From the NCBI GenBank assembly GCA_002084505.1, contig NBLK01000002.1:1-52545 (forward strand): DNA of 52,545 bases, written 5' to 3'. Shown piece by piece: positions 1 through 52,545 of this stretch (position 1 is its first letter; every line of letters begins with the position of its first letter). The translations under genes were made by a program, and so were the position numbers. The notes under the pieces are model-generated. The model made no database searches, was not told where the DNA came from, and worked only from the letters and a program-made list of their open reading frames with translations. The DNA comes from Rickettsiaceae bacterium 4572_127 (GTDB lineage: Bacteria > Pseudomonadota > Alphaproteobacteria > Rs-D84 > NBLK01).

Positions 1-1310
1 GCTTCTTGTATCCTAATAGCTAATTTATTAAATTCATCAATACTAGATATTTTATCTTTAAAACCGTCTTTTTTACTAGTATAAAATTTTTTAACCCTCA
101 ATAGTTTAGAGATTTTTCTAGGAACAATTCCAAGTGTTCTATTTTCTAAAGTACTAGCATCGCTTCCTAAAAAAATGGAATAATTTGTTGGCATGTATTT
201 TTTAGCAAACCCATCTAAGGCATCGGCACGATTTTCAAACTCAGCATACCATTTTCTCATTTGAAAGAAAGTTCCTGAATTTATTACATTAAAACCAATA
301 CTTAAACCTGCATCAAAAAGATTAGTTAACGGATTATCGCCAAATGCTGATTGAGAAGGTTTGTGCCACTTCCAAAGTAAATTAGGCCTTTTGTTTTTTT
401 CGTCATTCCATCCAGCAAATTTTCCATACCTAGTTTGCCAAGTTTGTTTTTGAGATGCTCTTATTGATTTAGCAGAAGCCATATATGGAGAATTATAATT
501 ATCCGATTCCTTCTTAAAAGTATCAGGCGAAGTTTCTTTTGTTTCCCCTAAACCAACAGGTATTACAAATGAACCTGAGCTAAAGCCACGATGTTTTTCA
601 TAAGTGTCTTCTGTTGTTTTTAGTATCTCATCAAGATTAGTTGACGAAATGTCAGTTTTTAGCTTATTAACACCATTTACCTCTTCATAATTATCAGAAT
701 CTAAGTTTTTTAGCTCAACCTTTTCGGCTAGCTTATTTATTTTAGAGACTTTTTCTTTGTTTTCTTTTATTTTATTTAAGTCATCAATAATTGTATTAGC
801 CGTAAAATTATTATAAATATGATTTGCTAGATCTTTTTGATCAGCGGGAAAATTAAAGTATTTTTCATTTGCCAAAACAACGTCAGGAGAAAGTTCGGAG
901 CTATCAGTTGAATTTCTAAAAGAGCGAACTTGTTCAAATTGCTTTCTTTTAGTTTCATAATTTTTAACATTTTCAACAAATGCCTTCTGCTCGGGATCAG
1001 ATTTACCATTAAAAAATGCTTCTCGTTTTTCAACATCTTCTTCTTCTAAAATTTCAAGAGCATCTGGGAAAACAGCCTTTCTTTCTTTATATTTTGCCTT
1101 TTCCTCAGTCGTCAGCTCTATACCTGCCTCATTGCTATCAGAAAGCTCTTTATAGAATTTATCCCACATTTTATGATCTTGATTTAAGTCATCAATTTTT
1201 GTATCCAGTTTTATCTTTTCTCTTTCTGAATTGTTTTGCAGACTTTTTATGTAAATTAATCTCTCTGAATTTAGCTTTGCATACAATCCCTCAAATGTTT
1301 TATAACTCAT
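1..1310 (-). CDS. hypothetical protein, N-terminal part (ORF runs off the window start)
   Basis: Hand translation of the minus strand from ATG at 1310 (SD-like AAGGTG at 1315-1320) gives MSYKTFEGLYAKLNSERLIYIKSLQNNSEREKIKLDTKIDDLNQDHKMWDKFYKEL... I saw no in-frame stop down to position 1, which would explain its absence from the complete-ORF track. No family recognised. Confidence 0.55.
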   Translation of the reverse strand, partial: MSYKTFEGLYAKLNSERLIYIKSLQNNSEREKIKLDTKIDDLNQDHKMWDKFYKELSDSNEAGIELTTEEKAKYKERKAVFPDALEILEEEDVEKREAFFNGKSDPEQKAFVENVKNYETKRKQFEQVRSFRNSTDSSELSPDVVLANEKYFNFPADQKDLANHIYNNFTANTIIDDLNKIKENKEKVSKINKLAEKVELKNLDSDNYEEVNGVNKLKTDISSTNLDEILKTTEDTYEKHRGFSSGSFVIPVGLGETKETSPDTFKKESDNYNSPYMASAKSIRASQKQTWQTRYGKFAGWNDEKNKRPNLLWKWHKPSQSAFGDNPLTNLFDAGLSIGFNVINSGTFFQMRKWYAEFENRADALDGFAKKYMPTNYSIFLGSDASTLENRTLGIVPRKISKLLRVKKFYTSKKDGFKDKISSIDEFNKLAIRIQE

Positions 1311-1380
1311 TTTTCACCTTTTATTTTTGTTTTTATTTTGTTATAATACTTATATAGCATAGTTAGTTGGAGTTGTCAAG

Positions 1381-2634
1381 GTGTATTTCGTTTTAATTTT
1401 ATTTTTTTTCTTATCCCCTCTCTCTGCCTTTGCATTAGGGTTTGAAACCATTATAGGAGATGTATTTGGGGACAATATAGTCTCCGGAATCTATGCAGGA
1501 CATGCTACTTGTTGGTCTTGTCCTTATGTTATGCAAATCATAGATCTGTTTTCCACTATCTCTGTTTCTATCTACAAAGACCTCGCTCCTGCAATGATAA
1601 TTTTACTAGGAGTAACACTCGTCGGCTACATAGTCTATAAAATGATTACAGGTTTTTTTGGATTATCAATGCCTACCGCCACAAATCTCCTAGAAGATCT
1701 CGGTCCGAAATTTTTCGCAGCTATTATTATTGTCCCAATTCTTTTAATGCCTACTCCTAAATTTGTATATAACTATATGGTTGAGCCTTTAATTGGATTA
1801 GGAGCAGGATATGGAAATAAAATGATGGAAGTCGTCGCTGGTGCGGATGTAAAATCTTATTGTCTTTTGCAATACATGGAATCAGACAAAACAGCATCAC
1901 AGGACTCAGCTTTTTCTGCTAATTTTCGCCAAAGTGTAGTATGCTCAGTCTCTCAATCACATCAAATAAACGCATTAGGGCTTTCTCTTGGAACAGCACT
2001 GTTAATGAATTCCTATAAATCTAAAAACTTAAAATGGGGATTTTTACCGAACTTAGGAATGACAGCATCGGGAATAGTTATATTTCTAGCATACTTTATT
2101 TCTTTGATTTTATACCCTATGCTGTTAATTGGAGCATTGTTTGAACTAGGATTTATACTAGCTTTTTTACCATTTATATTATTTTCATTTATCGTAACAA
2201 GGGGAAAAGAGAAAGTTCCTTTTTTAGACGGAGCTTTTGATGCTGGGATAAAGCATTTAAGAAAAGCTAGTATGATGTTTTTATTTCTGCCATTTATGTT
2301 ATCCATTTCACACATGATCTTTCAAACAGGCTTGGGGATGGAAAGCATTGGTTATAAACAACTTGCGGAATTAATTCAAAAAGGAGACATAGATAAAATA
2401 GGAGAGATCTTAAAGTTCGGTTCAAAAGATATGTTGTTTCTTGCTTTTATTGGAATTCTAAATGGATACTTACTAGCTAATACAAAAGAAATTGCGGGGT
2501 GGTTTGGATTTACTTATGATGACAAATTAGTTCAGTGGACAAACAACTCTTATAAACAAACAACAAAATTTGCTAGCGAAAAAGGAAAAGCAGGTTGGGC
2601 GAAAATACAAAAATGGCGAGGAAAGAAGAAATAG
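1381..2634 (+). CDS. polytopic membrane protein, unknown function
   Basis: 417-aa ORF with a GTG start. Signal-like N-terminus (LSPLSAFALG), several long hydrophobic segments, a CWSCP motif and a basic C-terminal tail (KWRGKKK). Divergent from the 1-1310 ORF. A VirB6/TrbL-like topology is only a guess. Confidence 0.6.
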   Translation: MYFVLILFFFLSPLSAFALGFETIIGDVFGDNIVSGIYAGHATCWSCPYVMQIIDLFSTISVSIYKDLAPAMIILLGVTLVGYIVYKMITGFFGLSMPTATNLLEDLGPKFFAAIIIVPILLMPTPKFVYNYMVEPLIGLGAGYGNKMMEVVAGADVKSYCLLQYMESDKTASQDSAFSANFRQSVVCSVSQSHQINALGLSLGTALLMNSYKSKNLKWGFLPNLGMTASGIVIFLAYFISLILYPMLLIGALFELGFILAFLPFILFSFIVTRGKEKVPFLDGAFDAGIKHLRKASMMFLFLPFMLSISHMIFQTGLGMESIGYKQLAELIQKGDIDKIGEILKFGSKDMLFLAFIGILNGYLLANTKEIAGWFGFTYDDKLVQWTNNSYKQTTKFASEKGKAGWAKIQKWRGKKK

Positions 2635-2664
2635 AATTCCTGCAAAAATATTTTTTTGCTGGAA

Positions 2665-2813
2665 AAAAAAGAAAAGCTCACCGACGGGTGTGATTGAAGT
2701 GAGTGAAGCGAACGGTTTTTGTATAGAGAAGGCATAATTTAAGGAAAGCATCGGCCGTTTTGGGCTCTGCTCTTCCGAAAAATTGTGCATAATCTGTGCA
2801 AAAAGTAATCACC
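2665..2813 (+). repeat. degenerate, internally deleted copy of the composite repeat family seen at 10925-11252
   Basis: gaaaagctcaccgacgggtgtgattgaa and ...aattgtgcataatctgtgcaaaaagtaatcacc align by eye with the two ends of the 10925-11252 element (cttaccgacgggagtggttgattta ... gttatgcataatgcgtgcaaaaagcaatcacc). Confidence 0.5.
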
Positions 2814-2840
2814 TATATTATAATACAGAAAGATCAATAA

Positions 2841-3413
2841 ATGAATTTTACTAAAAATCTTAAATTAATTCTACCGGGGCTAGCATTTTTTATTTTGCTA
2901 TTGTTATTTTTATTCCCAGAATTCCAAGCTATAAAAGAAGAAACAAAATTAAAAATCCCTAAAATAGACATTAAAAATCCTTCGCTTTTCCAAATTGAAG
3001 GTGCTAGATTTTTTGCTTATGACTTAAAGGGCAGACCTTTTTCTATTGAGATAAAAAAAGCCACTGAAAAAAACTCAAAAGACAATATTGTTTTTTTTGA
3101 AAACATTGAAGGAGAAATCCAACTAGATGGGCAAAACTGGGTTGTTTTTGAAGCAGGAAAAGGGCATTTTGACATTGAAAAAAAAATAATGTATCTTTTT
3201 AATTCAGTTTCAATTATGAGCAATGAGGGTTATTATATAGACGGAGATCAGATGGAAATAAATATAGAAACAATGTTTGCTAAAAGCTCTTCACATATTG
3301 TAGCCCATGGAAATTTTGGAAATTTAGAAGCTAATGGTTTTGAATATGTCGCAGGCGAAAAACTGAACTTCAAAGGACCTATAAAAGCTATAGTAAAACC
3401 AAATACTAACTAA
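2841..3413 (+). CDS. lptC: LPS export system protein LptC-like
   Basis: 190 aa with a single N-terminal membrane anchor and a beta-rich body. Sits immediately upstream of an OstA/LptA-like gene, which is the classic lptC-lptA order. Confidence 0.55.
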   Translation: MNFTKNLKLILPGLAFFILLLLFLFPEFQAIKEETKLKIPKIDIKNPSLFQIEGARFFAYDLKGRPFSIEIKKATEKNSKDNIVFFENIEGEIQLDGQNWVVFEAGKGHFDIEKKIMYLFNSVSIMSNEGYYIDGDQMEINIETMFAKSSSHIVAHGNFGNLEANGFEYVAGEKLNFKGPIKAIVKPNTN

Positions 3414-3425
3414 GGAGACGTAAAA

Positions 3426-4154
3426 ATGAGACTTTTTTTATTTTTTTTACTTTTGCCAATAGTTGTTTTTTCTAAATCAAATATAGAATTAACAGCGACA
3501 AAAGCACTAGAATGGCAAATGAAAAGCAAGTCAGTAGTTGCAATTGGCTCCGCAAAAGTAGTTTACAACAAAATGATAATAACAGCAGAAAGAATCACTG
3601 GGTATTATTCCGACGATGGAAAAAACAAGAATTTTTATAAATTAGTTGCAAAAGGAAATGTAAATATAAAAAACTCTTCTTCAAAGATTGAAACTCAAAA
3701 ACTAGAATATAATTTAACTAGCGAGATTTTAATTTTGACTGGAAATCCTTGGACTAGATTGATTCATGAAAGTGCTCTTTTGTCGTCAAAATTACCTATA
3801 ACTTTTAATAATAAAACAAAAGAAGCAAAAGTAAAAAACGCAGAAATAAAACATGAAAATAGAATCCTAACTGCCCCTATTTTGACAGCATATTTTTCTC
3901 AATCGAATTCTTTCGAAAAGGCAGTTACGACTGGAAAAACAACATTAAAAACAGAAGAAGAGACCTTAACTAGCGACTCTGCAGAATACGATTCTAAGAA
4001 AGGAATCGCCACATTAAAAAACAATGTTTTTCTAAAAAGAACAGATGGAACTACACTAAAAGGAGGAAAGTTAGTCTATGATATGAACAAAGGATTCTCG
4101 CGACTATATGCCGATAATTCTAGCGGAAAAGTAATCGGCATTTTTGAAAAATAA
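3426..4154 (+). CDS. lptA: LPS transport periplasmic protein LptA (OstA N-terminal-like)
   Basis: 242 aa with a signal peptide (LLLPIVVFS) and repeated beta-jellyroll-like segments (ITAERITGYY, LILTGNPW, LKGGKLVYDM). SD GGAG lies upstream. Position after lptC supports the call. Confidence 0.65.
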   Translation: MRLFLFFLLLPIVVFSKSNIELTATKALEWQMKSKSVVAIGSAKVVYNKMIITAERITGYYSDDGKNKNFYKLVAKGNVNIKNSSSKIETQKLEYNLTSEILILTGNPWTRLIHESALLSSKLPITFNNKTKEAKVKNAEIKHENRILTAPILTAYFSQSNSFEKAVTTGKTTLKTEEETLTSDSAEYDSKKGIATLKNNVFLKRTDGTTLKGGKLVYDMNKGFSRLYADNSSGKVIGIFEK

Positions 4155-4162
4155 TAAAAAAT

Positions 4163-4406
4163 GTCATTCCTGCGAAGGCAAGAATCTCTCAATACAGAAT
4201 CTTTTTACTCTCTATAAAAACAAAAAACGATGGAGAAAATCCGCACCTAATATATCTATTGTAGGGGCATCCCTTGTGGGTGCCCTAAAAAACTGTCATT
4301 CCTGCGGAGGCAGGAATCTCACCGAACCGAATCCTTCTTCCTTGCTTATCACCCTCCCCTTGTGGGAGGGTCAAAATATCTTTAGATATTTTGGGGAGGG
4401 GTAAAA
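4163..4406 (+). repeat. cluster of palindromic repeat modules (A, A, B)
   Basis: Module A gtcattcctgcgaaggcaagaatctc at 4163-4188 and 4295-4320. A small hairpin ggggcatcccttgtgggtgccc lies near 4263-4285. Module B ttatcaccctccccttgtgggagggtcaaaatatctttagatattttggggaggggtaaaa at 4346-4406 abuts the xerD stop. ORF 4144-4404 is a translation artefact of these repeats. Confidence 0.85.
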
Positions 4407-4408
4407 AA

Positions 4409-5287
4409 CTAATCTCGTTTAGCCAAAGGATGATTCTTAAAAACAGCTTCTTTCATTTCATCGTCCATGATATTTGTGTAAATCTCAGTAGTTGAAAGAT
4501 CTTCATGCCCTAATAACATCTGAACACTTCGCAAGTCCGCCCCATTCCGCAATAAATGAGAAGCAAACGAATGCCGAAAAGCATGAGCTGAAATTTTACT
4601 AGGAGAAATCCCACAAACGACTGCATGTTTTTTTAGAGCCTTTGAAAATGCACTTCTGGAATAAATTAAAGTTCCCTTTTTAGATGGAAATAAAAAATCG
4701 CTTTTTTGACCTTTTTTTGTAAAAAATTCTCGCACCTTTAAATAATCACTTAGGGCATTTTGAGCTGTCTCATGAAAAGGAACAACTCTATCTTTGTTTC
4801 CTTTTCCAGTAATATGCAAAGCCGTCTTTTCATTTATAATTGAAGTAAGTTTTAGACTAAGTAATTCGGAAATTCGTAATCCGCTAGCATATAAAAGCTC
4901 AATCATTGCTCGCATTCTAATTCCGTCAGGTTTTGAATTACAGTTTTCTAGAAGATTTTTTATTTCATTTTGAGAAAGCTCTTTTGGAAGAGATTTTTCT
5001 ATTTTTGGCAAGTCGATTGATTTAGCAGGGTTGTCTTTGCGAACTCCCTCTAAAATTAAAAAACGAAAATATCGTCGGAGAGAAGAAACTCGCCGAGCCT
5101 GTGTTTTAGCGGAAAGCCCTCTTTTAGTGCAGTTCTGTATGTAATTTTCTAAATCGGAAATGGTGGCTGTTTCTATTGGATTTTTTATGAAATCATTAAC
5201 CTCGTTCAAATCATGGGAATAGGAAATTATAGTGTTATCACTTGCCCCACGAACCCCCGCCATCATATCTAAAAATTCATTTATCAT
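4409..5287 (-). CDS. xerD: site-specific tyrosine recombinase XerD
   Basis: 292 aa. N-terminal core-binding domain (RGASDNTIISYSHDL, ARRVSSLRRYFRFL). Catalytic C-terminus (GLRISELLSL, HAFRHSFASHLL, LLGHEDLSTTEIYTNI). XerD versus XerC assignment rests on overall similarity only. Confidence 0.8.
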   Translation of the reverse strand: MINEFLDMMAGVRGASDNTIISYSHDLNEVNDFIKNPIETATISDLENYIQNCTKRGLSAKTQARRVSSLRRYFRFLILEGVRKDNPAKSIDLPKIEKSLPKELSQNEIKNLLENCNSKPDGIRMRAMIELLYASGLRISELLSLKLTSIINEKTALHITGKGNKDRVVPFHETAQNALSDYLKVREFFTKKGQKSDFLFPSKKGTLIYSRSAFSKALKKHAVVCGISPSKISAHAFRHSFASHLLRNGADLRSVQMLLGHEDLSTTEIYTNIMDDEMKEAVFKNHPLAKRD

Positions 5288-5349
5288 ACTAAGATCTTTC
5301 TTATTAACGGTGAAATTCTCTTTTATTATTTCGCAACAATAACTCTAGA

Positions 5350-6165
5350 TTAAAATACTGGAACAAGTTTATTCGGATTATAAGCATCAAAAAAGTTATT
5401 ACTTTCTCCGTGAGAAATTGGCTCTCCAACAAACATCTTATACTCAATCGTTCGTCTAGTATCAGCATAGGCATAGGACAAAAAAGCCTCTTTTAACTTA
5501 GTCTTAAAACTTGCATCAGCCATAGGAACAGTTCTCAAAACTTTAAGAATACTGCTTTTGAAAAATCTCCCACAGCCTCCAAAACAAAAAGAAACGAGAG
5601 CATCAAACTGCCCTTGATTTAGTGAAAGCCCAAGCCCTCCAATGCCTCCTTTGTCTCCAAAATACTTTCCTGTTTTTACTACGGCGTTCATCACGCATTT
5701 TTCACGAATTGCAATATCTTCCCTAAGCAAAGCCTGAACATTTTCATGAGTCATCGCTCTGTATTTTACACCATTTATTTCATGAACTGTTTCTAATACA
5801 TGTTTTTCTATTGCTAAATGCCCAAACCCTATTGTCGGATATCCCTTAGGATATTTCGCCACTCCTTTTTTTCCATCATAGTATGCAATATGCATATTTC
5901 CTGTTTTTACATAAGCCTCCCATCCCATTAAATAATTAGAAAGCCCCGCACTAGCAGTAGTCGCAACTGAATTATCTGTTTCAACACTGTCTTCTTGTTC
6001 GGTTGAGGAAGTATCCTCTAATAACGAATTTATTTTTTTAACGAACTCCGCAACATTAAATTCAACTTTGTTGTTATGTGAAACTTCTTCTTGTTGAGTA
6101 GCTGAAAGCGAAAAACTGGCAAAAATAAGAATCGTAAAAAAAATGAATAACTTGTATTTTATCAT
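5350..6165 (-). CDS. secreted GH24 (phage-type) lysozyme
   Basis: I start at ATG 6165 (MIKYKLFIFFTILIFASFSLSA, a signal peptide). Lysozyme motifs GWEAY...YYDGKKG...GYPTIGFGH and LNQGQFDALVSFCF are present. The track ORF extended to 6453 runs antisense to truB and is rejected. Confidence 0.7.
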   Translation of the reverse strand: MIKYKLFIFFTILIFASFSLSATQQEEVSHNNKVEFNVAEFVKKINSLLEDTSSTEQEDSVETDNSVATTASAGLSNYLMGWEAYVKTGNMHIAYYDGKKGVAKYPKGYPTIGFGHLAIEKHVLETVHEINGVKYRAMTHENVQALLREDIAIREKCVMNAVVKTGKYFGDKGGIGGLGLSLNQGQFDALVSFCFGGCGRFFKSSILKVLRTVPMADASFKTKLKEAFLSYAYADTRRTIEYKMFVGEPISHGESNNFFDAYNPNKLVPVF

Positions 6166-6187
6166 AACATATATTATAACACATATT

Positions 6188-7102
6188 ATGAATATAGACA
6201 AGAAAAATGGTTGGGTGGTAATTGATAAACCGCTGGGAATGACATCAACACAAGTAATTGGAAAAGTTCGGCGGATTATCGGCACTAAAAAAGTCGGACA
6301 TGTTGGCACATTAGACCCACTCGCGAGTGGAGTTTTACCTATAGCAATCGGAGAAGCAACTAAAACAATTCCTTTCTTAACAGATTCAACAAAAGAATAT
6401 ATTTTTACTATCTTTTTCGGACTAGAAACAGAAACAGGAGACTTAGAAAACATCGACTCTAAAACTTTAGAATCATCAAAAACATCAATTTCAGCTGGAA
6501 AAGTCGCTAAAATTCTTCCAAAATTTATAGGAGAAATAACTCAAATTCCTCCTAAGTTCTCTGCTATAAAAATCAAAGGCGAGGCTCTTTATAAAAAAGC
6601 TAGAAGAGGTGAATCTGTCAAAGTCCCCTCTCGAATTGTAGAAATCAAAGAATTAGAAATTTTAGAACAGCCCGCTCCACACTCATTAACCTTGCGATGC
6701 CTTTGCGGACAAGGAACATACATCCGAACATTAGCAGAAGATATTGCAAAAGCTGTCGGTGAAAAAGGTGTAGTTTCATATTTGCATCGCACGAAATCAG
6801 GAGTTTTTTCACTAAAAGATTCTTTTTCACTGGAAAAACTAGAAAAGGTTGTATATAATAATAGCGAATCGCTAAGCAAGGTTAATTTTTTTGTTCCTTT
6901 GGATAAAGTTCTGGCCGACATCCCGGTTTTATCTATAACAAAAGAGGAAGAAGAAAAAATACGAAAAGGACAAAAAGTCCAACATGATACATCGCTAAAA
7001 ATGATGAGATTGATTTGTAATAGTAACTTAGTTGCGATCGCAAGTGCGGATGGAGAAAAAATAAAGTCTATTCGTGTATTTAATTTTAACAATTTTAAGT
7101 AA
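6188..7102 (+). CDS. truB: tRNA pseudouridine(55) synthase TruB
   Basis: GWVVIDKPLGMTSTQV, HVGTLDPLASGVLPI (catalytic Asp) and GTYIRTLAEDI. Start moved to ATG 6188 (MNIDKKNGW). Upstream of rpsO as usual. Confidence 0.9.
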   Translation: MNIDKKNGWVVIDKPLGMTSTQVIGKVRRIIGTKKVGHVGTLDPLASGVLPIAIGEATKTIPFLTDSTKEYIFTIFFGLETETGDLENIDSKTLESSKTSISAGKVAKILPKFIGEITQIPPKFSAIKIKGEALYKKARRGESVKVPSRIVEIKELEILEQPAPHSLTLRCLCGQGTYIRTLAEDIAKAVGEKGVVSYLHRTKSGVFSLKDSFSLEKLEKVVYNNSESLSKVNFFVPLDKVLADIPVLSITKEEEEKIRKGQKVQHDTSLKMMRLICNSNLVAIASADGEKIKSIRVFNFNNFK

Positions 7103-7141
7103 ATAAATCTACTTAAAATTTTTATAAAAAGGAGAATCGTG

Positions 7142-7411
7142 ATGTCGATTACGAAAACAACAACTGCAAAACCTATAAAAGAATTTGCTCAAAACGAAAA
7201 AGACACTGGATCAACACCAATACAAGTTGCATCTTTAACTGCTAAAATAAAGCACCTTACAGAGCATTTGAAAATTCATAGAAAAGATTTTGATTGCGAA
7301 TTGTCTTTGACTAAAATGGTTAATAGGCGAAAAAAATTATTAGCTTATTTGAAAAAGAAAAATGAAAAAAGCTACCTTGAGCTAATTAAAAAATTAGGAT
7401 TAAGAAAATAA
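7142..7411 (+). CDS. rpsO: 30S ribosomal protein S15
   Basis: About 89 aa with S15 signatures DTGSTPIQVASLTAKIKHLTEHLK...HRKD and MVNRRKKLLAYLKKK. AAGGAG lies 7 nt before ATG 7142. Confidence 0.9.
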   Translation: MSITKTTTAKPIKEFAQNEKDTGSTPIQVASLTAKIKHLTEHLKIHRKDFDCELSLTKMVNRRKKLLAYLKKKNEKSYLELIKKLGLRK

Positions 7412-7423
7412 GAAGGAATTATT

Positions 7424-7744
7424 ATGGCGAAGAAAAATATCTTTAACAAATTAGAAATTAAAGATAACATTAAGGCACTTCTTGAAACTGAAAACACAAA
7501 AACTATTAACAAGGTTTTACTTTATTTTATCGTTGCTGTTTGTGGTGCTATTATTGCTTTGATAATAGATCTTAATGGACAGATTTATAGGGCAGTTGGA
7601 AAAACAGAAGTTGTAAATCAATTTTATGAAAATAAAATTTACTTTTTAGAAAATAGGATTTCTAAGATGGAAAATCGTTTAAGTAGACAAAAATGCCTTT
7701 TAGATTCAAGTATAAAAAACAAAGGGGGATGTTATGGCAATTAA
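7424..7744 (+). CDS. hypothetical single-pass membrane protein
   Basis: 106 aa with one TM segment (VLLYFIVAVCGAIIALII) and a coiled-coil-like tail. Follows rpsO where pnp is usually found. Confidence 0.45.
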   Translation: MAKKNIFNKLEIKDNIKALLETENTKTINKVLLYFIVAVCGAIIALIIDLNGQIYRAVGKTEVVNQFYENKIYFLENRISKMENRLSRQKCLLDSSIKNKGGCYGN

Positions 7745-7946
7745 AATTGGAGAAAGAGATCTTGCTAGTGAAGTATTAGAATTAAATATCAATTTGAGGA
7801 AAACACAGCTTATTCTTGAAAAAATAATTGAGAAAAATAATATCAAACTTTCGGACAAAGAAGTTTTTGATTCTGAAAAAAATGCATTAAATTTTGTTAG
7901 AGAAAAGTATCCGAATTCCTCAATATCGTTTATTGAAAATAAATAA
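7734..7946 (+). CDS. hypothetical small protein
   Basis: 70 aa. Overlaps the previous ORF by 11 nt, with a GGGGA SD-like sequence upstream, and is followed directly by a terminator. Confidence 0.4.
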   Translation: MAIKIGERDLASEVLELNINLRKTQLILEKIIEKNNIKLSDKEVFDSEKNALNFVREKYPNSSISFIENK

Positions 7947-7949
7947 AAT

Positions 7950-7977
7950 AAAAACTCTCCAAGTGGAGAGTTTTTTT
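7950..7977. terminator. bidirectional rho-independent terminator
   Basis: aaaaaCTCTCCaagtGGAGAGttttttt. A GC stem flanked by an A-run and a T-run, lying between convergent genes (7946 and 7983). Confidence 0.7.
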
Positions 7978-7982
7978 ATTTT

Positions 7983-8900
7983 TTATTTTTGTGGAATTTT
8001 AAATTTTTGTTTTGGATATATTAAATCAGGATTACGAATTTGAGATTTATTCGCTCTAAAAATCAAAACATAATCTATCCCCCTTCCTAATTTTCTCTTA
8101 GCAATTCTCCATAAACAATCACCTTTTTTCACAACATAAAGAGATTCTGTTCCTTTATAAATTTCAGTTGAAAATTGGTTTTCTGTTCTAGCAACAACCT
8201 TTCCTGCTTGGTCTATTAAATCAACTCTAATTGTATAATTCCTATCTTTAATGAGTCTTTTTTCCGTTTCAAAACTCCACCAACCAGCATTGTCGACATC
8301 TGCTTTTCCTAATAACTTATCATTTAAATACATATTAACTGAATGATCTTTTATACCATAACCACTCATGTTAAATTTTTTCTTCAAGTCATATTCTACA
8401 AGTGTTATCCCAACCTTACCTGCTCCCTTTTCTTTTTTTGGAGCATTTATCAATTTAGCTTTATCGTTTCCAATTAAAACCGCTACCGACTCATTACTTT
8501 TTTTATCGATAGTCAAAATTGCTTTATGCGGACTCATTATTTTTTGCTCCTTATCCATAACAAACAAATACATTTCATAAGTTCCTGCTGTAAATTTTTT
8601 CTCAGGCAGAAACACAAATTCCCCCCTTGAATCTGTATGTTCAGTTCCAATTTCTTTATCTCCTGAAACAATATGTACTTTTATATCAGCATCAGCACGA
8701 CCAACTATAATGCCTTTACCTTTTTCTACTCGAACTGTATCAAATGTAGGACGAGTTAGCGAAGATATTTCATCGCTTGATTTTTCAGAACCTGAGAAAG
8801 CCCAAACTAAAAGCCCAACAATTACTAATAAAATAGCAATGACTAAGCCTCTTTTGAAAGGAGATTTTCTGTTTTCTTGATTTGTATTATTTTCATTCAT
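7983..8900 (-). CDS. LysM domain-containing periplasmic/membrane-anchored protein
   Basis: 305 aa with an N-terminal TM anchor and a C-terminal LysM motif (YVVKKGDCLWRIAKRKLGRGIDYVLIFRANKSQIRNPDLIYPKQKFKIP). Confidence 0.75.
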   Translation of the reverse strand: MNENNTNQENRKSPFKRGLVIAILLVIVGLLVWAFSGSEKSSDEISSLTRPTFDTVRVEKGKGIIVGRADADIKVHIVSGDKEIGTEHTDSRGEFVFLPEKKFTAGTYEMYLFVMDKEQKIMSPHKAILTIDKKSNESVAVLIGNDKAKLINAPKKEKGAGKVGITLVEYDLKKKFNMSGYGIKDHSVNMYLNDKLLGKADVDNAGWWSFETEKRLIKDRNYTIRVDLIDQAGKVVARTENQFSTEIYKGTESLYVVKKGDCLWRIAKRKLGRGIDYVLIFRANKSQIRNPDLIYPKQKFKIPQK

Positions 8901-8944
8901 AAGAATCCTTTTTTTATTTTAAAGCTGTAGCTCTTTCAACTCTT

Positions 8945-9087
8945 GGTGATTGCTTTTTGCACGCATTATGCATAATTTCCTTTACTTGCAATGACCCTAA
9001 ACGGTCGGTTGTCTATAAATCATATTCCCCGAATATAATTTATGGCGACAATTTGCTCGGAAATTAAGCCGATTCGTTTGAAAATAA
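8945..9087 (-). repeat. half-copy (R1-type) of the composite repeat, inverted relative to 11087-11252
   Basis: The reverse complement matches 11087-11252 with 2 substitutions plus a 23-bp tandem duplication present only in the right copy. Contains the 12-bp palindrome attatgcataat. Confidence 0.85.
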
Positions 9088-9127
9088 TAGTATAGAGAAA
9101 GTATTTTTTTTGTCAATATGAAAGATT

Positions 9128-9547
9128 CTAACCGTTGGAAATTATTTGAAATTTCTTTTTCCATGATTCGGGAACACGAGAAGGTTTAAATTTTTCATGA
9201 TTTATATAAACTAAAACAATCTCAACCTTAGACATTCTTTTTTCATTTTTTATAAAACTGTGCCGAAAAGTTAGAGAAGAATTTCCTATTTTTATGATCT
9301 CTGTTTCTATTTTAATTTCGTCATACAACTTTATAGGAGCGAGATATTCAGCAGAAATTTTTCTAGCTACAAAAATTCCATCATTTTTCATATCGTTTTT
9401 TAGCAAATACCAAAGCCCTACCCTTGCTCGCTCAGCCCAAGTTACGTAATTTCCATGATACATTACTCCACCGGCATCAGTATCTTTGTATGCCACACGA
9501 AAAAATAAAATATGTTTTTTATTTTTTAATTCGCCGTCTATATTCAT
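9128..9547 (-). CDS. ybgC: acyl-CoA thioesterase, YbgC/4HBT family
   Basis: 139 aa hot-dog fold pattern (RVAYKDTDAGGVMYHGNYVTWAERARV). Confidence 0.75.
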   Translation of the reverse strand: MNIDGELKNKKHILFFRVAYKDTDAGGVMYHGNYVTWAERARVGLWYLLKNDMKNDGIFVARKISAEYLAPIKLYDEIKIETEIIKIGNSSLTFRHSFIKNEKRMSKVEIVLVYINHEKFKPSRVPESWKKKFQIISNG

Positions 9548-9900
9548 TATAGTATTTCTTTTTTTAAAGTTTTTAGATCAACCAAAATTGAAGAGAGTAG
9601 GGAGCTTAAATTAGAGTTATTTGAATTCACAATTGTTTTTTCCTCTGTTCTTTGTGTTGTGTTTTGTATATTTTTTTGACTTAGAATTTTCCTTGCCCCT
9701 TTTAAAGTGTAACCTTTTTTATAAAGCAAGTCTTTAATTTTATGTAGCAATTCAACATCTTTTTTGTGATAGTATCTTCGTCCGCCAGATCTTCTAACTG
9801 GATTTATGTTCTTAAAATTTTCTTCCCAAAATCTTAAAATATGAGAAGCTACATCGAGTTCTTTTGAAACTTCTCCAATAGACTTAAATAATTTTTCCAT
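9547..9900 (-). CDS. MerR family transcriptional regulator
   Basis: IGEVSKELDVASHILRFWEENF...RRSGGRRYYHKKDVELL is a typical MerR HTH. It lies directly downstream of ihfA, an arrangement I recall as common in alphaproteobacteria. Confidence 0.8.
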   Translation of the reverse strand: MEKLFKSIGEVSKELDVASHILRFWEENFKNINPVRRSGGRRYYHKKDVELLHKIKDLLYKKGYTLKGARKILSQKNIQNTTQRTEEKTIVNSNNSNLSSLLSSILVDLKTLKKEIL

Positions 9901-9901
9901 G

Positions 9902-10180
9902 TTAGTTTCCAGTTTTTAATTTAGTTGTTGGGCGAAAAAGAACCACATTTCTTTCTTTTATTTTAAATTTTTCTTGAGTCTTGGGATTCCGCCCCATCCT
10001 AGCTTTTTTATGACGAATTTCGAACGTTCCAAAGTCTAAAATTTTTACTTTTTTGTCCTTTGCCAATCCATCCTCAATGGCTTCAAAAACATTATTTACA
10101 AACTTTTCACTATCAGCAATTGATAACCCCACGTTCTCTGCTAAGTTTCTTGCTAAATTTTTTCTAGTAATAGTAGCCAT
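9902..10180 (-). CDS. ihfA: integration host factor subunit alpha
   Basis: 92 aa of the HU/IHF family (FGTFEIRHKKARMGRNPKTQEKFKIKERNVVLFRPTTKLK). The RxVVxFRP tail resembles IhfA more than IhfB. Confidence 0.8.
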   Translation of the reverse strand: MATITRKNLARNLAENVGLSIADSEKFVNNVFEAIEDGLAKDKKVKILDFGTFEIRHKKARMGRNPKTQEKFKIKERNVVLFRPTTKLKTGN

Positions 10181-10216
10181 GTAAAATCCTTTAAGTGTAA
10201 ATCTTTTTAATTAACT

Positions 10217-10406
10217 GTGATTGCTTTTCTTAAATTATACCAATTCGTTTGAAAATAACATATCAAAATATATCATCCAATACGCTTCGCACGAGTTTAT
10301 CTTGAAATCATTTGCCCCGCAAATAATTTCTTAACGATAAATCAACCACTCCCGTCGGTAAGATTCTCTTTTTTCTTTCATAACTTTAAGTTATGAAAGA
10401 GGTCTA
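10217..10406 (-). repeat. composite repeat copy (mini R1-type plus R2-type), inverted relative to 10925-11252
   Basis: The reverse complement of 10241-10406 aligns with 10925-11100. 10217-10259 (tgtgattgcttttc..aattcgtttgaaaataa) looks like an R1-type half with a large internal deletion. Ends in the hairpin ctttcataactttaagttatgaaag. Confidence 0.75.
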
Positions 10407-10488
10407 ATAAATCTTTTGCATTACAAAATTGTTCTGCTTTATATAAAATACAAAAAAAAAAATCATTTTTCAAGAACTTATTTTTTTC

Positions 10489-10517
10489 TTGCTTTGAGGC
10501 AGACAAATCCCTATATT
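10489..10517 (+). promoter_or_regulatory. sigma70-like promoter of the ArsR-like gene
   Basis: TTGCTT (10489-10494), a 17-nt spacer, then TATATT (10512-10517), about 55 nt upstream of ATG 10571. Confidence 0.45.
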
Positions 10518-10525
10518 ACAACAAA

Positions 10526-10547
10526 GGCTATAAAACTAGGTTTATAG
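10526..10547. promoter_or_regulatory. near-palindromic E motif, candidate operator
   Basis: ggCTATAAAACTAGGTTTATAG lies between the -10 box and the RBS of the ArsR-like gene. It is the reverse complement of the motif at 10871, 24141, 26524 and 28608. Confidence 0.4.
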
Positions 10548-10570
10548 TCAGTGAAAAAAAGGCGAAAAAA

Positions 10571-10855
10571 ATGAAAGCAACAACCATCAGTGTTTTTAAG
10601 GCTCTTGGGCATAAAAGAAGAGTTCAAATTCTAAAGAAAATAAGTTTTCGGCACCAAAAGAAAGAAAAAGCGACATTAGTTTTTTTATCAAACGAATTAG
10701 GAATTCCGAGAGAAAGCACAAGATTTCATTTAGAAGAATTGATAAAAGCTAAATTAATAAAAAAAGAAAAAAGAAAAGGAGGGTATGTTTATATTTCTTT
10801 TGAAAGGCATTTAATTTTAGATGCCAAAATTGCCCTTGGAGAATTTTTGCAATAG
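10571..10855 (+). CDS. ArsR/SmtB-like winged-helix transcriptional regulator
   Basis: 94 aa. VFKALGHKRRVQILKKI resembles the ArsR N-terminal helix, and LSNELGIPRESTRFHLEELIKAKLI is an HTH. Basic wing (KEKRKGGYVY). Confidence 0.65.
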   Translation: MKATTISVFKALGHKRRVQILKKISFRHQKKEKATLVFLSNELGIPRESTRFHLEELIKAKLIKKEKRKGGYVYISFERHLILDAKIALGEFLQ

Positions 10856-10870
10856 AAATAATTAATCATA

Positions 10871-10892
10871 CCTATAAACCTAGTTTTATGGC
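10871..10892. repeat. E motif copy just after the ArsR-like stop codon
   Basis: cCTATAAACCTAGTTTTATGgc, inverted relative to the copy at 10526-10547. Confidence 0.7.
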
Positions 10893-10924
10893 ATTTGTAG
10901 AAACCGCTGAAAAAATGAACACAA

Positions 10925-11252
10925 TAGACCTCTTTCGTAACTGAAAGTTATGAAAGAAAAGAAGAGAATTTCGCAAAGTGGAGTGGTTGATTTATCGTTA
11001 AGAAATTATTTGTGGGGCAAATGATTTCAAGATAAACTCGTGCGAAGCGAATTGATCGTATTGAAAAAATGACATATTTTGATATGTTATTTTCAAACGA
11101 ATCGGCTTAATTTCCGAGCAAATTGTCGCCATAAATTATATTCGGGGAATATGATTTATTATATTCGGGGAATATGATTTATAGACAACCGACCGTTTAG
11201 GGTCATTGCAAGTGAAGGAAGTTATGCATAATGCGTGCAAAAAGCAATCACC
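10925..11252 (+). repeat. full-length composite repeat (R2 + R1), MITE-like
   Basis: Contiguous about 330 bp. Its left part is the inverse of 10241-10406 and its right part the inverse of 8945-9087. Carries a 23-bp tandem duplication (attatattcggggaatatgattt x2). No ORF. Confidence 0.85.
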
Positions 11253-11363
11253 ATTAGTTATGAAAGAACCCTAATGTCTTTTTGATAGGGTTCCTATATT
11301 TTTGCTTGTAAAAAATCATTTTGATTGTTATTATCGAATTTACACAAATTAAAAGGAGGTCGT

Positions 11364-12005
11364 ATGAAAAAAGATGCAGAGCAAAACGCTTTAATCAAAG
11401 AAGTTTGGGACGGAGTTCGCGAACAAAAAGTTACTAATTTTCTAAAAGCATATTGGAAATTATTGCTCACGGGATTTATTGTTTTTTTATTAACTTTAAG
11501 TGGAATTCAGTTTTACAAAAATAATAAAATCTCTTCTCAGCTAAAAGAAACTGCTCTTTTTGAAAAAGTTTTAACTAAGTCGTCTTTGGGGGAATCTGAG
11601 CGTGATGCTATTCTACAAACTATAATTTCTACTAGTGACTATGGGTATCAAGGGATTTCAGCTTTAATGCTTGCTGACAAAAACTTAAAGACAGGAAACA
11701 CTAAAAAAGCAATTGAAGTTTTAGAAAATAGCTCTATTAAAAATCCAGAATTACAGAATCTAATTTTAATAAAATTAGCAACGATAAAATCAGAAAAAAT
11801 GACCTTTGAAGAGCTAGAAAAAATGCTAAAACCTATAAAAAAAGGAAAGGCTTTTTATTCAACTGCGAATCTTTTATTGGCTTTCAAAGCTTTGGATAGA
11901 GGAAAAAATGAAATTGCTAAGGATCTTTTTTCGAAATTAGAAAATGATTTGAACACACCTTTTTCTATAAAAACATTAGCAAGTGAAATGAAAAATGCCT
12001 TATAA
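11364..12005 (+). CDS. YfgM-like membrane-anchored TPR-like protein
   Basis: Start moved to ATG 11364 (AAGGAGG 5 nt upstream). One TM segment (LLLTGFIVFLLTL) and a helical body. Sits directly upstream of bamB, as yfgM-yfgL does in other proteobacteria. Confidence 0.55.
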   Translation: MKKDAEQNALIKEVWDGVREQKVTNFLKAYWKLLLTGFIVFLLTLSGIQFYKNNKISSQLKETALFEKVLTKSSLGESERDAILQTIISTSDYGYQGISALMLADKNLKTGNTKKAIEVLENSSIKNPELQNLILIKLATIKSEKMTFEELEKMLKPIKKGKAFYSTANLLLAFKALDRGKNEIAKDLFSKLENDLNTPFSIKTLASEMKNAL

Positions 12006-13242
12006 ATTTTTAGTATTTTGTTGTTGTTTTTTATTTCTCACCGCCTGCTCCACTGATGAAAAGATTATCTTAGAGGGCGATAGAGAAACTGTTTTTGAGA
12101 CTAAAAAAGAGACTAAAAAACAAAAGCAAATTATAATTAAAAATTCAATTTTAGCAAAAAATTATCCACAAAAAGGATATAATTCTTCTCATATTTTTCC
12201 ATCAATAAAAGTTGATTTTGAAGATCTTGAAAGCGATGAAATTCTCAGCTCTTTTCCCATGTCTAATCCTCCTGTGATTTCAGAAAACAAACTTTTCGCG
12301 CAGAGTAAAAATGGAATTGTGAAAGCTGTAAATTTAGAAAATACCGAAACAATTTGGGAGTTTACAGAACTAGCAAAAGCCAGCTTAAAAAACTCAGGTG
12401 GGCTTGCTATTTCTGATAAAATTTTATTTGCCACTTTCGGAAATGGAGAAATAATAGCATTTGATTATGATGATGGAAAAATCCTTTGGAGAACAAAAAC
12501 TAAGTCGGCGATTTATGGTTCTCCTACATTAGCAAATGGAAAGATTTTTATCCAAACAAAAGACAATGTAATTTCAATTTATAGCCAAAAGGACGGGAAA
12601 TTAGTTGATTCTCAGTTACAGAATCTAAAAAACAAACACCCTCTTTTGAAAGGAAATAGCGTTGCAATTAAAGACAATTTTGCAGTAGCGGGAACTACAA
12701 CTGGAAATATAATTTTCTTCAAAACTAGTGGGGAAATTTATAGAAAACAAAAACTTTATGAAAATTCTTCTCGTCGGAAAGCGGGAGTGATTCGTGACAT
12801 TGTTGCCCTGCCAGTTATAGAAAATAATACTGTTTTTGTTTCAGGAATGAACGGAACCGCAGGAGCTTACAATTTGCAAACAGGTGATAAAAAATGGGAG
12901 GTTCCTTACGGTGGAATGACCTCGCCTATCATAGTTGAGAATGCTGTTTTTATTTTTACTAGCGGTGGAAAGATCGTCGCTTTGGATAAAAATAATGGAG
13001 ATTTAATTTGGGAAAAAGAAGTAAATACTGAAGACGAAAAATATAATTTTCCACATATAATAAATAATAAAATTGTGTTTTTTGGAGACGATGAAAATGT
13101 TTTGCTATTAGATGTAAATAGTAAAAATGAGAATAAAATTGATATTGATTGTTCTGCTTTAATCTCCCCTGTTTTTGTGAATAACGAAATTTTCCTAGCA
13201 ACAAAAAACGGAAATTTAATTAGACTTAAAAAGGAACAATGA
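11995..13242 (+). CDS. bamB: outer membrane protein assembly factor BamB
   Basis: Lipobox LFLTAC, then repeated beta-propeller blades (G.I.A.D...GK..W motifs: GEIIAFDYDDGKILW, GTAGAYNLQTGDKKW, GKIVALDKNNGDLIW). Confidence 0.8.
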   Translation: MPYKFLVFCCCFLFLTACSTDEKIILEGDRETVFETKKETKKQKQIIIKNSILAKNYPQKGYNSSHIFPSIKVDFEDLESDEILSSFPMSNPPVISENKLFAQSKNGIVKAVNLENTETIWEFTELAKASLKNSGGLAISDKILFATFGNGEIIAFDYDDGKILWRTKTKSAIYGSPTLANGKIFIQTKDNVISIYSQKDGKLVDSQLQNLKNKHPLLKGNSVAIKDNFAVAGTTTGNIIFFKTSGEIYRKQKLYENSSRRKAGVIRDIVALPVIENNTVFVSGMNGTAGAYNLQTGDKKWEVPYGGMTSPIIVENAVFIFTSGGKIVALDKNNGDLIWEKEVNTEDEKYNFPHIINNKIVFFGDDENVLLLDVNSKNENKIDIDCSALISPVFVNNEIFLATKNGNLIRLKKEQ

Positions 13243-14015
13243 TGTTTATACAAAATAGACACAACCAAAAGATTTCAGTTCGTGTTATTGAAAATAAAAA
13301 ACAAAAAGGACTTGTTTTTATTGAACATGGATTAACTGGGTCAAAAGACCAACCTACCATAAAAGAAATTGAAAAAGCTTTTTTTGAAATTGAATGTACG
13401 GCAGTTTCTTTTGATGCTACTAATTCAATTGGAGAAAGCGATGGAGATGTTGAAAAAGTTACATTCACAAATCATTATTCAGACTTAGAAGATGTTATAG
13501 CATGGGGCAAATCTCAAAAATGGTATAGAGAACCTTTTGCGTTGTCTGGTCATAGTTTAGGCGGAATGGCGACAACTATTTTTTCTCAAAAAAATCCAAA
13601 TAAAGTAAATTTATTACTACCCATTAGCCCAGCAACATCAGGAAAACATTTAGAGCTTGCGAAAAAAAGCACCTCTGACAATTCTTTTTATGACGAGTGG
13701 AGAGCAAAAGGTTATTACGACAAGACATCTAAATTTAATGGCAAAAAAGTAAAAGTTCCTTTTGCTTTGCAATTAGATTTATATAAATATAGTGTTTTTG
13801 ACGAAATTGAAAATCTAAAATGTCCCACATATATTATTTCAGGAGATGCCGACACTACAACTCCAATCTCTTTTGTTAGAGAATTTTACGATGCAATTAA
13901 CTGCGAGAAAAAATTAGAAATTGTTGAAAACTTACCTCATACTTTTTATGACAAAGAGAATTTAGAAAATTTTGCAAAAGCATTGAGAAAAGTTCTTAAA
14001 AAGGATACAAAATGA
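13239..14015 (+). CDS. alpha/beta hydrolase
   Basis: Nucleophile elbow GHSLGG and an HG-like oxyanion region (IEHGLTGS). ATGA overlap with bamB. Confidence 0.7.
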   Translation: MMFIQNRHNQKISVRVIENKKQKGLVFIEHGLTGSKDQPTIKEIEKAFFEIECTAVSFDATNSIGESDGDVEKVTFTNHYSDLEDVIAWGKSQKWYREPFALSGHSLGGMATTIFSQKNPNKVNLLLPISPATSGKHLELAKKSTSDNSFYDEWRAKGYYDKTSKFNGKKVKVPFALQLDLYKYSVFDEIENLKCPTYIISGDADTTTPISFVREFYDAINCEKKLEIVENLPHTFYDKENLENFAKALRKVLKKDTK

Positions 14016-14461
14016 AAAGATTGTTATTAATTTTTAGTATATTTCTAGGAATTGGAAGCTATACCGCCCCTGCTGTCGCCTCAAAAGGAATGTTTTTGTG
14101 TGTGAAAGATACTAGCACTAAAATACGAAACAAAACAGAAAAAATGTTTCAAACTGTAGATAAGGTTTTCTATTTATTTAGAATTATAGCTGGACTTTTT
14201 TGCGGAGGATGGTTTATATTACTCTTAACTAAATCGGAATACCAACCAGCAACACCTTGGAAAAAATTTTACCAGTTGTTTTTTGTAGTGCTTGCTATTA
14301 TATTTCTATCAATAGTTATAAAAGTTTTTTCAGGTAAAAAATTAATTTCTAGCACCACTTACATCGATGTGCGAAGAAACGGAATTGCATTTGCTAAGTG
14401 CGATAAAGAATCAAAAGGGGCTATATTTGTTCCTGCTAGATATGTTAGAAAATTAAAGTAA
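14012..14461 (+). CDS. hypothetical membrane protein
   Basis: 149 aa with a signal/TM N-terminus and two further TM segments. 4-nt overlap with the hydrolase gene. Confidence 0.5.
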   Translation: MKRLLLIFSIFLGIGSYTAPAVASKGMFLCVKDTSTKIRNKTEKMFQTVDKVFYLFRIIAGLFCGGWFILLLTKSEYQPATPWKKFYQLFFVVLAIIFLSIVIKVFSGKKLISSTTYIDVRRNGIAFAKCDKESKGAIFVPARYVRKLK

Positions 14462-14480
14462 ACCTAAATAAGGAGAGAAA

Positions 14481-15446
14481 ATGAAACCAACATTAAACCG
14501 CTCAAAAGCTCGCTTAGAGTCTGCTCAGGCAGTTTTACTCGAAGAAGCTAGGGCTATTAAGGTTATGGCAAACGAACTTAGTGAAAAAACTCTTTTAGGG
14601 AAAAATTTTATTAAAGCTCTTCATTTAATTGAAAAAACTCAAAAAACAGGAAAAACTATTGTCTCTGGAATGGGAAAATGTGCTCATGTTGGAAAAAAAT
14701 TAGCTACTACAATGGCATCAACAGCAACACCTAGTATTTTTGTACACCCAGCCGAAGCATCTCACGGAGACTTAGGCTCTATTACGAAAAAAGATATAGT
14801 AATTATTTTTTCTAACAGTGGCGAAACACGAGAGCTTTTTGATCTATACGATTATTGCGATAAGCTTAAGATTCCTTATATTGGAATTACTCGTAATCCA
14901 AAAGGAAAACTTGCAAAAAGATCAACTATTCCATTAATTCTACCAGATATTCCTGAAGTATGTATGATTGGGAAAGCTCCCACAACTTCAACTATTATGA
15001 TGTCAGCATTAGGTGATGCTTTAACAGTGGTTGCCTCTCAACGTGCTGGGTTAACAAAAGAAAGCTATAAAGATTGGCACCCAGGCGGGAAACTCGGAGG
15101 TTCACTCACTAAGGTAAAAAGTCTAATAAGTAAAAAAAATAGTTTTCACATAATAAAAATCTCCGAGACAGTTGAATCTCTACGAAAAAAATACTTGAAA
15201 AAAAATGCTCCAATAGTTGTTGTAGAAAAATCAAAGGTAGTTGGAATAATTAATCCAGCAAATCTCTTGAAGAATGTACAAAATCTAGATAAAATTATAG
15301 AAAAGAAAATCGCTGTTCTAGATGAAGACGCTCCATTGTACGAACTTCATCCGCTTTTTATAAAACATGAAACTAATATGGTGATTATTATCAACAAAAA
15401 AGAAAAACCAAAGGGAATCGTATTCGCTCACGATTTATTAAAATAA
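14481..15446 (+). CDS. kdsD: arabinose-5-phosphate isomerase KdsD (SIS + CBS)
   Basis: GMGKCAHVGKKLATTMASTATPSIFVHPAEASHGDLG, SNSGETREL, and a C-terminal CBS-pair-like region. GGAG SD upstream. Confidence 0.8.
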   Translation: MKPTLNRSKARLESAQAVLLEEARAIKVMANELSEKTLLGKNFIKALHLIEKTQKTGKTIVSGMGKCAHVGKKLATTMASTATPSIFVHPAEASHGDLGSITKKDIVIIFSNSGETRELFDLYDYCDKLKIPYIGITRNPKGKLAKRSTIPLILPDIPEVCMIGKAPTTSTIMMSALGDALTVVASQRAGLTKESYKDWHPGGKLGGSLTKVKSLISKKNSFHIIKISETVESLRKKYLKKNAPIVVVEKSKVVGIINPANLLKNVQNLDKIIEKKIAVLDEDAPLYELHPLFIKHETNMVIIINKKEKPKGIVFAHDLLK

Positions 15447-15829
15447 TGAAACTACTGCCAGCAACTTTTGGGCGAATGTTCGCCATCCAAGAAATTTTAG
15501 TAATAACTGAGAACCAGAACAGCGAATCTTTGTCTAAAATTTTCAAAGATTCCTTTTCACATGACATGAAAGTTGATAATAACTTAAAGAATAAAATTTT
15601 GTTGCATTATAAAAAACACAAAGAAGAATTAGAAAAAACTTTTGAAAATTATGAAATAAAAAAAAGCTCAAATTTATTCAAAAGTTTTTTTTATTCTATG
15701 AAAATAGAATCTGAGTTCTTAAAAAAAGAAATTGCAATAATTTGGAGTGAGTATAAAAAACTTGCAGAGCTTTTTTTTCACGAAAAAGAAATAAATGCAT
15801 TGAAGGCAATATTAAACAATTCTTGCTAA
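15446..15829 (+). CDS. hypothetical protein
   Basis: 127 aa. TAATG overlap with kdsD. Its 3' end overlaps the convergent rimI by 18 nt. No motif recognised. Confidence 0.4.
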   Translation: MKLLPATFGRMFAIQEILVITENQNSESLSKIFKDSFSHDMKVDNNLKNKILLHYKKHKEELEKTFENYEIKKSSNLFKSFFYSMKIESEFLKKEIAIIWSEYKKLAELFFHEKEINALKAILNNSC

Positions 15830-16264
15830 AACAACGGCTGTTTCAACAGGGTTTTTATAATATCCATCTCTTTTGTTAATTTCTTGAAATCCATGTTTTT
15901 TATACAATTTTTTAGCATGTAAATTACTATCTCTAACTTCTAAAAATAGCTTTGTTTTTTCTTTTATTGAAGCCAATAATTGTATAATTAAAACATCAGC
16001 ATAGCCAGATCTTTGAAAAGCCGGCAGAGTTGCAATTCGTAGAATTTCTATCTCATCGTTAATTTTTTGAGCAAATAAAAAACCTATTGAAATTCCAGCA
16101 TTAGAAACCAAATAACCAAACCCACCAACATCAATCATAGACGAGAAATCCTCTACTTTCCAGCTTCCATTTGGAAAACAAATAGCATCAAGCCCAGCAA
16201 TAGCAAGCAAATCCTTAGAAAGTATTTTTTTCACAGAATGGTTTGGCATAGCAAGTCTCTCCAT
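15812..16264 (-). CDS. rimI: ribosomal-protein-alanine N-acetyltransferase RimI
   Basis: GNAT fold (IATLPAFQRSGYADVLI, AKKLYKKHGF) downstream of tsaB. Confidence 0.7.
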   Translation of the reverse strand: MERLAMPNHSVKKILSKDLLAIAGLDAICFPNGSWKVEDFSSMIDVGGFGYLVSNAGISIGFLFAQKINDEIEILRIATLPAFQRSGYADVLIIQLLASIKEKTKLFLEVRDSNLHAKKLYKKHGFQEINKRDGYYKNPVETAVVLARIV

Positions 16265-16293
16265 AAATTAACTTAACTTTTTCAATTGGTTTT

Positions 16294-16743
16294 TTAGATA
16301 TTGCTTTGTTCATTCTTTTTTTCATAATTTGCAAGCATTTTTTTTGTATCTATAAATGTAATTGCATTTTTATTAAAGTTCACTTTTCCATTTTTAATTG
16401 TAGCTACGAATGCGTCCCGTTTTGTCCTCGAATATGCAACTAAACAGTCATCATAACCTTCAAAAATCTCAAAAACACCGATGCCTTTTAATGGGATTTT
16501 TAATGAACGAGAGAGAGCCTTTGCGAATGCAAAACCTGAACGAAGTCCTGAAAACGATCCAGGTCCTGTAACGAATCCAATTTCGGTTATGTCTTTTTTT
16601 GAGCAGTTTGTTTTTACTAAAAGTTTTTTTATAGTTGGGAATAAAGTAGATGCAATTGGAAAAGAAACAACTTCTTTTTCTACTTTATTATTTACTAATG
16701 CAATCTCAAAAGGAACTATACAGGTTTGAATTATTAGTCTCAT
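16294..16743 (-). CDS. tsaB: tRNA t6A37 biosynthesis protein TsaB (short form)
   Basis: GPGSFSGLRSGFAFAKAL motif. At 149 aa it seems shorter than I would expect for TsaB. ATGA overlap with the murE stop. Confidence 0.7.
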   Translation of the reverse strand: MRLIIQTCIVPFEIALVNNKVEKEVVSFPIASTLFPTIKKLLVKTNCSKKDITEIGFVTGPGSFSGLRSGFAFAKALSRSLKIPLKGIGVFEIFEGYDDCLVAYSRTKRDAFVATIKNGKVNFNKNAITFIDTKKMLANYEKKNEQSNI

Positions 16744-18236
16744 TTCATGTATCCTTCCGCAATTTCTCTATCGTCAAAATGAGTTTTTTTTCCTTTAATT
16801 TCCTGATAAGTCTCATGTCCTTTTCCAGCTATAACAATGCAATCGCCATTTTGTGATTCTAAAATTGCAGTCTTTATAGCCTCTTCTCTATCTGGAATTT
16901 CTAATAATTTATCTTTGTTTTGAATGTTTTTTTTTACTAATTCTCGCAAAAACTTAGGGTCATCTTCTCGCGGATTATCGTCAGTAAGAACTATCTTATC
17001 GGCGAAATCATTTGCTGTTTTTCCCATATTTTGTCGCTCGTGCCTTCCGCCTCCAATCCCAAAAATAATTGTTAATTTTCCCTCTGTGTGTGGTCGCAAA
17101 GCCCCTAAAACATTTTCCATTGCATCAAAAGTATGAGCATAATCTACAAAAACCGTCGCCCCTTTTTTAGTCTTTCCAACATATTCTAGTCGTCCGCGAA
17201 CGGGCTTTAATTTTTGTAAAAACCCACGAAATTGAGCCAGTCTATAATCCTGCCAAAAATCTTTTTTGAAAATCTTTCTTCCGTAAAATCCGCCTAGCAT
17301 TAATCCAAAAGCACACAAGGCATTATGCAATTGAAATGCCCCAATTAGTGGAAGTTCTATTTTTAAAGCTCGCCCAAAAATCTCGATTATTACAGATTGC
17401 GTCGTGTCTTTTGGAGTGTTTTTTAGCACCTTAAAATACTCACCATTTTTTCCATAAGACAATACTGATTGTGGATTCAGCTGGGAAATTAGTTTTTTTC
17501 CATAACTATCATCAGCATTTATAACAGCGATTCCGTCGTCTGCTAAATAGTCAAAAAACAGACTTGCCTTTGCATTAAAATAATTCTCCATAGTCCCATG
17601 TTCACTTAAATGATCAGGAGTAAGATTTGTGAAACCTATGCAGTTTATTTTTCTTTGCATGCCTTCAATTCGAGCTTGAATCATAGCTGTGCTAGATGCC
17701 TCAAAACACAAACTTTCAACTTTATTTTCCGCTAAACTATCTAAAATCTTATAAAAAGTTAGAGGATTTGGGCTGGTAATTTCTTTTATTTCTATTTTTT
17801 TTATAGACTTATCCGTTGTATCAAAACCGAGAGTTCCAAAACTTGCCGACGAGCTTCCTAGCATTTCAAAAAACTGTTTAGTAAAATCTGCTATTGAAGT
17901 TTTTCCATTTGTTCCAGTTATTGCAGTAATTATTTTTGGTCTTTTTGGATAAAGCTCTTGCGATAAAAACGCTAATGTTTTTCTTGGATTCTCAACATAA
18001 ATTTTTGTGATTTTTTCATTTTTATAAGAAGAAGTTTTTTGCAAAACAATCGCTACCGCTCCGTTTTCAATTGCCTTGTCTATAAACTTTTCGCCGTTTA
18101 TTTTAGTTCCTTGAATCGCTACAAAAATATCACCTGTTTTTACCTCACGAGAATCAAAAGCAATTCCTGATACCTCCATATTTTCATCACCTATAATGTT
18201 TGTTTTTTGCAAACTTTTAAAATTTTTAATCTTCAT
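16740..18236 (-). CDS. murE: UDP-N-acetylmuramoyl-L-alanyl-D-glutamate--2,6-diaminopimelate ligase
   Basis: P-loop GTNGKTS, Mur ligase central and C-terminal domains, and DNPR (LTDDNPREDDP), which indicates mDAP specificity. Confidence 0.9.
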   Translation of the reverse strand: MKIKNFKSLQKTNIIGDENMEVSGIAFDSREVKTGDIFVAIQGTKINGEKFIDKAIENGAVAIVLQKTSSYKNEKITKIYVENPRKTLAFLSQELYPKRPKIITAITGTNGKTSIADFTKQFFEMLGSSSASFGTLGFDTTDKSIKKIEIKEITSPNPLTFYKILDSLAENKVESLCFEASSTAMIQARIEGMQRKINCIGFTNLTPDHLSEHGTMENYFNAKASLFFDYLADDGIAVINADDSYGKKLISQLNPQSVLSYGKNGEYFKVLKNTPKDTTQSVIIEIFGRALKIELPLIGAFQLHNALCAFGLMLGGFYGRKIFKKDFWQDYRLAQFRGFLQKLKPVRGRLEYVGKTKKGATVFVDYAHTFDAMENVLGALRPHTEGKLTIIFGIGGGRHERQNMGKTANDFADKIVLTDDNPREDDPKFLRELVKKNIQNKDKLLEIPDREEAIKTAILESQNGDCIVIAGKGHETYQEIKGKKTHFDDREIAEGYMK

Positions 18237-19878
18237 TTTTTTCCTTTCTAATATCTAAAAACGGCAAGATATTTTCTATTATTTCTTTTGTAATTGGCAC
18301 GGCATTCCAAGCTGAACTTTTCAGATTAAAATTCTCTTTCAGCCCCTTCGGCTCGTCTATCATAACCAGCAAAGTATACTCAGGATTTTCAATTGGAAAA
18401 GCCGACACAAACCAATTTGCTAATCTATTTTTATCATATTTTCCATTTACAATTTTTTCGGAAGTTCCTGTTTTTCCACCAATCTTTAGCCCTTCAATTT
18501 TCACTTTCTGCCCCGTCCCTTCCTCGACAATTCGATGCATTAATTTTCTCATTTTTGCGGAAGTTTCTTCACTAATAATTTGCTTAGCCTTGAAAGATTT
18601 TTTATCGTTAGGAACAAAAGTCGGAGGCAGATAGTAACCACCGTTTATAAGAGCGTTCGTCGCCAAGATCGTCTGCAAAGGAGATACTGAAATTCCATGC
18701 CCAAATGAAATTGTTGCTGACTCAATTTTTGTCCACTTATACGGCAAGATTGGATGAGCCGTGTCGCCTAAATCTGTTTTTATTTTATCTAAAAATCCAA
18801 ACTTTTTTAGATGTTTTTTCTGCTCATTTATTCCAAAATCCCAAGCCATTTTGACAGAACCTATATTAGAAGAGTGAATTAAGATTTGATCCAGTCCTGC
18901 TTTTTTTTCGTCCATTTTATGATCATCATCTATTGAAAAACCACCTATTTTGATAGCTTTATCTACGGCATATTTTTTATCTTCTGCTATATTATTTTCT
19001 AGTGCAATTGCAGTGTTAAATAATTTAAAAACCGACCCCGGTTCAAAAACTCCTGTTGTGATTTTATTGAATCTGTTTTTTAGTGGAGAGGCTGATAATT
19101 TATTTGGATCAAAGTCAGGAAAAGAGATTAAAGATAGAATTTCCCCCGTGTCACTTTTTATTAAAATCGCACCGCCTCCGATTGCTTTATGTTTTTCAAT
19201 TCCAGATCTTAAAACTCTATAAATCACCTCTTGAAATCTAGAATCAACTGATAATTTTATAGATTTTTTAGACGCTATTATTTTTGAATTCAGGCCATAT
19301 TCCAGTCCTTTTAGCCCTTTGTTGTCAGTATTTGTAAAACCTATTAAATGAGAAAAGATTTCTTTTTTAGGATAAGATCTAAAGTCTACCTTTTCAAAAT
19401 CCATATTTTTATCTTTTAATTTAGCCAAAAGTTTCATTGTTTTTTCTGAAATTTTCTTTTTGATATACACAAATTTTTTCCGAGAATTTACTTTTTTGTG
19501 CAATTCTTGTCGGGAATAATTTGGTAAAACTTTTAGAATTTTTTCTGTAAAATTATTTTTATTTTTTATTTTGTTTGGATGAATTCCAAAATTATAAATT
19601 GAGATGTTAGTCGCTAAAATTTCTCCATTTCTATCTTCTAAATCTGCTCTTGATAAAAGGCTTTTTTGAGTTATCTTTACTCCACCTTCAAACAAGGAAA
19701 AAGAAAAAGTTTTTGGAAAGGAAATAGAGAAAAGCTTTGTGATAATTGTAAGAAAAACAAACAAACTAAAAATGGTTATAATTCGGATACGGCCTTTATT
19801 CGCATAACTTTTTTTGCCTTCAATTTTGTTTCTCAAAAAAGAAACTAAATCCTTACCTACGGAAATTGGAGAACTCAT
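18226..19878 (-). CDS. ftsI: peptidoglycan D,D-transpeptidase FtsI (PBP3)
   Basis: N-terminal TM anchor. SxxK (SVFK), SxN (SSN) and KTGT (GGKTGTS). Lies between ftsL and murE. Confidence 0.88.
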   Translation of the reverse strand: MSSPISVGKDLVSFLRNKIEGKKSYANKGRIRIITIFSLFVFLTIITKLFSISFPKTFSFSLFEGGVKITQKSLLSRADLEDRNGEILATNISIYNFGIHPNKIKNKNNFTEKILKVLPNYSRQELHKKVNSRKKFVYIKKKISEKTMKLLAKLKDKNMDFEKVDFRSYPKKEIFSHLIGFTNTDNKGLKGLEYGLNSKIIASKKSIKLSVDSRFQEVIYRVLRSGIEKHKAIGGGAILIKSDTGEILSLISFPDFDPNKLSASPLKNRFNKITTGVFEPGSVFKLFNTAIALENNIAEDKKYAVDKAIKIGGFSIDDDHKMDEKKAGLDQILIHSSNIGSVKMAWDFGINEQKKHLKKFGFLDKIKTDLGDTAHPILPYKWTKIESATISFGHGISVSPLQTILATNALINGGYYLPPTFVPNDKKSFKAKQIISEETSAKMRKLMHRIVEEGTGQKVKIEGLKIGGKTGTSEKIVNGKYDKNRLANWFVSAFPIENPEYTLLVMIDEPKGLKENFNLKSSAWNAVPITKEIIENILPFLDIRKEKNED

Positions 19879-20126
19879 ATCTGCCCCGCTAAATTTGCTC
19901 TGTTTGGAAATAGTTCTTTTTCTAGTTTTTGAAGATTTTTTTGATTCGTTAGAATAGAAAACTTCACTTTTAAAGATTGTTTTTTATCGTGCATCTTTTC
20001 AATTTCTTTATTTTGTCTATTGAATAAATCTTTTTTTTCTCGTATTGAAAATTGTATAAAAAACACTAAAAAAAATAAAAATAAAGTAGTCGCCCAAGAA
20101 AAAATTACATAGCTTTTTTTTATCAT
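19875..20126 (-). CDS. ftsL: cell division protein FtsL
   Basis: 83 aa with a single TM segment plus a coiled coil, immediately upstream of ftsI with a 4-nt overlap. Confidence 0.65.
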   Translation of the reverse strand: MIKKSYVIFSWATTLFLFFLVFFIQFSIREKKDLFNRQNKEIEKMHDKKQSLKVKFSILTNQKNLQKLEKELFPNRANLAGQI

Positions 20127-21634
20127 ATTAGACTCTCTCCTGTCATTTCTTCTGGCTGTTTTATGTTTAACAATTTCAACATCGTTGGAGCAATATCTGC
20201 TAATTTTCCATGTGTTCTTTTTAGCTCGACTTTGTCGTTAGAAAGAATCCAAAGCGGAACAGGATTTATCGTGTGCGCTGTAAACGGAGTCCCATCTTTT
20301 TCCTGCATTTTTTCGCAATTTCCATGGTCGGCAGTGATAATCATTTTGCCTCCCAATTTAGAAATTTCCTCCCAGCATTTTTTCACTTCCTTGTCTAGTG
20401 TTTCAACTGCAATTATCGCCGATTTTTCATTTCCTGTGTGTCCAACCATATCCCCATTTGCATAATTCATAATCACAACATCATTTTTTGGAGCAAATCG
20501 AATCAACTGCTCCGTAAGTTCACTAGCCGACATTTCAGGTTGCTCGTCATAAGTTGCAACAGCCGGTGATGGCACTAAAATCCTCGTGTCATTTTCATAC
20601 TTTCGCTCCTCTCCTCCATCAAAGAAAAAAGTTACATGAGCATATTTTTCTGTCTCAGCAAGTCGTAATTGAGACAACCCATTTTCTGCAATAATCTCTC
20701 CAAAAACATTCTCAACTTTTTCAGCAGGAAATAAAGTTTTTAGATTTTTATTTAATTCTTGCGAGTATTCAGCCAACCCAACAGTCATAGAAAACTCAGG
20801 AATTTGTCTTTCGAACAAATCAAAATTTGGAGAACATAAAGCACCTGCAATTTGACGAACTCTGTCAGCCCTAAAATTCCCAAATAAAATCGCATCGCCG
20901 TTTTTTATGCCGTTATAATTTCCTAAAATAGTAGATTCAAAAAATTCATCCGTAATATTATTTTCGTAATTTTCTTTAATGGCATCTTCTATATTTTCAG
21001 CATTGTTTCCTTCTCCAAAAACAATCGAATTAAAGGTTTTCTCAGTCCTATCTGCATTTTGATTTCTATCCATAGCAAAAAATCTTCCTGAAAGAGTTGC
21101 AAAATTTATATTGTTTCCTGCTGAATCTGTGGCTATTTTTTCTTTCATTTTAGCGATAAATTTCGCAATAGATTTTGGAGCCGTATCTCTTCCATCTGCC
21201 ACAACATGCCACCAAACTTTTATATTTTTTCGAGCAAGAGAAATTGCTATTTCCAGCAAATGATTTTGATGTGAATGAACTCCACCGTCTGATAAAAGCC
21301 CCCATAAATGACAAGCCCCGCCTGTGTTTTTCAAAGTCTCAATTAGTTCCTTAAAAAGAGGAAGTTGGCTCAAAGTTCCACTTTCTACCGCATCGTTTAT
21401 TTTAGGCAAAAGCTGTTTTACAACTCGCCCAGCACCAATATTCATGTGTCCAACTTCTGAGTTTCCCATCTGCCCTGCCATCAATCCGACCGCCGATCCT
21501 GATGCCTCAATAGTGGTGAATTTTCCTAGCGAATCAAAGAATGGAGTCTTTGCTAATTTCCAAGAATTATGAGTGGTTTCATCGCGAATCCCAACCCCGT
21601 CTAAAATGCATAATACTAGTGGTTTTTTTGACAT
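20123..21634 (-). CDS. gpmI: 2,3-bisphosphoglycerate-independent phosphoglycerate mutase
   Basis: LCILDGVG, GNSEVGHMNIGAGR, GGVHSH and ITADHGN motifs. 503 aa. Confidence 0.9.
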   Translation of the reverse strand: MSKKPLVLCILDGVGIRDETTHNSWKLAKTPFFDSLGKFTTIEASGSAVGLMAGQMGNSEVGHMNIGAGRVVKQLLPKINDAVESGTLSQLPLFKELIETLKNTGGACHLWGLLSDGGVHSHQNHLLEIAISLARKNIKVWWHVVADGRDTAPKSIAKFIAKMKEKIATDSAGNNINFATLSGRFFAMDRNQNADRTEKTFNSIVFGEGNNAENIEDAIKENYENNITDEFFESTILGNYNGIKNGDAILFGNFRADRVRQIAGALCSPNFDLFERQIPEFSMTVGLAEYSQELNKNLKTLFPAEKVENVFGEIIAENGLSQLRLAETEKYAHVTFFFDGGEERKYENDTRILVPSPAVATYDEQPEMSASELTEQLIRFAPKNDVVIMNYANGDMVGHTGNEKSAIIAVETLDKEVKKCWEEISKLGGKMIITADHGNCEKMQEKDGTPFTAHTINPVPLWILSNDKVELKRTHGKLADIAPTMLKLLNIKQPEEMTGESLI

Positions 21635-21708
21635 GATTTTTCCTTTTCTATTATCTAATGTAAATATATATGAAATGAAAAAAGATTCAAGAAAAATAAA
21701 ATAGCATA

Positions 21709-21730
21709 TAGACCTAGTGTTATAGGTCTA
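21709..21730. promoter_or_regulatory. 8-bp perfect inverted repeat upstream of gpmI
   Basis: TAGACCTA gtgtta TAGGTCTA, 75 nt upstream of the gpmI ATG. It shares tagacct with the termini of the composite repeat. Function unknown. Confidence 0.3.
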
Positions 21731-21745
21731 TGAAAACACTAAAAT

Positions 21746-22092
21746 CAGACTCGGTCTTCACCTCGCCCCTTGCGGGAGAGGTCGAGCGAAGCTCGAGTGA
21801 GGGGTATCAAAAAAAAGTCATTCCTGCGAAAGCAGGAATCTCACCTAATCGAATCTTTATTACTTATCACCCGCCACTTATGGGCGGGGTAAAAAATCTC
21901 ACCCCAGACTCGTCATTGCGAGAATTTTTATGAAATAAAAATCGTGGTAATCCCACAAGTTGTTAACTCCATCATGAGATTGCCACGCTCACTTCGTGAA
22001 ACAGCTCGCAATGACGAGCCTAGGGTGGAATTGCTTCACTTTACTATCGTAAACGGAGGAACAATGACGAGTTTGTAGGGAGGGGTAAAATC
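21746..22092 (+). repeat. cluster of palindromic repeat modules (C, A, B-variant, long gtcattgcgag hairpin, B tail)
   Basis: C at 21746-21806 (cacctcgccccttgcgggagaggtcgagcgaagctcgagtgaggggtat). A at 21817-21842. B-variant at 21864-21896. 14-nt arms ctcgtcattgcgag (21909-21922) and ctcgcaatgacgag (22005-22018). gtagggaggggtaaaatc at 22075-22092 abuts the dprA stop. Confidence 0.85.
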
Positions 22093-23174
22093 TACAATCG
22101 AATGATAAAATCTGCAGGCAATAACTTTGCTTTTTTTTCTAAATCTAGAACCAAAAGAATCGGCATTATAGTTTTCTGATTGCAACCCAAATGAGAAGCA
22201 AGTTGAGAAATTTCTATTGGGGTTTTTGAAAGAAGCGAAAGCACTTTTTCTTCACTAATTTTTTCAAAATTTTCATCATAAAAAAACTCCTCAGACACCT
22301 CATTAATCTCAAAAAGCGAAGCATTTTTTTGAAGACTTTTTTTAATCATAGCGGACTCAATATCCCTAATTGATTCTATAAAAAAAGCTCCCCTTTCTTT
22401 TAGCAAATAATTGCATGCTCCTGCTCGTTCATCAGTCGGAAACCCAGGAACAGCTCCAACAGGACGATTGTATTTTTTTGCAAATTCCGCCGTGATTAAA
22501 GACCCTGATTTTCTCTTAGCCTCAATAACAACCGTTATATCGGAAAGACCTGCAATAATGCGATTTCGGCTGGGAAAACGAGGTGCGGACGGCTGGGTCA
22601 AAGGAGGATGTTGCGAAATAATCGCTCCATTTTTTTCTAAAATTTCATGATATAGTTTAGTGTTTTTTAATGGATAGATATTTTCAACGCTACCTGCTAA
22701 AACTGCAATCGTATAGCCGTTTTTTTTCATCGCCCCAGAATGTGCAGAAGCATCGATTCCATAAGCCAATCCTGAAATAATTCCATAGTTTTTTTGAGCC
22801 AATTCATTGCTTAGTTTTTTACTTAAATTGATGGCAGGAAGCGATGCATTTCTCGTCCCAACAACAGCGATATTTTTTGTTTTTTTCAGCTCTCCTTTAT
22901 AGAACAAAACAGGAGGAGCATCGCCACAATTTTTCAACTGAGCGGGATAATTTTTATCATCAAACCAAATTATTTTTTGCTCAAATTTCCAAACATTTTC
23001 TATGATTTTTTCAGCGATATTTTTTTCTGCTAATTTAAATTTCTTAGTTTTCATAAGTCTTGGAAAAACATTAATTGCATTTTTAGCCGACCCAAAAGTT
23101 TTCAAAAAATAGTAAAAAGCAACAGGACCTATTCCCTCTGTATTCAACAATTGAAGGCGATAAATATCTTTCAT
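22092..23174 (-). CDS. dprA: DNA-processing protein DprA
   Basis: VVGTRNAS, GLAYGIDASAH, RFPSRNRIIAG and a C-terminal winged-helix-like tail. 360 aa. Confidence 0.85.
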   Translation of the reverse strand: MKDIYRLQLLNTEGIGPVAFYYFLKTFGSAKNAINVFPRLMKTKKFKLAEKNIAEKIIENVWKFEQKIIWFDDKNYPAQLKNCGDAPPVLFYKGELKKTKNIAVVGTRNASLPAINLSKKLSNELAQKNYGIISGLAYGIDASAHSGAMKKNGYTIAVLAGSVENIYPLKNTKLYHEILEKNGAIISQHPPLTQPSAPRFPSRNRIIAGLSDITVVIEAKRKSGSLITAEFAKKYNRPVGAVPGFPTDERAGACNYLLKERGAFFIESIRDIESAMIKKSLQKNASLFEINEVSEEFFYDENFEKISEEKVLSLLSKTPIEISQLASHLGCNQKTIMPILLVLDLEKKAKLLPADFIIRL

Positions 23175-23746
23175 TTTATTTTATTTTCCGTCCCATTTAT
23201 CAGCCTTTTTATATTTTCTCTGTGCTGAAAAATCCCTAGAATTGAAATCAAAATAAATAAAATTTTAACACTCAGCGGAAGATTTGTTCCAAAGAAAAAA
23301 ACAAACGGCATCAAAAACAAAACTGCAATTGCACTCAACGAAGAGTATTTTGTAATTAAAAATATCAACAGCCAAATTCCTCCAAAAATTAAAAAAGTCA
23401 GTGGTTCAAAATATAAAAAATATCCGAAAGTTGTAGCAAATCCTTTTCCACCTTTTAGTTTCAAAAAAGCCGAAAAGTTATGTCCTATCAAAACAGCAAA
23501 CGCAGTGATGGTAATTAAATGCGGGGAAAAAATACTTGCTGAGAACACCATAAAAACACCTTTTCCCGCATCAAAAAACAAAGTCAAAAGTGCCAAAAGT
23601 TTACTGCCTGTTCTTAAAACATTAGTCGTTCCTGTGTTTCCAGAACCGATTTTCCTTATATCTATTTTTAGAAAAATTTTAGAAAAAACCAGCCCAAAAG
23701 GCACTGAGCCTACTAAATAAGATAGTAAAATCCAAGTAATTTCCAT
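23171..23746 (-). CDS. plsY: glycerol-3-phosphate acyltransferase PlsY
   Basis: GSGNTGTTNVLRTGSK and LKGGKGFATTFG motifs. Multi-TM, 191 aa. Confidence 0.88.
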   Translation of the reverse strand: MEITWILLSYLVGSVPFGLVFSKIFLKIDIRKIGSGNTGTTNVLRTGSKLLALLTLFFDAGKGVFMVFSASIFSPHLITITAFAVLIGHNFSAFLKLKGGKGFATTFGYFLYFEPLTFLIFGGIWLLIFLITKYSSLSAIAVLFLMPFVFFFGTNLPLSVKILFILISILGIFQHRENIKRLINGTENKIK

Positions 23747-24072
23747 TAGTTATTCTCCTTGATTTGATAAGTATTTTCCTGAAACCTATTTAGTTTTTTA
23801 ATCAAAAGCTCGTCGATAAAATCTTTGCTTTTATTTAAAACTAAATTTGTTTTCATTTGCAAAAGCAGTGTTTCTTTTTTTAATTTTTCTAATTTTATTT
23901 CTTGTTTTTGATTCTCACTTTTTAATCTCATTAGATAGAATAAATTTGATCGCCCAAACATTAATTGTAAGCAAAAATAAAAACTGAGAAAAATTGCAAT
24001 CGAAAAAATAGCCCCATTTTTTGTTCTAAAATCATTTCTAAAAAAATCTATAATTCTTTTTTTTATCTGCAT
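23746..24072 (-). CDS. ftsB: septum formation initiator FtsB/DivIC-like
   Basis: 108 aa with one TM segment followed by a leucine-zipper-like coiled coil (LMRLKSENQKQEIKLEKLKKETLLLQ). Confidence 0.55.
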   Translation of the reverse strand: MQIKKRIIDFFRNDFRTKNGAIFSIAIFLSFYFCLQLMFGRSNLFYLMRLKSENQKQEIKLEKLKKETLLLQMKTNLVLNKSKDFIDELLIKKLNRFQENTYQIKENN

Positions 24073-24140
24073 GTTTTTATCATAAATTATTTATATATCC
24101 TTCGCAAGTATTTTTTAAAAATATAAAAAACGAACCTTTT

Positions 24141-24164
24141 GCCTATAAACCTAGTTTTATAGCC
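24141..24164. repeat. E motif copy
   Basis: gCCTATAAACCTAGTTTTATAGCC, lying between the ftsB start and repeat cluster 3. Confidence 0.7.
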
Positions 24165-24199
24165 TTTCCTTATTTAATAGGCACTTGGCGGTAATTTAG

Positions 24200-24332
24200 A
24201 AAGAAAAGAAGTTCGATTCGGTGAGATTCCTATTTCGAGCCTCGGTCTTCACCTCGCCCCTTGCGGGAGAGGTCGAGCGAAGCTCGGGTAAGGGGTATAA
24301 AAAAATGTCATTCCTGCGAAGGCATTCTTCTC
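24200..24332 (+). repeat. cluster of palindromic repeat modules (truncated A', C, degenerate A)
   Basis: gttcgattcggtgagattcc (a truncated inverted A tail). C at 24237-24298. A at 24307-24332 with a broken stem (ggcattcttc). Confidence 0.8.
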
Positions 24333-24429
24333 ACAATACAGAATCATTTTTTATTTGATTCCCAAGTTATAAAAAAATCATTGCACTTTATGTAAAACAT
24401 CTTTACTTTATCTGTAAGGAGAATAAAAA

Positions 24430-24816
24430 ATGACAAAAGTTCCAACTAAACAGTCTATTTCTTGGCAAGCTACTCATTTTATGAGGGTTGTTAATTACAT
24501 AGATTCTAGTAAAAAAATTCTTGCTATGATATGTATTGAAAAAGATAAATCACTTGAAGACTATGAGCATTATGGATTTCTGATTGATATAATTGACCAT
24601 GCTCTTATAATTGGAGAAAAGGTTCTTTCTGCAGAAGATAAAATACTAAAACCACTAGGTGGTAGAAAAAAAATTGAAGACATATTAAAAAAACTAAAAT
24701 CTCTTAGAGAGAAAGACATTCACGCTGGCGACGAAGACATAACTATAGGACGATGGGACAATTTATCACCAGAACAATTAGCAAAAGAAATAGAAAAGAT
24801 TTCAAATGAAAATTAA
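24430..24816 (+). CDS. hypothetical protein
   Basis: 128 aa with a strong SD (AAGGAGA). Acidic, helical C-terminus. Overlaps the next gene by 11 nt. No motif recognised. Confidence 0.55.
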   Translation: MTKVPTKQSISWQATHFMRVVNYIDSSKKILAMICIEKDKSLEDYEHYGFLIDIIDHALIIGEKVLSAEDKILKPLGGRKKIEDILKKLKSLREKDIHAGDEDITIGRWDNLSPEQLAKEIEKISNEN

Positions 24817-26092
24817 ACTTTTATCGATTTTATTATTTTTCGCTGTTTTTGGATGCTCATATTTTGAGTCTAAGAATGAGCCTATTCCAAAGGATGTTAT
24901 TTTAGACATTCAACACAAAGGAATTAAGACTGTTGATTCAGTTCCTATTTATCCCAAATTACCTCCGAAAACAGGTCGGCAGGCAAAGCTTTTCAGTCTA
25001 GATATTCCAATCCGATGCACTCTTGATGAAAATCGTCAGCACTTAGCTCGCACAGAACCTTTTGATCGTGATAAATTTTTACTAAGACCTGCTATTCGCG
25101 GTGATCAATTGCCTCCTTATAAAGTTAAAGCCTTTGAATCTGAAAAAAAACCATTAGACGAAGCCCTACGATGTCTTTTGAAAAATACTGAAATTCATGT
25201 TAATGCAGGCGAGGGATTTTATCCGACAGTTTCGATTCCTGAGACAGAAGGATTGCTTTCGCAGACCGTTAATATGCTGACTGAATTGGGAAATGTTTAT
25301 TATACTTATGATGAAAGAATAAAAACCTTAACTCTTCAACATGAAGTAAAATGGCGATTGGATGTTCCGCTTTCTGATGAACTTTTAGTTGGTGTTTTGG
25401 ACGCACTTCGTGGAGCAGGAATTAAAAATATAGTTGTTGATTGGGAAGATAGAGCGTTGTTATTTCGCGGAGATAAATTGATTGAAAAACGAGTTCGCGG
25501 AGTAGTGAATGAAATGTCGGCATCCCGAAACTGGATAGCCTATGATGCAACAGTTTATAGAATTTACCCGCATTCAGCAGATGGAATTCCTTGGATAAAT
25601 ATACTAAAATCTTTCGGGCGAAAGTCTGTTAAATCTTCGCATTTAGGACATATTGGACGGGCATTAGTAGTTTCTGCAGGGATAAATCGTGATTCGTTAA
25701 CTGATTTTATTGCCCCTTATGGAAAAGTCGTGCCTATCTCAGAAGGAACTTTTATTTCTCCTAATAAATGGCAGGGAAGATTTGATGTTGGACTTTGCTC
25801 TAAGGAAGATCGTTTAGAGACAGATTTAAGGATTCTAACACAGGCTACTTATAGAAAATATGATTTTGAAAAAGATCATATCGATGTTGAATTAGCTTTG
25901 AGAACTAAAAGTGGAGAAATTACTAATTTTGATTTACCGACTAGATTGAATGAAAATATTCTACTAATGGGGATTCCAACACATTACTTTATTAAGGGAG
26001 AATCTACTATTATCCCCCCACAAGCAGAGCTTATAGTTCTCCTAACCCCACGATTGATAAACATAGTGGACATGCGAATCATTGATGAGTGA
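24806..26092 (+). CDS. outer-membrane lipoprotein with secretin-like N-domains and a secretin-like C-terminal motif
   Basis: Lipobox LFFAVFGC. KPLDEALRCLLKNTEIHVN...YTYDERIKTLTL resembles an N0/STN domain. GIKNIVVDWEDRALLFRGDKLIEKRVRGVVNEMSASRNWIAYDATVYRIY resembles a secretin N1-type domain. The C-terminal AELIVLLTPRLINI matches the usual secretin ending. The canonical vPxLgdiPxlGxLF motif is not seen. Confidence 0.4.
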   Translation: MKIKLLSILLFFAVFGCSYFESKNEPIPKDVILDIQHKGIKTVDSVPIYPKLPPKTGRQAKLFSLDIPIRCTLDENRQHLARTEPFDRDKFLLRPAIRGDQLPPYKVKAFESEKKPLDEALRCLLKNTEIHVNAGEGFYPTVSIPETEGLLSQTVNMLTELGNVYYTYDERIKTLTLQHEVKWRLDVPLSDELLVGVLDALRGAGIKNIVVDWEDRALLFRGDKLIEKRVRGVVNEMSASRNWIAYDATVYRIYPHSADGIPWINILKSFGRKSVKSSHLGHIGRALVVSAGINRDSLTDFIAPYGKVVPISEGTFISPNKWQGRFDVGLCSKEDRLETDLRILTQATYRKYDFEKDHIDVELALRTKSGEITNFDLPTRLNENILLMGIPTHYFIKGESTIIPPQAELIVLLTPRLINIVDMRIIDE

Positions 26093-26101
26093 TAACTAAC
26101 A

Positions 26102-26700
26102 CAGACTCAATTTGCTAAATCTTTTTACCTCGCCCCTTGCGGGAGAGGTCGAGCGAAGCTCGGGTGAGGGGTATAAAAAAATGGCTCTGTTCCATCAGCT
26201 TTTCAAAAGAAAACCTTGTAAGCGACATATTGTGGAATATAGCCAAAAAAATGTCATTCCTGCGAAGGCAAGAATCTCACAATACAGAATTTTTCTTACT
26301 TTCTTGCTTATCACCCTCCCCTTGTGGGAGGGTTAATAACAGCTTTAGCTGTTTTGGGGAGGGGTAAAAATTACATTTCCATAAAATTTCAACCTCAAAA
26401 TCAAAAAAAACACCCCTCACCCTGTCCCTCTCCCGCAAGGGGAGAGGCGACGAAACACTTAATGCTTTCTTCTTTTTCTCACTGGTTTTTATGTTTTGGT
26501 TTTTTGTAGAAAATTTTTACTAACTATAAACCTAGTTTTATAGCCGTTGTTTAGTTTTAGGGGTTAGTGAGGTAATTTACCCCTCCCCAAAATATCTGAC
26601 GATATTTTGACCCTCCCACAAGGGGAGGGTGATAAGTAAGAAAAGAAAGCAAGAAAGAAAAGATTCTATTCGGTTAAATTCCCACCTTCGCAGGAATGAC
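26102..26700. repeat. 600-bp mirrored composite of repeat modules (C, A, B, D, E, B', A')
   Basis: C 26102-26174. A 26253-26278. B 26308-26370. D 26411-26513. E 26524-26545. Reverse B 26577-26637. Reverse A 26675-26700. The three ORFs called here (26112, 26137, 26324) are artefacts. Confidence 0.85.
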
Positions 26701-26728
26701 AGACTTAATAATTCAATTCGGTGGGGGA

Positions 26729-27520
26729 TTATTTTTTAAGTTTTGGAAGAATGATCTCATTTTTAATATCCAGCAAATCTTGTTTATTTACAACAAAAAT
26801 TACTGCAAAAACACTCGCTAAAATCATAAGCGGAACATAACTAAGCAAAAGAGACAGCCAAACAATTTGAAGAGCAAAAGCTATATCACTAGCTTTTCTA
26901 TAAATCTCTTTTTGTCTTTCAGTCTTAATTAAAACAACTCTATAATAAAACATCATTACGGCAGTTCCTAAACCTAGTAAAAAAATAGCAATTGGCGATT
27001 CTGTCGTTATAAATAAAACTACAATACTTAGAATCAAAAACTTCAATCCGTAAAAAACATGACAAGGCATTAGAATTTTCAACTTAAATATCTTTCTAGC
27101 GGGAAACGACCCAACAACCGCAATCACGCTATGAAAAGCCAATAGACAGAAAATAATTTTTTCAAAATAAGTTAGCCCACCTGCCTCAGGCAACAGATAA
27201 TAAGAAGGCATTTCAATTATCATCATAGCAATTAAAAATAAACAGAATGAAATAATCCCTTTTACAGCTCTAATAGAAAAAATACCGGGGCGAATAATTG
27301 AAATATATCCTCCTAAAATCATAGCAACACCTACTGTAATCACAGTCGCCATCTGAACATTTTCTAGCCAAAATGCCCCTACAATTCCAACTGCAAACAA
27401 GACTGAGCTTAAAGTAAGTTGTAGTTTTTTTGTTAATTTTATTAAATCTAAATTAAGACTTGTGTATAAAAACCCCAAAATCCCAATTGTCATTAAAGCA
27501 TAAAAAATCATTCCTAACAT
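26729..27520 (-). CDS. polytopic membrane protein, unknown function
   Basis: 263 aa with about 8 hydrophobic segments. TAATG coupling with the upstream 96-aa ORF. Confidence 0.55.
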   Translation of the reverse strand: MLGMIFYALMTIGILGFLYTSLNLDLIKLTKKLQLTLSSVLFAVGIVGAFWLENVQMATVITVGVAMILGGYISIIRPGIFSIRAVKGIISFCLFLIAMMIIEMPSYYLLPEAGGLTYFEKIIFCLLAFHSVIAVVGSFPARKIFKLKILMPCHVFYGLKFLILSIVVLFITTESPIAIFLLGLGTAVMMFYYRVVLIKTERQKEIYRKASDIAFALQIVWLSLLLSYVPLMILASVFAVIFVVNKQDLLDIKNEIILPKLKK

Positions 27521-27810
27521 TATTTATCTCCATTTTTTTTGAATAACAAAACGATTCTTCCTGTTGAAAAAAAGAATAGTAAAAATAAAATTGCCTTTGC
27601 TACCAAGCTGGTAAATAAGTTTTCTCCGTTAAAGAAAGTCCCTAAACTTAAAGATGCTACTAGAACTAATAATGTTAGCTCTATTAAAGTCTCTTTGTTT
27701 TTTTCTAAAATCTTCTTATAAAAAAAACACCCGAATACAAATGCACAAATCGCAAAAATTGTTAGAAATAAATTATGCGTTATCGCCGAATATAAAATTT
27801 CTTCTTCCAT
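27520..27810 (-). CDS. small membrane protein, unknown function
   Basis: 96 aa with 3 hydrophobic segments. First gene of a two-gene unit. Confidence 0.5.
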   Translation of the reverse strand: MEEEILYSAITHNLFLTIFAICAFVFGCFFYKKILEKNKETLIELTLLVLVASLSLGTFFNGENLFTSLVAKAILFLLFFFSTGRIVLLFKKNGDK

Positions 27811-27856
27811 TTTTTTTCCTCTTCATTTTTTAATAAAAATAATATACAATCCATAT

Positions 27857-28416
27857 ATGGAAAAAACAAGAACTTATTCGCTGGGAAATGGTCACCTTAA
27901 TTTCTATGATGCAAAACCGAAAATCCGCCCTGCTTTGGATTCTTTTTTACTTAGTAATTTATTGCCGAAAAATTTCAAAGGCTCTCTTTTAGAAGTTGGT
28001 TGTGGTATGGGGATTCCTGCTATTCTAATTGCCTGGAAAATCAAATAAATTTCAAGAACATCTCGATTGAGGATATAAAAAAAGACTTTGATGCTGTGAT
28101 TACTAATCCACCTTTTCATAAAGAAAGTTCTCCAAATTTAGAAAAAAACATTGCGCATCATGAACAAATTCCTCTTCAAAAATGGATTGAACTTTGTCTA
28201 AAACGAGTGCGAAACAATGGTTTTTTTGGAATAGTTATTCCAACTGCACGACTAACAGAAACATTGATTCAGCTGGAAAAAAACAACATGGGGAAAATTA
28301 TTATAACAACTTTTAGAGAAACAAAAAAACGAATTACTATCACCGCAATTAAAGATAATAAAACTCCACTGGAAATTATAAACCTGTCTCATAGCGATTA
28401 CCTCGCCCCAAAATAG
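27857..28416 (+). pseudogene. frameshifted SAM-dependent N6-adenine-type methyltransferase (TrmN6/YfiC-like)
   Basis: Motif I LLEVGCGMGIPAILIA lies in ORF 27857-28048, which ends at TAA. Motif IV VITNPPFH continues in another frame (ORF 28000-28416). The motif I to IV spacing of about 36 codons looks too short, suggesting an internal deletion as well. Confidence 0.65.
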
Positions 28417-28667
28417 CTTTGTTATTTTGGGGAGGGGTAAAATCACATTTCCATAAAACCCTAACCTCAAAATCAAAAAAGATACCCCTCACCCTGTCCC
28501 TCTCCCGCAAGGGGAGAGGCGACGAAACACTTGATGCTTTTTTCTTTTTCTCACTGGTTTTTATGTTTTGGTTTTTTGTAGAAAACTTAAAACAATTTTT
28601 CTGCTAACTACAAACCTAGTTTTATAGCCGTTGTTTAGTTTTAGGGACTGGGGGAGGTAAAAAAATC
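28406..28667 (+). repeat. cluster of repeat modules (partial B, D, E, B tail); direct repeat of 26345-26565
   Basis: ccccaaaatagctttgttattttggggaggggtaaaa at 28406-28442. D at 28484-28590. E at 28608-28629. gggggaggtaaaaaaatc at 28650-28667. Collinear by eye with 26345-26565, with few differences. ORF 28419-28607 is an artefact. Confidence 0.85.
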
Positions 28668-28673
28668 ATTAAA

Positions 28674-29846
28674 TCAAATATAATTCTTTATTACATCCAA
28701 AGCCTTTGCTACTAAATTTTTTGTCTCCGCTTCGCTTTCAGGAGTTGTTTTTCTTATGCCTTGTTTTGTTAAAATTAGCCCATAAATAGCCGTTGAAATT
28801 ATATTTTCTCTATATGTTTTCTCTCGAAAAATCGTAACAGTTTTATTGATAAATATATTATTAACTAACTCCCTCACATACGGAATTTTAGCCCCTTGTC
28901 CTGTTAAAACAATTTCGTTTATTTCAAAAGATTTATTTTTAGAATTTATATAAACTCGAATCATTTCAAAAATTTCTTTTGTTCGACTATATGTAATCTC
29001 AGTTAATTTTAGCAATGGCTTTGTTTCAGAATTTACCTCTATATGTTTCAAATGATCCGTAGATAAAACCCAAGCCCTGCCGTGATTTTCTTTTAGTTTT
29101 TTCGCTTCTTCAAAATCTACATTAAGAATTTTTTGAATATCAGTTGTAATTAAATTAGCCCCTAAAAACAATGTCTCCAAAAGCATAGGCGAGCGATTTT
29201 TCCATAAAGCTAATTGCGTATATTTCTCCCCAAAATCAATTAAAATCACGCCTTCTTTTTTTTGTCTCACACTTAGTGGAAAGTTAGAAACTGCAATTTG
29301 CTGAGATATTATATTTTCCAGCTTTAAGTTTGCTCGCTTAAAATATCTTTCGTAATCTTCGTAATCTTTTTTTTGCATTGAAACTAAATGGAAAAATACC
29401 TTTATTTCGCTAGCAAACATCCCTTCTGGATTTTCCGTGATTCGCCCGTCTATTTCATATCTAATTGAAAAGATATGTAGAATTTTTTTTTCAGACGAGA
29501 GCTTTATGCTAGCTATAATTTCTTCAATATGTGTTTTTGTAATTGTTGTTTCTGAGTCAAACTTTTTCTCTACCATTTTCCACTCAGACAATGTTTTTAG
29601 CCCACTAATTGAAACTGTAATTGCTTCTATTGGTTTTTTTAGAAGATGATCAAATTCATCTTTAATTTCCAGAATAGTTTTTACAAAAATCTCAGCATTT
29701 GAAACTGTCCCTCTATCAAAACAATCCGCAGATTTAGAAATAAATTTCGTCGGCACAAAACCCTTGCTAGTTCTATCTACATTGATAGCAGTAATTCTTG
29801 AAGCCCCAAGTTCGATAAAAGTGTAATTATTCTCCATCTTCTTCAT
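28674..29846 (-). CDS. ftsA: cell division protein FtsA (divergent)
   Basis: Actin-fold/SHS2 pattern: FIELGASRITA, ENPEGMFASEIKVFFHLVS, ILIDFGEKYTQLAL, GANLITTDIQKIL...EAKKLKENHG, IVLTGQGAKIPYVRELV. Start taken at ATG 29846 (MKKMENNY); 29837 is also possible. Confidence 0.75.
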   Translation of the reverse strand: MKKMENNYTFIELGASRITAINVDRTSKGFVPTKFISKSADCFDRGTVSNAEIFVKTILEIKDEFDHLLKKPIEAITVSISGLKTLSEWKMVEKKFDSETTITKTHIEEIIASIKLSSEKKILHIFSIRYEIDGRITENPEGMFASEIKVFFHLVSMQKKDYEDYERYFKRANLKLENIISQQIAVSNFPLSVRQKKEGVILIDFGEKYTQLALWKNRSPMLLETLFLGANLITTDIQKILNVDFEEAKKLKENHGRAWVLSTDHLKHIEVNSETKPLLKLTEITYSRTKEIFEMIRVYINSKNKSFEINEIVLTGQGAKIPYVRELVNNIFINKTVTIFREKTYRENIISTAIYGLILTKQGIRKTTPESEAETKNLVAKALDVIKNYI

Positions 29847-30705
29847 TTTGAATTTCCTCTTCCGCCTCAATCAACCTAGCAACGATTTTTAGCACTTGAA
29901 CAAACTCAATGTTTTTTAAAGATAAAAATGGAGTGATTTTTATAGGATTTTTTACAGAGCTTATTTTTCCAATTAATATATTATCTGGAAAAATATTCCC
30001 AAAATTTGAAGCAATAACAATCTCGTCTTTTTCTACTGCTACTTTATCTTCTGGATAAATTAAAATAGATTCATTTTCATTATCCCCAGTTAGAAAAAAT
30101 CTATGACGAGTTTTTGCCGTTACGACTGGGATTTTTATATTTGAATCTGTAATTAGCAAAACTCTAGATTTGTTTTCATAGACTTTTATAATCTGTCCTA
30201 ACAAATAACCATTAGCTAGAACTGGGCTGTCTTTTTTTATTCCCTGTTCTTTTCCAGCATTTATTAGTATTGATTTTGAAAAAGAAGAGGTGTTATCCAG
30301 CGAAATTTTAGCCGTGATAAATTCCTGTGAAATATCCTTAGCAAAAAATAATTGTTTTTTTAGAGCTTTATTGTTTTCATAAATTTTATGAGCTTTTAGA
30401 TTTTGCAATTCCAATTCTTCTATTTCTTTTTTTAACTTAAAGTTATCTTCGTGAACAGAATAAATTTCCTTTACAAAAACAATTTGATTTTTAATCCATT
30501 TTACAGGAGCAAAAGAAACCGAAGATACGCTTTCATAAATTACAATTGAACCTTCCGATATGTTGTCCGCTATTTTATTTCTTAGGGCTTTTTGTCCGCC
30601 TAAAAAACTTATAGCGAAAATAAAGAACATTAAAGCAATCCCCCATATCACTTTTTTATGAAATCTCTTTTTTTTTAACACCGAAGCTTTTTTTGAATTG
30701 AACAC
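29827..30705 (-). CDS. mreC: rod shape-determining protein MreC
   Basis: TM anchor, coiled coil (LKKEIEELELQNLKAHKIYENNKALKKQL), then a beta-barrel region (INAGKEQGIKKDSPVL..GYLLGQIIKVYENKSRVLLITD, IVIASNFGNIFPDNILIGKI). Confidence 0.75.
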   Translation of the reverse strand: MFNSKKASVLKKKRFHKKVIWGIALMFFIFAISFLGGQKALRNKIADNISEGSIVIYESVSSVSFAPVKWIKNQIVFVKEIYSVHEDNFKLKKEIEELELQNLKAHKIYENNKALKKQLFFAKDISQEFITAKISLDNTSSFSKSILINAGKEQGIKKDSPVLANGYLLGQIIKVYENKSRVLLITDSNIKIPVVTAKTRHRFFLTGDNENESILIYPEDKVAVEKDEIVIASNFGNIFPDNILIGKISSVKNPIKITPFLSLKNIEFVQVLKIVARLIEAEEEIQNEEDGE

Positions 30706-30751
30706 TAAATTTCCTGTATTAATCTCGGTGAGATTCTTTTCTTCCTGTGTT

Positions 30752-32557
30752 TTATCTGTTATTACTATCTCTTATATATTTGTTTGCTTGTCTTTTTAGC
30801 TCCCTCAAACATCCATTCATATCCGTTTTTTTACTTAAATCTTTACTTGTCTCACAATATGCTTCAACTGGATATGATGAATTAAAGTACAGGTCTTCAA
30901 CTTTTTTAACATAACTAGAAACATCGGTTTTATCTCTAATCTTATTTAAGTATTCTTGAGCTTTGTTAGAAACACAAGTATCTAAGGCTCCTGCTGTAAA
31001 TCCTTGGCATGCATTTTCACCATTATCTGTTCTCTTTAACTCAATTCCTGAGTATAAATTACTAATATCGTCTAAAACAATTCTATTCATTTCATGTAGA
31101 ATTTTTAGATTTTTCATAGACGAATATACTGTATTTTTAATGTCGTCTAAATTTGTATCTGTATTCTTAAAATTATATGTTTTGGGAGCCGTAAAATCCA
31201 TAAAATTATTTATATCTAGGCGACTTACCGCAGAGCCAACTTTACTAATTCCATTATTTATAGATCCGAGTTTTTTTTGTAGCATCAATAGATAATCCCC
31301 GTCTTTTTGGTCTTTTCTAGCCTTTTTATATAATTTATTTGCACATGATCTAACATTTTTCAATTCCTTCAAAGCAACATTTCCTTTGTATCGAAGGCTT
31401 TTTAATCTAGGTGGTTTTTCAGAACATGAATCTATGTGATTCTCCACCCAAAGAGCTTTATATCGCCAAACTTGGTCTTTTTTACAAGTATTATCTGGAA
31501 CAGCAGCGTCGTCCCAACCCACTCCATCATGACTATCTTTACATTGTTTTGTAGTCTTCTTGTCAGGGACACAACATTGCAATCTAGCTTCTGTGGTATC
31601 GGTTGTTTCAGGCTGTGTGTTATCCTTATTGTAGTAAATAATATTACCAGCCTTATTTCTATCTTTCTCATGAATCGTCATCATTCCACCACCGTTAAAG
31701 TGATTACCTCCTCCAACATCTCCCCAATCCAGCGAATCAAATCCGCCTATGCTTTCGTCCTCTTCTTCAACATCTCCAATATCAGGAGAGCACTTAGCGT
31801 AATAAGTTGCATCTTCCATTTTAGTTTCTGCTGTTTTTAATAAATTTTCACATTCGGTTAGCTCATCCCAAGTATCTAGTTCTTTAACTTCTGGCTCTGC
31901 AGGTTGAGCGTTCTTTTCTGCCTCTGCCTGTGCTAATGCCTGTTGTTGCTGAGCCAACATAGCTTCTTGTTGAGCTAGTTGCTGAGCTTGAGCATCTAAT
32001 TGAGCTTGCATTTGAGGAGAAACCTGATTTTGTATAATTGTTTGAGGTGCTTGTGGTGCCGGAGCAGATATTCCTGTCGCTTCTGTTAAAATTTGAGAAA
32101 CTACACTTTGAAACAATCTTGGTGAACACGAATAAGGATAATATTTACCTGATTGTTCTAAGCATGAAACAGCTATCTCTTTAACTCTCTGCTCGTTTTC
32201 ACATTGTGATCTAGGTTGGCATATTTTATCTAAACAGGAATAAACTTTATCTTGGCATTGTGTTGAGTTCGGTCCAAGAGCCTTAAAACACTGTGGCATT
32301 AGATCTTGGCATTTTGGATCTTTAAATTTTCTTTTCTTAGCATTATAAGACCGCGAACATTCATCAAAATATCTTCCGCATAAAACCGTTAATTCACTTC
32401 TAGAAAAAGTAGATTTTCCTTGTGCTTGGGTGAGCCTTGTCCCCACTCCACGATTACCAGCACCTGATCTTTTAGTTCCTGCAAATGCACTAAATGAAAG
32501 CCCTATAATTAAAAAGGGTAAGATAATTCCAAATAATAATAATTTTCTATTTTTCAT
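30752..32557 (-). CDS. secreted Cys-rich protein with a central Q/A-rich coiled region, unknown function
   Basis: 601 aa with a signal peptide (LSFSAFAG). 22 Cys by my count, clustered at the N-terminus and mid-protein (including CC). Low-complexity APAPQAPQ...QAQLDAQAQQLAQQEAMLAQQQQALAQAEAE, then an acidic/Gly-rich stretch. No family recognised. Confidence 0.6.
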   Translation of the reverse strand: MKNRKLLLFGIILPFLIIGLSFSAFAGTKRSGAGNRGVGTRLTQAQGKSTFSRSELTVLCGRYFDECSRSYNAKKRKFKDPKCQDLMPQCFKALGPNSTQCQDKVYSCLDKICQPRSQCENEQRVKEIAVSCLEQSGKYYPYSCSPRLFQSVVSQILTEATGISAPAPQAPQTIIQNQVSPQMQAQLDAQAQQLAQQEAMLAQQQQALAQAEAEKNAQPAEPEVKELDTWDELTECENLLKTAETKMEDATYYAKCSPDIGDVEEEDESIGGFDSLDWGDVGGGNHFNGGGMMTIHEKDRNKAGNIIYYNKDNTQPETTDTTEARLQCCVPDKKTTKQCKDSHDGVGWDDAAVPDNTCKKDQVWRYKALWVENHIDSCSEKPPRLKSLRYKGNVALKELKNVRSCANKLYKKARKDQKDGDYLLMLQKKLGSINNGISKVGSAVSRLDINNFMDFTAPKTYNFKNTDTNLDDIKNTVYSSMKNLKILHEMNRIVLDDISNLYSGIELKRTDNGENACQGFTAGALDTCVSNKAQEYLNKIRDKTDVSSYVKKVEDLYFNSSYPVEAYCETSKDLSKKTDMNGCLRELKRQANKYIRDSNNR

Positions 32558-32666
32558 TCCTTTTGTAGTATATCATAAAAATCAGTAGAAAAAAAGAATT
32601 ATTTGACTTAAAATATTCTTTTTGATACTCTTAAAAAACTTTACAAAAGATAAAAAGGAAAAAATT

Positions 32667-33557
32667 ATGACCAATTTACAATTTATAGTCCTACTTAGTG
32701 GAAAATCTACTCGTAATTACCCTCATTCAAAGGGATTACCACATAAAGCACTACTGCCTCTTGGTGATTTTCACTGCATAGATTTTATCATGAAAGATAT
32801 TTACAATGCTGGCGGGAGAAATATAACTTTTGTTGTTCCTAATGACGAAGTAAAAAAATGCTTTGAGCAGTGTTTTGTTCGCGAGCCTGAAATCGAAGAA
32901 AAATTCAAAAAGAAAAACGATCAAACAAAACTAGATTTATTAAACTCTGTATATTTGCCTGACGATATTAACTTAAATTTTGTTATACAAAAAGAACCAC
33001 TTGGAACAGGACATGCCGTAGCCATTGCATCAAATCCAAACGAACCCGTAGCTATGATTCTTCCTGACGATGTAATAATTTCAACAGAAAAAAAACATCC
33101 ATACACAAGAGCAGTTGAAGAATTTCACAAAACTAACAGTGGAAATGTTATTATAGGAAGACCTGTTAAAAATCCTTCACGATGGGGAATTATTGAAGAT
33201 GGATTTTATATTGAAAAACCAAAGGAAAGCAAGTCTAATTTATCTGGAATCTCAATGTTTATTTTTGATAAAAAAACAGTTGAAAACCTAAAAACAGCCA
33301 CAGAAAAAATGTCTAATGGTGAAACCCAAGACGGAATGTATGGAACTGAACTTGCTTGGGCTAATGCAATCAATGTTGAAGCAAAAAAAGAAGAAACTCA
33401 AAAAATCCGCCCTATTCCATTTCAAAAAAATGATGTTTATTTAGACTGTGGAACTATCGAGGGATATGAAAAATCCCTTCTTTATACACTTCTAAATAAT
33501 TCAAAATTTAAAGAAGAAAATAAAAAGTTTATGAAAAAGGTGTTGAATGAAAACTGA
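32667..33557 (+). CDS. nucleotidyltransferase, UTP--glucose-1-phosphate uridylyltransferase (GalU)-like, paralog 1
   Basis: Start moved to ATG 32667 (MTNLQF). NTP_transferase pattern: LLSGKSTRNYPHSKGLPHKALLPL (in place of GxGTRxLPxTK), QKEPLGTGHAV, ILPDDVI, RWGII, YLDCGTIEGY. Confidence 0.6.
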   Translation: MTNLQFIVLLSGKSTRNYPHSKGLPHKALLPLGDFHCIDFIMKDIYNAGGRNITFVVPNDEVKKCFEQCFVREPEIEEKFKKKNDQTKLDLLNSVYLPDDINLNFVIQKEPLGTGHAVAIASNPNEPVAMILPDDVIISTEKKHPYTRAVEEFHKTNSGNVIIGRPVKNPSRWGIIEDGFYIEKPKESKSNLSGISMFIFDKKTVENLKTATEKMSNGETQDGMYGTELAWANAINVEAKKEETQKIRPIPFQKNDVYLDCGTIEGYEKSLLYTLLNNSKFKEENKKFMKKVLNEN

Positions 33558-34416
33558 TTTACAATTTATAGTTTTATTGGGAGGAAAATCTAGTCGTAAT
33601 TATCCTCATTCAAAAGGTTTGCCTCATAAAGCACTCCTTCCACTTGGAGACTTTAAGGTTATAAATTATATCATATCTAACATCTACAATGCAGGCGGAA
33701 GAATTATAACTTTTGTAATAGCTAACGATTCTTATAAAAAACATTTTGAAAACTGCTTTGTTCAAGAGCCTAAAATTGAAGAAAAGTTTCGTAAAAAAAA
33801 TAATCTACAAAAAGTAAATTTGCTAAAAAAAACTTATCTGCCTAATGATTTGAAAATAAATTTTATTGTTCAAAAAACTCCATTAGGTATTGGACATGCT
33901 GTTGCCATTTCAGCAGAACAAAATAAAAATGTTTATGTTGTTTTTCCTGATGATATTATTCTTTCTGAAAAAACCCACCCTTTTACTCGCGCTGTTGAAG
34001 AATATGAGAAAACAAAATCAGGCAACATAGTTATTACAAGAGAAGTAGAAGATCCTTCTCGTTGGGGAATTATTGAAAAAGGTATTTATGTTGAAAAACC
34101 CAAAACAAGCACATCAAATGAAGCAGTTATTTCGTCTTTAATTTTAGATAAATCTGTTGTTGAAATTTATAAAAAACAAGCAAAAAGGCTGGAAAAAACT
34201 GAAAATCGCCATGATATCTTAAATCAAGTTGATGCCATAAATCAAACAGCTAAACAAAATCCTAAAATGAAAATTAGAACCGTTCCTTGTTTGTCGTCTG
34301 ATACTTATTTAGACTGTGGAACAATTGAAGGATATGAAAAAGCATTAATTTATACATTGTTAAAAGATTCTGTTTTTTCACAAAACAATAAAGAGCTTAT
34401 GAATAACTTTTTTTAA
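33547..34416 (+). CDS. nucleotidyltransferase, GalU-like, paralog 2
   Basis: Collinear with paralog 1 (LLGGKSSRNYPHSKGLPHKALLPLGDF, QKTPLGIGHAV, FPDDII, RWGII, YLDCGTIEGYEKAL). Overlaps paralog 1 by 11 nt. Confidence 0.6.
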   Translation: MKTDLQFIVLLGGKSSRNYPHSKGLPHKALLPLGDFKVINYIISNIYNAGGRIITFVIANDSYKKHFENCFVQEPKIEEKFRKKNNLQKVNLLKKTYLPNDLKINFIVQKTPLGIGHAVAISAEQNKNVYVVFPDDIILSEKTHPFTRAVEEYEKTKSGNIVITREVEDPSRWGIIEKGIYVEKPKTSTSNEAVISSLILDKSVVEIYKKQAKRLEKTENRHDILNQVDAINQTAKQNPKMKIRTVPCLSSDTYLDCGTIEGYEKALIYTLLKDSVFSQNNKELMNNFF

Positions 34417-34423
34417 TTTCACT

Positions 34424-34653
34424 CTTTTCACACAATTACAATAATAACAATAATTTTTTCACAAGCTATATTTTTTAATAACTTTTTTTTCACAATAACA
34501 AAAAATTCTTGAATTTCTTTCTTAATTTGGTAAAAATATAATTCAATGCAAAAAAGACTGGAAAAACTATCTGTTTTACCTTTTTGCACTGTGAATAAAA
34601 TGTGAAGAACCGTTGAATAGTTGTGAATAAGGTGGTAATTCCCCCTATTCACA
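34424..34653. promoter_or_regulatory. phased cluster of DnaA-box-like sites (candidate oriC-type or DnaA-regulated region)
   Basis: TTTTTCACA at 34455 and 34486 and TGTGAATAA at 34590 and 34622 fit the relaxed box TTWTNCACA. 8/9 matches occur at 34424, 34601 and 34645. The left trio is spaced exactly 31 bp apart. The right trio is spaced 11 and 21 bp apart. The spacer between the two trios is AT-rich. Confidence 0.3.
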
Positions 34654-34698
34654 GTATAATAAATAATAACAATAAAAACATTATATTATAGGAACTTT

Positions 34699-35718
34699 AT
34701 GAAACTAATAACTCTAATTTTTCTTTTCTTATCAACAACGGTTTTAGCTCAAAAAGCTTATATAGTTATTAACGAAACAAACGGCTCAGTCTTATTAGAA
34801 AATAACTCAACCTTAAAGCATTACCCAGCGTCTCTAACTAAAATGATGATGCTATACATAGCATTCGACGCTCTTAAAAAAAACATCCTAAACGAAAACA
34901 CATTACTAAAAGTTTCTAAAAAAGCCTCAGAACAAGTTCCATCAAAACTAGGTCTGAAAAACGGCACCACAATAACACTAAAAAACACTCTATTAGGAAT
35001 TATTATAAAATCTGCAAACGACGCCTCTGTCGTCCTCTCAGAACACCTAAGTGGCAAAGAAAAAACATTTGCATCTATAATGACAGCAACAGCAAAACAA
35101 ATAGGACTTTCAAAGACTAATTTTGAAAACTCATCAGGATTAGGAGACGAAGATCAAGTTTCATCGGCAAAAGACATGGCTCTACTTGGATTAGCCTTGT
35201 ATCGTCATTTTCCTAAATACTATAAATGGTTCTCAATAAAATCATTTGTTTTTGAAGGCAAAAAAATATCTTCACACAACCATCTCTTTAAGAGATATAA
35301 GGGAGTAGACGGCTTAAAAACTGGATACATAAAAAAAGCAGGTTATAACAGCGTAGTCTCCTCAAAGCAAAACGGCAAAAGATTATTTGGAGTTGTTTTG
35401 GGAGCTGAATCAATTATAAAAAGAGACAATAAAATGATTGAAATTCTAAATAAAGGATTTGCTCAATTGGGAGTAAATGTTAATTACAGCAGGGAAAACG
35501 AAAAATACACAGTTCAATTAGGAGCTTTTTCTAATAAAAACAATGCAGAAAAAATACTAGGAAACTATAATCAAAATAAAAAAATAATTAAAAAAAATGT
35601 TAAAAACAAAACTTTATATCTTGCGTTGTTAACTAATCTTTCTTATGATACAGCTTATAGAAAATGTAATTTTATAAAATCAAAAGGAAGCGAATGTCTA
35701 ATCAAATTAGGGAAATAG
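34699..35718 (+). CDS. D-alanyl-D-alanine carboxypeptidase (PBP5/6 class) with C-terminal SPOR domain
   Basis: Signal peptide. SxxK (SLTK), SxN (SAN) and KTG (LKTGYI). C-terminal YTVQLGAFSNKNNAEKIL is typical of SPOR. Confidence 0.8.
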   Translation: MKLITLIFLFLSTTVLAQKAYIVINETNGSVLLENNSTLKHYPASLTKMMMLYIAFDALKKNILNENTLLKVSKKASEQVPSKLGLKNGTTITLKNTLLGIIIKSANDASVVLSEHLSGKEKTFASIMTATAKQIGLSKTNFENSSGLGDEDQVSSAKDMALLGLALYRHFPKYYKWFSIKSFVFEGKKISSHNHLFKRYKGVDGLKTGYIKKAGYNSVVSSKQNGKRLFGVVLGAESIIKRDNKMIEILNKGFAQLGVNVNYSRENEKYTVQLGAFSNKNNAEKILGNYNQNKKIIKKNVKNKTLYLALLTNLSYDTAYRKCNFIKSKGSECLIKLGK

Positions 35719-36380
35719 TCTTTGACACCGAAACAACTGGGCTATCACCAAAAACAGAAAGACTAGTTGAAATAGGTTGCGTTGAAGTAATAAACAACAA
35801 ACCAACAGGGCGGGAATTTCAAGCATATTGTCATCCTGAAACTACAATCGTAGGGGCGGAAGCTTACGATGTTCATAAAATTTCTATGGAGTTTCTAAAA
35901 GATAAGCCTTATTTTAGAGATATTGTTGGAGATTTTTTGGAGTTTGTTGGAGATGCTACCCTTGTGGCACATAATGCCCGCTTTGATATGGGGTTTGTGA
36001 ATATGGAGCTAAGACGACTAGGAAAAAAAGAAATCTCAAAAGAAAGAGTTAAGGATACTTTATGGTTAGCTCGAAAGAAATTTCCTGAGCTTGGAAGACA
36101 TAATTTAGATTTTTTATGCAATCACATGGGAATTGATAAAACAGAACGAGAAGAAAAAGGGCATGGAGCCTTATTGGATGCTCAAATTTTGACGGAAGTT
36201 TACTATAATTTAATCTTTGATAAAGAGCAGAAATTATTTGGAAAAACCGAAAAAAAAATAAAAACATCAAATACAGCCGAGAAAACTTTCCGAGAACCAA
36301 GATCTTTTCCTGTAAATGAAAATGATAATCAAAACCATAGAAGTTTTCTTGAGACAATTAAAAATGCATTGTGGGAATAA
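35694..36380 (+). CDS. dnaQ: DNA polymerase III subunit epsilon
   Basis: Exo I (IVFDTETTGL), Exo II (LVAHNARFDMGF) and Exo III (HGALLDAQILTEVY). Confidence 0.88.
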   Translation: MSNQIREIVFDTETTGLSPKTERLVEIGCVEVINNKPTGREFQAYCHPETTIVGAEAYDVHKISMEFLKDKPYFRDIVGDFLEFVGDATLVAHNARFDMGFVNMELRRLGKKEISKERVKDTLWLARKKFPELGRHNLDFLCNHMGIDKTEREEKGHGALLDAQILTEVYYNLIFDKEQKLFGKTEKKIKTSNTAEKTFREPRSFPVNENDNQNHRSFLETIKNALWE

Positions 36381-36443
36381 ACCACTTGCTTTTTTATTCT
36401 TTTCCCACTATACTAAGTGGGAAACAAACAGAAAGGATTAATC

Positions 36444-36719
36444 ATGTTAGAATTAGCAAATGTAAGACCTGATAACAAAGGCAGAGTTTTAATAAATAGA
36501 TTTATAAAAAAAGGCGTCTCTTCTTACGACATAGAAGCAAAAGAAGACGGCTCATTACTTTTTATACCGCAAGTTGAAGTTTCTTTTAGGGAAATGAATT
36601 TAATTAGAGACAAAAAATTTCATGCCGAGTTAAAAGAAAATTTAAAAAAAGCTATAAAAGAGGAAAAAGAAGGCAAACTTATTTCTCTAGGTTCTTTTCA
36701 AAAACACTTGGAGGGTTAA
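36444..36719 (+). CDS. putative type II antitoxin (SpoVT/AbrB-like guess)
   Basis: Start moved to ATG 36444 (AAAGGA SD). 91 aa. Ends 1 nt before a RelE/ParE-like toxin gene. N-terminal VRPDNKGRVLI resembles a swapped-hairpin DNA-binding motif. Confidence 0.5.
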   Translation: MLELANVRPDNKGRVLINRFIKKGVSSYDIEAKEDGSLLFIPQVEVSFREMNLIRDKKFHAELKENLKKAIKEEKEGKLISLGSFQKHLEG

Positions 36720-36720
36720 A

Positions 36721-37008
36721 ATGTTTCAAATAAGGTTTTTAGAAAAAGCAAATCACCAGTTGAAAAAGTTAGAAAAAAACAAAACATATAAAATTCAATT
36801 TAAGGCGGTTGTAAAAGCACTAGCTTATTTAGAGCAAAATCCAAAACATCCGAGCTTAAAAACTCATAGGTACTCTGGTTTCTCGTTTGTAAAAAAACAG
36901 GTTTTTGAGGCTTATGCACAAAATCATACATCAGGTGCATATAGAATTTTTTGGTATTACGGAGAAAACAATACAATCGTGATTATATCAATTACCGCTC
37001 ATCCGTAA
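36721..37008 (+). CDS. type II toxin, RelE/ParE superfamily
   Basis: 95 aa. The C-terminal pattern AYRIFWYYGENNTIVIISITAHP is typical of RelE/ParE-fold toxins. Paired with the upstream small ORF. Confidence 0.6.
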   Translation: MFQIRFLEKANHQLKKLEKNKTYKIQFKAVVKALAYLEQNPKHPSLKTHRYSGFSFVKKQVFEAYAQNHTSGAYRIFWYYGENNTIVIISITAHP

Positions 37009-37022
37009 AAAAAGGAATCAAA

Positions 37023-38681
37023 GTGAAAAAGAATTTAATTACCTCTGCTCTGTTATATATAAATGGGGAGCCACACATAGGGCATTTAGCAGGGTGTCTT
37101 TTGCCTGCGGATGCATTCGCGCGATTTAAGCGACTAAAAAATGAAGAAACTTTGTTTATTGGAGGAACAGACGAACATGGAACTGCGATTGAAATAGCTT
37201 CAAAAAAAGCAGGGAAACCATTTCAAGATTATTGCGACGAGCTTTTTGAGTTTCATAAAAAAACATATAAAGAATGGAATATATCATTTGATTTTTTAGG
37301 AAGAACATCAGATAAAAAAAATCACGAATTAGTTAAAAAGGTTTTCAAAGAGGTCGATTCAGCAGGATATATTTCTGAAAAAACAATTAAACAAATCTAC
37401 TCAATTGACGACAAAAGGTTTTTATCTGATCGCTACATCAAAGGAACCTGTCCCCACTGCAAAGCCGAAGGAGTGGACGGGGATCAATGCGAGGTCTGCA
37501 CAAAATTATTAGAGCCAACAGAATTAATAGAGCCTTACTCAACTATTTCAGGATCAAAAAATTTAGAGATACGAGAAACAAAACATCTATACTTAAAACT
37601 TTCATCAATACAGGGTGAGCTTGAAAAATGGATAGCAAAAAAAGATTGGAATAAAACAACTAAATCAATAGCACAAAAATGGCTTACAGAGGGATTGCAA
37701 GATCGTTGCATTACTCGTGATTTATCTTGGGGAATTTCCGTCCCAAAAACAGGCTATGAAAATAAAGTTTTTTATGTTTGGTTTGATGCCCCATTTGGAT
37801 ATGTTTCTATTACGCAACAATGGGCAGAGAAAAATAATACGAGCTGGGAAGATTGGTGGAAAAAAGATGATGTAAATTATACTCAATTTATGGCAAAGGA
37901 TAACATCCCGTTTCATACCGTTTTTTTTCCAGCGACAGAAATTGCCTCTGGTGAAAACTTTCACTTAGTAGACAATGTTAATGGATTGAATTATTTAAAT
38001 TTTGAAAATAAGAAAATATCAAAATCGAAAAAAATAGGAGTTTTTGCTTCTCAGGCTTCGGCTGAATTTCCTATTGATTATTGGAGATATTATTTACTTT
38101 CTCATATTCCTGAAAGCGGAGATTCTAATTTTTCTTTCTCTGAATTTATAACTTTAATAAATAAAGACTTGAACGATGTTTTAGGAAACTTTGTAATGCG
38201 AGTTATGAAATTCTATATAGCAAAATTCGGTAAGAAAATAGCGGAATCACCGTTTTTAGACGACGAATTGTTGGAAAAACTAACTCCGCTTGTGAATAGT
38301 TATGTGGATAATTTTGATAACTTAAAAATTAGAAAAACGATGGAAAATCTTCGAGAAATTTGGACTCTTGGAAATTCTTATATTGCAGAAAAAGAACCTT
38401 GGGCTGTCTATAAAACTAATCCAGAAGAGGCTAAAAAAATAGTGGAAACAGGACTGCATTTGATTGGTCTTTTTGCGGTCTTAGCTAAGCCAATAATCCC
38501 TGAGAGTGCAGAAAAAATATCTAAAATGATCACAGACGATTCGTTAAAATTACCAACTGGAAATCTAAAAACTTGGTTTCAATCTTGGAAAATTAAAAAA
38601 GAAATAGAAATCCCAACAGCGGTCTTTTCTAAAATAGATCCAAAAAAAGCAGACGAACTAAAATTAAAATACGGTGGATAA
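37023..38681 (+). CDS. metG: methionine--tRNA ligase
   Basis: GTG 37023 preceded by AAGGA. HIGH (GEPHIGHL), zinc knuckle (CPHC...CEVC) and KMSKS-like (KISKSK). The track ORF start at 36951 overlaps the toxin gene and is rejected. Confidence 0.88.
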   Translation: MKKNLITSALLYINGEPHIGHLAGCLLPADAFARFKRLKNEETLFIGGTDEHGTAIEIASKKAGKPFQDYCDELFEFHKKTYKEWNISFDFLGRTSDKKNHELVKKVFKEVDSAGYISEKTIKQIYSIDDKRFLSDRYIKGTCPHCKAEGVDGDQCEVCTKLLEPTELIEPYSTISGSKNLEIRETKHLYLKLSSIQGELEKWIAKKDWNKTTKSIAQKWLTEGLQDRCITRDLSWGISVPKTGYENKVFYVWFDAPFGYVSITQQWAEKNNTSWEDWWKKDDVNYTQFMAKDNIPFHTVFFPATEIASGENFHLVDNVNGLNYLNFENKKISKSKKIGVFASQASAEFPIDYWRYYLLSHIPESGDSNFSFSEFITLINKDLNDVLGNFVMRVMKFYIAKFGKKIAESPFLDDELLEKLTPLVNSYVDNFDNLKIRKTMENLREIWTLGNSYIAEKEPWAVYKTNPEEAKKIVETGLHLIGLFAVLAKPIIPESAEKISKMITDDSLKLPTGNLKTWFQSWKIKKEIEIPTAVFSKIDPKKADELKLKYGG

Positions 38682-39209
38682 ATGAAAAAATACAGAATAA
38701 TTTTAATTCCACAAATGGATGCATGGGAAGAGTTTTATAAAATAACAGAATCTTTATCAGAGATTTCAGATGGATATTTAATGTCTTCGAATAGCTCTGT
38801 TCCACACATAACGCTTAGTAAATTCGAAGCAGAAGACAAGGCTGTTGAAAAAATATGGAATAGTTGCAGAATGACTGTTGTCCCAAATGTAGAATTCTAC
38901 GGTCTAACTTTCGCAAAAAGAAAAGTTAATTGGGCGTTAGTTCTAACAAAAAGAACTGAAATTGTGCCTTTTCAAAAGAAAGTTTATGAAATTTTAAACA
39001 CACACAACTTAAAATTAGATGAAATAATAAGGGAGAGTTATATACCGCATCTTACTTTAATTAGAACACCATTAAGCGAATTAGAAATAATAAAAAAACT
39101 AGGAGATTTTTCATTCCTATTTGAAAAAAAATTAAAATGGAATTTAGTAATTGCAAGGTCTGGAAAATATGGAAAAATAAAAGAGAAAGATACTGTATAC
39201 TCCACATAA
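38682..39209 (+). CDS. 2H phosphoesterase (LigT / 2'-5' RNA ligase-like)
   Basis: Two HxTx motifs (VPHITLSKF and IPHLTLIRT) at the expected spacing. Its ATG directly abuts the metG stop. Confidence 0.65.
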   Translation: MKKYRIILIPQMDAWEEFYKITESLSEISDGYLMSSNSSVPHITLSKFEAEDKAVEKIWNSCRMTVVPNVEFYGLTFAKRKVNWALVLTKRTEIVPFQKKVYEILNTHNLKLDEIIRESYIPHLTLIRTPLSELEIIKKLGDFSFLFEKKLKWNLVIARSGKYGKIKEKDTVYST

Positions 39210-39252
39210 CATATAAGGGCAAGTAAAAACATTATGAGGAGTGGATAACAAA

Positions 39253-40257
39253 ATGAAATATAAAAATCAAACTTTTAATAAACAAGAAGTAGTTAGGACT
39301 ATTTTTGATTTGAAACAAAAAAAAGCTTTTATAGAAAAGTTTGGAGATTTTGATTCTAAGAAATTGATAATTTCAGGGCTTCAAAAAAATGTTTTTCTAA
39401 CAGAAAAAACAGCTATATTGTTGTATAAAAATAAAACTGCTTTTGGGTATTCAAAGAATGAAATAAAAGCCTATGAATGGTTTGGTGAAAATAAAGATTT
39501 AGATTTTTTACCTTACTTAATTGAAAAAATTGAAGACAAAAATATCTCGGATTTTCCGCTTCAGGTGGTTCATAAACTAGAAGGAGTTTCATTTTTTAGT
39601 CTTTGGCACGAGTTAAATAATGACGATAAAAACAGTGTTTTTGAGGATTTAGGGAAAAAATTAGCTAAAATTCACGAGCGATATATTACAAAACCATCAA
39701 CCTTAAAAGAAATCCCAATGGATGGAAAATTTGAATCAAGTGATTGGATTGATTATATTTGTGAGAAAGATTATTTTGAAAAAGCGATTGATTTTGCCTA
39801 TGATAAAATTCTTGAAAATTTTCCTAAAATGAAATTAGCAAAAAATATAAAGGAAGTTTGGAAGAAAAAACTTTTTAATTTTACGAAATTAGAATGCGTT
39901 TTAACCCATTGTGATATCCATGAGGAACAAATTTTAATAAAAAAAATAAATGGAAAATATAAAGTTTCTGGAATTCCAGATTGGGGATTTGCTCATATTA
40001 CATCTCCATTACAAGATTTTTATTTTAATGAAGAAAGACTTTTTCCATCAAAAGAAATTTTTCTTCCTGAGATAAAAAAACTCCGTAAAGTTATGTGGAA
40101 GTCATATTCTAAAAAAAGAAATTTAGATATTTCATGTGAAGACATGAAGTTGCTTTTTAATCTTTATTATTTAATTGTGTCTAAAAGTTTTTTAGAAAAT
40201 AACCACCCTACTTGGAATAATTTTATAAATAAAACCGTTCGTGAAATAACAAAATAA
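39253..40257 (+). CDS. aminoglycoside/choline kinase-like phosphotransferase (APH fold)
   Basis: Brenner-type motif LTHCDIHEEQILI and IPDWGFAH. Start moved to ATG 39253 (AGGAG 13 nt upstream). Confidence 0.6.
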   Translation: MKYKNQTFNKQEVVRTIFDLKQKKAFIEKFGDFDSKKLIISGLQKNVFLTEKTAILLYKNKTAFGYSKNEIKAYEWFGENKDLDFLPYLIEKIEDKNISDFPLQVVHKLEGVSFFSLWHELNNDDKNSVFEDLGKKLAKIHERYITKPSTLKEIPMDGKFESSDWIDYICEKDYFEKAIDFAYDKILENFPKMKLAKNIKEVWKKKLFNFTKLECVLTHCDIHEEQILIKKINGKYKVSGIPDWGFAHITSPLQDFYFNEERLFPSKEIFLPEIKKLRKVMWKSYSKKRNLDISCEDMKLLFNLYYLIVSKSFLENNHPTWNNFINKTVREITK

Positions 40258-40787
40258 TGAAAGCAATAAAAAATAGATTTAGTGTTTCCGAATTTACAGA
40301 TAAAAAGATTTCAAAAGAAGATTTGATTGAAATTCTAAATTGCGGGATTTTAGCCCCATCAGTAAAAAATACTCAGCCATGGTTTATGACTATTTTGAGA
40401 CAGGATTCAAAACAAAATTTCAGAGATTTTTTTATAAAAAATTTTAATAAATTAATCGTTCCTGCGGAGACAGAAAATTCACAAAATCGGACTTTTTCCG
40501 CCTTAAAAACGGCTGATACGGTTATTTTGGTTTGGAATACATCTAAAAATAAATGGGCTGGCTCAGAACATTCTTGCTGTGCTTTGATGCAAAACATTCT
40601 CACAAAGGCTACTGATTTGGACATAGGAAGCCTGTGGATTAGTGATATTCTTTTGGTAAAAAACGAAATTAAAAAGTATTTTAAAAAAGATTATTCACTC
40701 GTTGGAGCAATAGCATTAGGATATTCAAAACCACAACCAAAACACCGTGGACGAAAATCATTGGAAAAAGTCTGTGAATTTTTATAA
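40257..40787 (+). CDS. nitroreductase family protein
   Basis: RFSVSEFTDKKISKEDLIEILNCGILAPSVKNTQPW is the classic nitroreductase N-terminus. TAATG overlap with the kinase gene. Confidence 0.7.
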   Translation: MKAIKNRFSVSEFTDKKISKEDLIEILNCGILAPSVKNTQPWFMTILRQDSKQNFRDFFIKNFNKLIVPAETENSQNRTFSALKTADTVILVWNTSKNKWAGSEHSCCALMQNILTKATDLDIGSLWISDILLVKNEIKKYFKKDYSLVGAIALGYSKPQPKHRGRKSLEKVCEFL

Positions 40788-41306
40788 TTGAGCTAATATC
40801 TCATCAAGTTCCCTAAAGGAACTCACTTTTATAACATTGATATGAGAAAATTGCTCTATAATTTTCATTTGTGTTTTCCACCGTTTTGGCTGTTTAAATA
40901 GAATCCAAGGAATCATTCTAAAATTGAAACCTTTTGTTGCACCTAGCAATGCACCAGCATGATTTCCTTTAAGCCTACTTCTTTTGAAGAATCGAAATAA
41001 ACATTTGAAGCGATTGGTTTTTATTAAAACAATCGTATCAGCTCTTTTTAATCGCTGAGGCAGGAGTTTTTTATACTGACCATCGATAATCCATTTTTCT
41101 TTTTTGATAAAAGTATCGTGTTTTCTTTTAGTTTCTTCTCGGGAAGCAAGAACCCAATTCGTGTGAGGAATGTGTGCTATTTGGTCAAGATGCAGAACGG
41201 GGAAGTTTAATTTTCGTGCTAATTTTTCTGAAAAAGTTGATTTTCCAGAGTTAGACGGTCCTATAACACAAATCCGATTACCTAATATATATTCATTTCT
41301 TTGCAT
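40782..41306 (-). CDS. P-loop kinase (adenylate kinase / topology-modulation FlaR-like)
   Basis: Walker A (VIGPSNSGKST). 174 aa. Last gene of the minus-strand operon. Its 3' end overlaps the convergent nitroreductase gene by 6 nt. Confidence 0.6.
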   Translation of the reverse strand: MQRNEYILGNRICVIGPSNSGKSTFSEKLARKLNFPVLHLDQIAHIPHTNWVLASREETKRKHDTFIKKEKWIIDGQYKKLLPQRLKRADTIVLIKTNRFKCLFRFFKRSRLKGNHAGALLGATKGFNFRMIPWILFKQPKRWKTQMKIIEQFSHINVIKVSSFRELDEILAQL

Positions 41307-41309
41307 AAA

Positions 41310-42434
41310 CTATTTATCTTTTTTCAATTTTTCATCTAAATAAAGCCCGCTCAATCCCCAGAATTTTTTGAAATTTCCCAGCTCATTTTTATCACTTTTT
41401 TTGCCGCTAAAAACGGCTTTTACGAGTATATTCTTAGGTGTATGAGTGTGTGCTACAAACTCTATAATCTGTGTTTTATAACCAAAAGAATTTAAAGTCA
41501 TACAACGATAAGCATCCGTAACTAGACTCGCTACCCGCTCTTTAATCAACCCATAGGACAGCATCTCTTTTAATTTCTCCGACTTAATTTTAGTGAAAAA
41601 CTCATGCTGACAGCACGGGGCAGAAAGTAATAATTTAACATTCCCCTTGATGGCTTTTGCTATCGTATCGTCCGTAGCAGTATTGCAAGCATGAAGACTA
41701 ATCACAACATCTGGGTTTTTGAAATCATAGTCATCAATAGAACTTTCAATAAAATGCAATTTATCATAACCAAGTTTTTTTGCTATTTTTGAGCATTTTT
41801 CTATAAGCATTTTATTGCTATCAACTCCCGTTATATGCACGCTCCATTTTTTTATTTCCTTTAAGTAATGATATAAGGCGAAAGTTAAATAAGCCTTTCC
41901 GCATCCCATATCTACAATCTCCATTGGAGCGCATTTTGGGAAATCCGCTTGAAAAATCTCTATGAATTTATTTATTTGAATAAATTTGTCCGTTTTGCCT
42001 TTGTAAGGAATTCCTTGCTTGTTTGTAATTTCTAGCTCATGTAGAAACGGATAAAAAACTCCTCGTTGGAAAATATGATTTTTCTTAGAATTATGATCTG
42101 TCGAGACAACTTTTTTCGTAGCAGGCATTTCTTTGCGACGAATTTTTTTACCTACTTTGGAATAGTGAAAATCAGCAGACGGCGTAAACACCATTGCATT
42201 TGTGAATGATTTTTCAAATAAATTGCGGATTGTTTTTTCGGCTTCCTTCAAAGTGAGGTTTTTATGATATGCTTTTTTTTGATCATACGAAGTCATCTGA
42301 TATAGCACTTCATTTTTAGTTTCAAAAGGGCGAATTTCCACCCTGCGAAATTGCTCGCCTTTTATTGCTCCTGTGAGTTTGATAATGGCGAATAAGCCGT
42401 TTTTAGCGAAGAATTCTGCGAATGTTTTTTTCAT
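41310..42434 (-). CDS. class I SAM-dependent methyltransferase (Methyltransf_32 / METTL25-like)
   Basis: Motif I IVDMGCGKAYLTFAL. LHACNTATD and APCCQHEF are, as I recall, characteristic of that family. The N-terminal roughly 150 aa have unknown fold. Confidence 0.6.
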   Translation of the reverse strand: MKKTFAEFFAKNGLFAIIKLTGAIKGEQFRRVEIRPFETKNEVLYQMTSYDQKKAYHKNLTLKEAEKTIRNLFEKSFTNAMVFTPSADFHYSKVGKKIRRKEMPATKKVVSTDHNSKKNHIFQRGVFYPFLHELEITNKQGIPYKGKTDKFIQINKFIEIFQADFPKCAPMEIVDMGCGKAYLTFALYHYLKEIKKWSVHITGVDSNKMLIEKCSKIAKKLGYDKLHFIESSIDDYDFKNPDVVISLHACNTATDDTIAKAIKGNVKLLLSAPCCQHEFFTKIKSEKLKEMLSYGLIKERVASLVTDAYRCMTLNSFGYKTQIIEFVAHTHTPKNILVKAVFSGKKSDKNELGNFKKFWGLSGLYLDEKLKKDK

Positions 42435-42435
42435 T

Positions 42436-42921
42436 TTATTTAAACCTTTTTATCATTTGTAAATGCTCTTTAACATCATCTAGTCCAACCTGAATAGGAT
42501 TCGGATTAAAAACAAATCCACAGGATTTATGTAATTTTATAGATGCTGGATTGTCTTTTTCTACATTACTTAATATTGTAAATTTCTTTTTATTGGAGAC
42601 AAGTCTACAGACTTCATTTAAAAACAGTTTGCCAAAACCTTTTCCACGAAAAAAAGGAGAGACTAAAATAGGTTCAATTAAATATGTGTGTTCTAGGACA
42701 AGCGGTAGGCGAACATAACCAATTAGCTTTTTTTCAAGAAACATTCCGTGTAATAAAATATCTTTTTTTGAGATTGCTTCTTCTAAAAAATTATTTTGGA
42801 TTTTGAAGATTTTTTCAGTTCTTGCTTTTTCAGGTCTATCGCTCATAACGAGAGAGTTTAATTGATCTAAATTTTTTTTATTTTTTACGGATTTAAACGA
42901 GGGCAATAGCTTTTTTTTCAT
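42436..42921 (-). CDS. GNAT family N-acetyltransferase
   Basis: VSPFFRGKGFGKLFL (Q/RxxGxG/A) and SIKLHKSCGF. Confidence 0.7.
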   Translation of the reverse strand: MKKKLLPSFKSVKNKKNLDQLNSLVMSDRPEKARTEKIFKIQNNFLEEAISKKDILLHGMFLEKKLIGYVRLPLVLEHTYLIEPILVSPFFRGKGFGKLFLNEVCRLVSNKKKFTILSNVEKDNPASIKLHKSCGFVFNPNPIQVGLDDVKEHLQMIKRFK

Positions 42922-42924
42922 GTT

Positions 42925-44109
42925 TTATCTCTTTTTTAAGGTTGCTATTAAAACAATATACACACTTAAAATTACAAAAGCTAGAACAATAAATCCAGTT
43001 TGATAAGAAGTTTTGTGAATTAAAACCCCAATCCCACCAGCAAAAAAAGCTGAGACTATTTGCATCATTTGTCCCCTCACAGATAGAAGAGTTGCTTTGA
43101 ATCGGCTTTTACCTATCTTTTGAAGCAGAAGTGTATTTTCAATTTGTGAGACTCCCCATTCTAAAGAATTTAGCAAAATAAATATCGTTGCCACAAAATA
43201 CAGATTACTGAAAAACCCAAGGACACCGACTAGGATAATATAAGTGATAAACTTAAATGTTACGAGCGATTTTAGAGAGAAATATCTTTGAAATCGTCCG
43301 CTAAAAAATAACAATAAGGATGCGATTCCTCTTCCCACTCCTAATAAAATACCAAAATAGATAACAGGGATTTCGAGAAGTTCTTGGTAAGGTCCTCTAA
43401 AAGCACTTAATGCATATCCTACTCCGGAGATGAAAGCAAAGAAAATAGCCCATTTTAGAAATCCGCTTTCTTTACCTTTTTGTATAACTTGTTTGAAATT
43501 AGTCGCTGAAATTTCTTTGATTTTTTCTGCTTTTATTTTTGGAGAAACGAACGAAATGGCTGTTATTAAGCCTATAAAATCTATGAATAAAGCAATTAAA
43601 AAAGGCAGTCTATAACTTATATTTACCAAGAGTGGGACTAAAATTGTTAGAATTATTGGAACAGCAAAACCGATTGATTTAATCTTTCCCATCACTTTGC
43701 CGTAGTCATTTTCTCGTTTAAGTGTAATTAAAGTTTCGTGCATAAAGGCACTAGCGGTTCCACTCGTAAATGCAAAAGCAAGACTCAAAAGTATAGACCC
43801 AAAGGATAAGAAATAAAGATTGGTTCCCATTAAAAAACAAGATGTTGAAAGGATCATGAAAATCCTAGAAAGAACTAATGTTCTTTTATGACCTATTTTG
43901 TCCGAAAGATAACCGCTAGGAATTTCAAATAAAAAGCCTGCGAGATTCCCAAGTAATAAAATCACTCCAACATTTTGAATCGTAATATCTGGAATGGTCA
44001 TGTAATAGACACTCAAAATAGCAACGAAAATCCGCTTGTTAGTTATGTTAAAAATCGTAAATTTCCAAATGTTACTTTCTAGCATTTTTTCTCCAAAGTA
44101 ATTGAACAT
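42925..44109 (-). CDS. MFS transporter
   Basis: About 12 hydrophobic segments. MFS motif A-like GYLSDKIGHKRTL. The start could instead be ATG 44085. Confidence 0.7.
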   Translation of the reverse strand: MFNYFGEKMLESNIWKFTIFNITNKRIFVAILSVYYMTIPDITIQNVGVILLLGNLAGFLFEIPSGYLSDKIGHKRTLVLSRIFMILSTSCFLMGTNLYFLSFGSILLSLAFAFTSGTASAFMHETLITLKRENDYGKVMGKIKSIGFAVPIILTILVPLLVNISYRLPFLIALFIDFIGLITAISFVSPKIKAEKIKEISATNFKQVIQKGKESGFLKWAIFFAFISGVGYALSAFRGPYQELLEIPVIYFGILLGVGRGIASLLLFFSGRFQRYFSLKSLVTFKFITYIILVGVLGFFSNLYFVATIFILLNSLEWGVSQIENTLLLQKIGKSRFKATLLSVRGQMMQIVSAFFAGGIGVLIHKTSYQTGFIVLAFVILSVYIVLIATLKKR

Positions 44110-44644
44110 ATCCAGTTTTTACATGTTCAAAAACGGTGATTCCAGCGTTTTTCAAAAAATTATCAATTAAATCAAATGCCTCTCTTGGGCTTTTTGCTGA
44201 TGAGCTGTTGTATTCAATTTCTACAAAATCACCAAGTCCAACAACATTATCAAACTCGACTAAAAGTTCTCCACAAGAATAAGAGCGACGAGTTTTTTCT
44301 ACTTTTGCAGTTTCCTTAAATCCAAGAGTTCTAAAAATTTTCTCTGTTGATTTTCCATCAGATAAATTTGATTCGTATTCATCGGCGTATGCAGGCATTT
44401 CAGGTGTTTCTTTATGCCAGTTTTTATAGGTAATTGAATCTCCCTTTTCAGAAAAACGAACACGAATAAATTCCTTAGCATCCAAACCGTCTTTCGTGTC
44501 AAATAAAAATGTTTTATGGGGTGGATCAAAGTAAACATCAGTCTGTTTTTTTTCTCCAAGAAATTTCCCATTAGCAGATAAATAACTTAGTAGCAACTTT
44601 TTGTCTTTTAATTTGATAGTAATTTCAATTTCTAGGTCTTTCAT
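44072..44644 (-). CDS. CYTH / triphosphate tunnel metalloenzyme (class IV adenylyl cyclase CyaB-like)
   Basis: N-terminal ExExK signature (LEIEITIKL), later beta-strand acidic/basic pairs (FIRVRF, VEKTRRSY, GDFVEIEY). 190 aa. Confidence 0.65.
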   Translation of the reverse strand: MKDLEIEITIKLKDKKLLLSYLSANGKFLGEKKQTDVYFDPPHKTFLFDTKDGLDAKEFIRVRFSEKGDSITYKNWHKETPEMPAYADEYESNLSDGKSTEKIFRTLGFKETAKVEKTRRSYSCGELLVEFDNVVGLGDFVEIEYNSSSAKSPREAFDLIDNFLKNAGITVFEHVKTGYVQLLWRKNARK

Positions 44645-45054
44645 TATAATTCCTTTAATATATCTTCAGTTCTTTCTACTACATCGTCTTCATATTCTAA
44701 TTTTTCGAAAGAGAGTGGTTTTATTGATGCTAAATTTTTCTTTAATGAGAAAAATTTAACGGCTTTTTTAAGTTTTTTTGCTAGTTTTATTTCCTCAATA
44801 ACGCCATCTGAAATAATTCCAAAAACCCAAATTTCGTCAGAAACATGAACATAGGAATTATTGCCTTGCCGAATGGTGTCTCGATCAACAGAGTCTAATA
44901 AAAAATATTCAAACGACATAAACGGATTTATAGGAACATATTTTTCGAGTAATACGAACTTGCAAATAAACTGTCTCATAAAAAAGGTATCTTTTGAATG
45001 AGCTGTATAAACAACAGGAAGTCTTTTGTGTAATTTTGATGCCGGGTGATTCAT
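44644..45054 (-). CDS. hypothetical protein, possibly nucleoside 2-deoxyribosyltransferase-like Rossmann fold
   Basis: 136 aa. The pattern VVYTAHS...PINPF...DEIWVFGIISDGVIEEIKLAKKLKKAVKFF resembles the DUF4406/NDT-like layout as I remember it. Shares 1 nt with the CYTH start. Confidence 0.35.
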   Translation of the reverse strand: MNHPASKLHKRLPVVYTAHSKDTFFMRQFICKFVLLEKYVPINPFMSFEYFLLDSVDRDTIRQGNNSYVHVSDEIWVFGIISDGVIEEIKLAKKLKKAVKFFSLKKNLASIKPLSFEKLEYEDDVVERTEDILKEL

Positions 45055-45055
45055 T

Positions 45056-45613
45056 TTATTCCCTTTCTTTTAAAAAAAATTTTAGTTTTTTCATAAATCG
45101 TTCAAAATGTTCGTCAGTTTTCCCATAAGGAATTTTATCAAAATCAAACCACTTTATACTATGAAATTCTTCTTCGGCATATTTAAAATCCTGTTTGCAA
45201 TTTCCATTCATTAGATACCAAAGTGAAACATCAGTGTGGATATATTCAGGATTTCCGACAGTTTCAGTTACTGTTAAAAACAGCGGAATAGCCGTTATTA
45301 AGCTCGGTTTTACAGATAATTCTTCTTCTAATTCTCGCTCAGCAGTAATCTGCGGAAACTCATTTATCTCAACATGTCCGCCTGTCGGCAACCATAATCC
45401 AGATTTTTTATGCTCAGTTAAAAGAATCTTTTTATTTTTTATATCGATTACAACAGCATAAGAAACTAAATGCTTTGGAGGTGTTTTATGTTTTTTAATT
45501 CTAAAAATATCAGCCCCAGAATCAATCCAGTCTAATGCATTTTGAATATGATCGCTTTCTAAATTATCAATAGGTGAAATTTGTTTTATTAAATTGTAGA
45601 TTTGATTTCGCAT
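45056..45613 (-). CDS. NUDIX hydrolase
   Basis: Nudix box GGHVEINEFPQITAERELEEELSV. Start moved to ATG 45613 (AAGGAG 6 nt upstream). Confidence 0.75.
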   Translation of the reverse strand: MRNQIYNLIKQISPIDNLESDHIQNALDWIDSGADIFRIKKHKTPPKHLVSYAVVIDIKNKKILLTEHKKSGLWLPTGGHVEINEFPQITAERELEEELSVKPSLITAIPLFLTVTETVGNPEYIHTDVSLWYLMNGNCKQDFKYAEEEFHSIKWFDFDKIPYGKTDEHFERFMKKLKFFLKERE

Positions 45614-45743
45614 GAGAACTCCTTTTTTACGAACTAAAATCATAATAAAGCAGAGTCGAAATAAAGCAAGCTGTTTTTCACTGTTCCACATAATATATAA
45701 CAGAACATAAAATTATTATGGGGAATGATGTCTTTTTATTTTC

Positions 45744-45772
45744 TTGACTCAGGGATAGAAATGTTTTATAAT
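45744..45772 (+). promoter_or_regulatory. near-consensus sigma70 promoter of tRNA-His
   Basis: TTGACT (45744-45749), a 17-nt spacer, then TATAAT (45767-45772), 11 nt before the tRNA 5' end. Confidence 0.6.
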
Positions 45773-45783
45773 TTTGGACTATA

Positions 45784-45861
45784 TGGCGGGTGTAGCTCAG
45801 TTGGTTAGAGCGCTGGTTTGTGGTACCGGAGGCCGCGGATTCGAGTTCCGTCACTCGCCCC
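45784..45861 (+). tRNA. tRNA-His (anticodon GTG)
   Basis: Hand-folded cloverleaf. Acceptor GCGGGTG/CACTCGC, D arm GCTC/GAGC, anticodon stem CTGGT/ACCGG with loop TTGTGGT, T arm GCGGA-TTCGAGT-TCCGT. Encoded G-1 (45784) opposite C73, and an encoded CCA. Confidence 0.85.
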
Positions 45862-45875
45862 ATATTAAAAATATG

Positions 45876-46916
45876 TTAAAATTTATAATCCTTGGTTTCA
45901 AATAACTCTTCTGCTGTTGTAGCTATTTTAACTTTATCTTTTTCTAAAAGTGCTGGATATTCTAATTTTAGTTTTCCATAAAAGGCTTGTAAAAAAGGCT
46001 CAGACGGATCAGTAGGATCGCCCCATTTAGCCTCTTCTATTATATTAGGTCTTTTGTATTTTTTGATAATACCAACCCAAAATTTTTTCCTCTTTTCCAT
46101 TTGCTGATAAACATAAGTTGCCCCAATTCCTTCAATTTCATTAACATCATTTCGATAAATCACTTTATAGACCAGATGCTCCGTTAAGTTAGAAGTAAAC
46201 CAAATTTCAATCTCTTCCCCTGTCTTAAATCTAGCAAGTTTAATTTTTTCTACATATTCCATTTTGTTTTTCTGAGCCGTTCCTATTATACATCCCTCAA
46301 TCGCCTTAGGAGTTTTTGCTCCTTTTTGCCGGCAGGAATAATTATAATTGTGCTTATATAATACCGGAATTTTTGTTTTCATTTCAATAATACTATATCC
46401 CATTTTAGGAAAAATATATGATTTCAAATAAGGATAAGTCGCTTCAAGAGAAATTCCCGCAATATCAAAAGATTGAATAATAGGTAACTTGTCGGCTAGC
46501 AAACTGTCTTCAATTTGAGTTTTTTTATCATTAGAGTTGCCGATAAGATTGTCTAAAAATCCCTGCCCAAAAACAGAGGAGGAAATAAAAATAAAAACAC
46601 AAAGTAGTTTTTTTATTTTACCCCTCCCCAAAATAGCAGAGCTATTTTGACCCTCCCGCAAGGGGTGGGTGATATAGTCAAAACAATTAAGGTTGTCCGC
46701 AGAATTGCCAAAATTTTTCGAGGTATTTTCAATCGTTTTTTGAAAATTGTATATCATACATTTTTCGAAAAACTGTTGCAAAAGAACCGAAAAAGAAGGC
46801 GAGTATGCGTATAATTTTTTTAAAAAAACACTGCAAGAAAAAAAGAAAAAAAGAACAAGATTAATTGTTTTGACTATAAGTCGGAAAAGTGCGAATAAGC
46901 CGTTTTTAAGCATCAT
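45876..46916 (-). CDS. hypothetical secreted protein (start uncertain; a repeat module lies in-frame)
   Basis: The longest ORF is 346 aa, but codons about 81-100 are a reverse B repeat module (HPLREGQNSSAILGRG). The module is followed by a perfect signal-peptide-like KIKKLLCVFIFISSSVFG. An in-frame TTG at 46631 inside the repeat would give a 251-aa secreted protein. Confidence 0.55.
   Translation of the reverse strand: MMLKNGLFALFRLIVKTINLVLFFFFSCSVFLKKLYAYSPSFSVLLQQFFEKCMIYNFQKTIENTSKNFGNSADNLNCFDYITHPLREGQNSSAILGRGKIKKLLCVFIFISSSVFGQGFLDNLIGNSNDKKTQIEDSLLADKLPIIQSFDIAGISLEATYPYLKSYIFPKMGYSIIEMKTKIPVLYKHNYNYSCRQKGAKTPKAIEGCIIGTAQKNKMEYVEKIKLARFKTGEEIEIWFTSNLTEHLVYKVIYRNDVNEIEGIGATYVYQQMEKRKKFWVGIIKKYKRPNIIEEAKWGDPTDPSEPFLQAFYGKLKLEYPALLEKDKVKIATTAEELFETKDYKF
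46617..46675 (-). repeat. B repeat module (reverse orientation) inside the 45876-46916 ORF
   Basis: ttttacccctccccaaaatagcagagctattttgaccctcccgcaaggggtgggtgata. Confidence 0.85.
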
Positions 46917-49419
46917 TTTTCACCTCAAAATCAACACCCATTCCTTTGCCTTCTATGAAAAAAATTTGTTCTTTTTTTTGCACTCGCAATATTGAACACA
47001 AAGAAAGAATATGTCTTCTTAGTTCTATAATTGTATCGGTAGTTGTATGAATAGTAAGTGATTTTAATTTAGAGCTATTGGCAACTTTTTGATAAGTTCT
47101 TTTCTTTCTAACTAAATTTAGAACACCAAGAATACCAACTGTCTCATCCATTAGAAATGAGATGTCTGTGTCTCCATCTGAAAGTTTCAAGTCATTAAAA
47201 TAAGTTTCATCCTTTTTAGGAAAATCCGTAATATGAATCGACTCAGTTTTTTCAAAAGGTTTATAAATTTGTTGATAAAGCTCTTCTGTTACAAAAGGAA
47301 TAAAAGGAGCATATAGACCTAGAATTTTTCGCAAAACTTTCCAAAGTGTCCACTGGGCAGAATAACGATTCTTGTCATCAAACAATTCTTCATTCCAAAA
47401 CCGCTCTTTAATCATTTCTAAATACCTATCACAAAAATCATTCCAGAAAAAACTTTCAACAGATTCTTTCGCCATAGCAAAATCATGATTCCCAAAATGT
47501 TTTTCTATTTCTTCAATTGTTAAATAGAGTTTGTATAAAATCCACCTATCTTCAATAGGCATATTTGTAGGAGTTTTTTTTTCTTCAAAATCTCCTAAAT
47601 ATCCAATAGCAAATTTAGATGCATTCCACAGCTTCAAAACAGTCTTTTTTCCTTTTTTCATTTCTTTCTCACTGTATTTTTGATCTGTTCCAAGTCGTGC
47701 GGAATAAGCCCAAAGCCTAAAAGCATCAGCTCCAAATTTCCCCATAACTGGTATCGGCAAATAAGGATTGTAGCCGTCTTTATCTGTGTATTTTACCATA
47801 TGTCGTTTTGAGATTTTTTTACCTTGCTCGTTCTGCCCATGCCCTGAGATAACGATATCTTTCCAAGGAACAGAATTTGTGTGCAAGTGAGATTTTACAA
47901 TAGTATAAAAAGTCCAAGTTCTAATAATTTCGTGAGCCTGAACTCTTATAGACATGGGATAGATATTTTTACTTCCAAAGCTATTTGGGGCATCGCTCCA
48001 ATTAGAATTTATCAAAGGCGAAATCGACGAGGTCATCCAAGTATCCATAACATCTTGCTCGCCAGTAATTTTACTAGAACCACACTTAGGGCATTTATCA
48101 AGATGGCATTTATCTTTTCTAGGATCAACAGGCAGGTTTTCTTTTTTAGCTAAAATAACTTCACCACATTCACAAAACCACAGAGGAAAAGGAACTCCAT
48201 AAAATCGCTGACGAGAGATATTCCAATCGTATTTCAATCCATTTACCCAATCTTCATAACGAGATTTTAAGTGAGTCGGATGCCAATTTATTTCATTTCC
48301 TCGGTCTAATAGTTCATTTTTTATATCCATATATCTTATAAACCATTGCGGAGCAGGGAGGTATTCAACAGGAACTTCTGTTCGTTCTGAAATAGCAATA
48401 ACTTGATCTACTTTTTTTTCAGCACGAATAAAATCTAATTCTTTTAATTTTGCGACAACTTTCGATTTAGCCTCTTCAACTGCGATGCCTTCAAAATCAC
48501 CAGCAAGATCATTTAGCTTTCCATCTATCGTAATGCAAATTCGCAAAGGCAGAGAATCTTCTTTCCATTTCTTCACATCTTCCGCGTCTCCAAAAGTACA
48601 AACCATCATTAGCCCAGTTCCGAAATCTTTTTTAACTTCGTTTGAAGATTTAATTTCCACCGTATGATTAGACAGAGGAACAATTGCTTTTTTACCAATT
48701 AGTTTTTTGTATCTCTCGTCAGTTGGATTGCAGTAAAGAGCTACACATGCAAATAAAAACTGCGGACGAGTTGTAGAAATAATCAGCTCATTTCCATTTT
48801 CAGACTTAAAAGCAATGTCATATAATTTACCTTTACGAGTGATGGTCTCCACATCCGCCTGAGCCAAAGAAGAATGCAGTTTTGTGTCCCATTGAACAGG
48901 ATCATCGTTGCGATAAATCTTTCCCTTTTCATACAGGTCTATAAAAGACATTTGAGATGCATGTGAACTAGTATCATCAATAGTTGAGTATTGTAAATTC
49001 CAATCGATAGAAAGCCCCAGTGTTTGCCAAATTTTTTCATAATTTACACGACATCGAGAGGTTTCTTCAAGGCATAGCTCACGAAAGTCTTGCGGAGAAA
49101 TAGTTTTTTTGTTTACCTTATGAGTTTGCTCAACATATCGTTCAGTCGGCAATCCGTTGTCATCATATCCCATTGGATAAAAAACATTTTTCCCCTTCAT
49201 TCGTTGATAGCGAATAATTGCATCGGGATGTGAGTAGCTCATCATATGCCCAACATGTAAATGCAAAGCAGAAGTATATGGCGGAGGGGTATCCACAGAA
49301 AAGATTTCTTTATTTGAGTTTTTTTGAAAAGAGTAAAAATCATTTTCTTTCCAGAATCTCTTAATTTTCTTTTCAACTTCTATGTGATTAAAAATTTTAT
49401 CTAACTCAGGGAGTTTCAT
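46906..49419 (-). CDS. valS: valine--tRNA ligase (short form without C-terminal coiled coil)
   Basis: HIGH region PPPYTSALHLHVGH. Editing-domain motif TTRPQF..NPTDERYKKLIGKKAIVPL. GTGLMMVCTFGD. KMSKS-like KISKRH. 837 aa. Confidence 0.85.
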   Translation of the reverse strand: MKLPELDKIFNHIEVEKKIKRFWKENDFYSFQKNSNKEIFSVDTPPPYTSALHLHVGHMMSYSHPDAIIRYQRMKGKNVFYPMGYDDNGLPTERYVEQTHKVNKKTISPQDFRELCLEETSRCRVNYEKIWQTLGLSIDWNLQYSTIDDTSSHASQMSFIDLYEKGKIYRNDDPVQWDTKLHSSLAQADVETITRKGKLYDIAFKSENGNELIISTTRPQFLFACVALYCNPTDERYKKLIGKKAIVPLSNHTVEIKSSNEVKKDFGTGLMMVCTFGDAEDVKKWKEDSLPLRICITIDGKLNDLAGDFEGIAVEEAKSKVVAKLKELDFIRAEKKVDQVIAISERTEVPVEYLPAPQWFIRYMDIKNELLDRGNEINWHPTHLKSRYEDWVNGLKYDWNISRQRFYGVPFPLWFCECGEVILAKKENLPVDPRKDKCHLDKCPKCGSSKITGEQDVMDTWMTSSISPLINSNWSDAPNSFGSKNIYPMSIRVQAHEIIRTWTFYTIVKSHLHTNSVPWKDIVISGHGQNEQGKKISKRHMVKYTDKDGYNPYLPIPVMGKFGADAFRLWAYSARLGTDQKYSEKEMKKGKKTVLKLWNASKFAIGYLGDFEEKKTPTNMPIEDRWILYKLYLTIEEIEKHFGNHDFAMAKESVESFFWNDFCDRYLEMIKERFWNEELFDDKNRYSAQWTLWKVLRKILGLYAPFIPFVTEELYQQIYKPFEKTESIHITDFPKKDETYFNDLKLSDGDTDISFLMDETVGILGVLNLVRKKRTYQKVANSSKLKSLTIHTTTDTIIELRRHILSLCSILRVQKKEQIFFIEGKGMGVDFEVKNDA

Positions 49420-49440
49420 TTTTTTCCTTTTTATACTTTC

Positions 49441-49500
49441 TTATCACCCACCCCTTGTGGGAGGGTCAAAATAGTTCTTACTATTTTGGGGCGGGGTAAA
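49441..49500 (+). repeat. B repeat module upstream of valS
   Basis: ttatcacccaccccttgtgggagggtcaaaatagttcttactattttggggcggggtaaa. Confidence 0.85.
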
Positions 49501-49521
49501 TCAATTTTGATTTGAAATTAT

Positions 49522-49674
49522 TTATTTTGAATCCTCAAAATACAACTCAACTGCTTCAACTAGATTTTCCTTAGCTTCTTTTTCAGTCTCTCCAAAAGAA
49601 GAAATATCTACATCTAAGCACTGAGAAATAAAAAACTTATCTTCTTTGTAAGTTACGAAATTAATCTTAGTCAT
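49522..49674 (-). CDS. HicB-like (UPF0150) small protein, possible orphan antitoxin
   Basis: Found by hand; it is below the track cutoff. MTKINFVTYKEDKFFISQCLDVDISSFGETEKEAKENLVEAVELYFEDSK, 50 aa. The ...G.T..EA..N..EA..LY.E pattern is typical of the HicB N-terminal domain. I found no HicA partner. Confidence 0.45.
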   Translation of the reverse strand: MTKINFVTYKEDKFFISQCLDVDISSFGETEKEAKENLVEAVELYFEDSK

Positions 49675-49797
49675 AATTATCCTTTTTATTTAGTCTCATT
49701 TTAACTATAAAGAGTTATTAGAAATAAATCAAGAAAGGATTTTACAGAGAAGTCCACATAATATATTTAGAGACTTCACAATGTTATGTGGAATAAC

Positions 49798-51468
49798 CTA
49801 TCCTCGTTCAAAGATTTTATCCAGAAGTTTGCGATCTAATTTCATAACAGTAGGGCGACCATGATTACACTGCATTGCTCTTGGAGTCTCTCCAATCTGC
49901 TTTAACAATTCATTCATTTCAGGAATAGAAAGCGACTGCCCTGCTCTAATTGATCCATGGCAAGCAATAGTCCCACGAATTTTATGAATGATTTTTTGAT
50001 GTTCTTTTGCAATATCATTGGTTTCTAATTCTGCGGAAATTTTTTGAAAAAGCTCAATCGGAGTTATGTATTTCAAAAAAGCAGGAATTTCTTTTATAGC
50101 AATTTTAGTCTCATCAATCTGCTCAATCACAAAGCCCGTTTCCGCAAAAGATTTTTTTTCTAGCAATAATTTTTCAATCGCCTCAGGGGTAGAAATAAAA
50201 ATCTCAGGCAGTAAAAGTTGCTGACGAATGATTTTGCGAGACTGAATTTTTTCTAAAACAATTCGCTCATGAGAAGCATGCTGATCTATAATAAACCATC
50301 CATCTTGGCTTTGAGAAATAATATAAGTGTTATGAAGCTGAAAACGAGCAATACCAAATTGAGACGAAATATCGCTCTCCAAAATTATATCTTCATCCGA
50401 AATCTTTCCGCCTGCAAAAGAAGCCTGAGGGTAAGAAAAAGGAGTTTCTTTTATTTCCGAAATACCCGCATCAGCCGTTTTTACAGTAGAAAAAACATGA
50501 TTTTCAAAAGTTGTTTTTCCTAATTCTCGTTTGATAGTGCCAATAATTAATTGCTTCAAAATAGCCTGATTTCTAAACTTCACTTCTGTCTTAGCAGGAT
50601 GCACATTTACATCTATCTCGCTCTCGGGAACTTTTAGATTCAAAACTAAAACTGGATAGCGATCATACGCCATCACATCGAAATAACATTGTCTAAGGAT
50701 AGCAAATAAAAATTTATCTTTTAGAAATCGCCCATTTACAAAAACAAAAAAACTTCTGGAATTGTGCTTATAATAAATCGGTTTTCCAATTAAACCTGAA
50801 ATGCTGTAATCCTCAATCGAGTTGCTTATGGAAAGTGAATTAGCGATAAAGTCTGCACCTAGTATTTTTTTAGCTCGATTCGTTAAGTCTGTTTTTTCAA
50901 ATAGTAAATTATTTAATTGAAGCTTTATAGTTGGATTTCCGATTGCGAATCTTTTTACAATTTCATTTATAGCACCTTGTTCTGCTCGTGTAGATCGCAA
51001 AAATTTCAAGCGAGCAGGGATTGCATAAAATAAATCTGTGATTTCAATTGTAGTTCCATGAGAGCGAGCCGATGGTTTTATGGATAAGATTTTTCCGCTG
51101 GCGACGATCATTTCCCAGCTGGATTCGTTATTTGAAGTTGTGATTTTCATGCGAGATGCGGATGCGATTGATGCTAGTGCTTCGCCACGAAATCCGAACG
51201 AGCAGATGTTGAATAAGTCTTCGTCAGGGATTTTAGAGGTTGCATGGCGGAGAATTGATTTTTCTAAATCTTCTCGTGGCATTCCTTTTCCGTTGTCGGC
51301 GATTGTTAGTTTGTTCTTTCCACCTTCTTCCGTGTTGATTTTGATTTCAGTAGCTTCAGCATCGAGAGAGTTTTCTATCAATTCTTTTAGAATCGTAGCA
51401 GGGCGGTCAGACACCTCCCCTGCACAAATCTGGTTAATTAAATGGTCTGGTAAAATCCTAATCATCAC
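49798..51468 (-). CDS. mutL: DNA mismatch repair endonuclease MutL
   Basis: N-terminal GHKL ATPase (LINQICAGEVSDRPATILKELIENSLDA, DNGKGM, GFRGEALASI). C-terminal dimerisation domain with QQLLLPE and ACHGSIRAG motifs. Confidence 0.9.
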   Translation of the reverse strand: MMIRILPDHLINQICAGEVSDRPATILKELIENSLDAEATEIKINTEEGGKNKLTIADNGKGMPREDLEKSILRHATSKIPDEDLFNICSFGFRGEALASIASASRMKITTSNNESSWEMIVASGKILSIKPSARSHGTTIEITDLFYAIPARLKFLRSTRAEQGAINEIVKRFAIGNPTIKLQLNNLLFEKTDLTNRAKKILGADFIANSLSISNSIEDYSISGLIGKPIYYKHNSRSFFVFVNGRFLKDKFLFAILRQCYFDVMAYDRYPVLVLNLKVPESEIDVNVHPAKTEVKFRNQAILKQLIIGTIKRELGKTTFENHVFSTVKTADAGISEIKETPFSYPQASFAGGKISDEDIILESDISSQFGIARFQLHNTYIISQSQDGWFIIDQHASHERIVLEKIQSRKIIRQQLLLPEIFISTPEAIEKLLLEKKSFAETGFVIEQIDETKIAIKEIPAFLKYITPIELFQKISAELETNDIAKEHQKIIHKIRGTIACHGSIRAGQSLSIPEMNELLKQIGETPRAMQCNHGRPTVMKLDRKLLDKIFERG

Positions 51469-51781
51469 TTATCCCAAAAGGTAACATTCGTGAATTGCGA
51501 ACAGTTAAAATAACAACTTTTTCTTCTTTTACTATATAAATAATTCTATAATTTTTTTTATAAATGTAATTTCGAACAACTTGATTATTTTTTAATTTGA
51601 GAGTTTTGTTTTCAATGGCTATTGGAAATCTTTCAGGCATTTTTTTTAATGAAAAAATTGCTTTATATAAATTACGGATAAAAGTTTCAGCAAAAAAAAG
51701 TTTATCTTTTGATATAAAAAAATAGATGTTTTCGAGATTTGTCTTTGCTCGGTTTGAAATAACTATTTTATAATTTTGCAT
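51458..51781 (-). CDS. type II toxin, ParE/RelE family
   Basis: 107 aa. The N-terminal pattern YKIVISNRAKTNLENIYFFI and the C-terminal YRIIYIVKEEKVVILTVRNSR fit ParE-like plasmid-stabilisation toxins. Overlaps the antitoxin by 14 nt and the mutL start by 11 nt. Confidence 0.6.
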   Translation of the reverse strand: MQNYKIVISNRAKTNLENIYFFISKDKLFFAETFIRNLYKAIFSLKKMPERFPIAIENKTLKLKNNQVVRNYIYKKNYRIIYIVKEEKVVILTVRNSRMLPFGISDD

Positions 51782-52049
51782 TTTTGAATTTATGTTTTTT
51801 AGCTAATTCAGTAAAGGCTTCATCGAGTGGAGAAACATCACCATTTTTTAAATCTTCTAATCCTTCTTTGATGTTTTTTAAGGTGTCTAAAAGCTCTAAG
51901 TCTTTTGCAATTTTTGAATAAGTATTTGGATCCATAACAACAATTTTTGAGGTCTCATTTAGAGAAATAAGAGACGGTTTTCCGCTCTTTTTTAAGTTGT
52001 TATAAAAGTTAGGTGATTTAATTTCTTCAAATTTTTTATATTCTAACAT
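51768..52049 (-). CDS. type II antitoxin, Phd/YefM-like
   Basis: Start moved to ATG 52049 (AAGGAG 8 nt upstream). KPSLISLNETSKIVVMDPNTYSKI fits the Phd/YefM N-terminal fold. The C-terminal LKNIKEGLEDLKNGDVSPLDEAF tail is common in ParD/Phd-type partners of ParE. Confidence 0.55.
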   Translation of the reverse strand: MLEYKKFEEIKSPNFYNNLKKSGKPSLISLNETSKIVVMDPNTYSKIAKDLELLDTLKNIKEGLEDLKNGDVSPLDEAFTELAKKHKFKNAKL

Positions 52050-52158
52050 AGCATTTCTCCTTTTTATTTTAATGTTAGATAAAAACAATGACAATTTCAA
52101 GGTGAAAAACTTTTTTCTTTATGTTTTTTAAAAACGGCTTTAACATATTTTTATTCTC

Positions 52159-52545
52159 TTACCCCAAATAACTAATCAAATTTTCAGACACATCGCTTTT
52201 TCCTCTTTGTAGGATATTTTGGACTGCGTTTTTTCCAGCTACAACACCATAGCCATCAAAAGGATTTATATCCCAAAAAAACGCCTCAATAATAGTTTTA
52301 TACTCATAAATAGCAGTTAATTTCCCGATATTTTCAGGCGACAAATCATCCATAACTAGCGTCATTGACGGCTGATTTCCCTCACAAACTTCTGCATCGC
52401 TCATTTCTTTTGTCTTAGCTCGCCCAACAGCAAACGCCTCAGCAAAACCAATTGCATGAGCATTCGTAGTTTTTTGCATTTCTTCTTTTCCTTTTTCCAT
52501 AGCATTTTTTACTAGGATAAAAGTAGACAAAGTCTTCTCAGGATT
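52159..52545 (-). CDS. pgi: glucose-6-phosphate isomerase, C-terminal fragment (ORF continues past window end)
   Basis: GNQPSMTLVMDDLSPENIGKLTAIYEYKTIIEAFFWDINPFDGYGVVAGK matches the conserved PGI C-terminal block (GN.PS...L.P..LG.L.A.YE......W.IN.FDQ.GVE.GK). The frame stays open to 52545. Confidence 0.7.
   Translation of the reverse strand, partial: NPEKTLSTFILVKNAMEKGKEEMQKTTNAHAIGFAEAFAVGRAKTKEMSDAEVCEGNQPSMTLVMDDLSPENIGKLTAIYEYKTIIEAFFWDINPFDGYGVVAGKNAVQNILQRGKSDVSENLISYLG

Follow-up and report, generated by a model that had tools for sequence, protein, structure and literature searches.

Ten ORFs (38682-45613; three on the plus strand and seven on the minus strand) lie between metG and a tRNA-His gene in the window, the whole 52,545-nucleotide stretch that was analyzed, which originates from a low-GC alphaproteobacterial MAG. 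An earlier note on this DNA described them as an island inserted at the tRNA gene and proposed an RNA-end or nucleotide-signal system, with detoxification as the alternative. The question is whether the ten products form one machine or act independently. The segment probably represents a lineage-specific hotspot of gene flux, a mosaic of independently acting small enzymes.

Organization and composition of the segment

The order and strands of the ten ORFs, the 2H gene ATG (38682) abutting the end of the metG ORF (38681), and the 6-nt convergent overlap between the nitroreductase and P-loop kinase genes (40782-40787) were all found as previously described. The domain-family assignments were also correct: APH, Nitroreductase, AAA_18/AAA_33, Methyltransf_32, GNAT, MFS_1, CYTH, DUF7768, and NUDIX exceeded the Pfam gathering score, and the 2H protein, which fell below it, has two H-x-T motifs (H42-I-T44 and H123-L-T125, read from the sequence). 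The tight operon spacing in the minus-strand block is present (same-strand gaps of 3, 1, 3, -14, -1, and 1 nt) but is not distinctive, as gaps of 3 nt or less also occur in 19 of the 37 same-strand pairs outside the block (median 1 nt); another convergent overlap in the window lies at 15812-15829. The segment has a native composition, and the GC and codon comparison proposed in the earlier note did not distinguish it from the reference set of 47 other genes of the window (GC, p = 0.67; GC3, p = 0.83; codon usage, p = 0.96). GC-rich palindromic repeats populate the intergenic regions of the genome, and repeats and toxin-antitoxin-like pairs are found near the ten-gene segment.

Table 1 Features between metG and tRNA-His in the window, with the match on which each assignment is based
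Feature	Position	Strand	Basis
2H phosphoesterase-like gene, 175 aa	38682..39209	+	PF13563, 24.1 bits, below gathering score 27
APH-fold (protein-kinase-like) small-molecule kinase	39241..40257	+	PF01636, 30.6 bits vs 23.2
Nitroreductase-family flavoenzyme	40257..40787	+	PF00881, E = 3e-26
Small P-loop kinase, adenylate kinase/FlaR-related	40782..41306	-	AAA_18/AAA_33
Methyltransf_32 (METTL25B-type) SAM-dependent methyltransferase, 374 aa	41310..42434	-	PF13679, E = 5.7e-37
GNAT acetyltransferase	42436..42921	-	PF00583, E = 1.3e-12
MFS_1 transporter, 386 aa (source's gene call)	42925..44085	-	PF07690, E = 7.5e-21
CYTH/triphosphate tunnel metalloenzyme	44072..44644	-	PF01928, E = 1.2e-25; TIGR00318, 84.3 bits vs 57.95
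DUF7768, nucleoside 2-deoxyribosyltransferase-like Rossmannoid protein	44644..45054	-	PF24963, 35 bits vs 26
NUDIX hydrolase, 185 aa (source's gene call)	45056..45613	-	PF00293, E = 3.4e-14
tRNA-His(GTG)	45786..45862	+	ARAGORN and Rfam

Gene content at the same locus in relatives

We compared five related loci (60-92% protein identity), mostly on short metagenomic contigs, and absence below means absence at the locus only. The gene set differed in each of the five relatives, bearing out the accessory character that had been ascribed to the content. Relative A (metG 92% identical) has metG, isopentenyl-diphosphate isomerase (Idi), the APH-fold kinase, and the nitroreductase, converging on the P-loop kinase, a kinase paralogue, the methyltransferase, MFS, peptidase S51, and CYTH; its Idi (L010; NF002995, 170 bits vs a cutoff of 127) stands in the 2H slot, and its MFS gene directly abuts the methyltransferase gene, with no GNAT (L011). 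Relative B (valS 92.5%) shows valS, a hypothetical gene, a 115-aa gene, an FtsA-like gene, tRNA-His, and the methyltransferase, and relative C shows valS, a hypothetical gene, tRNA-His, the methyltransferase, a 68-aa gene, mutL, and PGI. CYTH overlaps the methyltransferase gene in relative D (L020). Relative E (L022), which lacks the methyltransferase, carries CYTH, MazG, and a 49-aa gene, followed by converging nitroreductase, mutL, and PGI genes.

CYTH (79% identity in L023; 60% in L020, L021, and L022), the nitroreductase (72% in L010 and 58% in L022, both likewise convergent), the APH-fold kinase (78%, in the equivalent slot of L010), the P-loop kinase (87% in L010, next to an interrupted paralogue), and MFS (67% in relative A, L023/L011) are common to the window and some relatives. 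By contrast, NUDIX, DUF7768, GNAT, and 2H occur only in the window's genome among the loci compared; neither NUDIX nor DUF7768 was found at any of the five relatives' loci, and MFS and GNAT are both missing from those of relatives B to E. The corresponding slots are empty or hold genes of unrelated function: Idi, peptidase S51, MazG, an FtsA-like paralogue, or a decaying kinase paralogue.

The methyltransferase is a lineage-conserved, old resident gene of the locus. Its syntenic orthologues show 65% (L004 and L020), 86% (L010/L011), and 84% (L012) identity; it stands alone beside tRNA-His/valS in two relatives (L004 and L012), and among 4697 full-length homologues it is solo in L007 (45% identity) and in Ilyobacter, Stenotrophomonas, and Butyrivibrio replicons. 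CYTH and the methyltransferase occur together in three of the six genomes of the lineage, a co-occurrence that could exceed shared ancestry and to that extent counts against fully independent genes.

The NUDIX, DUF7768, and CYTH genes

The window CYTH resembles CyaB-like enzymes in being a single domain of approximately 190 aa that scores above the TIGR00318 cutoff; among solved structures, its best relative is the triphosphatase SaTTM (PDB 7ns8). The tunnel residues are invariant, with the RxR, DxY, DEYE, KxR, and ExE residues retained. Unlike SaTTM, however, the clade has ExEx[T/Q]xK/R in place of the ExExK motif: the window protein has ExExT (most clade members ExExQ), with Lys/Arg two residues later. 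As judged from its sequence, the protein is closest to inorganic triphosphatase and is predicted to be a triphosphatase or a cyclase.

The label of DUF7768 as nucleoside 2-deoxyribosyltransferase (NDT)-like was backed by its AlphaFold model (pLDDT 92.6), by Foldseek, and by a PHROG 355 match (6e-8). The best Foldseek matches were NDTs, DNPH1, and MilB, which share its Rossmannoid fold (TM approximately 0.5; probability 1.0), as well as ThsB-TIR; a near-invariant SDGxxxE motif lies where the helix after the fourth strand begins. Unlike that superfamily, DUF7768 has no detectable sequence match to solved members and forms a separate Pfam family of putative function. The homologues inspected (58-62% identical) were found in three contexts with unrelated neighbors in each: adjoining an FAD-dependent oxidoreductase gene, with the conjugation genes TrwC/TraG farther along the contig; inside a pyruvate:ferredoxin oxidoreductase cluster; and after an MFS gene. 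The NUDIX protein has an N-terminal extension of approximately 50 aa, and its longest ORF extends to 45691; the NUDIX box G-x5-E-x7-REUxEE is intact, and the full-length family (approximately 185-200 aa) comprises 70 clusters at E <= 1e-30.

The sole cross-lineage regularity that we observed concerns NUDIX genes: in two distant lineages, one stands just upstream of the window-type CYTH clade, with a 3-nt gap in L024/L025 and with a 120-aa gene in between in L019. As a modest lead, the NUDIX-CYTH pair may perform a two-step house-cleaning of nucleotide or polyphosphate compounds. Extended to three steps, NUDIX, DUF7768, and CYTH would constitute a module for nucleotide sanitation, set among genes with no other relation to it: from a non-canonical NTP or a dinucleoside or nucleoside polyphosphate, NUDIX would yield NMP and polyphosphate, the NDT/DNPH1-like enzyme would cut the glycosidic bond of the NMP, and the tunnel enzyme would hydrolyze the freed tri- or polyphosphate. 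Nucleoside monophosphates are substrates of DNPH1/MilB-type enzymes, and the structural match of DUF7768 to this type is consistent with the second step. PPPi, the preferred substrate of SaTTM (PMC8233210), suits the third. In the window, one junction among the three genes is a gap of 1 nt and the other an overlap of 1 nt, NUDIX recurs upstream of CYTH in both outside lineages, and in L022 CYTH is followed by MazG, another NTP pyrophosphohydrolase. However, the partner NUDIX proteins have just the Nudix box in common with that of the window, DUF7768 is not beside NUDIX or CYTH in its three other contexts, relatives A and D have no NUDIX directly upstream of CYTH, and the informative outside contexts number three. 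We regard the module as possible but doubtful. Three lineages have NUDIX and a fourth has MazG next to CYTH, and this recurrence of a nucleotide pyrophosphohydrolase still hints at a functional theme, against a hotspot of wholly independent enzymes.

The kinase, transferase, and transporter genes

The 2H gene matched TIGR02258 weakly, and a single-sequence structure model of its product had a pLDDT of 37. A PDB search with the APH-fold kinase (start at 39253 in the source's gene call) returned no sequence relative. The P-loop kinase (174 aa) is FlaR/adenylate-kinase-like, without phosphatase or ligase domains; it matched NCBIfam PRK08118, 'DNA topology modulation protein', at E = 1.9e-31, yet with 109 bits vs a cutoff of 215. 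GNAT matched AAC(6'), Sat, and RimI models far below threshold only, and the longest MFS_1 ORF extends to 44109.

A cluster for the detoxification and efflux of xenobiotics or antibiotics would use the APH-fold kinase, GNAT, nitroreductase, and methyltransferase to modify one or more small toxic molecules and MFS for their export, with NUDIX and CYTH as accessory members. The family types fit, and this alternative of the earlier note suits the APH-fold kinase, nitroreductase, MFS, and GNAT better than RNA repair does. The best NCBIfam matches of GNAT, although weak, are AAC(6') and streptothricin acetyltransferases; MFS weakly matches multidrug and tetracycline efflux models; and the APH-fold kinase and nitroreductase remain together in relative A. 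Elsewhere, homologues in this NUDIX family carry a fused GNAT domain (three cases), class I methyltransferase domain (two), or MFS domain (one), superfamilies also present here, which could indicate a loose functional guild rather than independent enzymes. Nevertheless, the fused domains have no specific similarity to the GNAT, methyltransferase, or MFS of the window, all scores against resistance-family models fell well short of the cutoffs (e.g., AAC(6')-Ip, 30.7 bits vs 390; TetA(P), 20 vs 750), GNAT is absent from relative A and MFS/GNAT from relatives B to E, and a mobile-element context is absent. We consider a detoxification cluster improbable.

RNA-end chemistry and insertion at tRNA-His

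The triphosphate tunnel metalloenzyme, NUDIX, 2H, P-loop kinase, and methyltransferase superfamilies all include members that work on RNA ends or nucleotides, and in the system originally proposed the five would act in sequence on RNA 5'/3' ends or on a signaling nucleotide. The close packing of the seven minus-strand genes and weak PADLOC matches of the methyltransferase to mad2 (2e-14) and NUDIX to PDC-S07 (3e-6) agree with this, but such packing is the genome-wide norm, the two matches were single-gene hits with the other system components absent, and CYTH is nearest to inorganic triphosphatase. The proposal was largely refuted by the neighborhood comparison: in none of the five relatives is the NUDIX-CYTH-methyltransferase-kinase block kept together, and Idi fills the 2H slot in relative A. 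The resemblance to Pnkp/Hen1 RNA repair is limited to broad enzyme classes, with kinase and methyltransferase genes sharing an operon; Pnkp phosphatase/ligase domains and a Hen1 methyltransferase domain are lacking, the kinase and methyltransferase (Methyltransf_32) come from other families, and their pairing is not conserved. The Pnkp, Hen1, and resistance equivalog models of NCBIfam and the defense models gave no match beyond the two weak PADLOC hits, nor were phage structural matches found at the segment. A coherent RNA-end or nucleotide-signal system is very unlikely.

Equally remote is a classical island that entered tRNA-His through a site-specific recombinase since lost. The tRNA gene adjoins the locus and the content varies among relatives, but gene by gene rather than all-or-none, and the accessory genes are situated 5' of tRNA-His, on its promoter side. 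In GC, GC3, and codon usage the segment is indistinguishable from the remainder of the window, and searches revealed neither a directly repeated copy of the tRNA 3' end nor another att-like repeat, no integrase remnant, and no sister genome with an empty site bounded precisely at the tRNA 3' end. No integrase is present at the locus, as the earlier note had recognized, and the sole tyrosine recombinase among the scanned window ORFs is XerC/D-like and approximately 33 kb away. The tRNA gene has a strong promoter-like site at 45744-45772 (TTGACT-17-TATAAT, 11/12 matches), and its sequence is identical to tRNA-His of L004/L012, inverted relative to valS and the methyltransferase gene.

Discussion

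The reading of the segment as a gene-flux hotspot is favored by the differing comparative loci, the unrelated contexts of DUF7768, the solo methyltransferase homologues, the native composition, the genome-wide packing, and the absence of island hallmarks and system-model matches; it draws on the five loci and their mostly short contigs. The hotspot would sit between housekeeping anchors, metG on one side and tRNA-His/hypothetical gene/valS on the other, in a compact AT-rich genome. Its genes would be co-transcribed only as a by-product of the close spacing, 0-3 nt, of nearly all same-strand genes in the genome, and every product would have its own substrate. CYTH may be a tri- or polyphosphate or NTP triphosphatase, NUDIX a nucleoside-diphosphate-X pyrophosphatase, and DUF7768 an N-glycosidase or transferase with nucleoside or nucleotide substrates; small molecules or macromolecules would be modified by GNAT, the methyltransferase, the APH-fold kinase, and the nitroreductase, and MFS would be a transporter. 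Recombination and inversion in the vicinity of the tRNA gene probably drive the turnover, and the palindromic intergenic repeats may add to it.

Like flexible genomic islets, the locus combines conserved anchors and approximately 92% identical core proteins with content that differs gene by gene, has no integrase and a native composition, and has repeats and toxin-antitoxin-like pairs nearby. Unlike them, its turnover includes local inversion of a tRNA gene with its promoter, and its cargo is mainly small hydrolases and transferases, not defense or surface genes. Overall, the locus reads as an ordinary gene-flux hotspot.

Organization and families of the genes between metG and tRNA-His

The ORF listing shows ten consecutive ORFs between metG and tRNA-His, with the order, strands, and junctions that the earlier note had described. 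metG ends at 38681 and is followed from 38682 by the next gene; the three plus-strand genes and the minus-strand array converge with a 6-nt overlap. The tight spacing of the minus-strand genes is uninformative, as the same packing runs through the rest of the window (GC ~31%): same-strand gaps outside the block have a median of 1 nt, as in the block, and 19 of 37 are ≤3 nt. Another convergent gene pair overlaps by 18 nt; the junction of the nitroreductase and P-loop kinase genes is therefore not the only place where convergent genes overlap. A near-consensus promoter-like site lies upstream of tRNA-His.

Features of the window and of related contigs
Feature	Position	Strand	Source or remark
Plus-strand trio (2H phosphoesterase-like, APH-fold kinase, nitroreductase)	38682-39209, 39241-40257, 40257-40787	+	ORF listing
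Seven-gene array	40782-45613	-	ORF listing
CYTH gene	44072-44644	-	alignment A2
Promoter-like site	45744-45772
tRNA-His(GTG)	45786-45862	+
XerC/D-like gene	4409-5287
Phage-lysozyme-domain protein, 367 aa	5350-6453
Second convergent pair	15812-15829		18-nt overlap
FtsA/PilM-like actin-fold gene	28674-29870
FtsA-like gene, relative B	L012:4248-5408
Kinase paralogue, relative A	L010:1146-1751
tRNA-His regions compared	45700-45900, L004:9740-10000, L012:5410-5700
GC-rich palindromes	4353, 21763, 21871, 24254, 26130, 26315, 26611(-), 46651(-), 49448
Palindromes before CYTH, relative A	L023:1-388
Extra DNA after valS	46616-46906
24-nt inverted repeat	46673-46696 / 46855-46878
Gene pair upstream of metG	36417-37008		100 aa + 95 aa
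ParE-toxin pair beside mutL	51458-52100

Nine of the ten family labels were borne out by Pfam matches above the gathering score (APH, Nitroreductase, AAA_18/33, Methyltransf_32, GNAT, MFS_1, CYTH, DUF7768, and NUDIX). Members of the 2H phosphoesterase superfamily carry two H-x-T/S motifs in a duplicated alpha+beta fold. The tenth label, 2H phosphoesterase, is tentative: two H-x-T motifs (H42-I-T44 and H123-L-T125) are present in the sequence, but PF13563 stayed below its gathering score (24.1 versus 27 bits). A PDB sequence search gave no relative of this protein, and its single-sequence AlphaFold model (pLDDT 37) was unusable. PDB sequence matches of the methyltransferase, the P-loop kinase, and the 2H protein were trivial only, and DUF7768 and the APH-fold kinase had none.

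The NUDIX protein (PF00293, 53.4 bits versus a threshold of 21.1) belongs to a distinct family of ~185 to 200 aa; in the ORF translation, GHVEINEFPQITAERELEEELSV matches the NUDIX box G-x5-E-x7-R-E-U-x-E-E-x-G-U, the sole misfit being the last G, here S. The methyltransferase (PF13679, Methyltransf_32, 127 bits) belongs to a very large family of full-length proteins of ~380 aa (4697 homologue matches); METTL25B has Methyltransf_32 as its conserved domain (PMC8662637). The P-loop kinase has 174 aa and one P-loop domain, and in NCBIfam it is matched best by PRK08118 (FlaR-like). The description of DUF7768 as similar to nucleoside 2-deoxyribosyltransferase (NDT) held up. A model from a 22-sequence alignment (pLDDT 92.6, pTM 0.86) has the NDT/DNPH1 Rossmannoid fold, with 2a0k, 6evs, 8rh3, 6qai, DNPH1, and MilB as top PDB matches (probability 1.0, TM 0.5–0.56), and PHROG 355, "nucleoside 2-deoxyribosyltransferase," matches the protein at 6.4e-8. 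ThsB-type TIR domains were also among the best PDB matches of the model (TM ~0.5). A literature search found nothing on DUF7768.

Gene order at related loci

Five related loci were recovered by homologue searches and contig look-ups, and the window proteins were mapped onto them by tblastn.

Gene order in the window and at five related loci (> and <, direction of transcription; hyp, hypothetical gene beside valS; percentages, identity to the window proteins)
Locus	Gene order	Identity
Window	metG> 2H> APH> NTR> <kinase <MTase <GNAT <MFS <CYTH <DUF7768 <NUDIX, tRNA-His>, <hyp <valS
Relative A, GCA_029940435.1	metG> Idi> APH> NTR> <kinase <interrupted kinase paralogue <MTase <MFS <peptidase S51 <CYTH	MetG 92%, MTase 86%, CYTH 79%, MFS 67%
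Relative B, GCA_029935615.1	valS> hyp> <115-aa gene <FtsA/PilM-like gene, tRNA-His> MTase>	ValS 92.5%, MTase 84%
Relative C, GCA_016937865.1	valS> hyp> tRNA-His> MTase> 68-aa gene> <mutL <PGI	MTase 65%
Relative D, two Logan contigs	CYTH> overlapping MTase>	CYTH 60%, MTase 65%
Relative E, ENA contig	CYTH> MazG> 49-aa gene> <NTR <mutL <PGI valS>	CYTH 60%, NTR 58%

Whether the NUDIX, CYTH, methyltransferase, and kinase genes travel together as a block had been put forward as a check. Each relative carries a different gene set, and the methyltransferase is without the kinase at the loci of relatives B, C, and D. Variation among the relatives runs gene by gene, not as presence or absence of a unit. 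Among the six loci, the NUDIX, DUF7768, GNAT, and 2H genes occur in the window only, and the CYTH, nitroreductase, APH, kinase, and MFS genes are common to the window and some relatives. Where core proteins are ~92% identical, positions held in the window by "nucleotide-end" enzymes are occupied by functionally unrelated genes; the gene after metG in relative A encodes isopentenyl-diphosphate isomerase (NCBIfam, 170 bits versus a cutoff of 127). CYTH is kept at four of the six loci and the methyltransferase at five, and this comparison of gene order marks the methyltransferase as the persistent resident of the locus. Elsewhere the gene stands alone, both for an alphaproteobacterial homologue of 45% identity and, with unrelated neighbors, in Ilyobacter, Stenotrophomonas, and Butyrivibrio replicons. 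A search of genome contigs with MetG for sister genomes returned two unrelated loci only (~30% identity), and the lineage of the window seems to be absent from the species representatives searched.

We consider it likely that this stretch of a compact genome, with conserved housekeeping anchors on either side, is a hotspot of gene flux. The house-cleaning, modifying, and transport enzymes encoded there would act independently, their genes being co-oriented and tightly packed like those in the rest of the genome.

Relative A carries a second P-loop kinase paralogue (25% identical) between the methyltransferase and kinase genes. The gene call splits it into ORFs of 63 and 120 aa, which a single tblastn alignment spans, and it is probably interrupted and decaying. 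In the window, an FtsA/PilM-like actin-fold gene adjoins mreC; the FtsA-like gene beside the tRNA in relative B was considered as this gene in a new position, a reading rejected in favor of a paralogue, given 47% identity versus 92% for the core.

Palindromic repeats and edges of the locus

The window and relatives B and C have identical tRNA-His sequences, and in the promoter region ahead of the tRNA gene the window resembles relative B. With respect to valS and the methyltransferase gene, the window has this tRNA gene in the opposite orientation to these relatives, which shows a local rearrangement. A GC-rich palindrome of the type CC[TCA]CCCCTTG[TC]GGGAGGG occurs in nine copies in the window, with 0 expected by chance. 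Eight lie in long intergenic gaps, none lies inside 38682-45861, and the ninth (46651) falls in the nonhomologous N-terminal part of the called 293-aa hypothetical protein, next to the gap between its gene and valS. In relative A, the ~380 nt ahead of CYTH are occupied by three related GC-rich palindromes. These elements look like REP/RPE-type mobile palindromes, and they may mark rearrangement points. The contig of relative A starts with cgcccca, the last 7 nt of tRNA-His, which is suggestive only.

Between the valS stop and the portion of the hypothetical protein with homology to the relatives (residue 48 onward) lie approximately 290 nt. In relatives C and B, valS and the hypothetical gene overlap. 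A copy of the palindrome lies in this extra DNA, as does an inverted repeat of 24 nt, and the gene call may have given the 293-aa protein a false N-terminus. Two small two-gene pairs flanking the region look like toxin–antitoxin modules: one beside mutL, and one just upstream of metG that is also found in relative A and had no Pfam match at E ≤ 1e-5.

CYTH enzyme and nearby NUDIX genes

The CYTH gene product is a member of the CYTH/triphosphate tunnel metalloenzyme superfamily (PF01928, 90.9 bits versus a threshold of 23.2). In alignment A2, of the window protein and its homologues, the clade is ~190 aa long, and its 15 aligned members show no variation at the tunnel residues E5, E7, R61, R63, K74, D88, E89, E91, K117, R119, D132, E142, and E144. 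The hallmark ExExK motif (PMC8233210) is replaced in the clade by ExEx[Q/T]xK/R, with K/R two residues later (E5-I-E7-I-T9-I-K11 in the window protein), and is kept in this alignment only in a distant protein, from L019. The protein passed TIGR00318 (CyaB, class IV adenylate cyclase; 84.3 versus 57.95 bits), and among solved structures it is nearest to the triphosphatase SaTTM (4e-13, versus 5e-6 for YpAC-IV). SaTTM was annotated as CyaB-like, yet it is a triphosphatase that prefers PPPi ~19-fold over NTPs (PMC8233210). The window CYTH may be a triphosphatase or a cyclase. A search of metagenome contigs with CYTH gave two distant loci only.

A NUDIX gene lies just upstream of CYTH, on the same strand, in both distant contexts inspected, with a 3-nt gap in Candidatus Berkelbacteria (L024/L025) and one small ORF in between in L019. 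If NUDIX genes are assumed to make up ~0.5% of genes, the probability that both independent outside contexts would have one by chance is roughly of the order of 1e-3 to 1e-4. In relative E, MazG, another NTP pyrophosphohydrolase, directly follows CYTH. The adjacency is a lead and not a result, because the NUDIX proteins beside CYTH in other lineages share only the Nudix box with that of the window, and relatives A and D have no NUDIX gene directly upstream of CYTH. A literature search found no specific CYTH–NUDIX association.

The 58 to 62% identical DUF7768 homologues were not beside NUDIX or CYTH in the three contexts looked up: one adjoins an FAD-dependent oxidoreductase gene on a contig that also carries, at some distance, the conjugation genes TrwC/TraG, one is within a pyruvate:ferredoxin oxidoreductase cluster, and one follows an MFS gene. 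NUDIX-family homologues are fused to GNAT (three, in both orders), class I methyltransferase (two), MFS, peptidase M3, and DUF4269 domains (P0218, P0221, P0222, P0225, P0257, P0347, P0220, and P0336). The fusions were rejected as a specific link to the GNAT, methyltransferase, and MFS proteins of the window, to which the fused domains have no significant similarity; we read them as a promiscuous association with small-molecule-modifying domains.

We tentatively suggest that NUDIX and the ExEx[Q/T]xK-type CYTH could form a conserved two-enzyme module across Alphaproteobacteria and Patescibacteria and in at least one other lineage (L019), expanded here by the NDT/DNPH1-like DUF7768. Its role would be to remove a non-canonical nucleotide or a nucleoside polyphosphate by NUDIX cleavage, then cleavage of the NMP glycosidic bond, and then hydrolysis of the released tri- or polyphosphate. 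A nucleotide/polyphosphate sanitation sub-module of this composition is possible, if doubtful, and is compatible with the hotspot reading.

Resistance, RNA repair, and integration at tRNA-His

The APH-fold kinase, nitroreductase, MFS, and GNAT genes had also suggested a xenobiotic-detoxification or resistance island. No block protein reached a resistance equivalog in NCBIfam: the GNAT protein scored 30.7 bits against a cutoff of 390 for AAC(6')-Ip and 27.9 against 360 for Sat2, the MFS protein scored 20 bits against 750 for TetA(P), and the APH-fold kinase had no NCBIfam match. A loose detoxification theme for these four genes is possible but unlikely.

The earlier note had found the block reminiscent of Pnkp/Hen1-type RNA-repair and nucleotide-signal conflict systems and had named a lack of co-variation among the genes as counting against a system; by that measure the hypothesis fails, as the block does not co-travel. 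Pnkp combines 5'-kinase, 2',3'-phosphatase, and adenylyltransferase/ligase activities, whereas the window kinase has no phosphatase or ligase domain and matched no Pnkp model at E ≤ 0.01. Hen1 is a 3'-terminal 2'-O-methyltransferase encoded beside Pnkp, whereas the window methyltransferase is of the Methyltransf_32 family, and no Hen1 model was matched. PADLOC-DB v2 yielded no full component set, only isolated weak matches (methyltransferase to mad2, 2.1e-14; NUDIX to PDC-S07, 2.9e-6; kinase to Csx3, 1e-3) with no second component of any system; MADS membership, considered from the mad2 match, was rejected, as no other MADS component is present. It is very improbable that the genes form a coherent system for RNA repair or conflict.

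A classical tRNA-integrated island is equally improbable. Neither the ten genes nor the called flanking genes include a recombinase; the window ORFs that were scanned include a single tyrosine recombinase gene, XerC/D-like and 33 kb from the block. That gene adjoins one for a phage-lysozyme-domain protein. Integrases use the 3' side of tRNA genes; the block genes lie on the 5' side of tRNA-His, and no tRNA-derived direct repeat was found in 36000-47500. Composition, compared between the ten block genes and the other 47 window genes, is native (GC, p = 0.67; GC3, p = 0.83; codon-usage log-likelihood, p = 0.96). No phage or plasmid signal appeared: viral contigs searched with the CYTH alignment and plasmids searched for CYTH gave no match, and the PHROG search gave no phage structural match.

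Implications

Two small leads may merit a systematic survey, namely, the recurrent NUDIX-then-CYTH adjacency in the clade with the shifted ExExK lysine and DUF7768 as an NDT-like family, although neither would settle a question of long standing. The result is mainly a negative one: "nucleotide-end" families clustered in a packed operon can mimic a system, and in a compact genome such clustering can arise from hotspot gene flux alone.

Follow-up and report, generated by a model that had tools for sequence, protein, structure and literature searches.

A NUDIX, DUF7768 and CYTH gene trio in a Rickettsiaceae bacterium: probable nucleotide house-cleaning enzymes in a lineage-specific juxtaposition

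Triphosphate tunnel metalloenzymes (TTM) carry the tunnel motifs DxY, RxR and ExE (the latter in strand β8), and three determinants are given for the class IV adenylate cyclases (AC-IV): an HF motif placed four residues ahead of ExExK (HFxxxxExExK), a small residue in place of the first Arg of xRxR, and Ala in place of the second Glu of the β8 ExE (PMC8233210). The motif (W/Y)xRxR, with an aromatic residue that stacks against a ring, is that of thiamine triphosphatases (PMC8233210). In DNPH1, E104 acts as the Glu nucleophile and D80 as the Asp general acid, together with a catalytic Tyr, Y24 (PMC10483697). The DUF7768 family (PF24963) has no published function. Members of the NUDIX, DUF7768 and CYTH families are found side by side, all on the minus strand, in the window that we have analysed, by which we mean the whole stretch of 52,545 nucleotides from Rickettsiaceae bacterium 4572_127 (GCA_002084505.1 NBLK01000002.1:1-52545). 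The trio stands at the head of a string of seven genes (45613->40782), which are listed here with the region upstream of them.

45614..45785, minus strand, non-coding region, probable promoter/leader of the seven-gene string, bounded by a divergent tRNA-His gene
45056..45613, minus strand, NUDIX hydrolase, 185 aa (Pfam NUDIX, 2.6e-14)
44644..45054, minus strand, DUF7768 protein, 136 aa (PF24963, 1.8e-08)
44072..44644, minus strand, CYTH / triphosphate tunnel metalloenzyme, 190 aa (Pfam CYTH, PF01928, 1.2e-25)
42925..44085, minus strand, MFS transporter, 386 aa, or 394 aa from the ATG at 44109 (MFS_1, 7.5e-21)
42436..42921, minus strand, GNAT acetyltransferase, 161 aa (Acetyltransf_1, 1.3e-12)
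41310..42434, minus strand, Methyltransf_32 SAM-dependent methyltransferase, 374 aa (PF13679, 5.7e-37)
40782..41306, minus strand, P-loop nucleoside/nucleotide-kinase-like protein ("DNA topology modulation protein"-like), 174 aa (NCBIfam PRK08118, 1.9e-31, below cutoff; also matching AAA_18 and AAA_33)

The junctions of the trio are as tight as the initial annotation had described them. The NUDIX stop (TAA, 45058-45056) is separated by 1 base from the ATG of the DUF7768 gene at 45054, base 44644 is common to the DUF7768 stop and the CYTH start (TAATG), and CYTH, ending at 44072, overlaps the MFS gene by 38 nt (ATG 44109) or by 14 nt (ATG 44085, the start in the public annotation). A fixed stoichiometry had been read from this coupling, which we cannot follow because such junctions are the genome-wide norm. 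Of the 53 junctions between same-strand neighbours in the window (32% GC, 93% coding), 36 overlap or leave at most 3 nt, with a median of -1 nt, counted on longest-ORF gene calls that inflate the overlaps somewhat; tight packing is the norm in such a gene-dense region and the trio is nothing special in this respect. Every junction of the string, down to the kinase-like gene that closes it, convergent with a nitroreductase gene of the plus strand, is likewise of at most 3 nt or overlapping, and both promoter-like sites (27 against 21.9 expected) and terminator-like sites (4 against 3.4) inside the string are at chance level. The seven genes are very probably co-transcribed. The upstream region contains one copy (45685-45724) of a 40-nt inverted-repeat element that is present three times in the window, against 0.04 copies expected. 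A search for a GC anomaly at the locus gave none, and the flanking genes (tRNA synthetases, MutL, PGI) are of the housekeeping kind.

The first protein has an intact Nudix box (G79-HVEIN-E85-FPQITAE-R93-E94-L-E-E97-E98-L-S-V), whose sole change with respect to the consensus GX5EX7REUXEEXGU (PF00293) is a Ser for the penultimate Gly. A Shine-Dalgarno GGAG is located 5 nt upstream of the ATG at 45613, and a longer ORF of 211 aa from 45691 is unlikely to be the true one. The protein belongs to a large subfamily (1690 matches at E <= 1e-8, relatives at 91, 73 and 68% identity) and its best PDB match, 3FCM, is an uncharacterised Nudix. In its box and typical size it is like the MutT-like house-cleaning Nudix pyrophosphatases, from which it differs by a conserved N-terminal extension of ca. 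45 aa and by the absence of any NCBIfam equivalog reaching cutoff, including the NADH-pyrophosphatase and ADP-ribose types.

The 136-aa protein scores 35.0 bits against PF24963 (gathering cutoff 26) and is an ordinary stand-alone member of DUF7768, with no difference from the family. The initial annotation had allowed that this ORF might have no conserved homologues; we found 1284 cluster representatives at E <= 1e-3, and all 22 of the close homologues carry PF24963. A likeness to nucleoside 2-deoxyribosyltransferases (NDTs) had also been proposed, with structure prediction and a Foldseek search as the way to check it, and this part of the proposal was borne out. The AF2 model (pLDDT 92.5) has NDTs, DNPH1, ThsB/TIR and MilB as its top matches in the PDB (2A0K, 8QC0, 6EVS, 6QAI, 7O62 and, for DNPH1, 8RPT), with a probability of 1.0 and a TM of ca. 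0.5-0.56 for the NDT/DNPH1 fold, and in the viral library it matches phage N-deoxyribosyltransferases together with DUF7768 proteins. Along similar lines, the sequence matches PHROG 355 "nucleoside 2-deoxyribosyltransferase" (6.4e-08), and 6 of 150 family representatives match PF05014 directly, while similarity to PDB sequences was below significance. From the modelled structure we are confident that the protein has a flavodoxin-type fold like that of NDTs and DNPH1.

Compared with DNPH1/Rcl, a 2'-deoxynucleoside 5'-phosphate N-hydrolase, and with the NDTs (PF05014), DUF7768 has a common fold and an S-x-G-V-x-x-E motif and an Asp that align. In hhalign the pairs are Y16~Y24, S20~S28, D73~D80, S82~S98, G84~G100 and E88~E104, with an E of 0.13-0.33 that is not significant alone, and in this statistically weak alignment the motif S82-D-G-V-x-x-E88 falls on S98-L-G-V-G-Y-E104 of DNPH1. 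D73 and E88 are conserved in at least 90% of the family alignment and are candidate catalytic residues, and S20, S82 and G84 are candidate ligands of a 5'-phosphate. On the other hand, the motifs PINPF, Y50, R58, N65-N66 and W76 are without a described counterpart in DNPH1 or the NDTs, and the equivalent of Tyr24 of DNPH1 (position 16) is not conserved, Tyr and Phe being about equally frequent in the family.

The third protein reaches 90.9 bits with the CYTH model (cutoff 23.2), and its AF2 model (pLDDT 93.5), which is mostly β-strand, agrees with the eight-stranded tunnel fold of these enzymes. The best PDB sequence match is the TTM Saci_0718 (SaTTM; 4.3e-13), and the Foldseek TM is 0.74-0.81 to SaTTM, ca. 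0.62 to the Yersinia pestis AC-IV and ca. 0.55-0.59 to the mammalian thiamine triphosphatase. An ExExK motif had been seen in its N-terminus (EIEITIK), but this reads E5-I-E7-I-T9-I-K11, that is, ExExT: the position of the motif lysine is occupied by Thr, and K11 is not conserved. Among 27 aligned members of the subfamily, this column holds Gln in most, Thr in the four closest and Lys in none. Both glutamates (E5, E7) are invariant, as are R61, R63, E142, E144, D36, Y38, K74, E89, E91, K117, R119 and D132; the motifs are thus D36-x-Y38, F59-x-R61-x-R63 and E142-x-E144, and the acidic tunnel residues, whose absence would have told against the initial reading of this protein, are all present in the subfamily alignment.

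That reading left a choice between a nucleotide cyclase and a triphosphatase, of which only the second finds support. The protein passes the NCBIfam model TIGR00318 "class IV adenylate cyclase" (84.3 bits, cutoff 57.95) and has the fold in common with CyaB and the Yersinia pestis AC-IV. Despite this, 0 of the 3 AC-IV determinants (PMC8233210) are found: the HF motif is absent and the N-terminus (M-K-D-L-E5) leaves no room for it, the "gatekeeper" arginine R61, first of xRxR, is kept and invariant, and β8 has E142-I-E144, ExE rather than ExA, with both Glu invariant. Given this conflict with the three motif tests, TIGR00318 evidently also captures TTM-type hydrolases, and we reject the cyclase assignment. 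The protein appears to be a SaTTM-type triphosphatase, sharing with SaTTM the DxY, RxR and ExE motifs, the F/Y plug residues and the two-metal hydrolase determinants. It differs from SaTTM in the Thr of ExExT (Gln in most of its subfamily) and in having an aromatic residue, F59 or Trp, at the position of Ala54, and the identity is only ca. 27%. Most members of the subfamily, in which the closest relatives are at 79, 60 and 60% identity, read W-L-R-L-R where the window protein reads F59-x-R-x-R. The CYTH fold and, possibly, this motif of the (W/Y)xRxR type are its likeness to the mammalian 25-kDa thiamine triphosphatase, which is structurally distant; the ExExK lysine is absent in the window protein.

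The trio is a lineage-specific juxtaposition and not a conserved machine, as can be seen in the close relatives, where its parts are found in other arrangements. One contig (L178:15-726) is 88.5% identical to window positions 45772-45051, over the promoter and NUDIX, and has a MazG gene in place of DUF7768. In another (L083), positions 273-382 match window 45731-45620 at 75% and this homologous promoter region runs directly into CYTH. Elsewhere CYTH is next to MazG (L084), or NUDIX, with or without MazG, lies between accD and accA (L091 and L093). The genes downstream are also variable: in L083 the MFS gene is syntenic with CYTH but has a Peptidase_S51 gene between, and the GNAT gene is absent at the equivalent place, with the methyltransferase directly after MFS; Methyltransf_32 is downstream of CYTH in L083, L085 and L086 (directly after it in the last two) and absent in L084. 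Homologues of the DUF7768 protein stop at 66% identity, whereas NUDIX and CYTH have closer relatives (91 and 79%).

Whether the pairings recur in other organisms can be judged from a census of 160 independent DUF7768 loci (80 from genomes and 80 from metagenomes). The co-occurrence proposed in the initial annotation stood for NUDIX and failed for CYTH. NUDIX is adjacent or fused in ca. 10% of the loci; of the 152 gene slots adjacent to DUF7768 it fills 8, compared with 6 of the 687 genes that are not adjacent (OR 6.3, p = 0.0011), the metagenome set adds ca. 8 further adjacent loci, and the pairing spans CPR bacteria, Gammaproteobacteria and DPANN archaea. Fusions of the two exist in both domain orders (P0025, P0090, L063). 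DUF7768 is also fused to MazG, PRTase and HAD, its recurrent partners besides NUDIX are MazG, PRTase, PNP and FAD-oxidoreductase, and PNP_UDP_1 and dCTP-deaminase-like genes are among its neighbours. The partners of DUF7768 are, in other words, nucleotide enzymes. Its association with NTP pyrophosphatases (NUDIX, MazG) resembles the human DCTPP1->DNPH1 sanitising route. The NUDIX subfamily that is the usual neighbour or fusion partner of DUF7768 is not that of the window NUDIX, and the pairing in the window is for this reason analogous, not orthologous. A CYTH gene was found within ±6 kb of DUF7768 in none of the 80 genome loci and in 1 of the 80 metagenome loci, as a DUF7768-CYTH fusion (L107) on an archaeal contig, without NUDIX and in a singleton cluster, with the domains in the N-to-C order of the window genes and a CYTH domain of a subfamily unrelated to ours. 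Within the trio, only the pairing of the NUDIX family with DUF7768 recurs in other organisms; some functional tie between DUF7768 and CYTH may exist, in view of this fusion and of the varying NUDIX, MazG, CYTH and DUF7768 pairings in the relatives.

We consider it somewhat more probable than all else (ca. 55%) that the trio represents the first genes of a co-transcribed string of separate nucleotide house-cleaning or salvage hydrolases, shuffled as cassettes, and that there is no dedicated three-part system. Genes of this kind would be moved around in the lineage, tending to land side by side. The NUDIX enzyme would cleave some derivative of a nucleoside di- or triphosphate, leaving the nucleoside 5'-monophosphate, and the DUF7768 protein would then break the N-glycosidic bond of this monophosphate to release the free base and (deoxy)ribose-5-phosphate, with Glu88 as putative nucleophile, Asp73 as acid and Ser20, Ser82 and Gly84 holding the 5'-phosphate. 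CYTH, a putative two-metal triphosphatase, would work on its own and hydrolyse either inorganic triphosphate or an organic triphosphate at its terminal phosphate; its F59 is placed where thiamine triphosphatases have the residue that stacks against the ring of the substrate. These substrates, and the order of NUDIX before DUF7768, are what we infer as plausible.

The best of the alternatives, which we regard as possible but rather unlikely, would join the three enzymes in a lineage-specific catabolic or sanitising pathway, without any signalling: CYTH would take the γ-phosphate off a (modified) nucleoside triphosphate or a thiamine-like triphosphate, NUDIX would bring it to the monophosphate and DUF7768 would free the base. 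All three proteins are phosphohydrolase or glycosidase types acting on nucleotides, F59 (Trp in relatives) stands at the ring-stacking position, the adjacency of CYTH to MazG and of NUDIX to MazG in relatives suggests selection to co-express such enzymes, and the archaeal fusion, with its unrelated CYTH subfamily, is an independent case of the window order. However, that fusion is the only one among 160 independent loci, the genes are apart in the closest relatives, and NUDIX enzymes need no earlier removal of the γ-phosphate.

It is less probable still that DUF7768 is an NAD+ or NMN glycohydrolase (TIR/ThsB-like, or an NMN nucleosidase), the NUDIX supplying or removing NMN or ADP-ribose and the pair recycling pyridine nucleotides. 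ThsB and TIR domains are indeed among the fold matches, but NDT and DNPH1 outrank TIR. One homologue of 66% identity adjoins a TIR-TIR-STAND protein, and in 18 Saccharibacteria loci DUF7768 comes directly after the NAD-dependent DNA ligase, which releases NMN; this adjacency to LigA is seen in a single phylum only, where it may reflect synteny kept by descent. The MazG, type-I PRTase, PNP and dCTP-deaminase-like partners point instead to canonical nucleotides, and the window NUDIX has no equivalog of the NADH-pyrophosphatase or ADP-ribose type above cutoff.

That the trio is what remains of an anti-phage module for nucleotide depletion, or a minimal version of one, is an idea to which we give little credit. 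At other loci, set in defence islands, DUF7768 is fused to or lies beside a FAD-dependent protein, and a PNP-domain protein comes next; fusion or adjacency with FAD is found in 8 of the 80 genome loci and ca. 11 of the 80 metagenome loci, the partner proteins carry PNP_UDP_1 and match PADLOC PDC-M60C and the CBASS "PN" effector model, and one such locus abuts PDC-M46B. The closest homologues (62-66% identity) are beside FAD proteins and, in one case, beside a TIR-STAND protein. The window, however, has no FAD or PNP partner and no GC anomaly, its neighbours are tRNA synthetases, MutL and PGI, and the sole PADLOC match of the trio is a weak one (NUDIX, candidate model PDC-S07, 2.1e-06), with none for DUF7768, CYTH or MFS in PADLOC-DB.

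NDT/TIR-like and NUDIX domains occur in nucleotide-signalling conflict systems, which is a point for the producer, modifier and degrader set of the initial annotation, with CYTH as cyclase, DUF7768 as modifier, NUDIX as degrader and MFS moving the molecule, at a stoichiometry fixed by translational coupling. This is largely refuted: the gene overlaps are real and TIGR00318 is above cutoff, but overlaps are the norm, the cyclase determinants are absent, the trio lacks conservation and its genes are dispersed in the nearest relatives, the locus is flanked by housekeeping genes and has neither a sensor nor an effector gene, and DUF7768 and CYTH match none of the known defence or signalling models, the weak PDC-S07 match of NUDIX being the only one.

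A broader reading is one that we put forward tentatively, as rather doubtful. DUF7768 proteins would be unrecognised nucleotide N-glycosidases related to DNPH1. Together with NUDIX or MazG, they would form a widespread two-step route, dephosphorylating and then deglycosylating, for the destruction of unwanted or surplus nucleotides, especially common in CPR bacteria and DPANN archaea with their reduced genomes. With the FAD fusion and a PNP-domain partner, they might constitute an undescribed nucleotide-depleting module of the defence type. The string in this Rickettsiaceae bacterium would then be a lineage-specific version with three enzymes, in which an aromatic-gated CYTH triphosphatase without the canonical ExExK lysine accompanies the other two.

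The gene anatomy on which the proposal of a nucleotide-processing trio was built is correct. The genes concerned, in window positions, are:

45613 to 45056, minus strand, NUDIX gene (185 aa; Pfam NUDIX)
45054 (ATG) to a stop sharing base 44644, minus strand, DUF7768 gene (136 aa; Pfam DUF7768)
start sharing base 44644, to 44072, minus strand, CYTH gene (Pfam CYTH)
annotated start 44085, alternative ATG 44109, minus strand, MFS gene (Pfam MFS_1)

The NUDIX ATG at 45613 has a GGAG 5 nt ahead of it and is also the start chosen in the public annotation; the Nudix box of the protein is intact. As initially described, one base separates the NUDIX stop (45058-45056) from the ATG of the 136-aa ORF at 45054, base 44644 is common to the stop of this ORF and the start of CYTH (TAATG), and the CYTH 3' end runs into the MFS gene, for 14 nt with the annotated start at 44085 or for 38 nt with the ATG at 44109. 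A purine-rich Shine-Dalgarno-like stretch precedes each downstream gene, within the gene before it. This geometry had been taken as translational coupling at fixed stoichiometry, but it is the norm in this window (32% GC, ca. 93% coding), where 36 of the 53 same-strand junctions have a gap of 3 nt or less or an overlap (median -1 nt) and functionally unrelated neighbours, e.g., at the ValRS junction, are equally tight. With such junctions common throughout the window, fixed stoichiometry cannot be deduced from those of the trio; in genomes so compact, start/stop overlaps are uninformative on stoichiometry or shared function. The three genes are the first of a seven-gene string (45613→40782; NUDIX, DUF7768, CYTH, MFS, GNAT, Methyltransf_32 and a P-loop kinase-like gene), whose junctions all overlap or span at most 3 nt; a divergent tRNA-His gene flanks it on one side and a convergent nitroreductase gene on the other. 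Within the string, promoter-like and terminator-like sites showed no excess over chance. An Rfam scan of the whole window gave tRNA-His only, hence no riboswitch or leader RNA upstream of the string.

The loci of near relatives used for comparison are as follows.

Near relatives of the NUDIX and CYTH genes (identity to the window; gene order)
L178: 88.5% nucleotide identity over window 45772-45051 (promoter plus NUDIX); next gene a MazG-family pyrophosphatase
L083: CYTH 79% aa; promoter homologue-CYTH-Peptidase_S51-MFS-methyltransferase, without GNAT
L093 (assembly shared with L083): NUDIX 68% aa; accD-NUDIX-accA (L093:2784-5036)
L091: NUDIX 73% aa; accD-MazG-NUDIX-accA (L091:3639-5410)
L084: CYTH 60% aa; CYTH-MazG
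L085 and L086: CYTH 60% aa; CYTH-methyltransferase

Homology of L178 to the window stops at the DUF7768 start. In L083 the homologue of window 45731-45620 directly precedes CYTH, so that NUDIX and DUF7768 are missing as a unit, and in L091 and L093 the orthologous NUDIX lies between the genes for the two acetyl-CoA carboxylase carboxyltransferase subunits (accD, accA). The window itself has no accD, accA or MazG gene. While the closest relatives of NUDIX are at 91, 73, and 68% identity and those of CYTH at 79, 60, and 60%, the window DUF7768 has no homologue above 66% anywhere. Judging from these identities, DUF7768 is therefore a newcomer at this locus, its unremarkable base composition notwithstanding (in a check for foreign DNA, NUDIX, DUF7768, and CYTH showed no GC or GC3 anomaly relative to neighbour genes). 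Overall, small nucleotide-hydrolase cassettes (NUDIX, MazG, DUF7768, CYTH) swap places and often end up adjacent, in varied pairings. It is this kind of comparison that tells modules from neighbours, with MazG in the DUF7768 slot of one relative and the promoter leading straight into CYTH in another.

We believe, with a probability of roughly 0.55, that in this compact genome the locus groups independent hydrolases of nucleotide house-cleaning or salvage into one co-transcribed cluster, with a plausible route from NUDIX to DUF7768. NUDIX would convert a nucleotide to NMP, DUF7768 would split NMP into base and (deoxy)ribose-5-P, and CYTH would be a resident triphosphatase. The logic of a pyrophosphatase followed by DNPH1 is known in mammals, and the NUDIX→DUF7768 route would be analogous.

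Several other features of the window deserve description. Three copies of a 40-nt element with inverted-repeat arms of 9 bp (TCCACATAA-N22-TTATGTGGA) are present in one orientation (39201-39240, 45685-45724, 49753-49792), vs. 0.04 copies expected by chance. Of these, one is 72 nt ahead of the NUDIX start and just upstream of a tRNA-His promoter-like site, another abuts the start of an APH-like gene and a third is 5 nt past the MutL stop; the element may be an operator or other regulatory site. The intergenic DNA of this AT-rich window also carries families of short GC-rich, hairpin-forming interspersed repeats of the REP/RPE type (4155-4405, 21747-21923, 24238-24356, 26114-26367, 26577-26647, 46618-46674, 49429-49500; e.g., GTCATTCCTGCGAAGGCAGGAATC and CACCCTCCCCTTGTGGGAGGGT...GGGGAGGGGT), which are found upstream of CYTH in L083 as well, at 80-98% identity. 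The copy at 46618-46674 is spanned by the longest form of a 346-aa hypothetical ORF (45876-46916) that has no Pfam match and to which one public annotation gives 293 aa; from the overlap and the shorter call, its true start is probably further downstream. A small ParE-toxin gene and its overlapping upstream partner (51458-52100), directly upstream of mutL and in the same orientation, are a probable toxin-antitoxin pair. LptC/LptD genes in a probable relative of the organism suggest that the bacterium is diderm.

The partners of DUF7768 were surveyed in independent loci, 80 from species-representative genomes and 80 from metagenomes (Patescibacteria, DPANN archaea, Streptomyces, Clostridia, Gammaproteobacteria, and others). 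These 160 are the best-scoring of at least 625 confirmed matches, so that weaker members of the family are under-represented; there is some duplication of genome loci among the metagenome ones, and genes of the retrieved loci were called as longest ORFs. A phmmer search of the genome loci with the window NUDIX and CYTH proved too insensitive for NUDIX (1 match) and was replaced by iterated HMMs and Pfam censuses of the neighbour sets. NUDIX was same-strand adjacent to DUF7768 in seven and fused to it in one of the 80 genome loci, and occupied 8/152 DUF7768-adjacent slots vs. 6/687 other genes of the same loci (OR 6.3, p = 0.0011). The genome loci with adjacent NUDIX come from CPR bacteria, Gammaproteobacteria, and archaea, some eight more were found in the metagenome set, and NUDIX-DUF7768 fusions are known in both orders; the usual NUDIX partner belongs to a different subfamily from that of the window. 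For CYTH, the subfamily HMM found no ORF within ±6 kb in the 80 genome loci, even at E ≤ 1, and exactly one match in the 80 metagenome loci, a Pfam-confirmed 300-aa DUF7768-CYTH fusion (L107:1765-2667) that forms a singleton cluster and whose CYTH domain is in a subfamily unrelated to the window's. This fusion adjoins an RFC-like gene on a short, probably archaeal contig. The CYTH domain was also absent from the 150 best DUF7768 family representatives. A lineage-specific three-step pathway including CYTH would be favoured by the fusion and by the recurrent CYTH/MazG and NUDIX/MazG pairings; with CYTH accompanying DUF7768 in 1 of the 160 best-scoring loci, we consider it unlikely.

MazG, type-I PRTase, and HAD domains are further fusion partners of DUF7768, and PNP_UDP_1 and dCTP-deaminase-like proteins are among its neighbours, as is the NAD-dependent DNA ligase, in Saccharibacteria only. 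In 18 genomes of this group DUF7768 lies immediately 3' of LigA (loci L023, L042, L054, L056, L062, L065, L068, L070-L075, L077, L078, L081, L082). This synteny may have been inherited or may hint at an NMN-related role; a pyridine-nucleotide (NAD/NMN) role of DUF7768 seems to us rather improbable.

The 136-aa protein scores above the Pfam threshold for DUF7768 (PF24963), a family mentioned in no paper retrieved by our literature search; a search on NDT, Nudix, SLOG, and TIR combined returned a general review only. It is a conserved protein, with 22 homologues in a word-indexed search and 1284 DUF7768 cluster representatives at E ≤ 1e-3 in an exhaustive profile search, and family members are common in Patescibacteria, DPANN archaea, and certain phages. 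Tandem duplications occur (P0014, P0023, P0024, P0026, P0027; two matched stretches, 223-280 aa), and one representative, P0017, is fused to DUF1653. The AF2 model is confident (pLDDT 92.5, pTM 0.86), and its top Foldseek matches in the PDB were nucleoside 2-deoxyribosyltransferases, DNPH1, ThsB/TIR, and MilB. In a viral structure library they were phage N-deoxyribosyltransferases and proteins annotated as DUF7768, DUF4406, and DUF1937. By sequence, the protein matches PHROG 355 “nucleoside 2-deoxyribosyltransferase” (6.4e-08), in agreement with the fold suspected initially, and 6/150 family representatives also match PF05014. A PDB search with the sequence gave nothing up to E = 10; the sole PDB family-profile matches, designed armadillo-repeat proteins, were spurious (a repeated weak match to “LWxxGNIAsG”). 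DUF7768 belongs within the NDT/DNPH1 fold, a known superfamily.

The residues conserved in the family alignment (T17, A18, S20, P41, N43, P44, F45, Y50, R58, N65, N66, D73, E74, W76, F78, G79, D83, G84, E88) sit at the C-terminal ends of β-strands. Alignment by hhalign to human DNPH1, the sequence of which was verified against PDB chains, was individually insignificant with both 22 sequences (E 0.33) and 152 domain sequences (E 0.13), but both runs gave the same residue mapping, which we take as consistent and not as proof. In this insignificant alignment (E 0.13-0.33), S82-D-G-V-I-E-E88 falls on DNPH1 S98-L-G-V-G-Y-E104, and, at the same E-values, D73/S20/Y16 fall on D80/S28/Y24. The nucleophile of DNPH1 is E104, to which Y24 forms a hydrogen bond; D80 has been proposed as the acid, and the 5'-phosphate is bound by S98 and G100 (PMC10483697). 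As DUF7768 members have either Y or F at position 16, the catalytic triad is matched only in part. A testable proposal is that DUF7768 may be an N-glycosidase of the DNPH1 type that follows a Nudix or MazG pyrophosphatase, with D73, E88, and S20/S82 as candidate residues.

In other genomes, DUF7768 is also accompanied by a FAD-dependent HI0933-like protein. Some 29 of 150 representatives are fusions with this protein, which is adjacent or fused in ca. 19 of the best-scoring 160 loci (fused in L012, L043, L069, L079; adjacent in L021, L029, L040, L061; further loci L110, L112, L155, L160, L169). In five of six such loci scanned (L012, L021, L029, L043, L069; not L061) the protein of the next gene (570-690 aa) has at its C-terminus a PNP_UDP_1 domain, which matched both PADLOC PDC-M60C and the CBASS “PN” effector model in 3/3 tested. 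dCTP-deaminase-like genes also occur near these loci, and in L069, which is from Clostridiaceae (L029 being from Streptomyces), a PDC-M46B (LmuB-like) gene is directly upstream. The combination looks like an undescribed defence-type nucleotide-depletion module. That the trio is a remnant of such a defence module appears very unlikely: the window has no FAD-dependent partner, no PADLOC model was matched by its DUF7768, CYTH or MFS protein, and a weak match of NUDIX to candidate model PDC-S07 (2.1e-06) was the sole one among the four.

The window CYTH scores above the TIGR00318 cutoff, hence its NCBIfam name “class IV adenylate cyclase”. Among solved structures it is closest to the triphosphatase SaTTM (phmmer E 4.3e-13), with Foldseek TM of 0.74-0.81 vs. 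ca. 0.62 to Yersinia AC-IV. The determinants of AC-IV are an HF motif four residues ahead of ExExK, a small residue in place of the first Arg of xRxR and Ala for the second Glu of the β8 ExE (Vogt et al., PMC8233210). None is found in the window CYTH in a 27-sequence subfamily alignment; instead, it begins MKDL-E5 and keeps R61, R63, and E142-I-E144, invariant in that alignment. The DxY water-positioning motif (D36/Y38) and the acidic tunnel residues, the loss of which would have spoken against the initial proposal, are retained. The ExExK stated to be present is not, the motif lysine being Thr in the window and Gln in most relatives (Q or T throughout this mostly patescibacterial subfamily). 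RxR is preceded by an aromatic residue (F59 in the window, Trp in most relatives), and the equivalent residue stacks the thiazolium ring in thiamine triphosphatases (PMC8233210), for which WxRxR/FxRxR motifs have otherwise been described. Of the two activities initially considered, cyclase or triphosphatase, the latter is favoured: we predict a two-metal triphosphohydrolase and no cyclase. The name given to the subfamily by public pipelines is likely a mis-annotation; the better reading is a triphosphatase whose ExEx(Q/T) motif is unusual and whose gate residue is aromatic. With the trio split in near relatives and CYTH devoid of AC-IV determinants, a signalling set of producer, modifier, and degrader can practically be discarded.

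Each of the three proteins belongs to a known superfamily (Nudix, DUF7768 in the NDT/DNPH1 fold, and an SaTTM-like CYTH); their arrangement matches no known system and, on present evidence, is no system. The value of the locus lies in its by-products, including the caution on method, and not in a new system. We would retain three points, the hypothesis that DUF7768 may be a DNPH1-like hydrolase, the likely mis-annotation of a CYTH subfamily and the putative FAD-DUF7768 plus PNP module.
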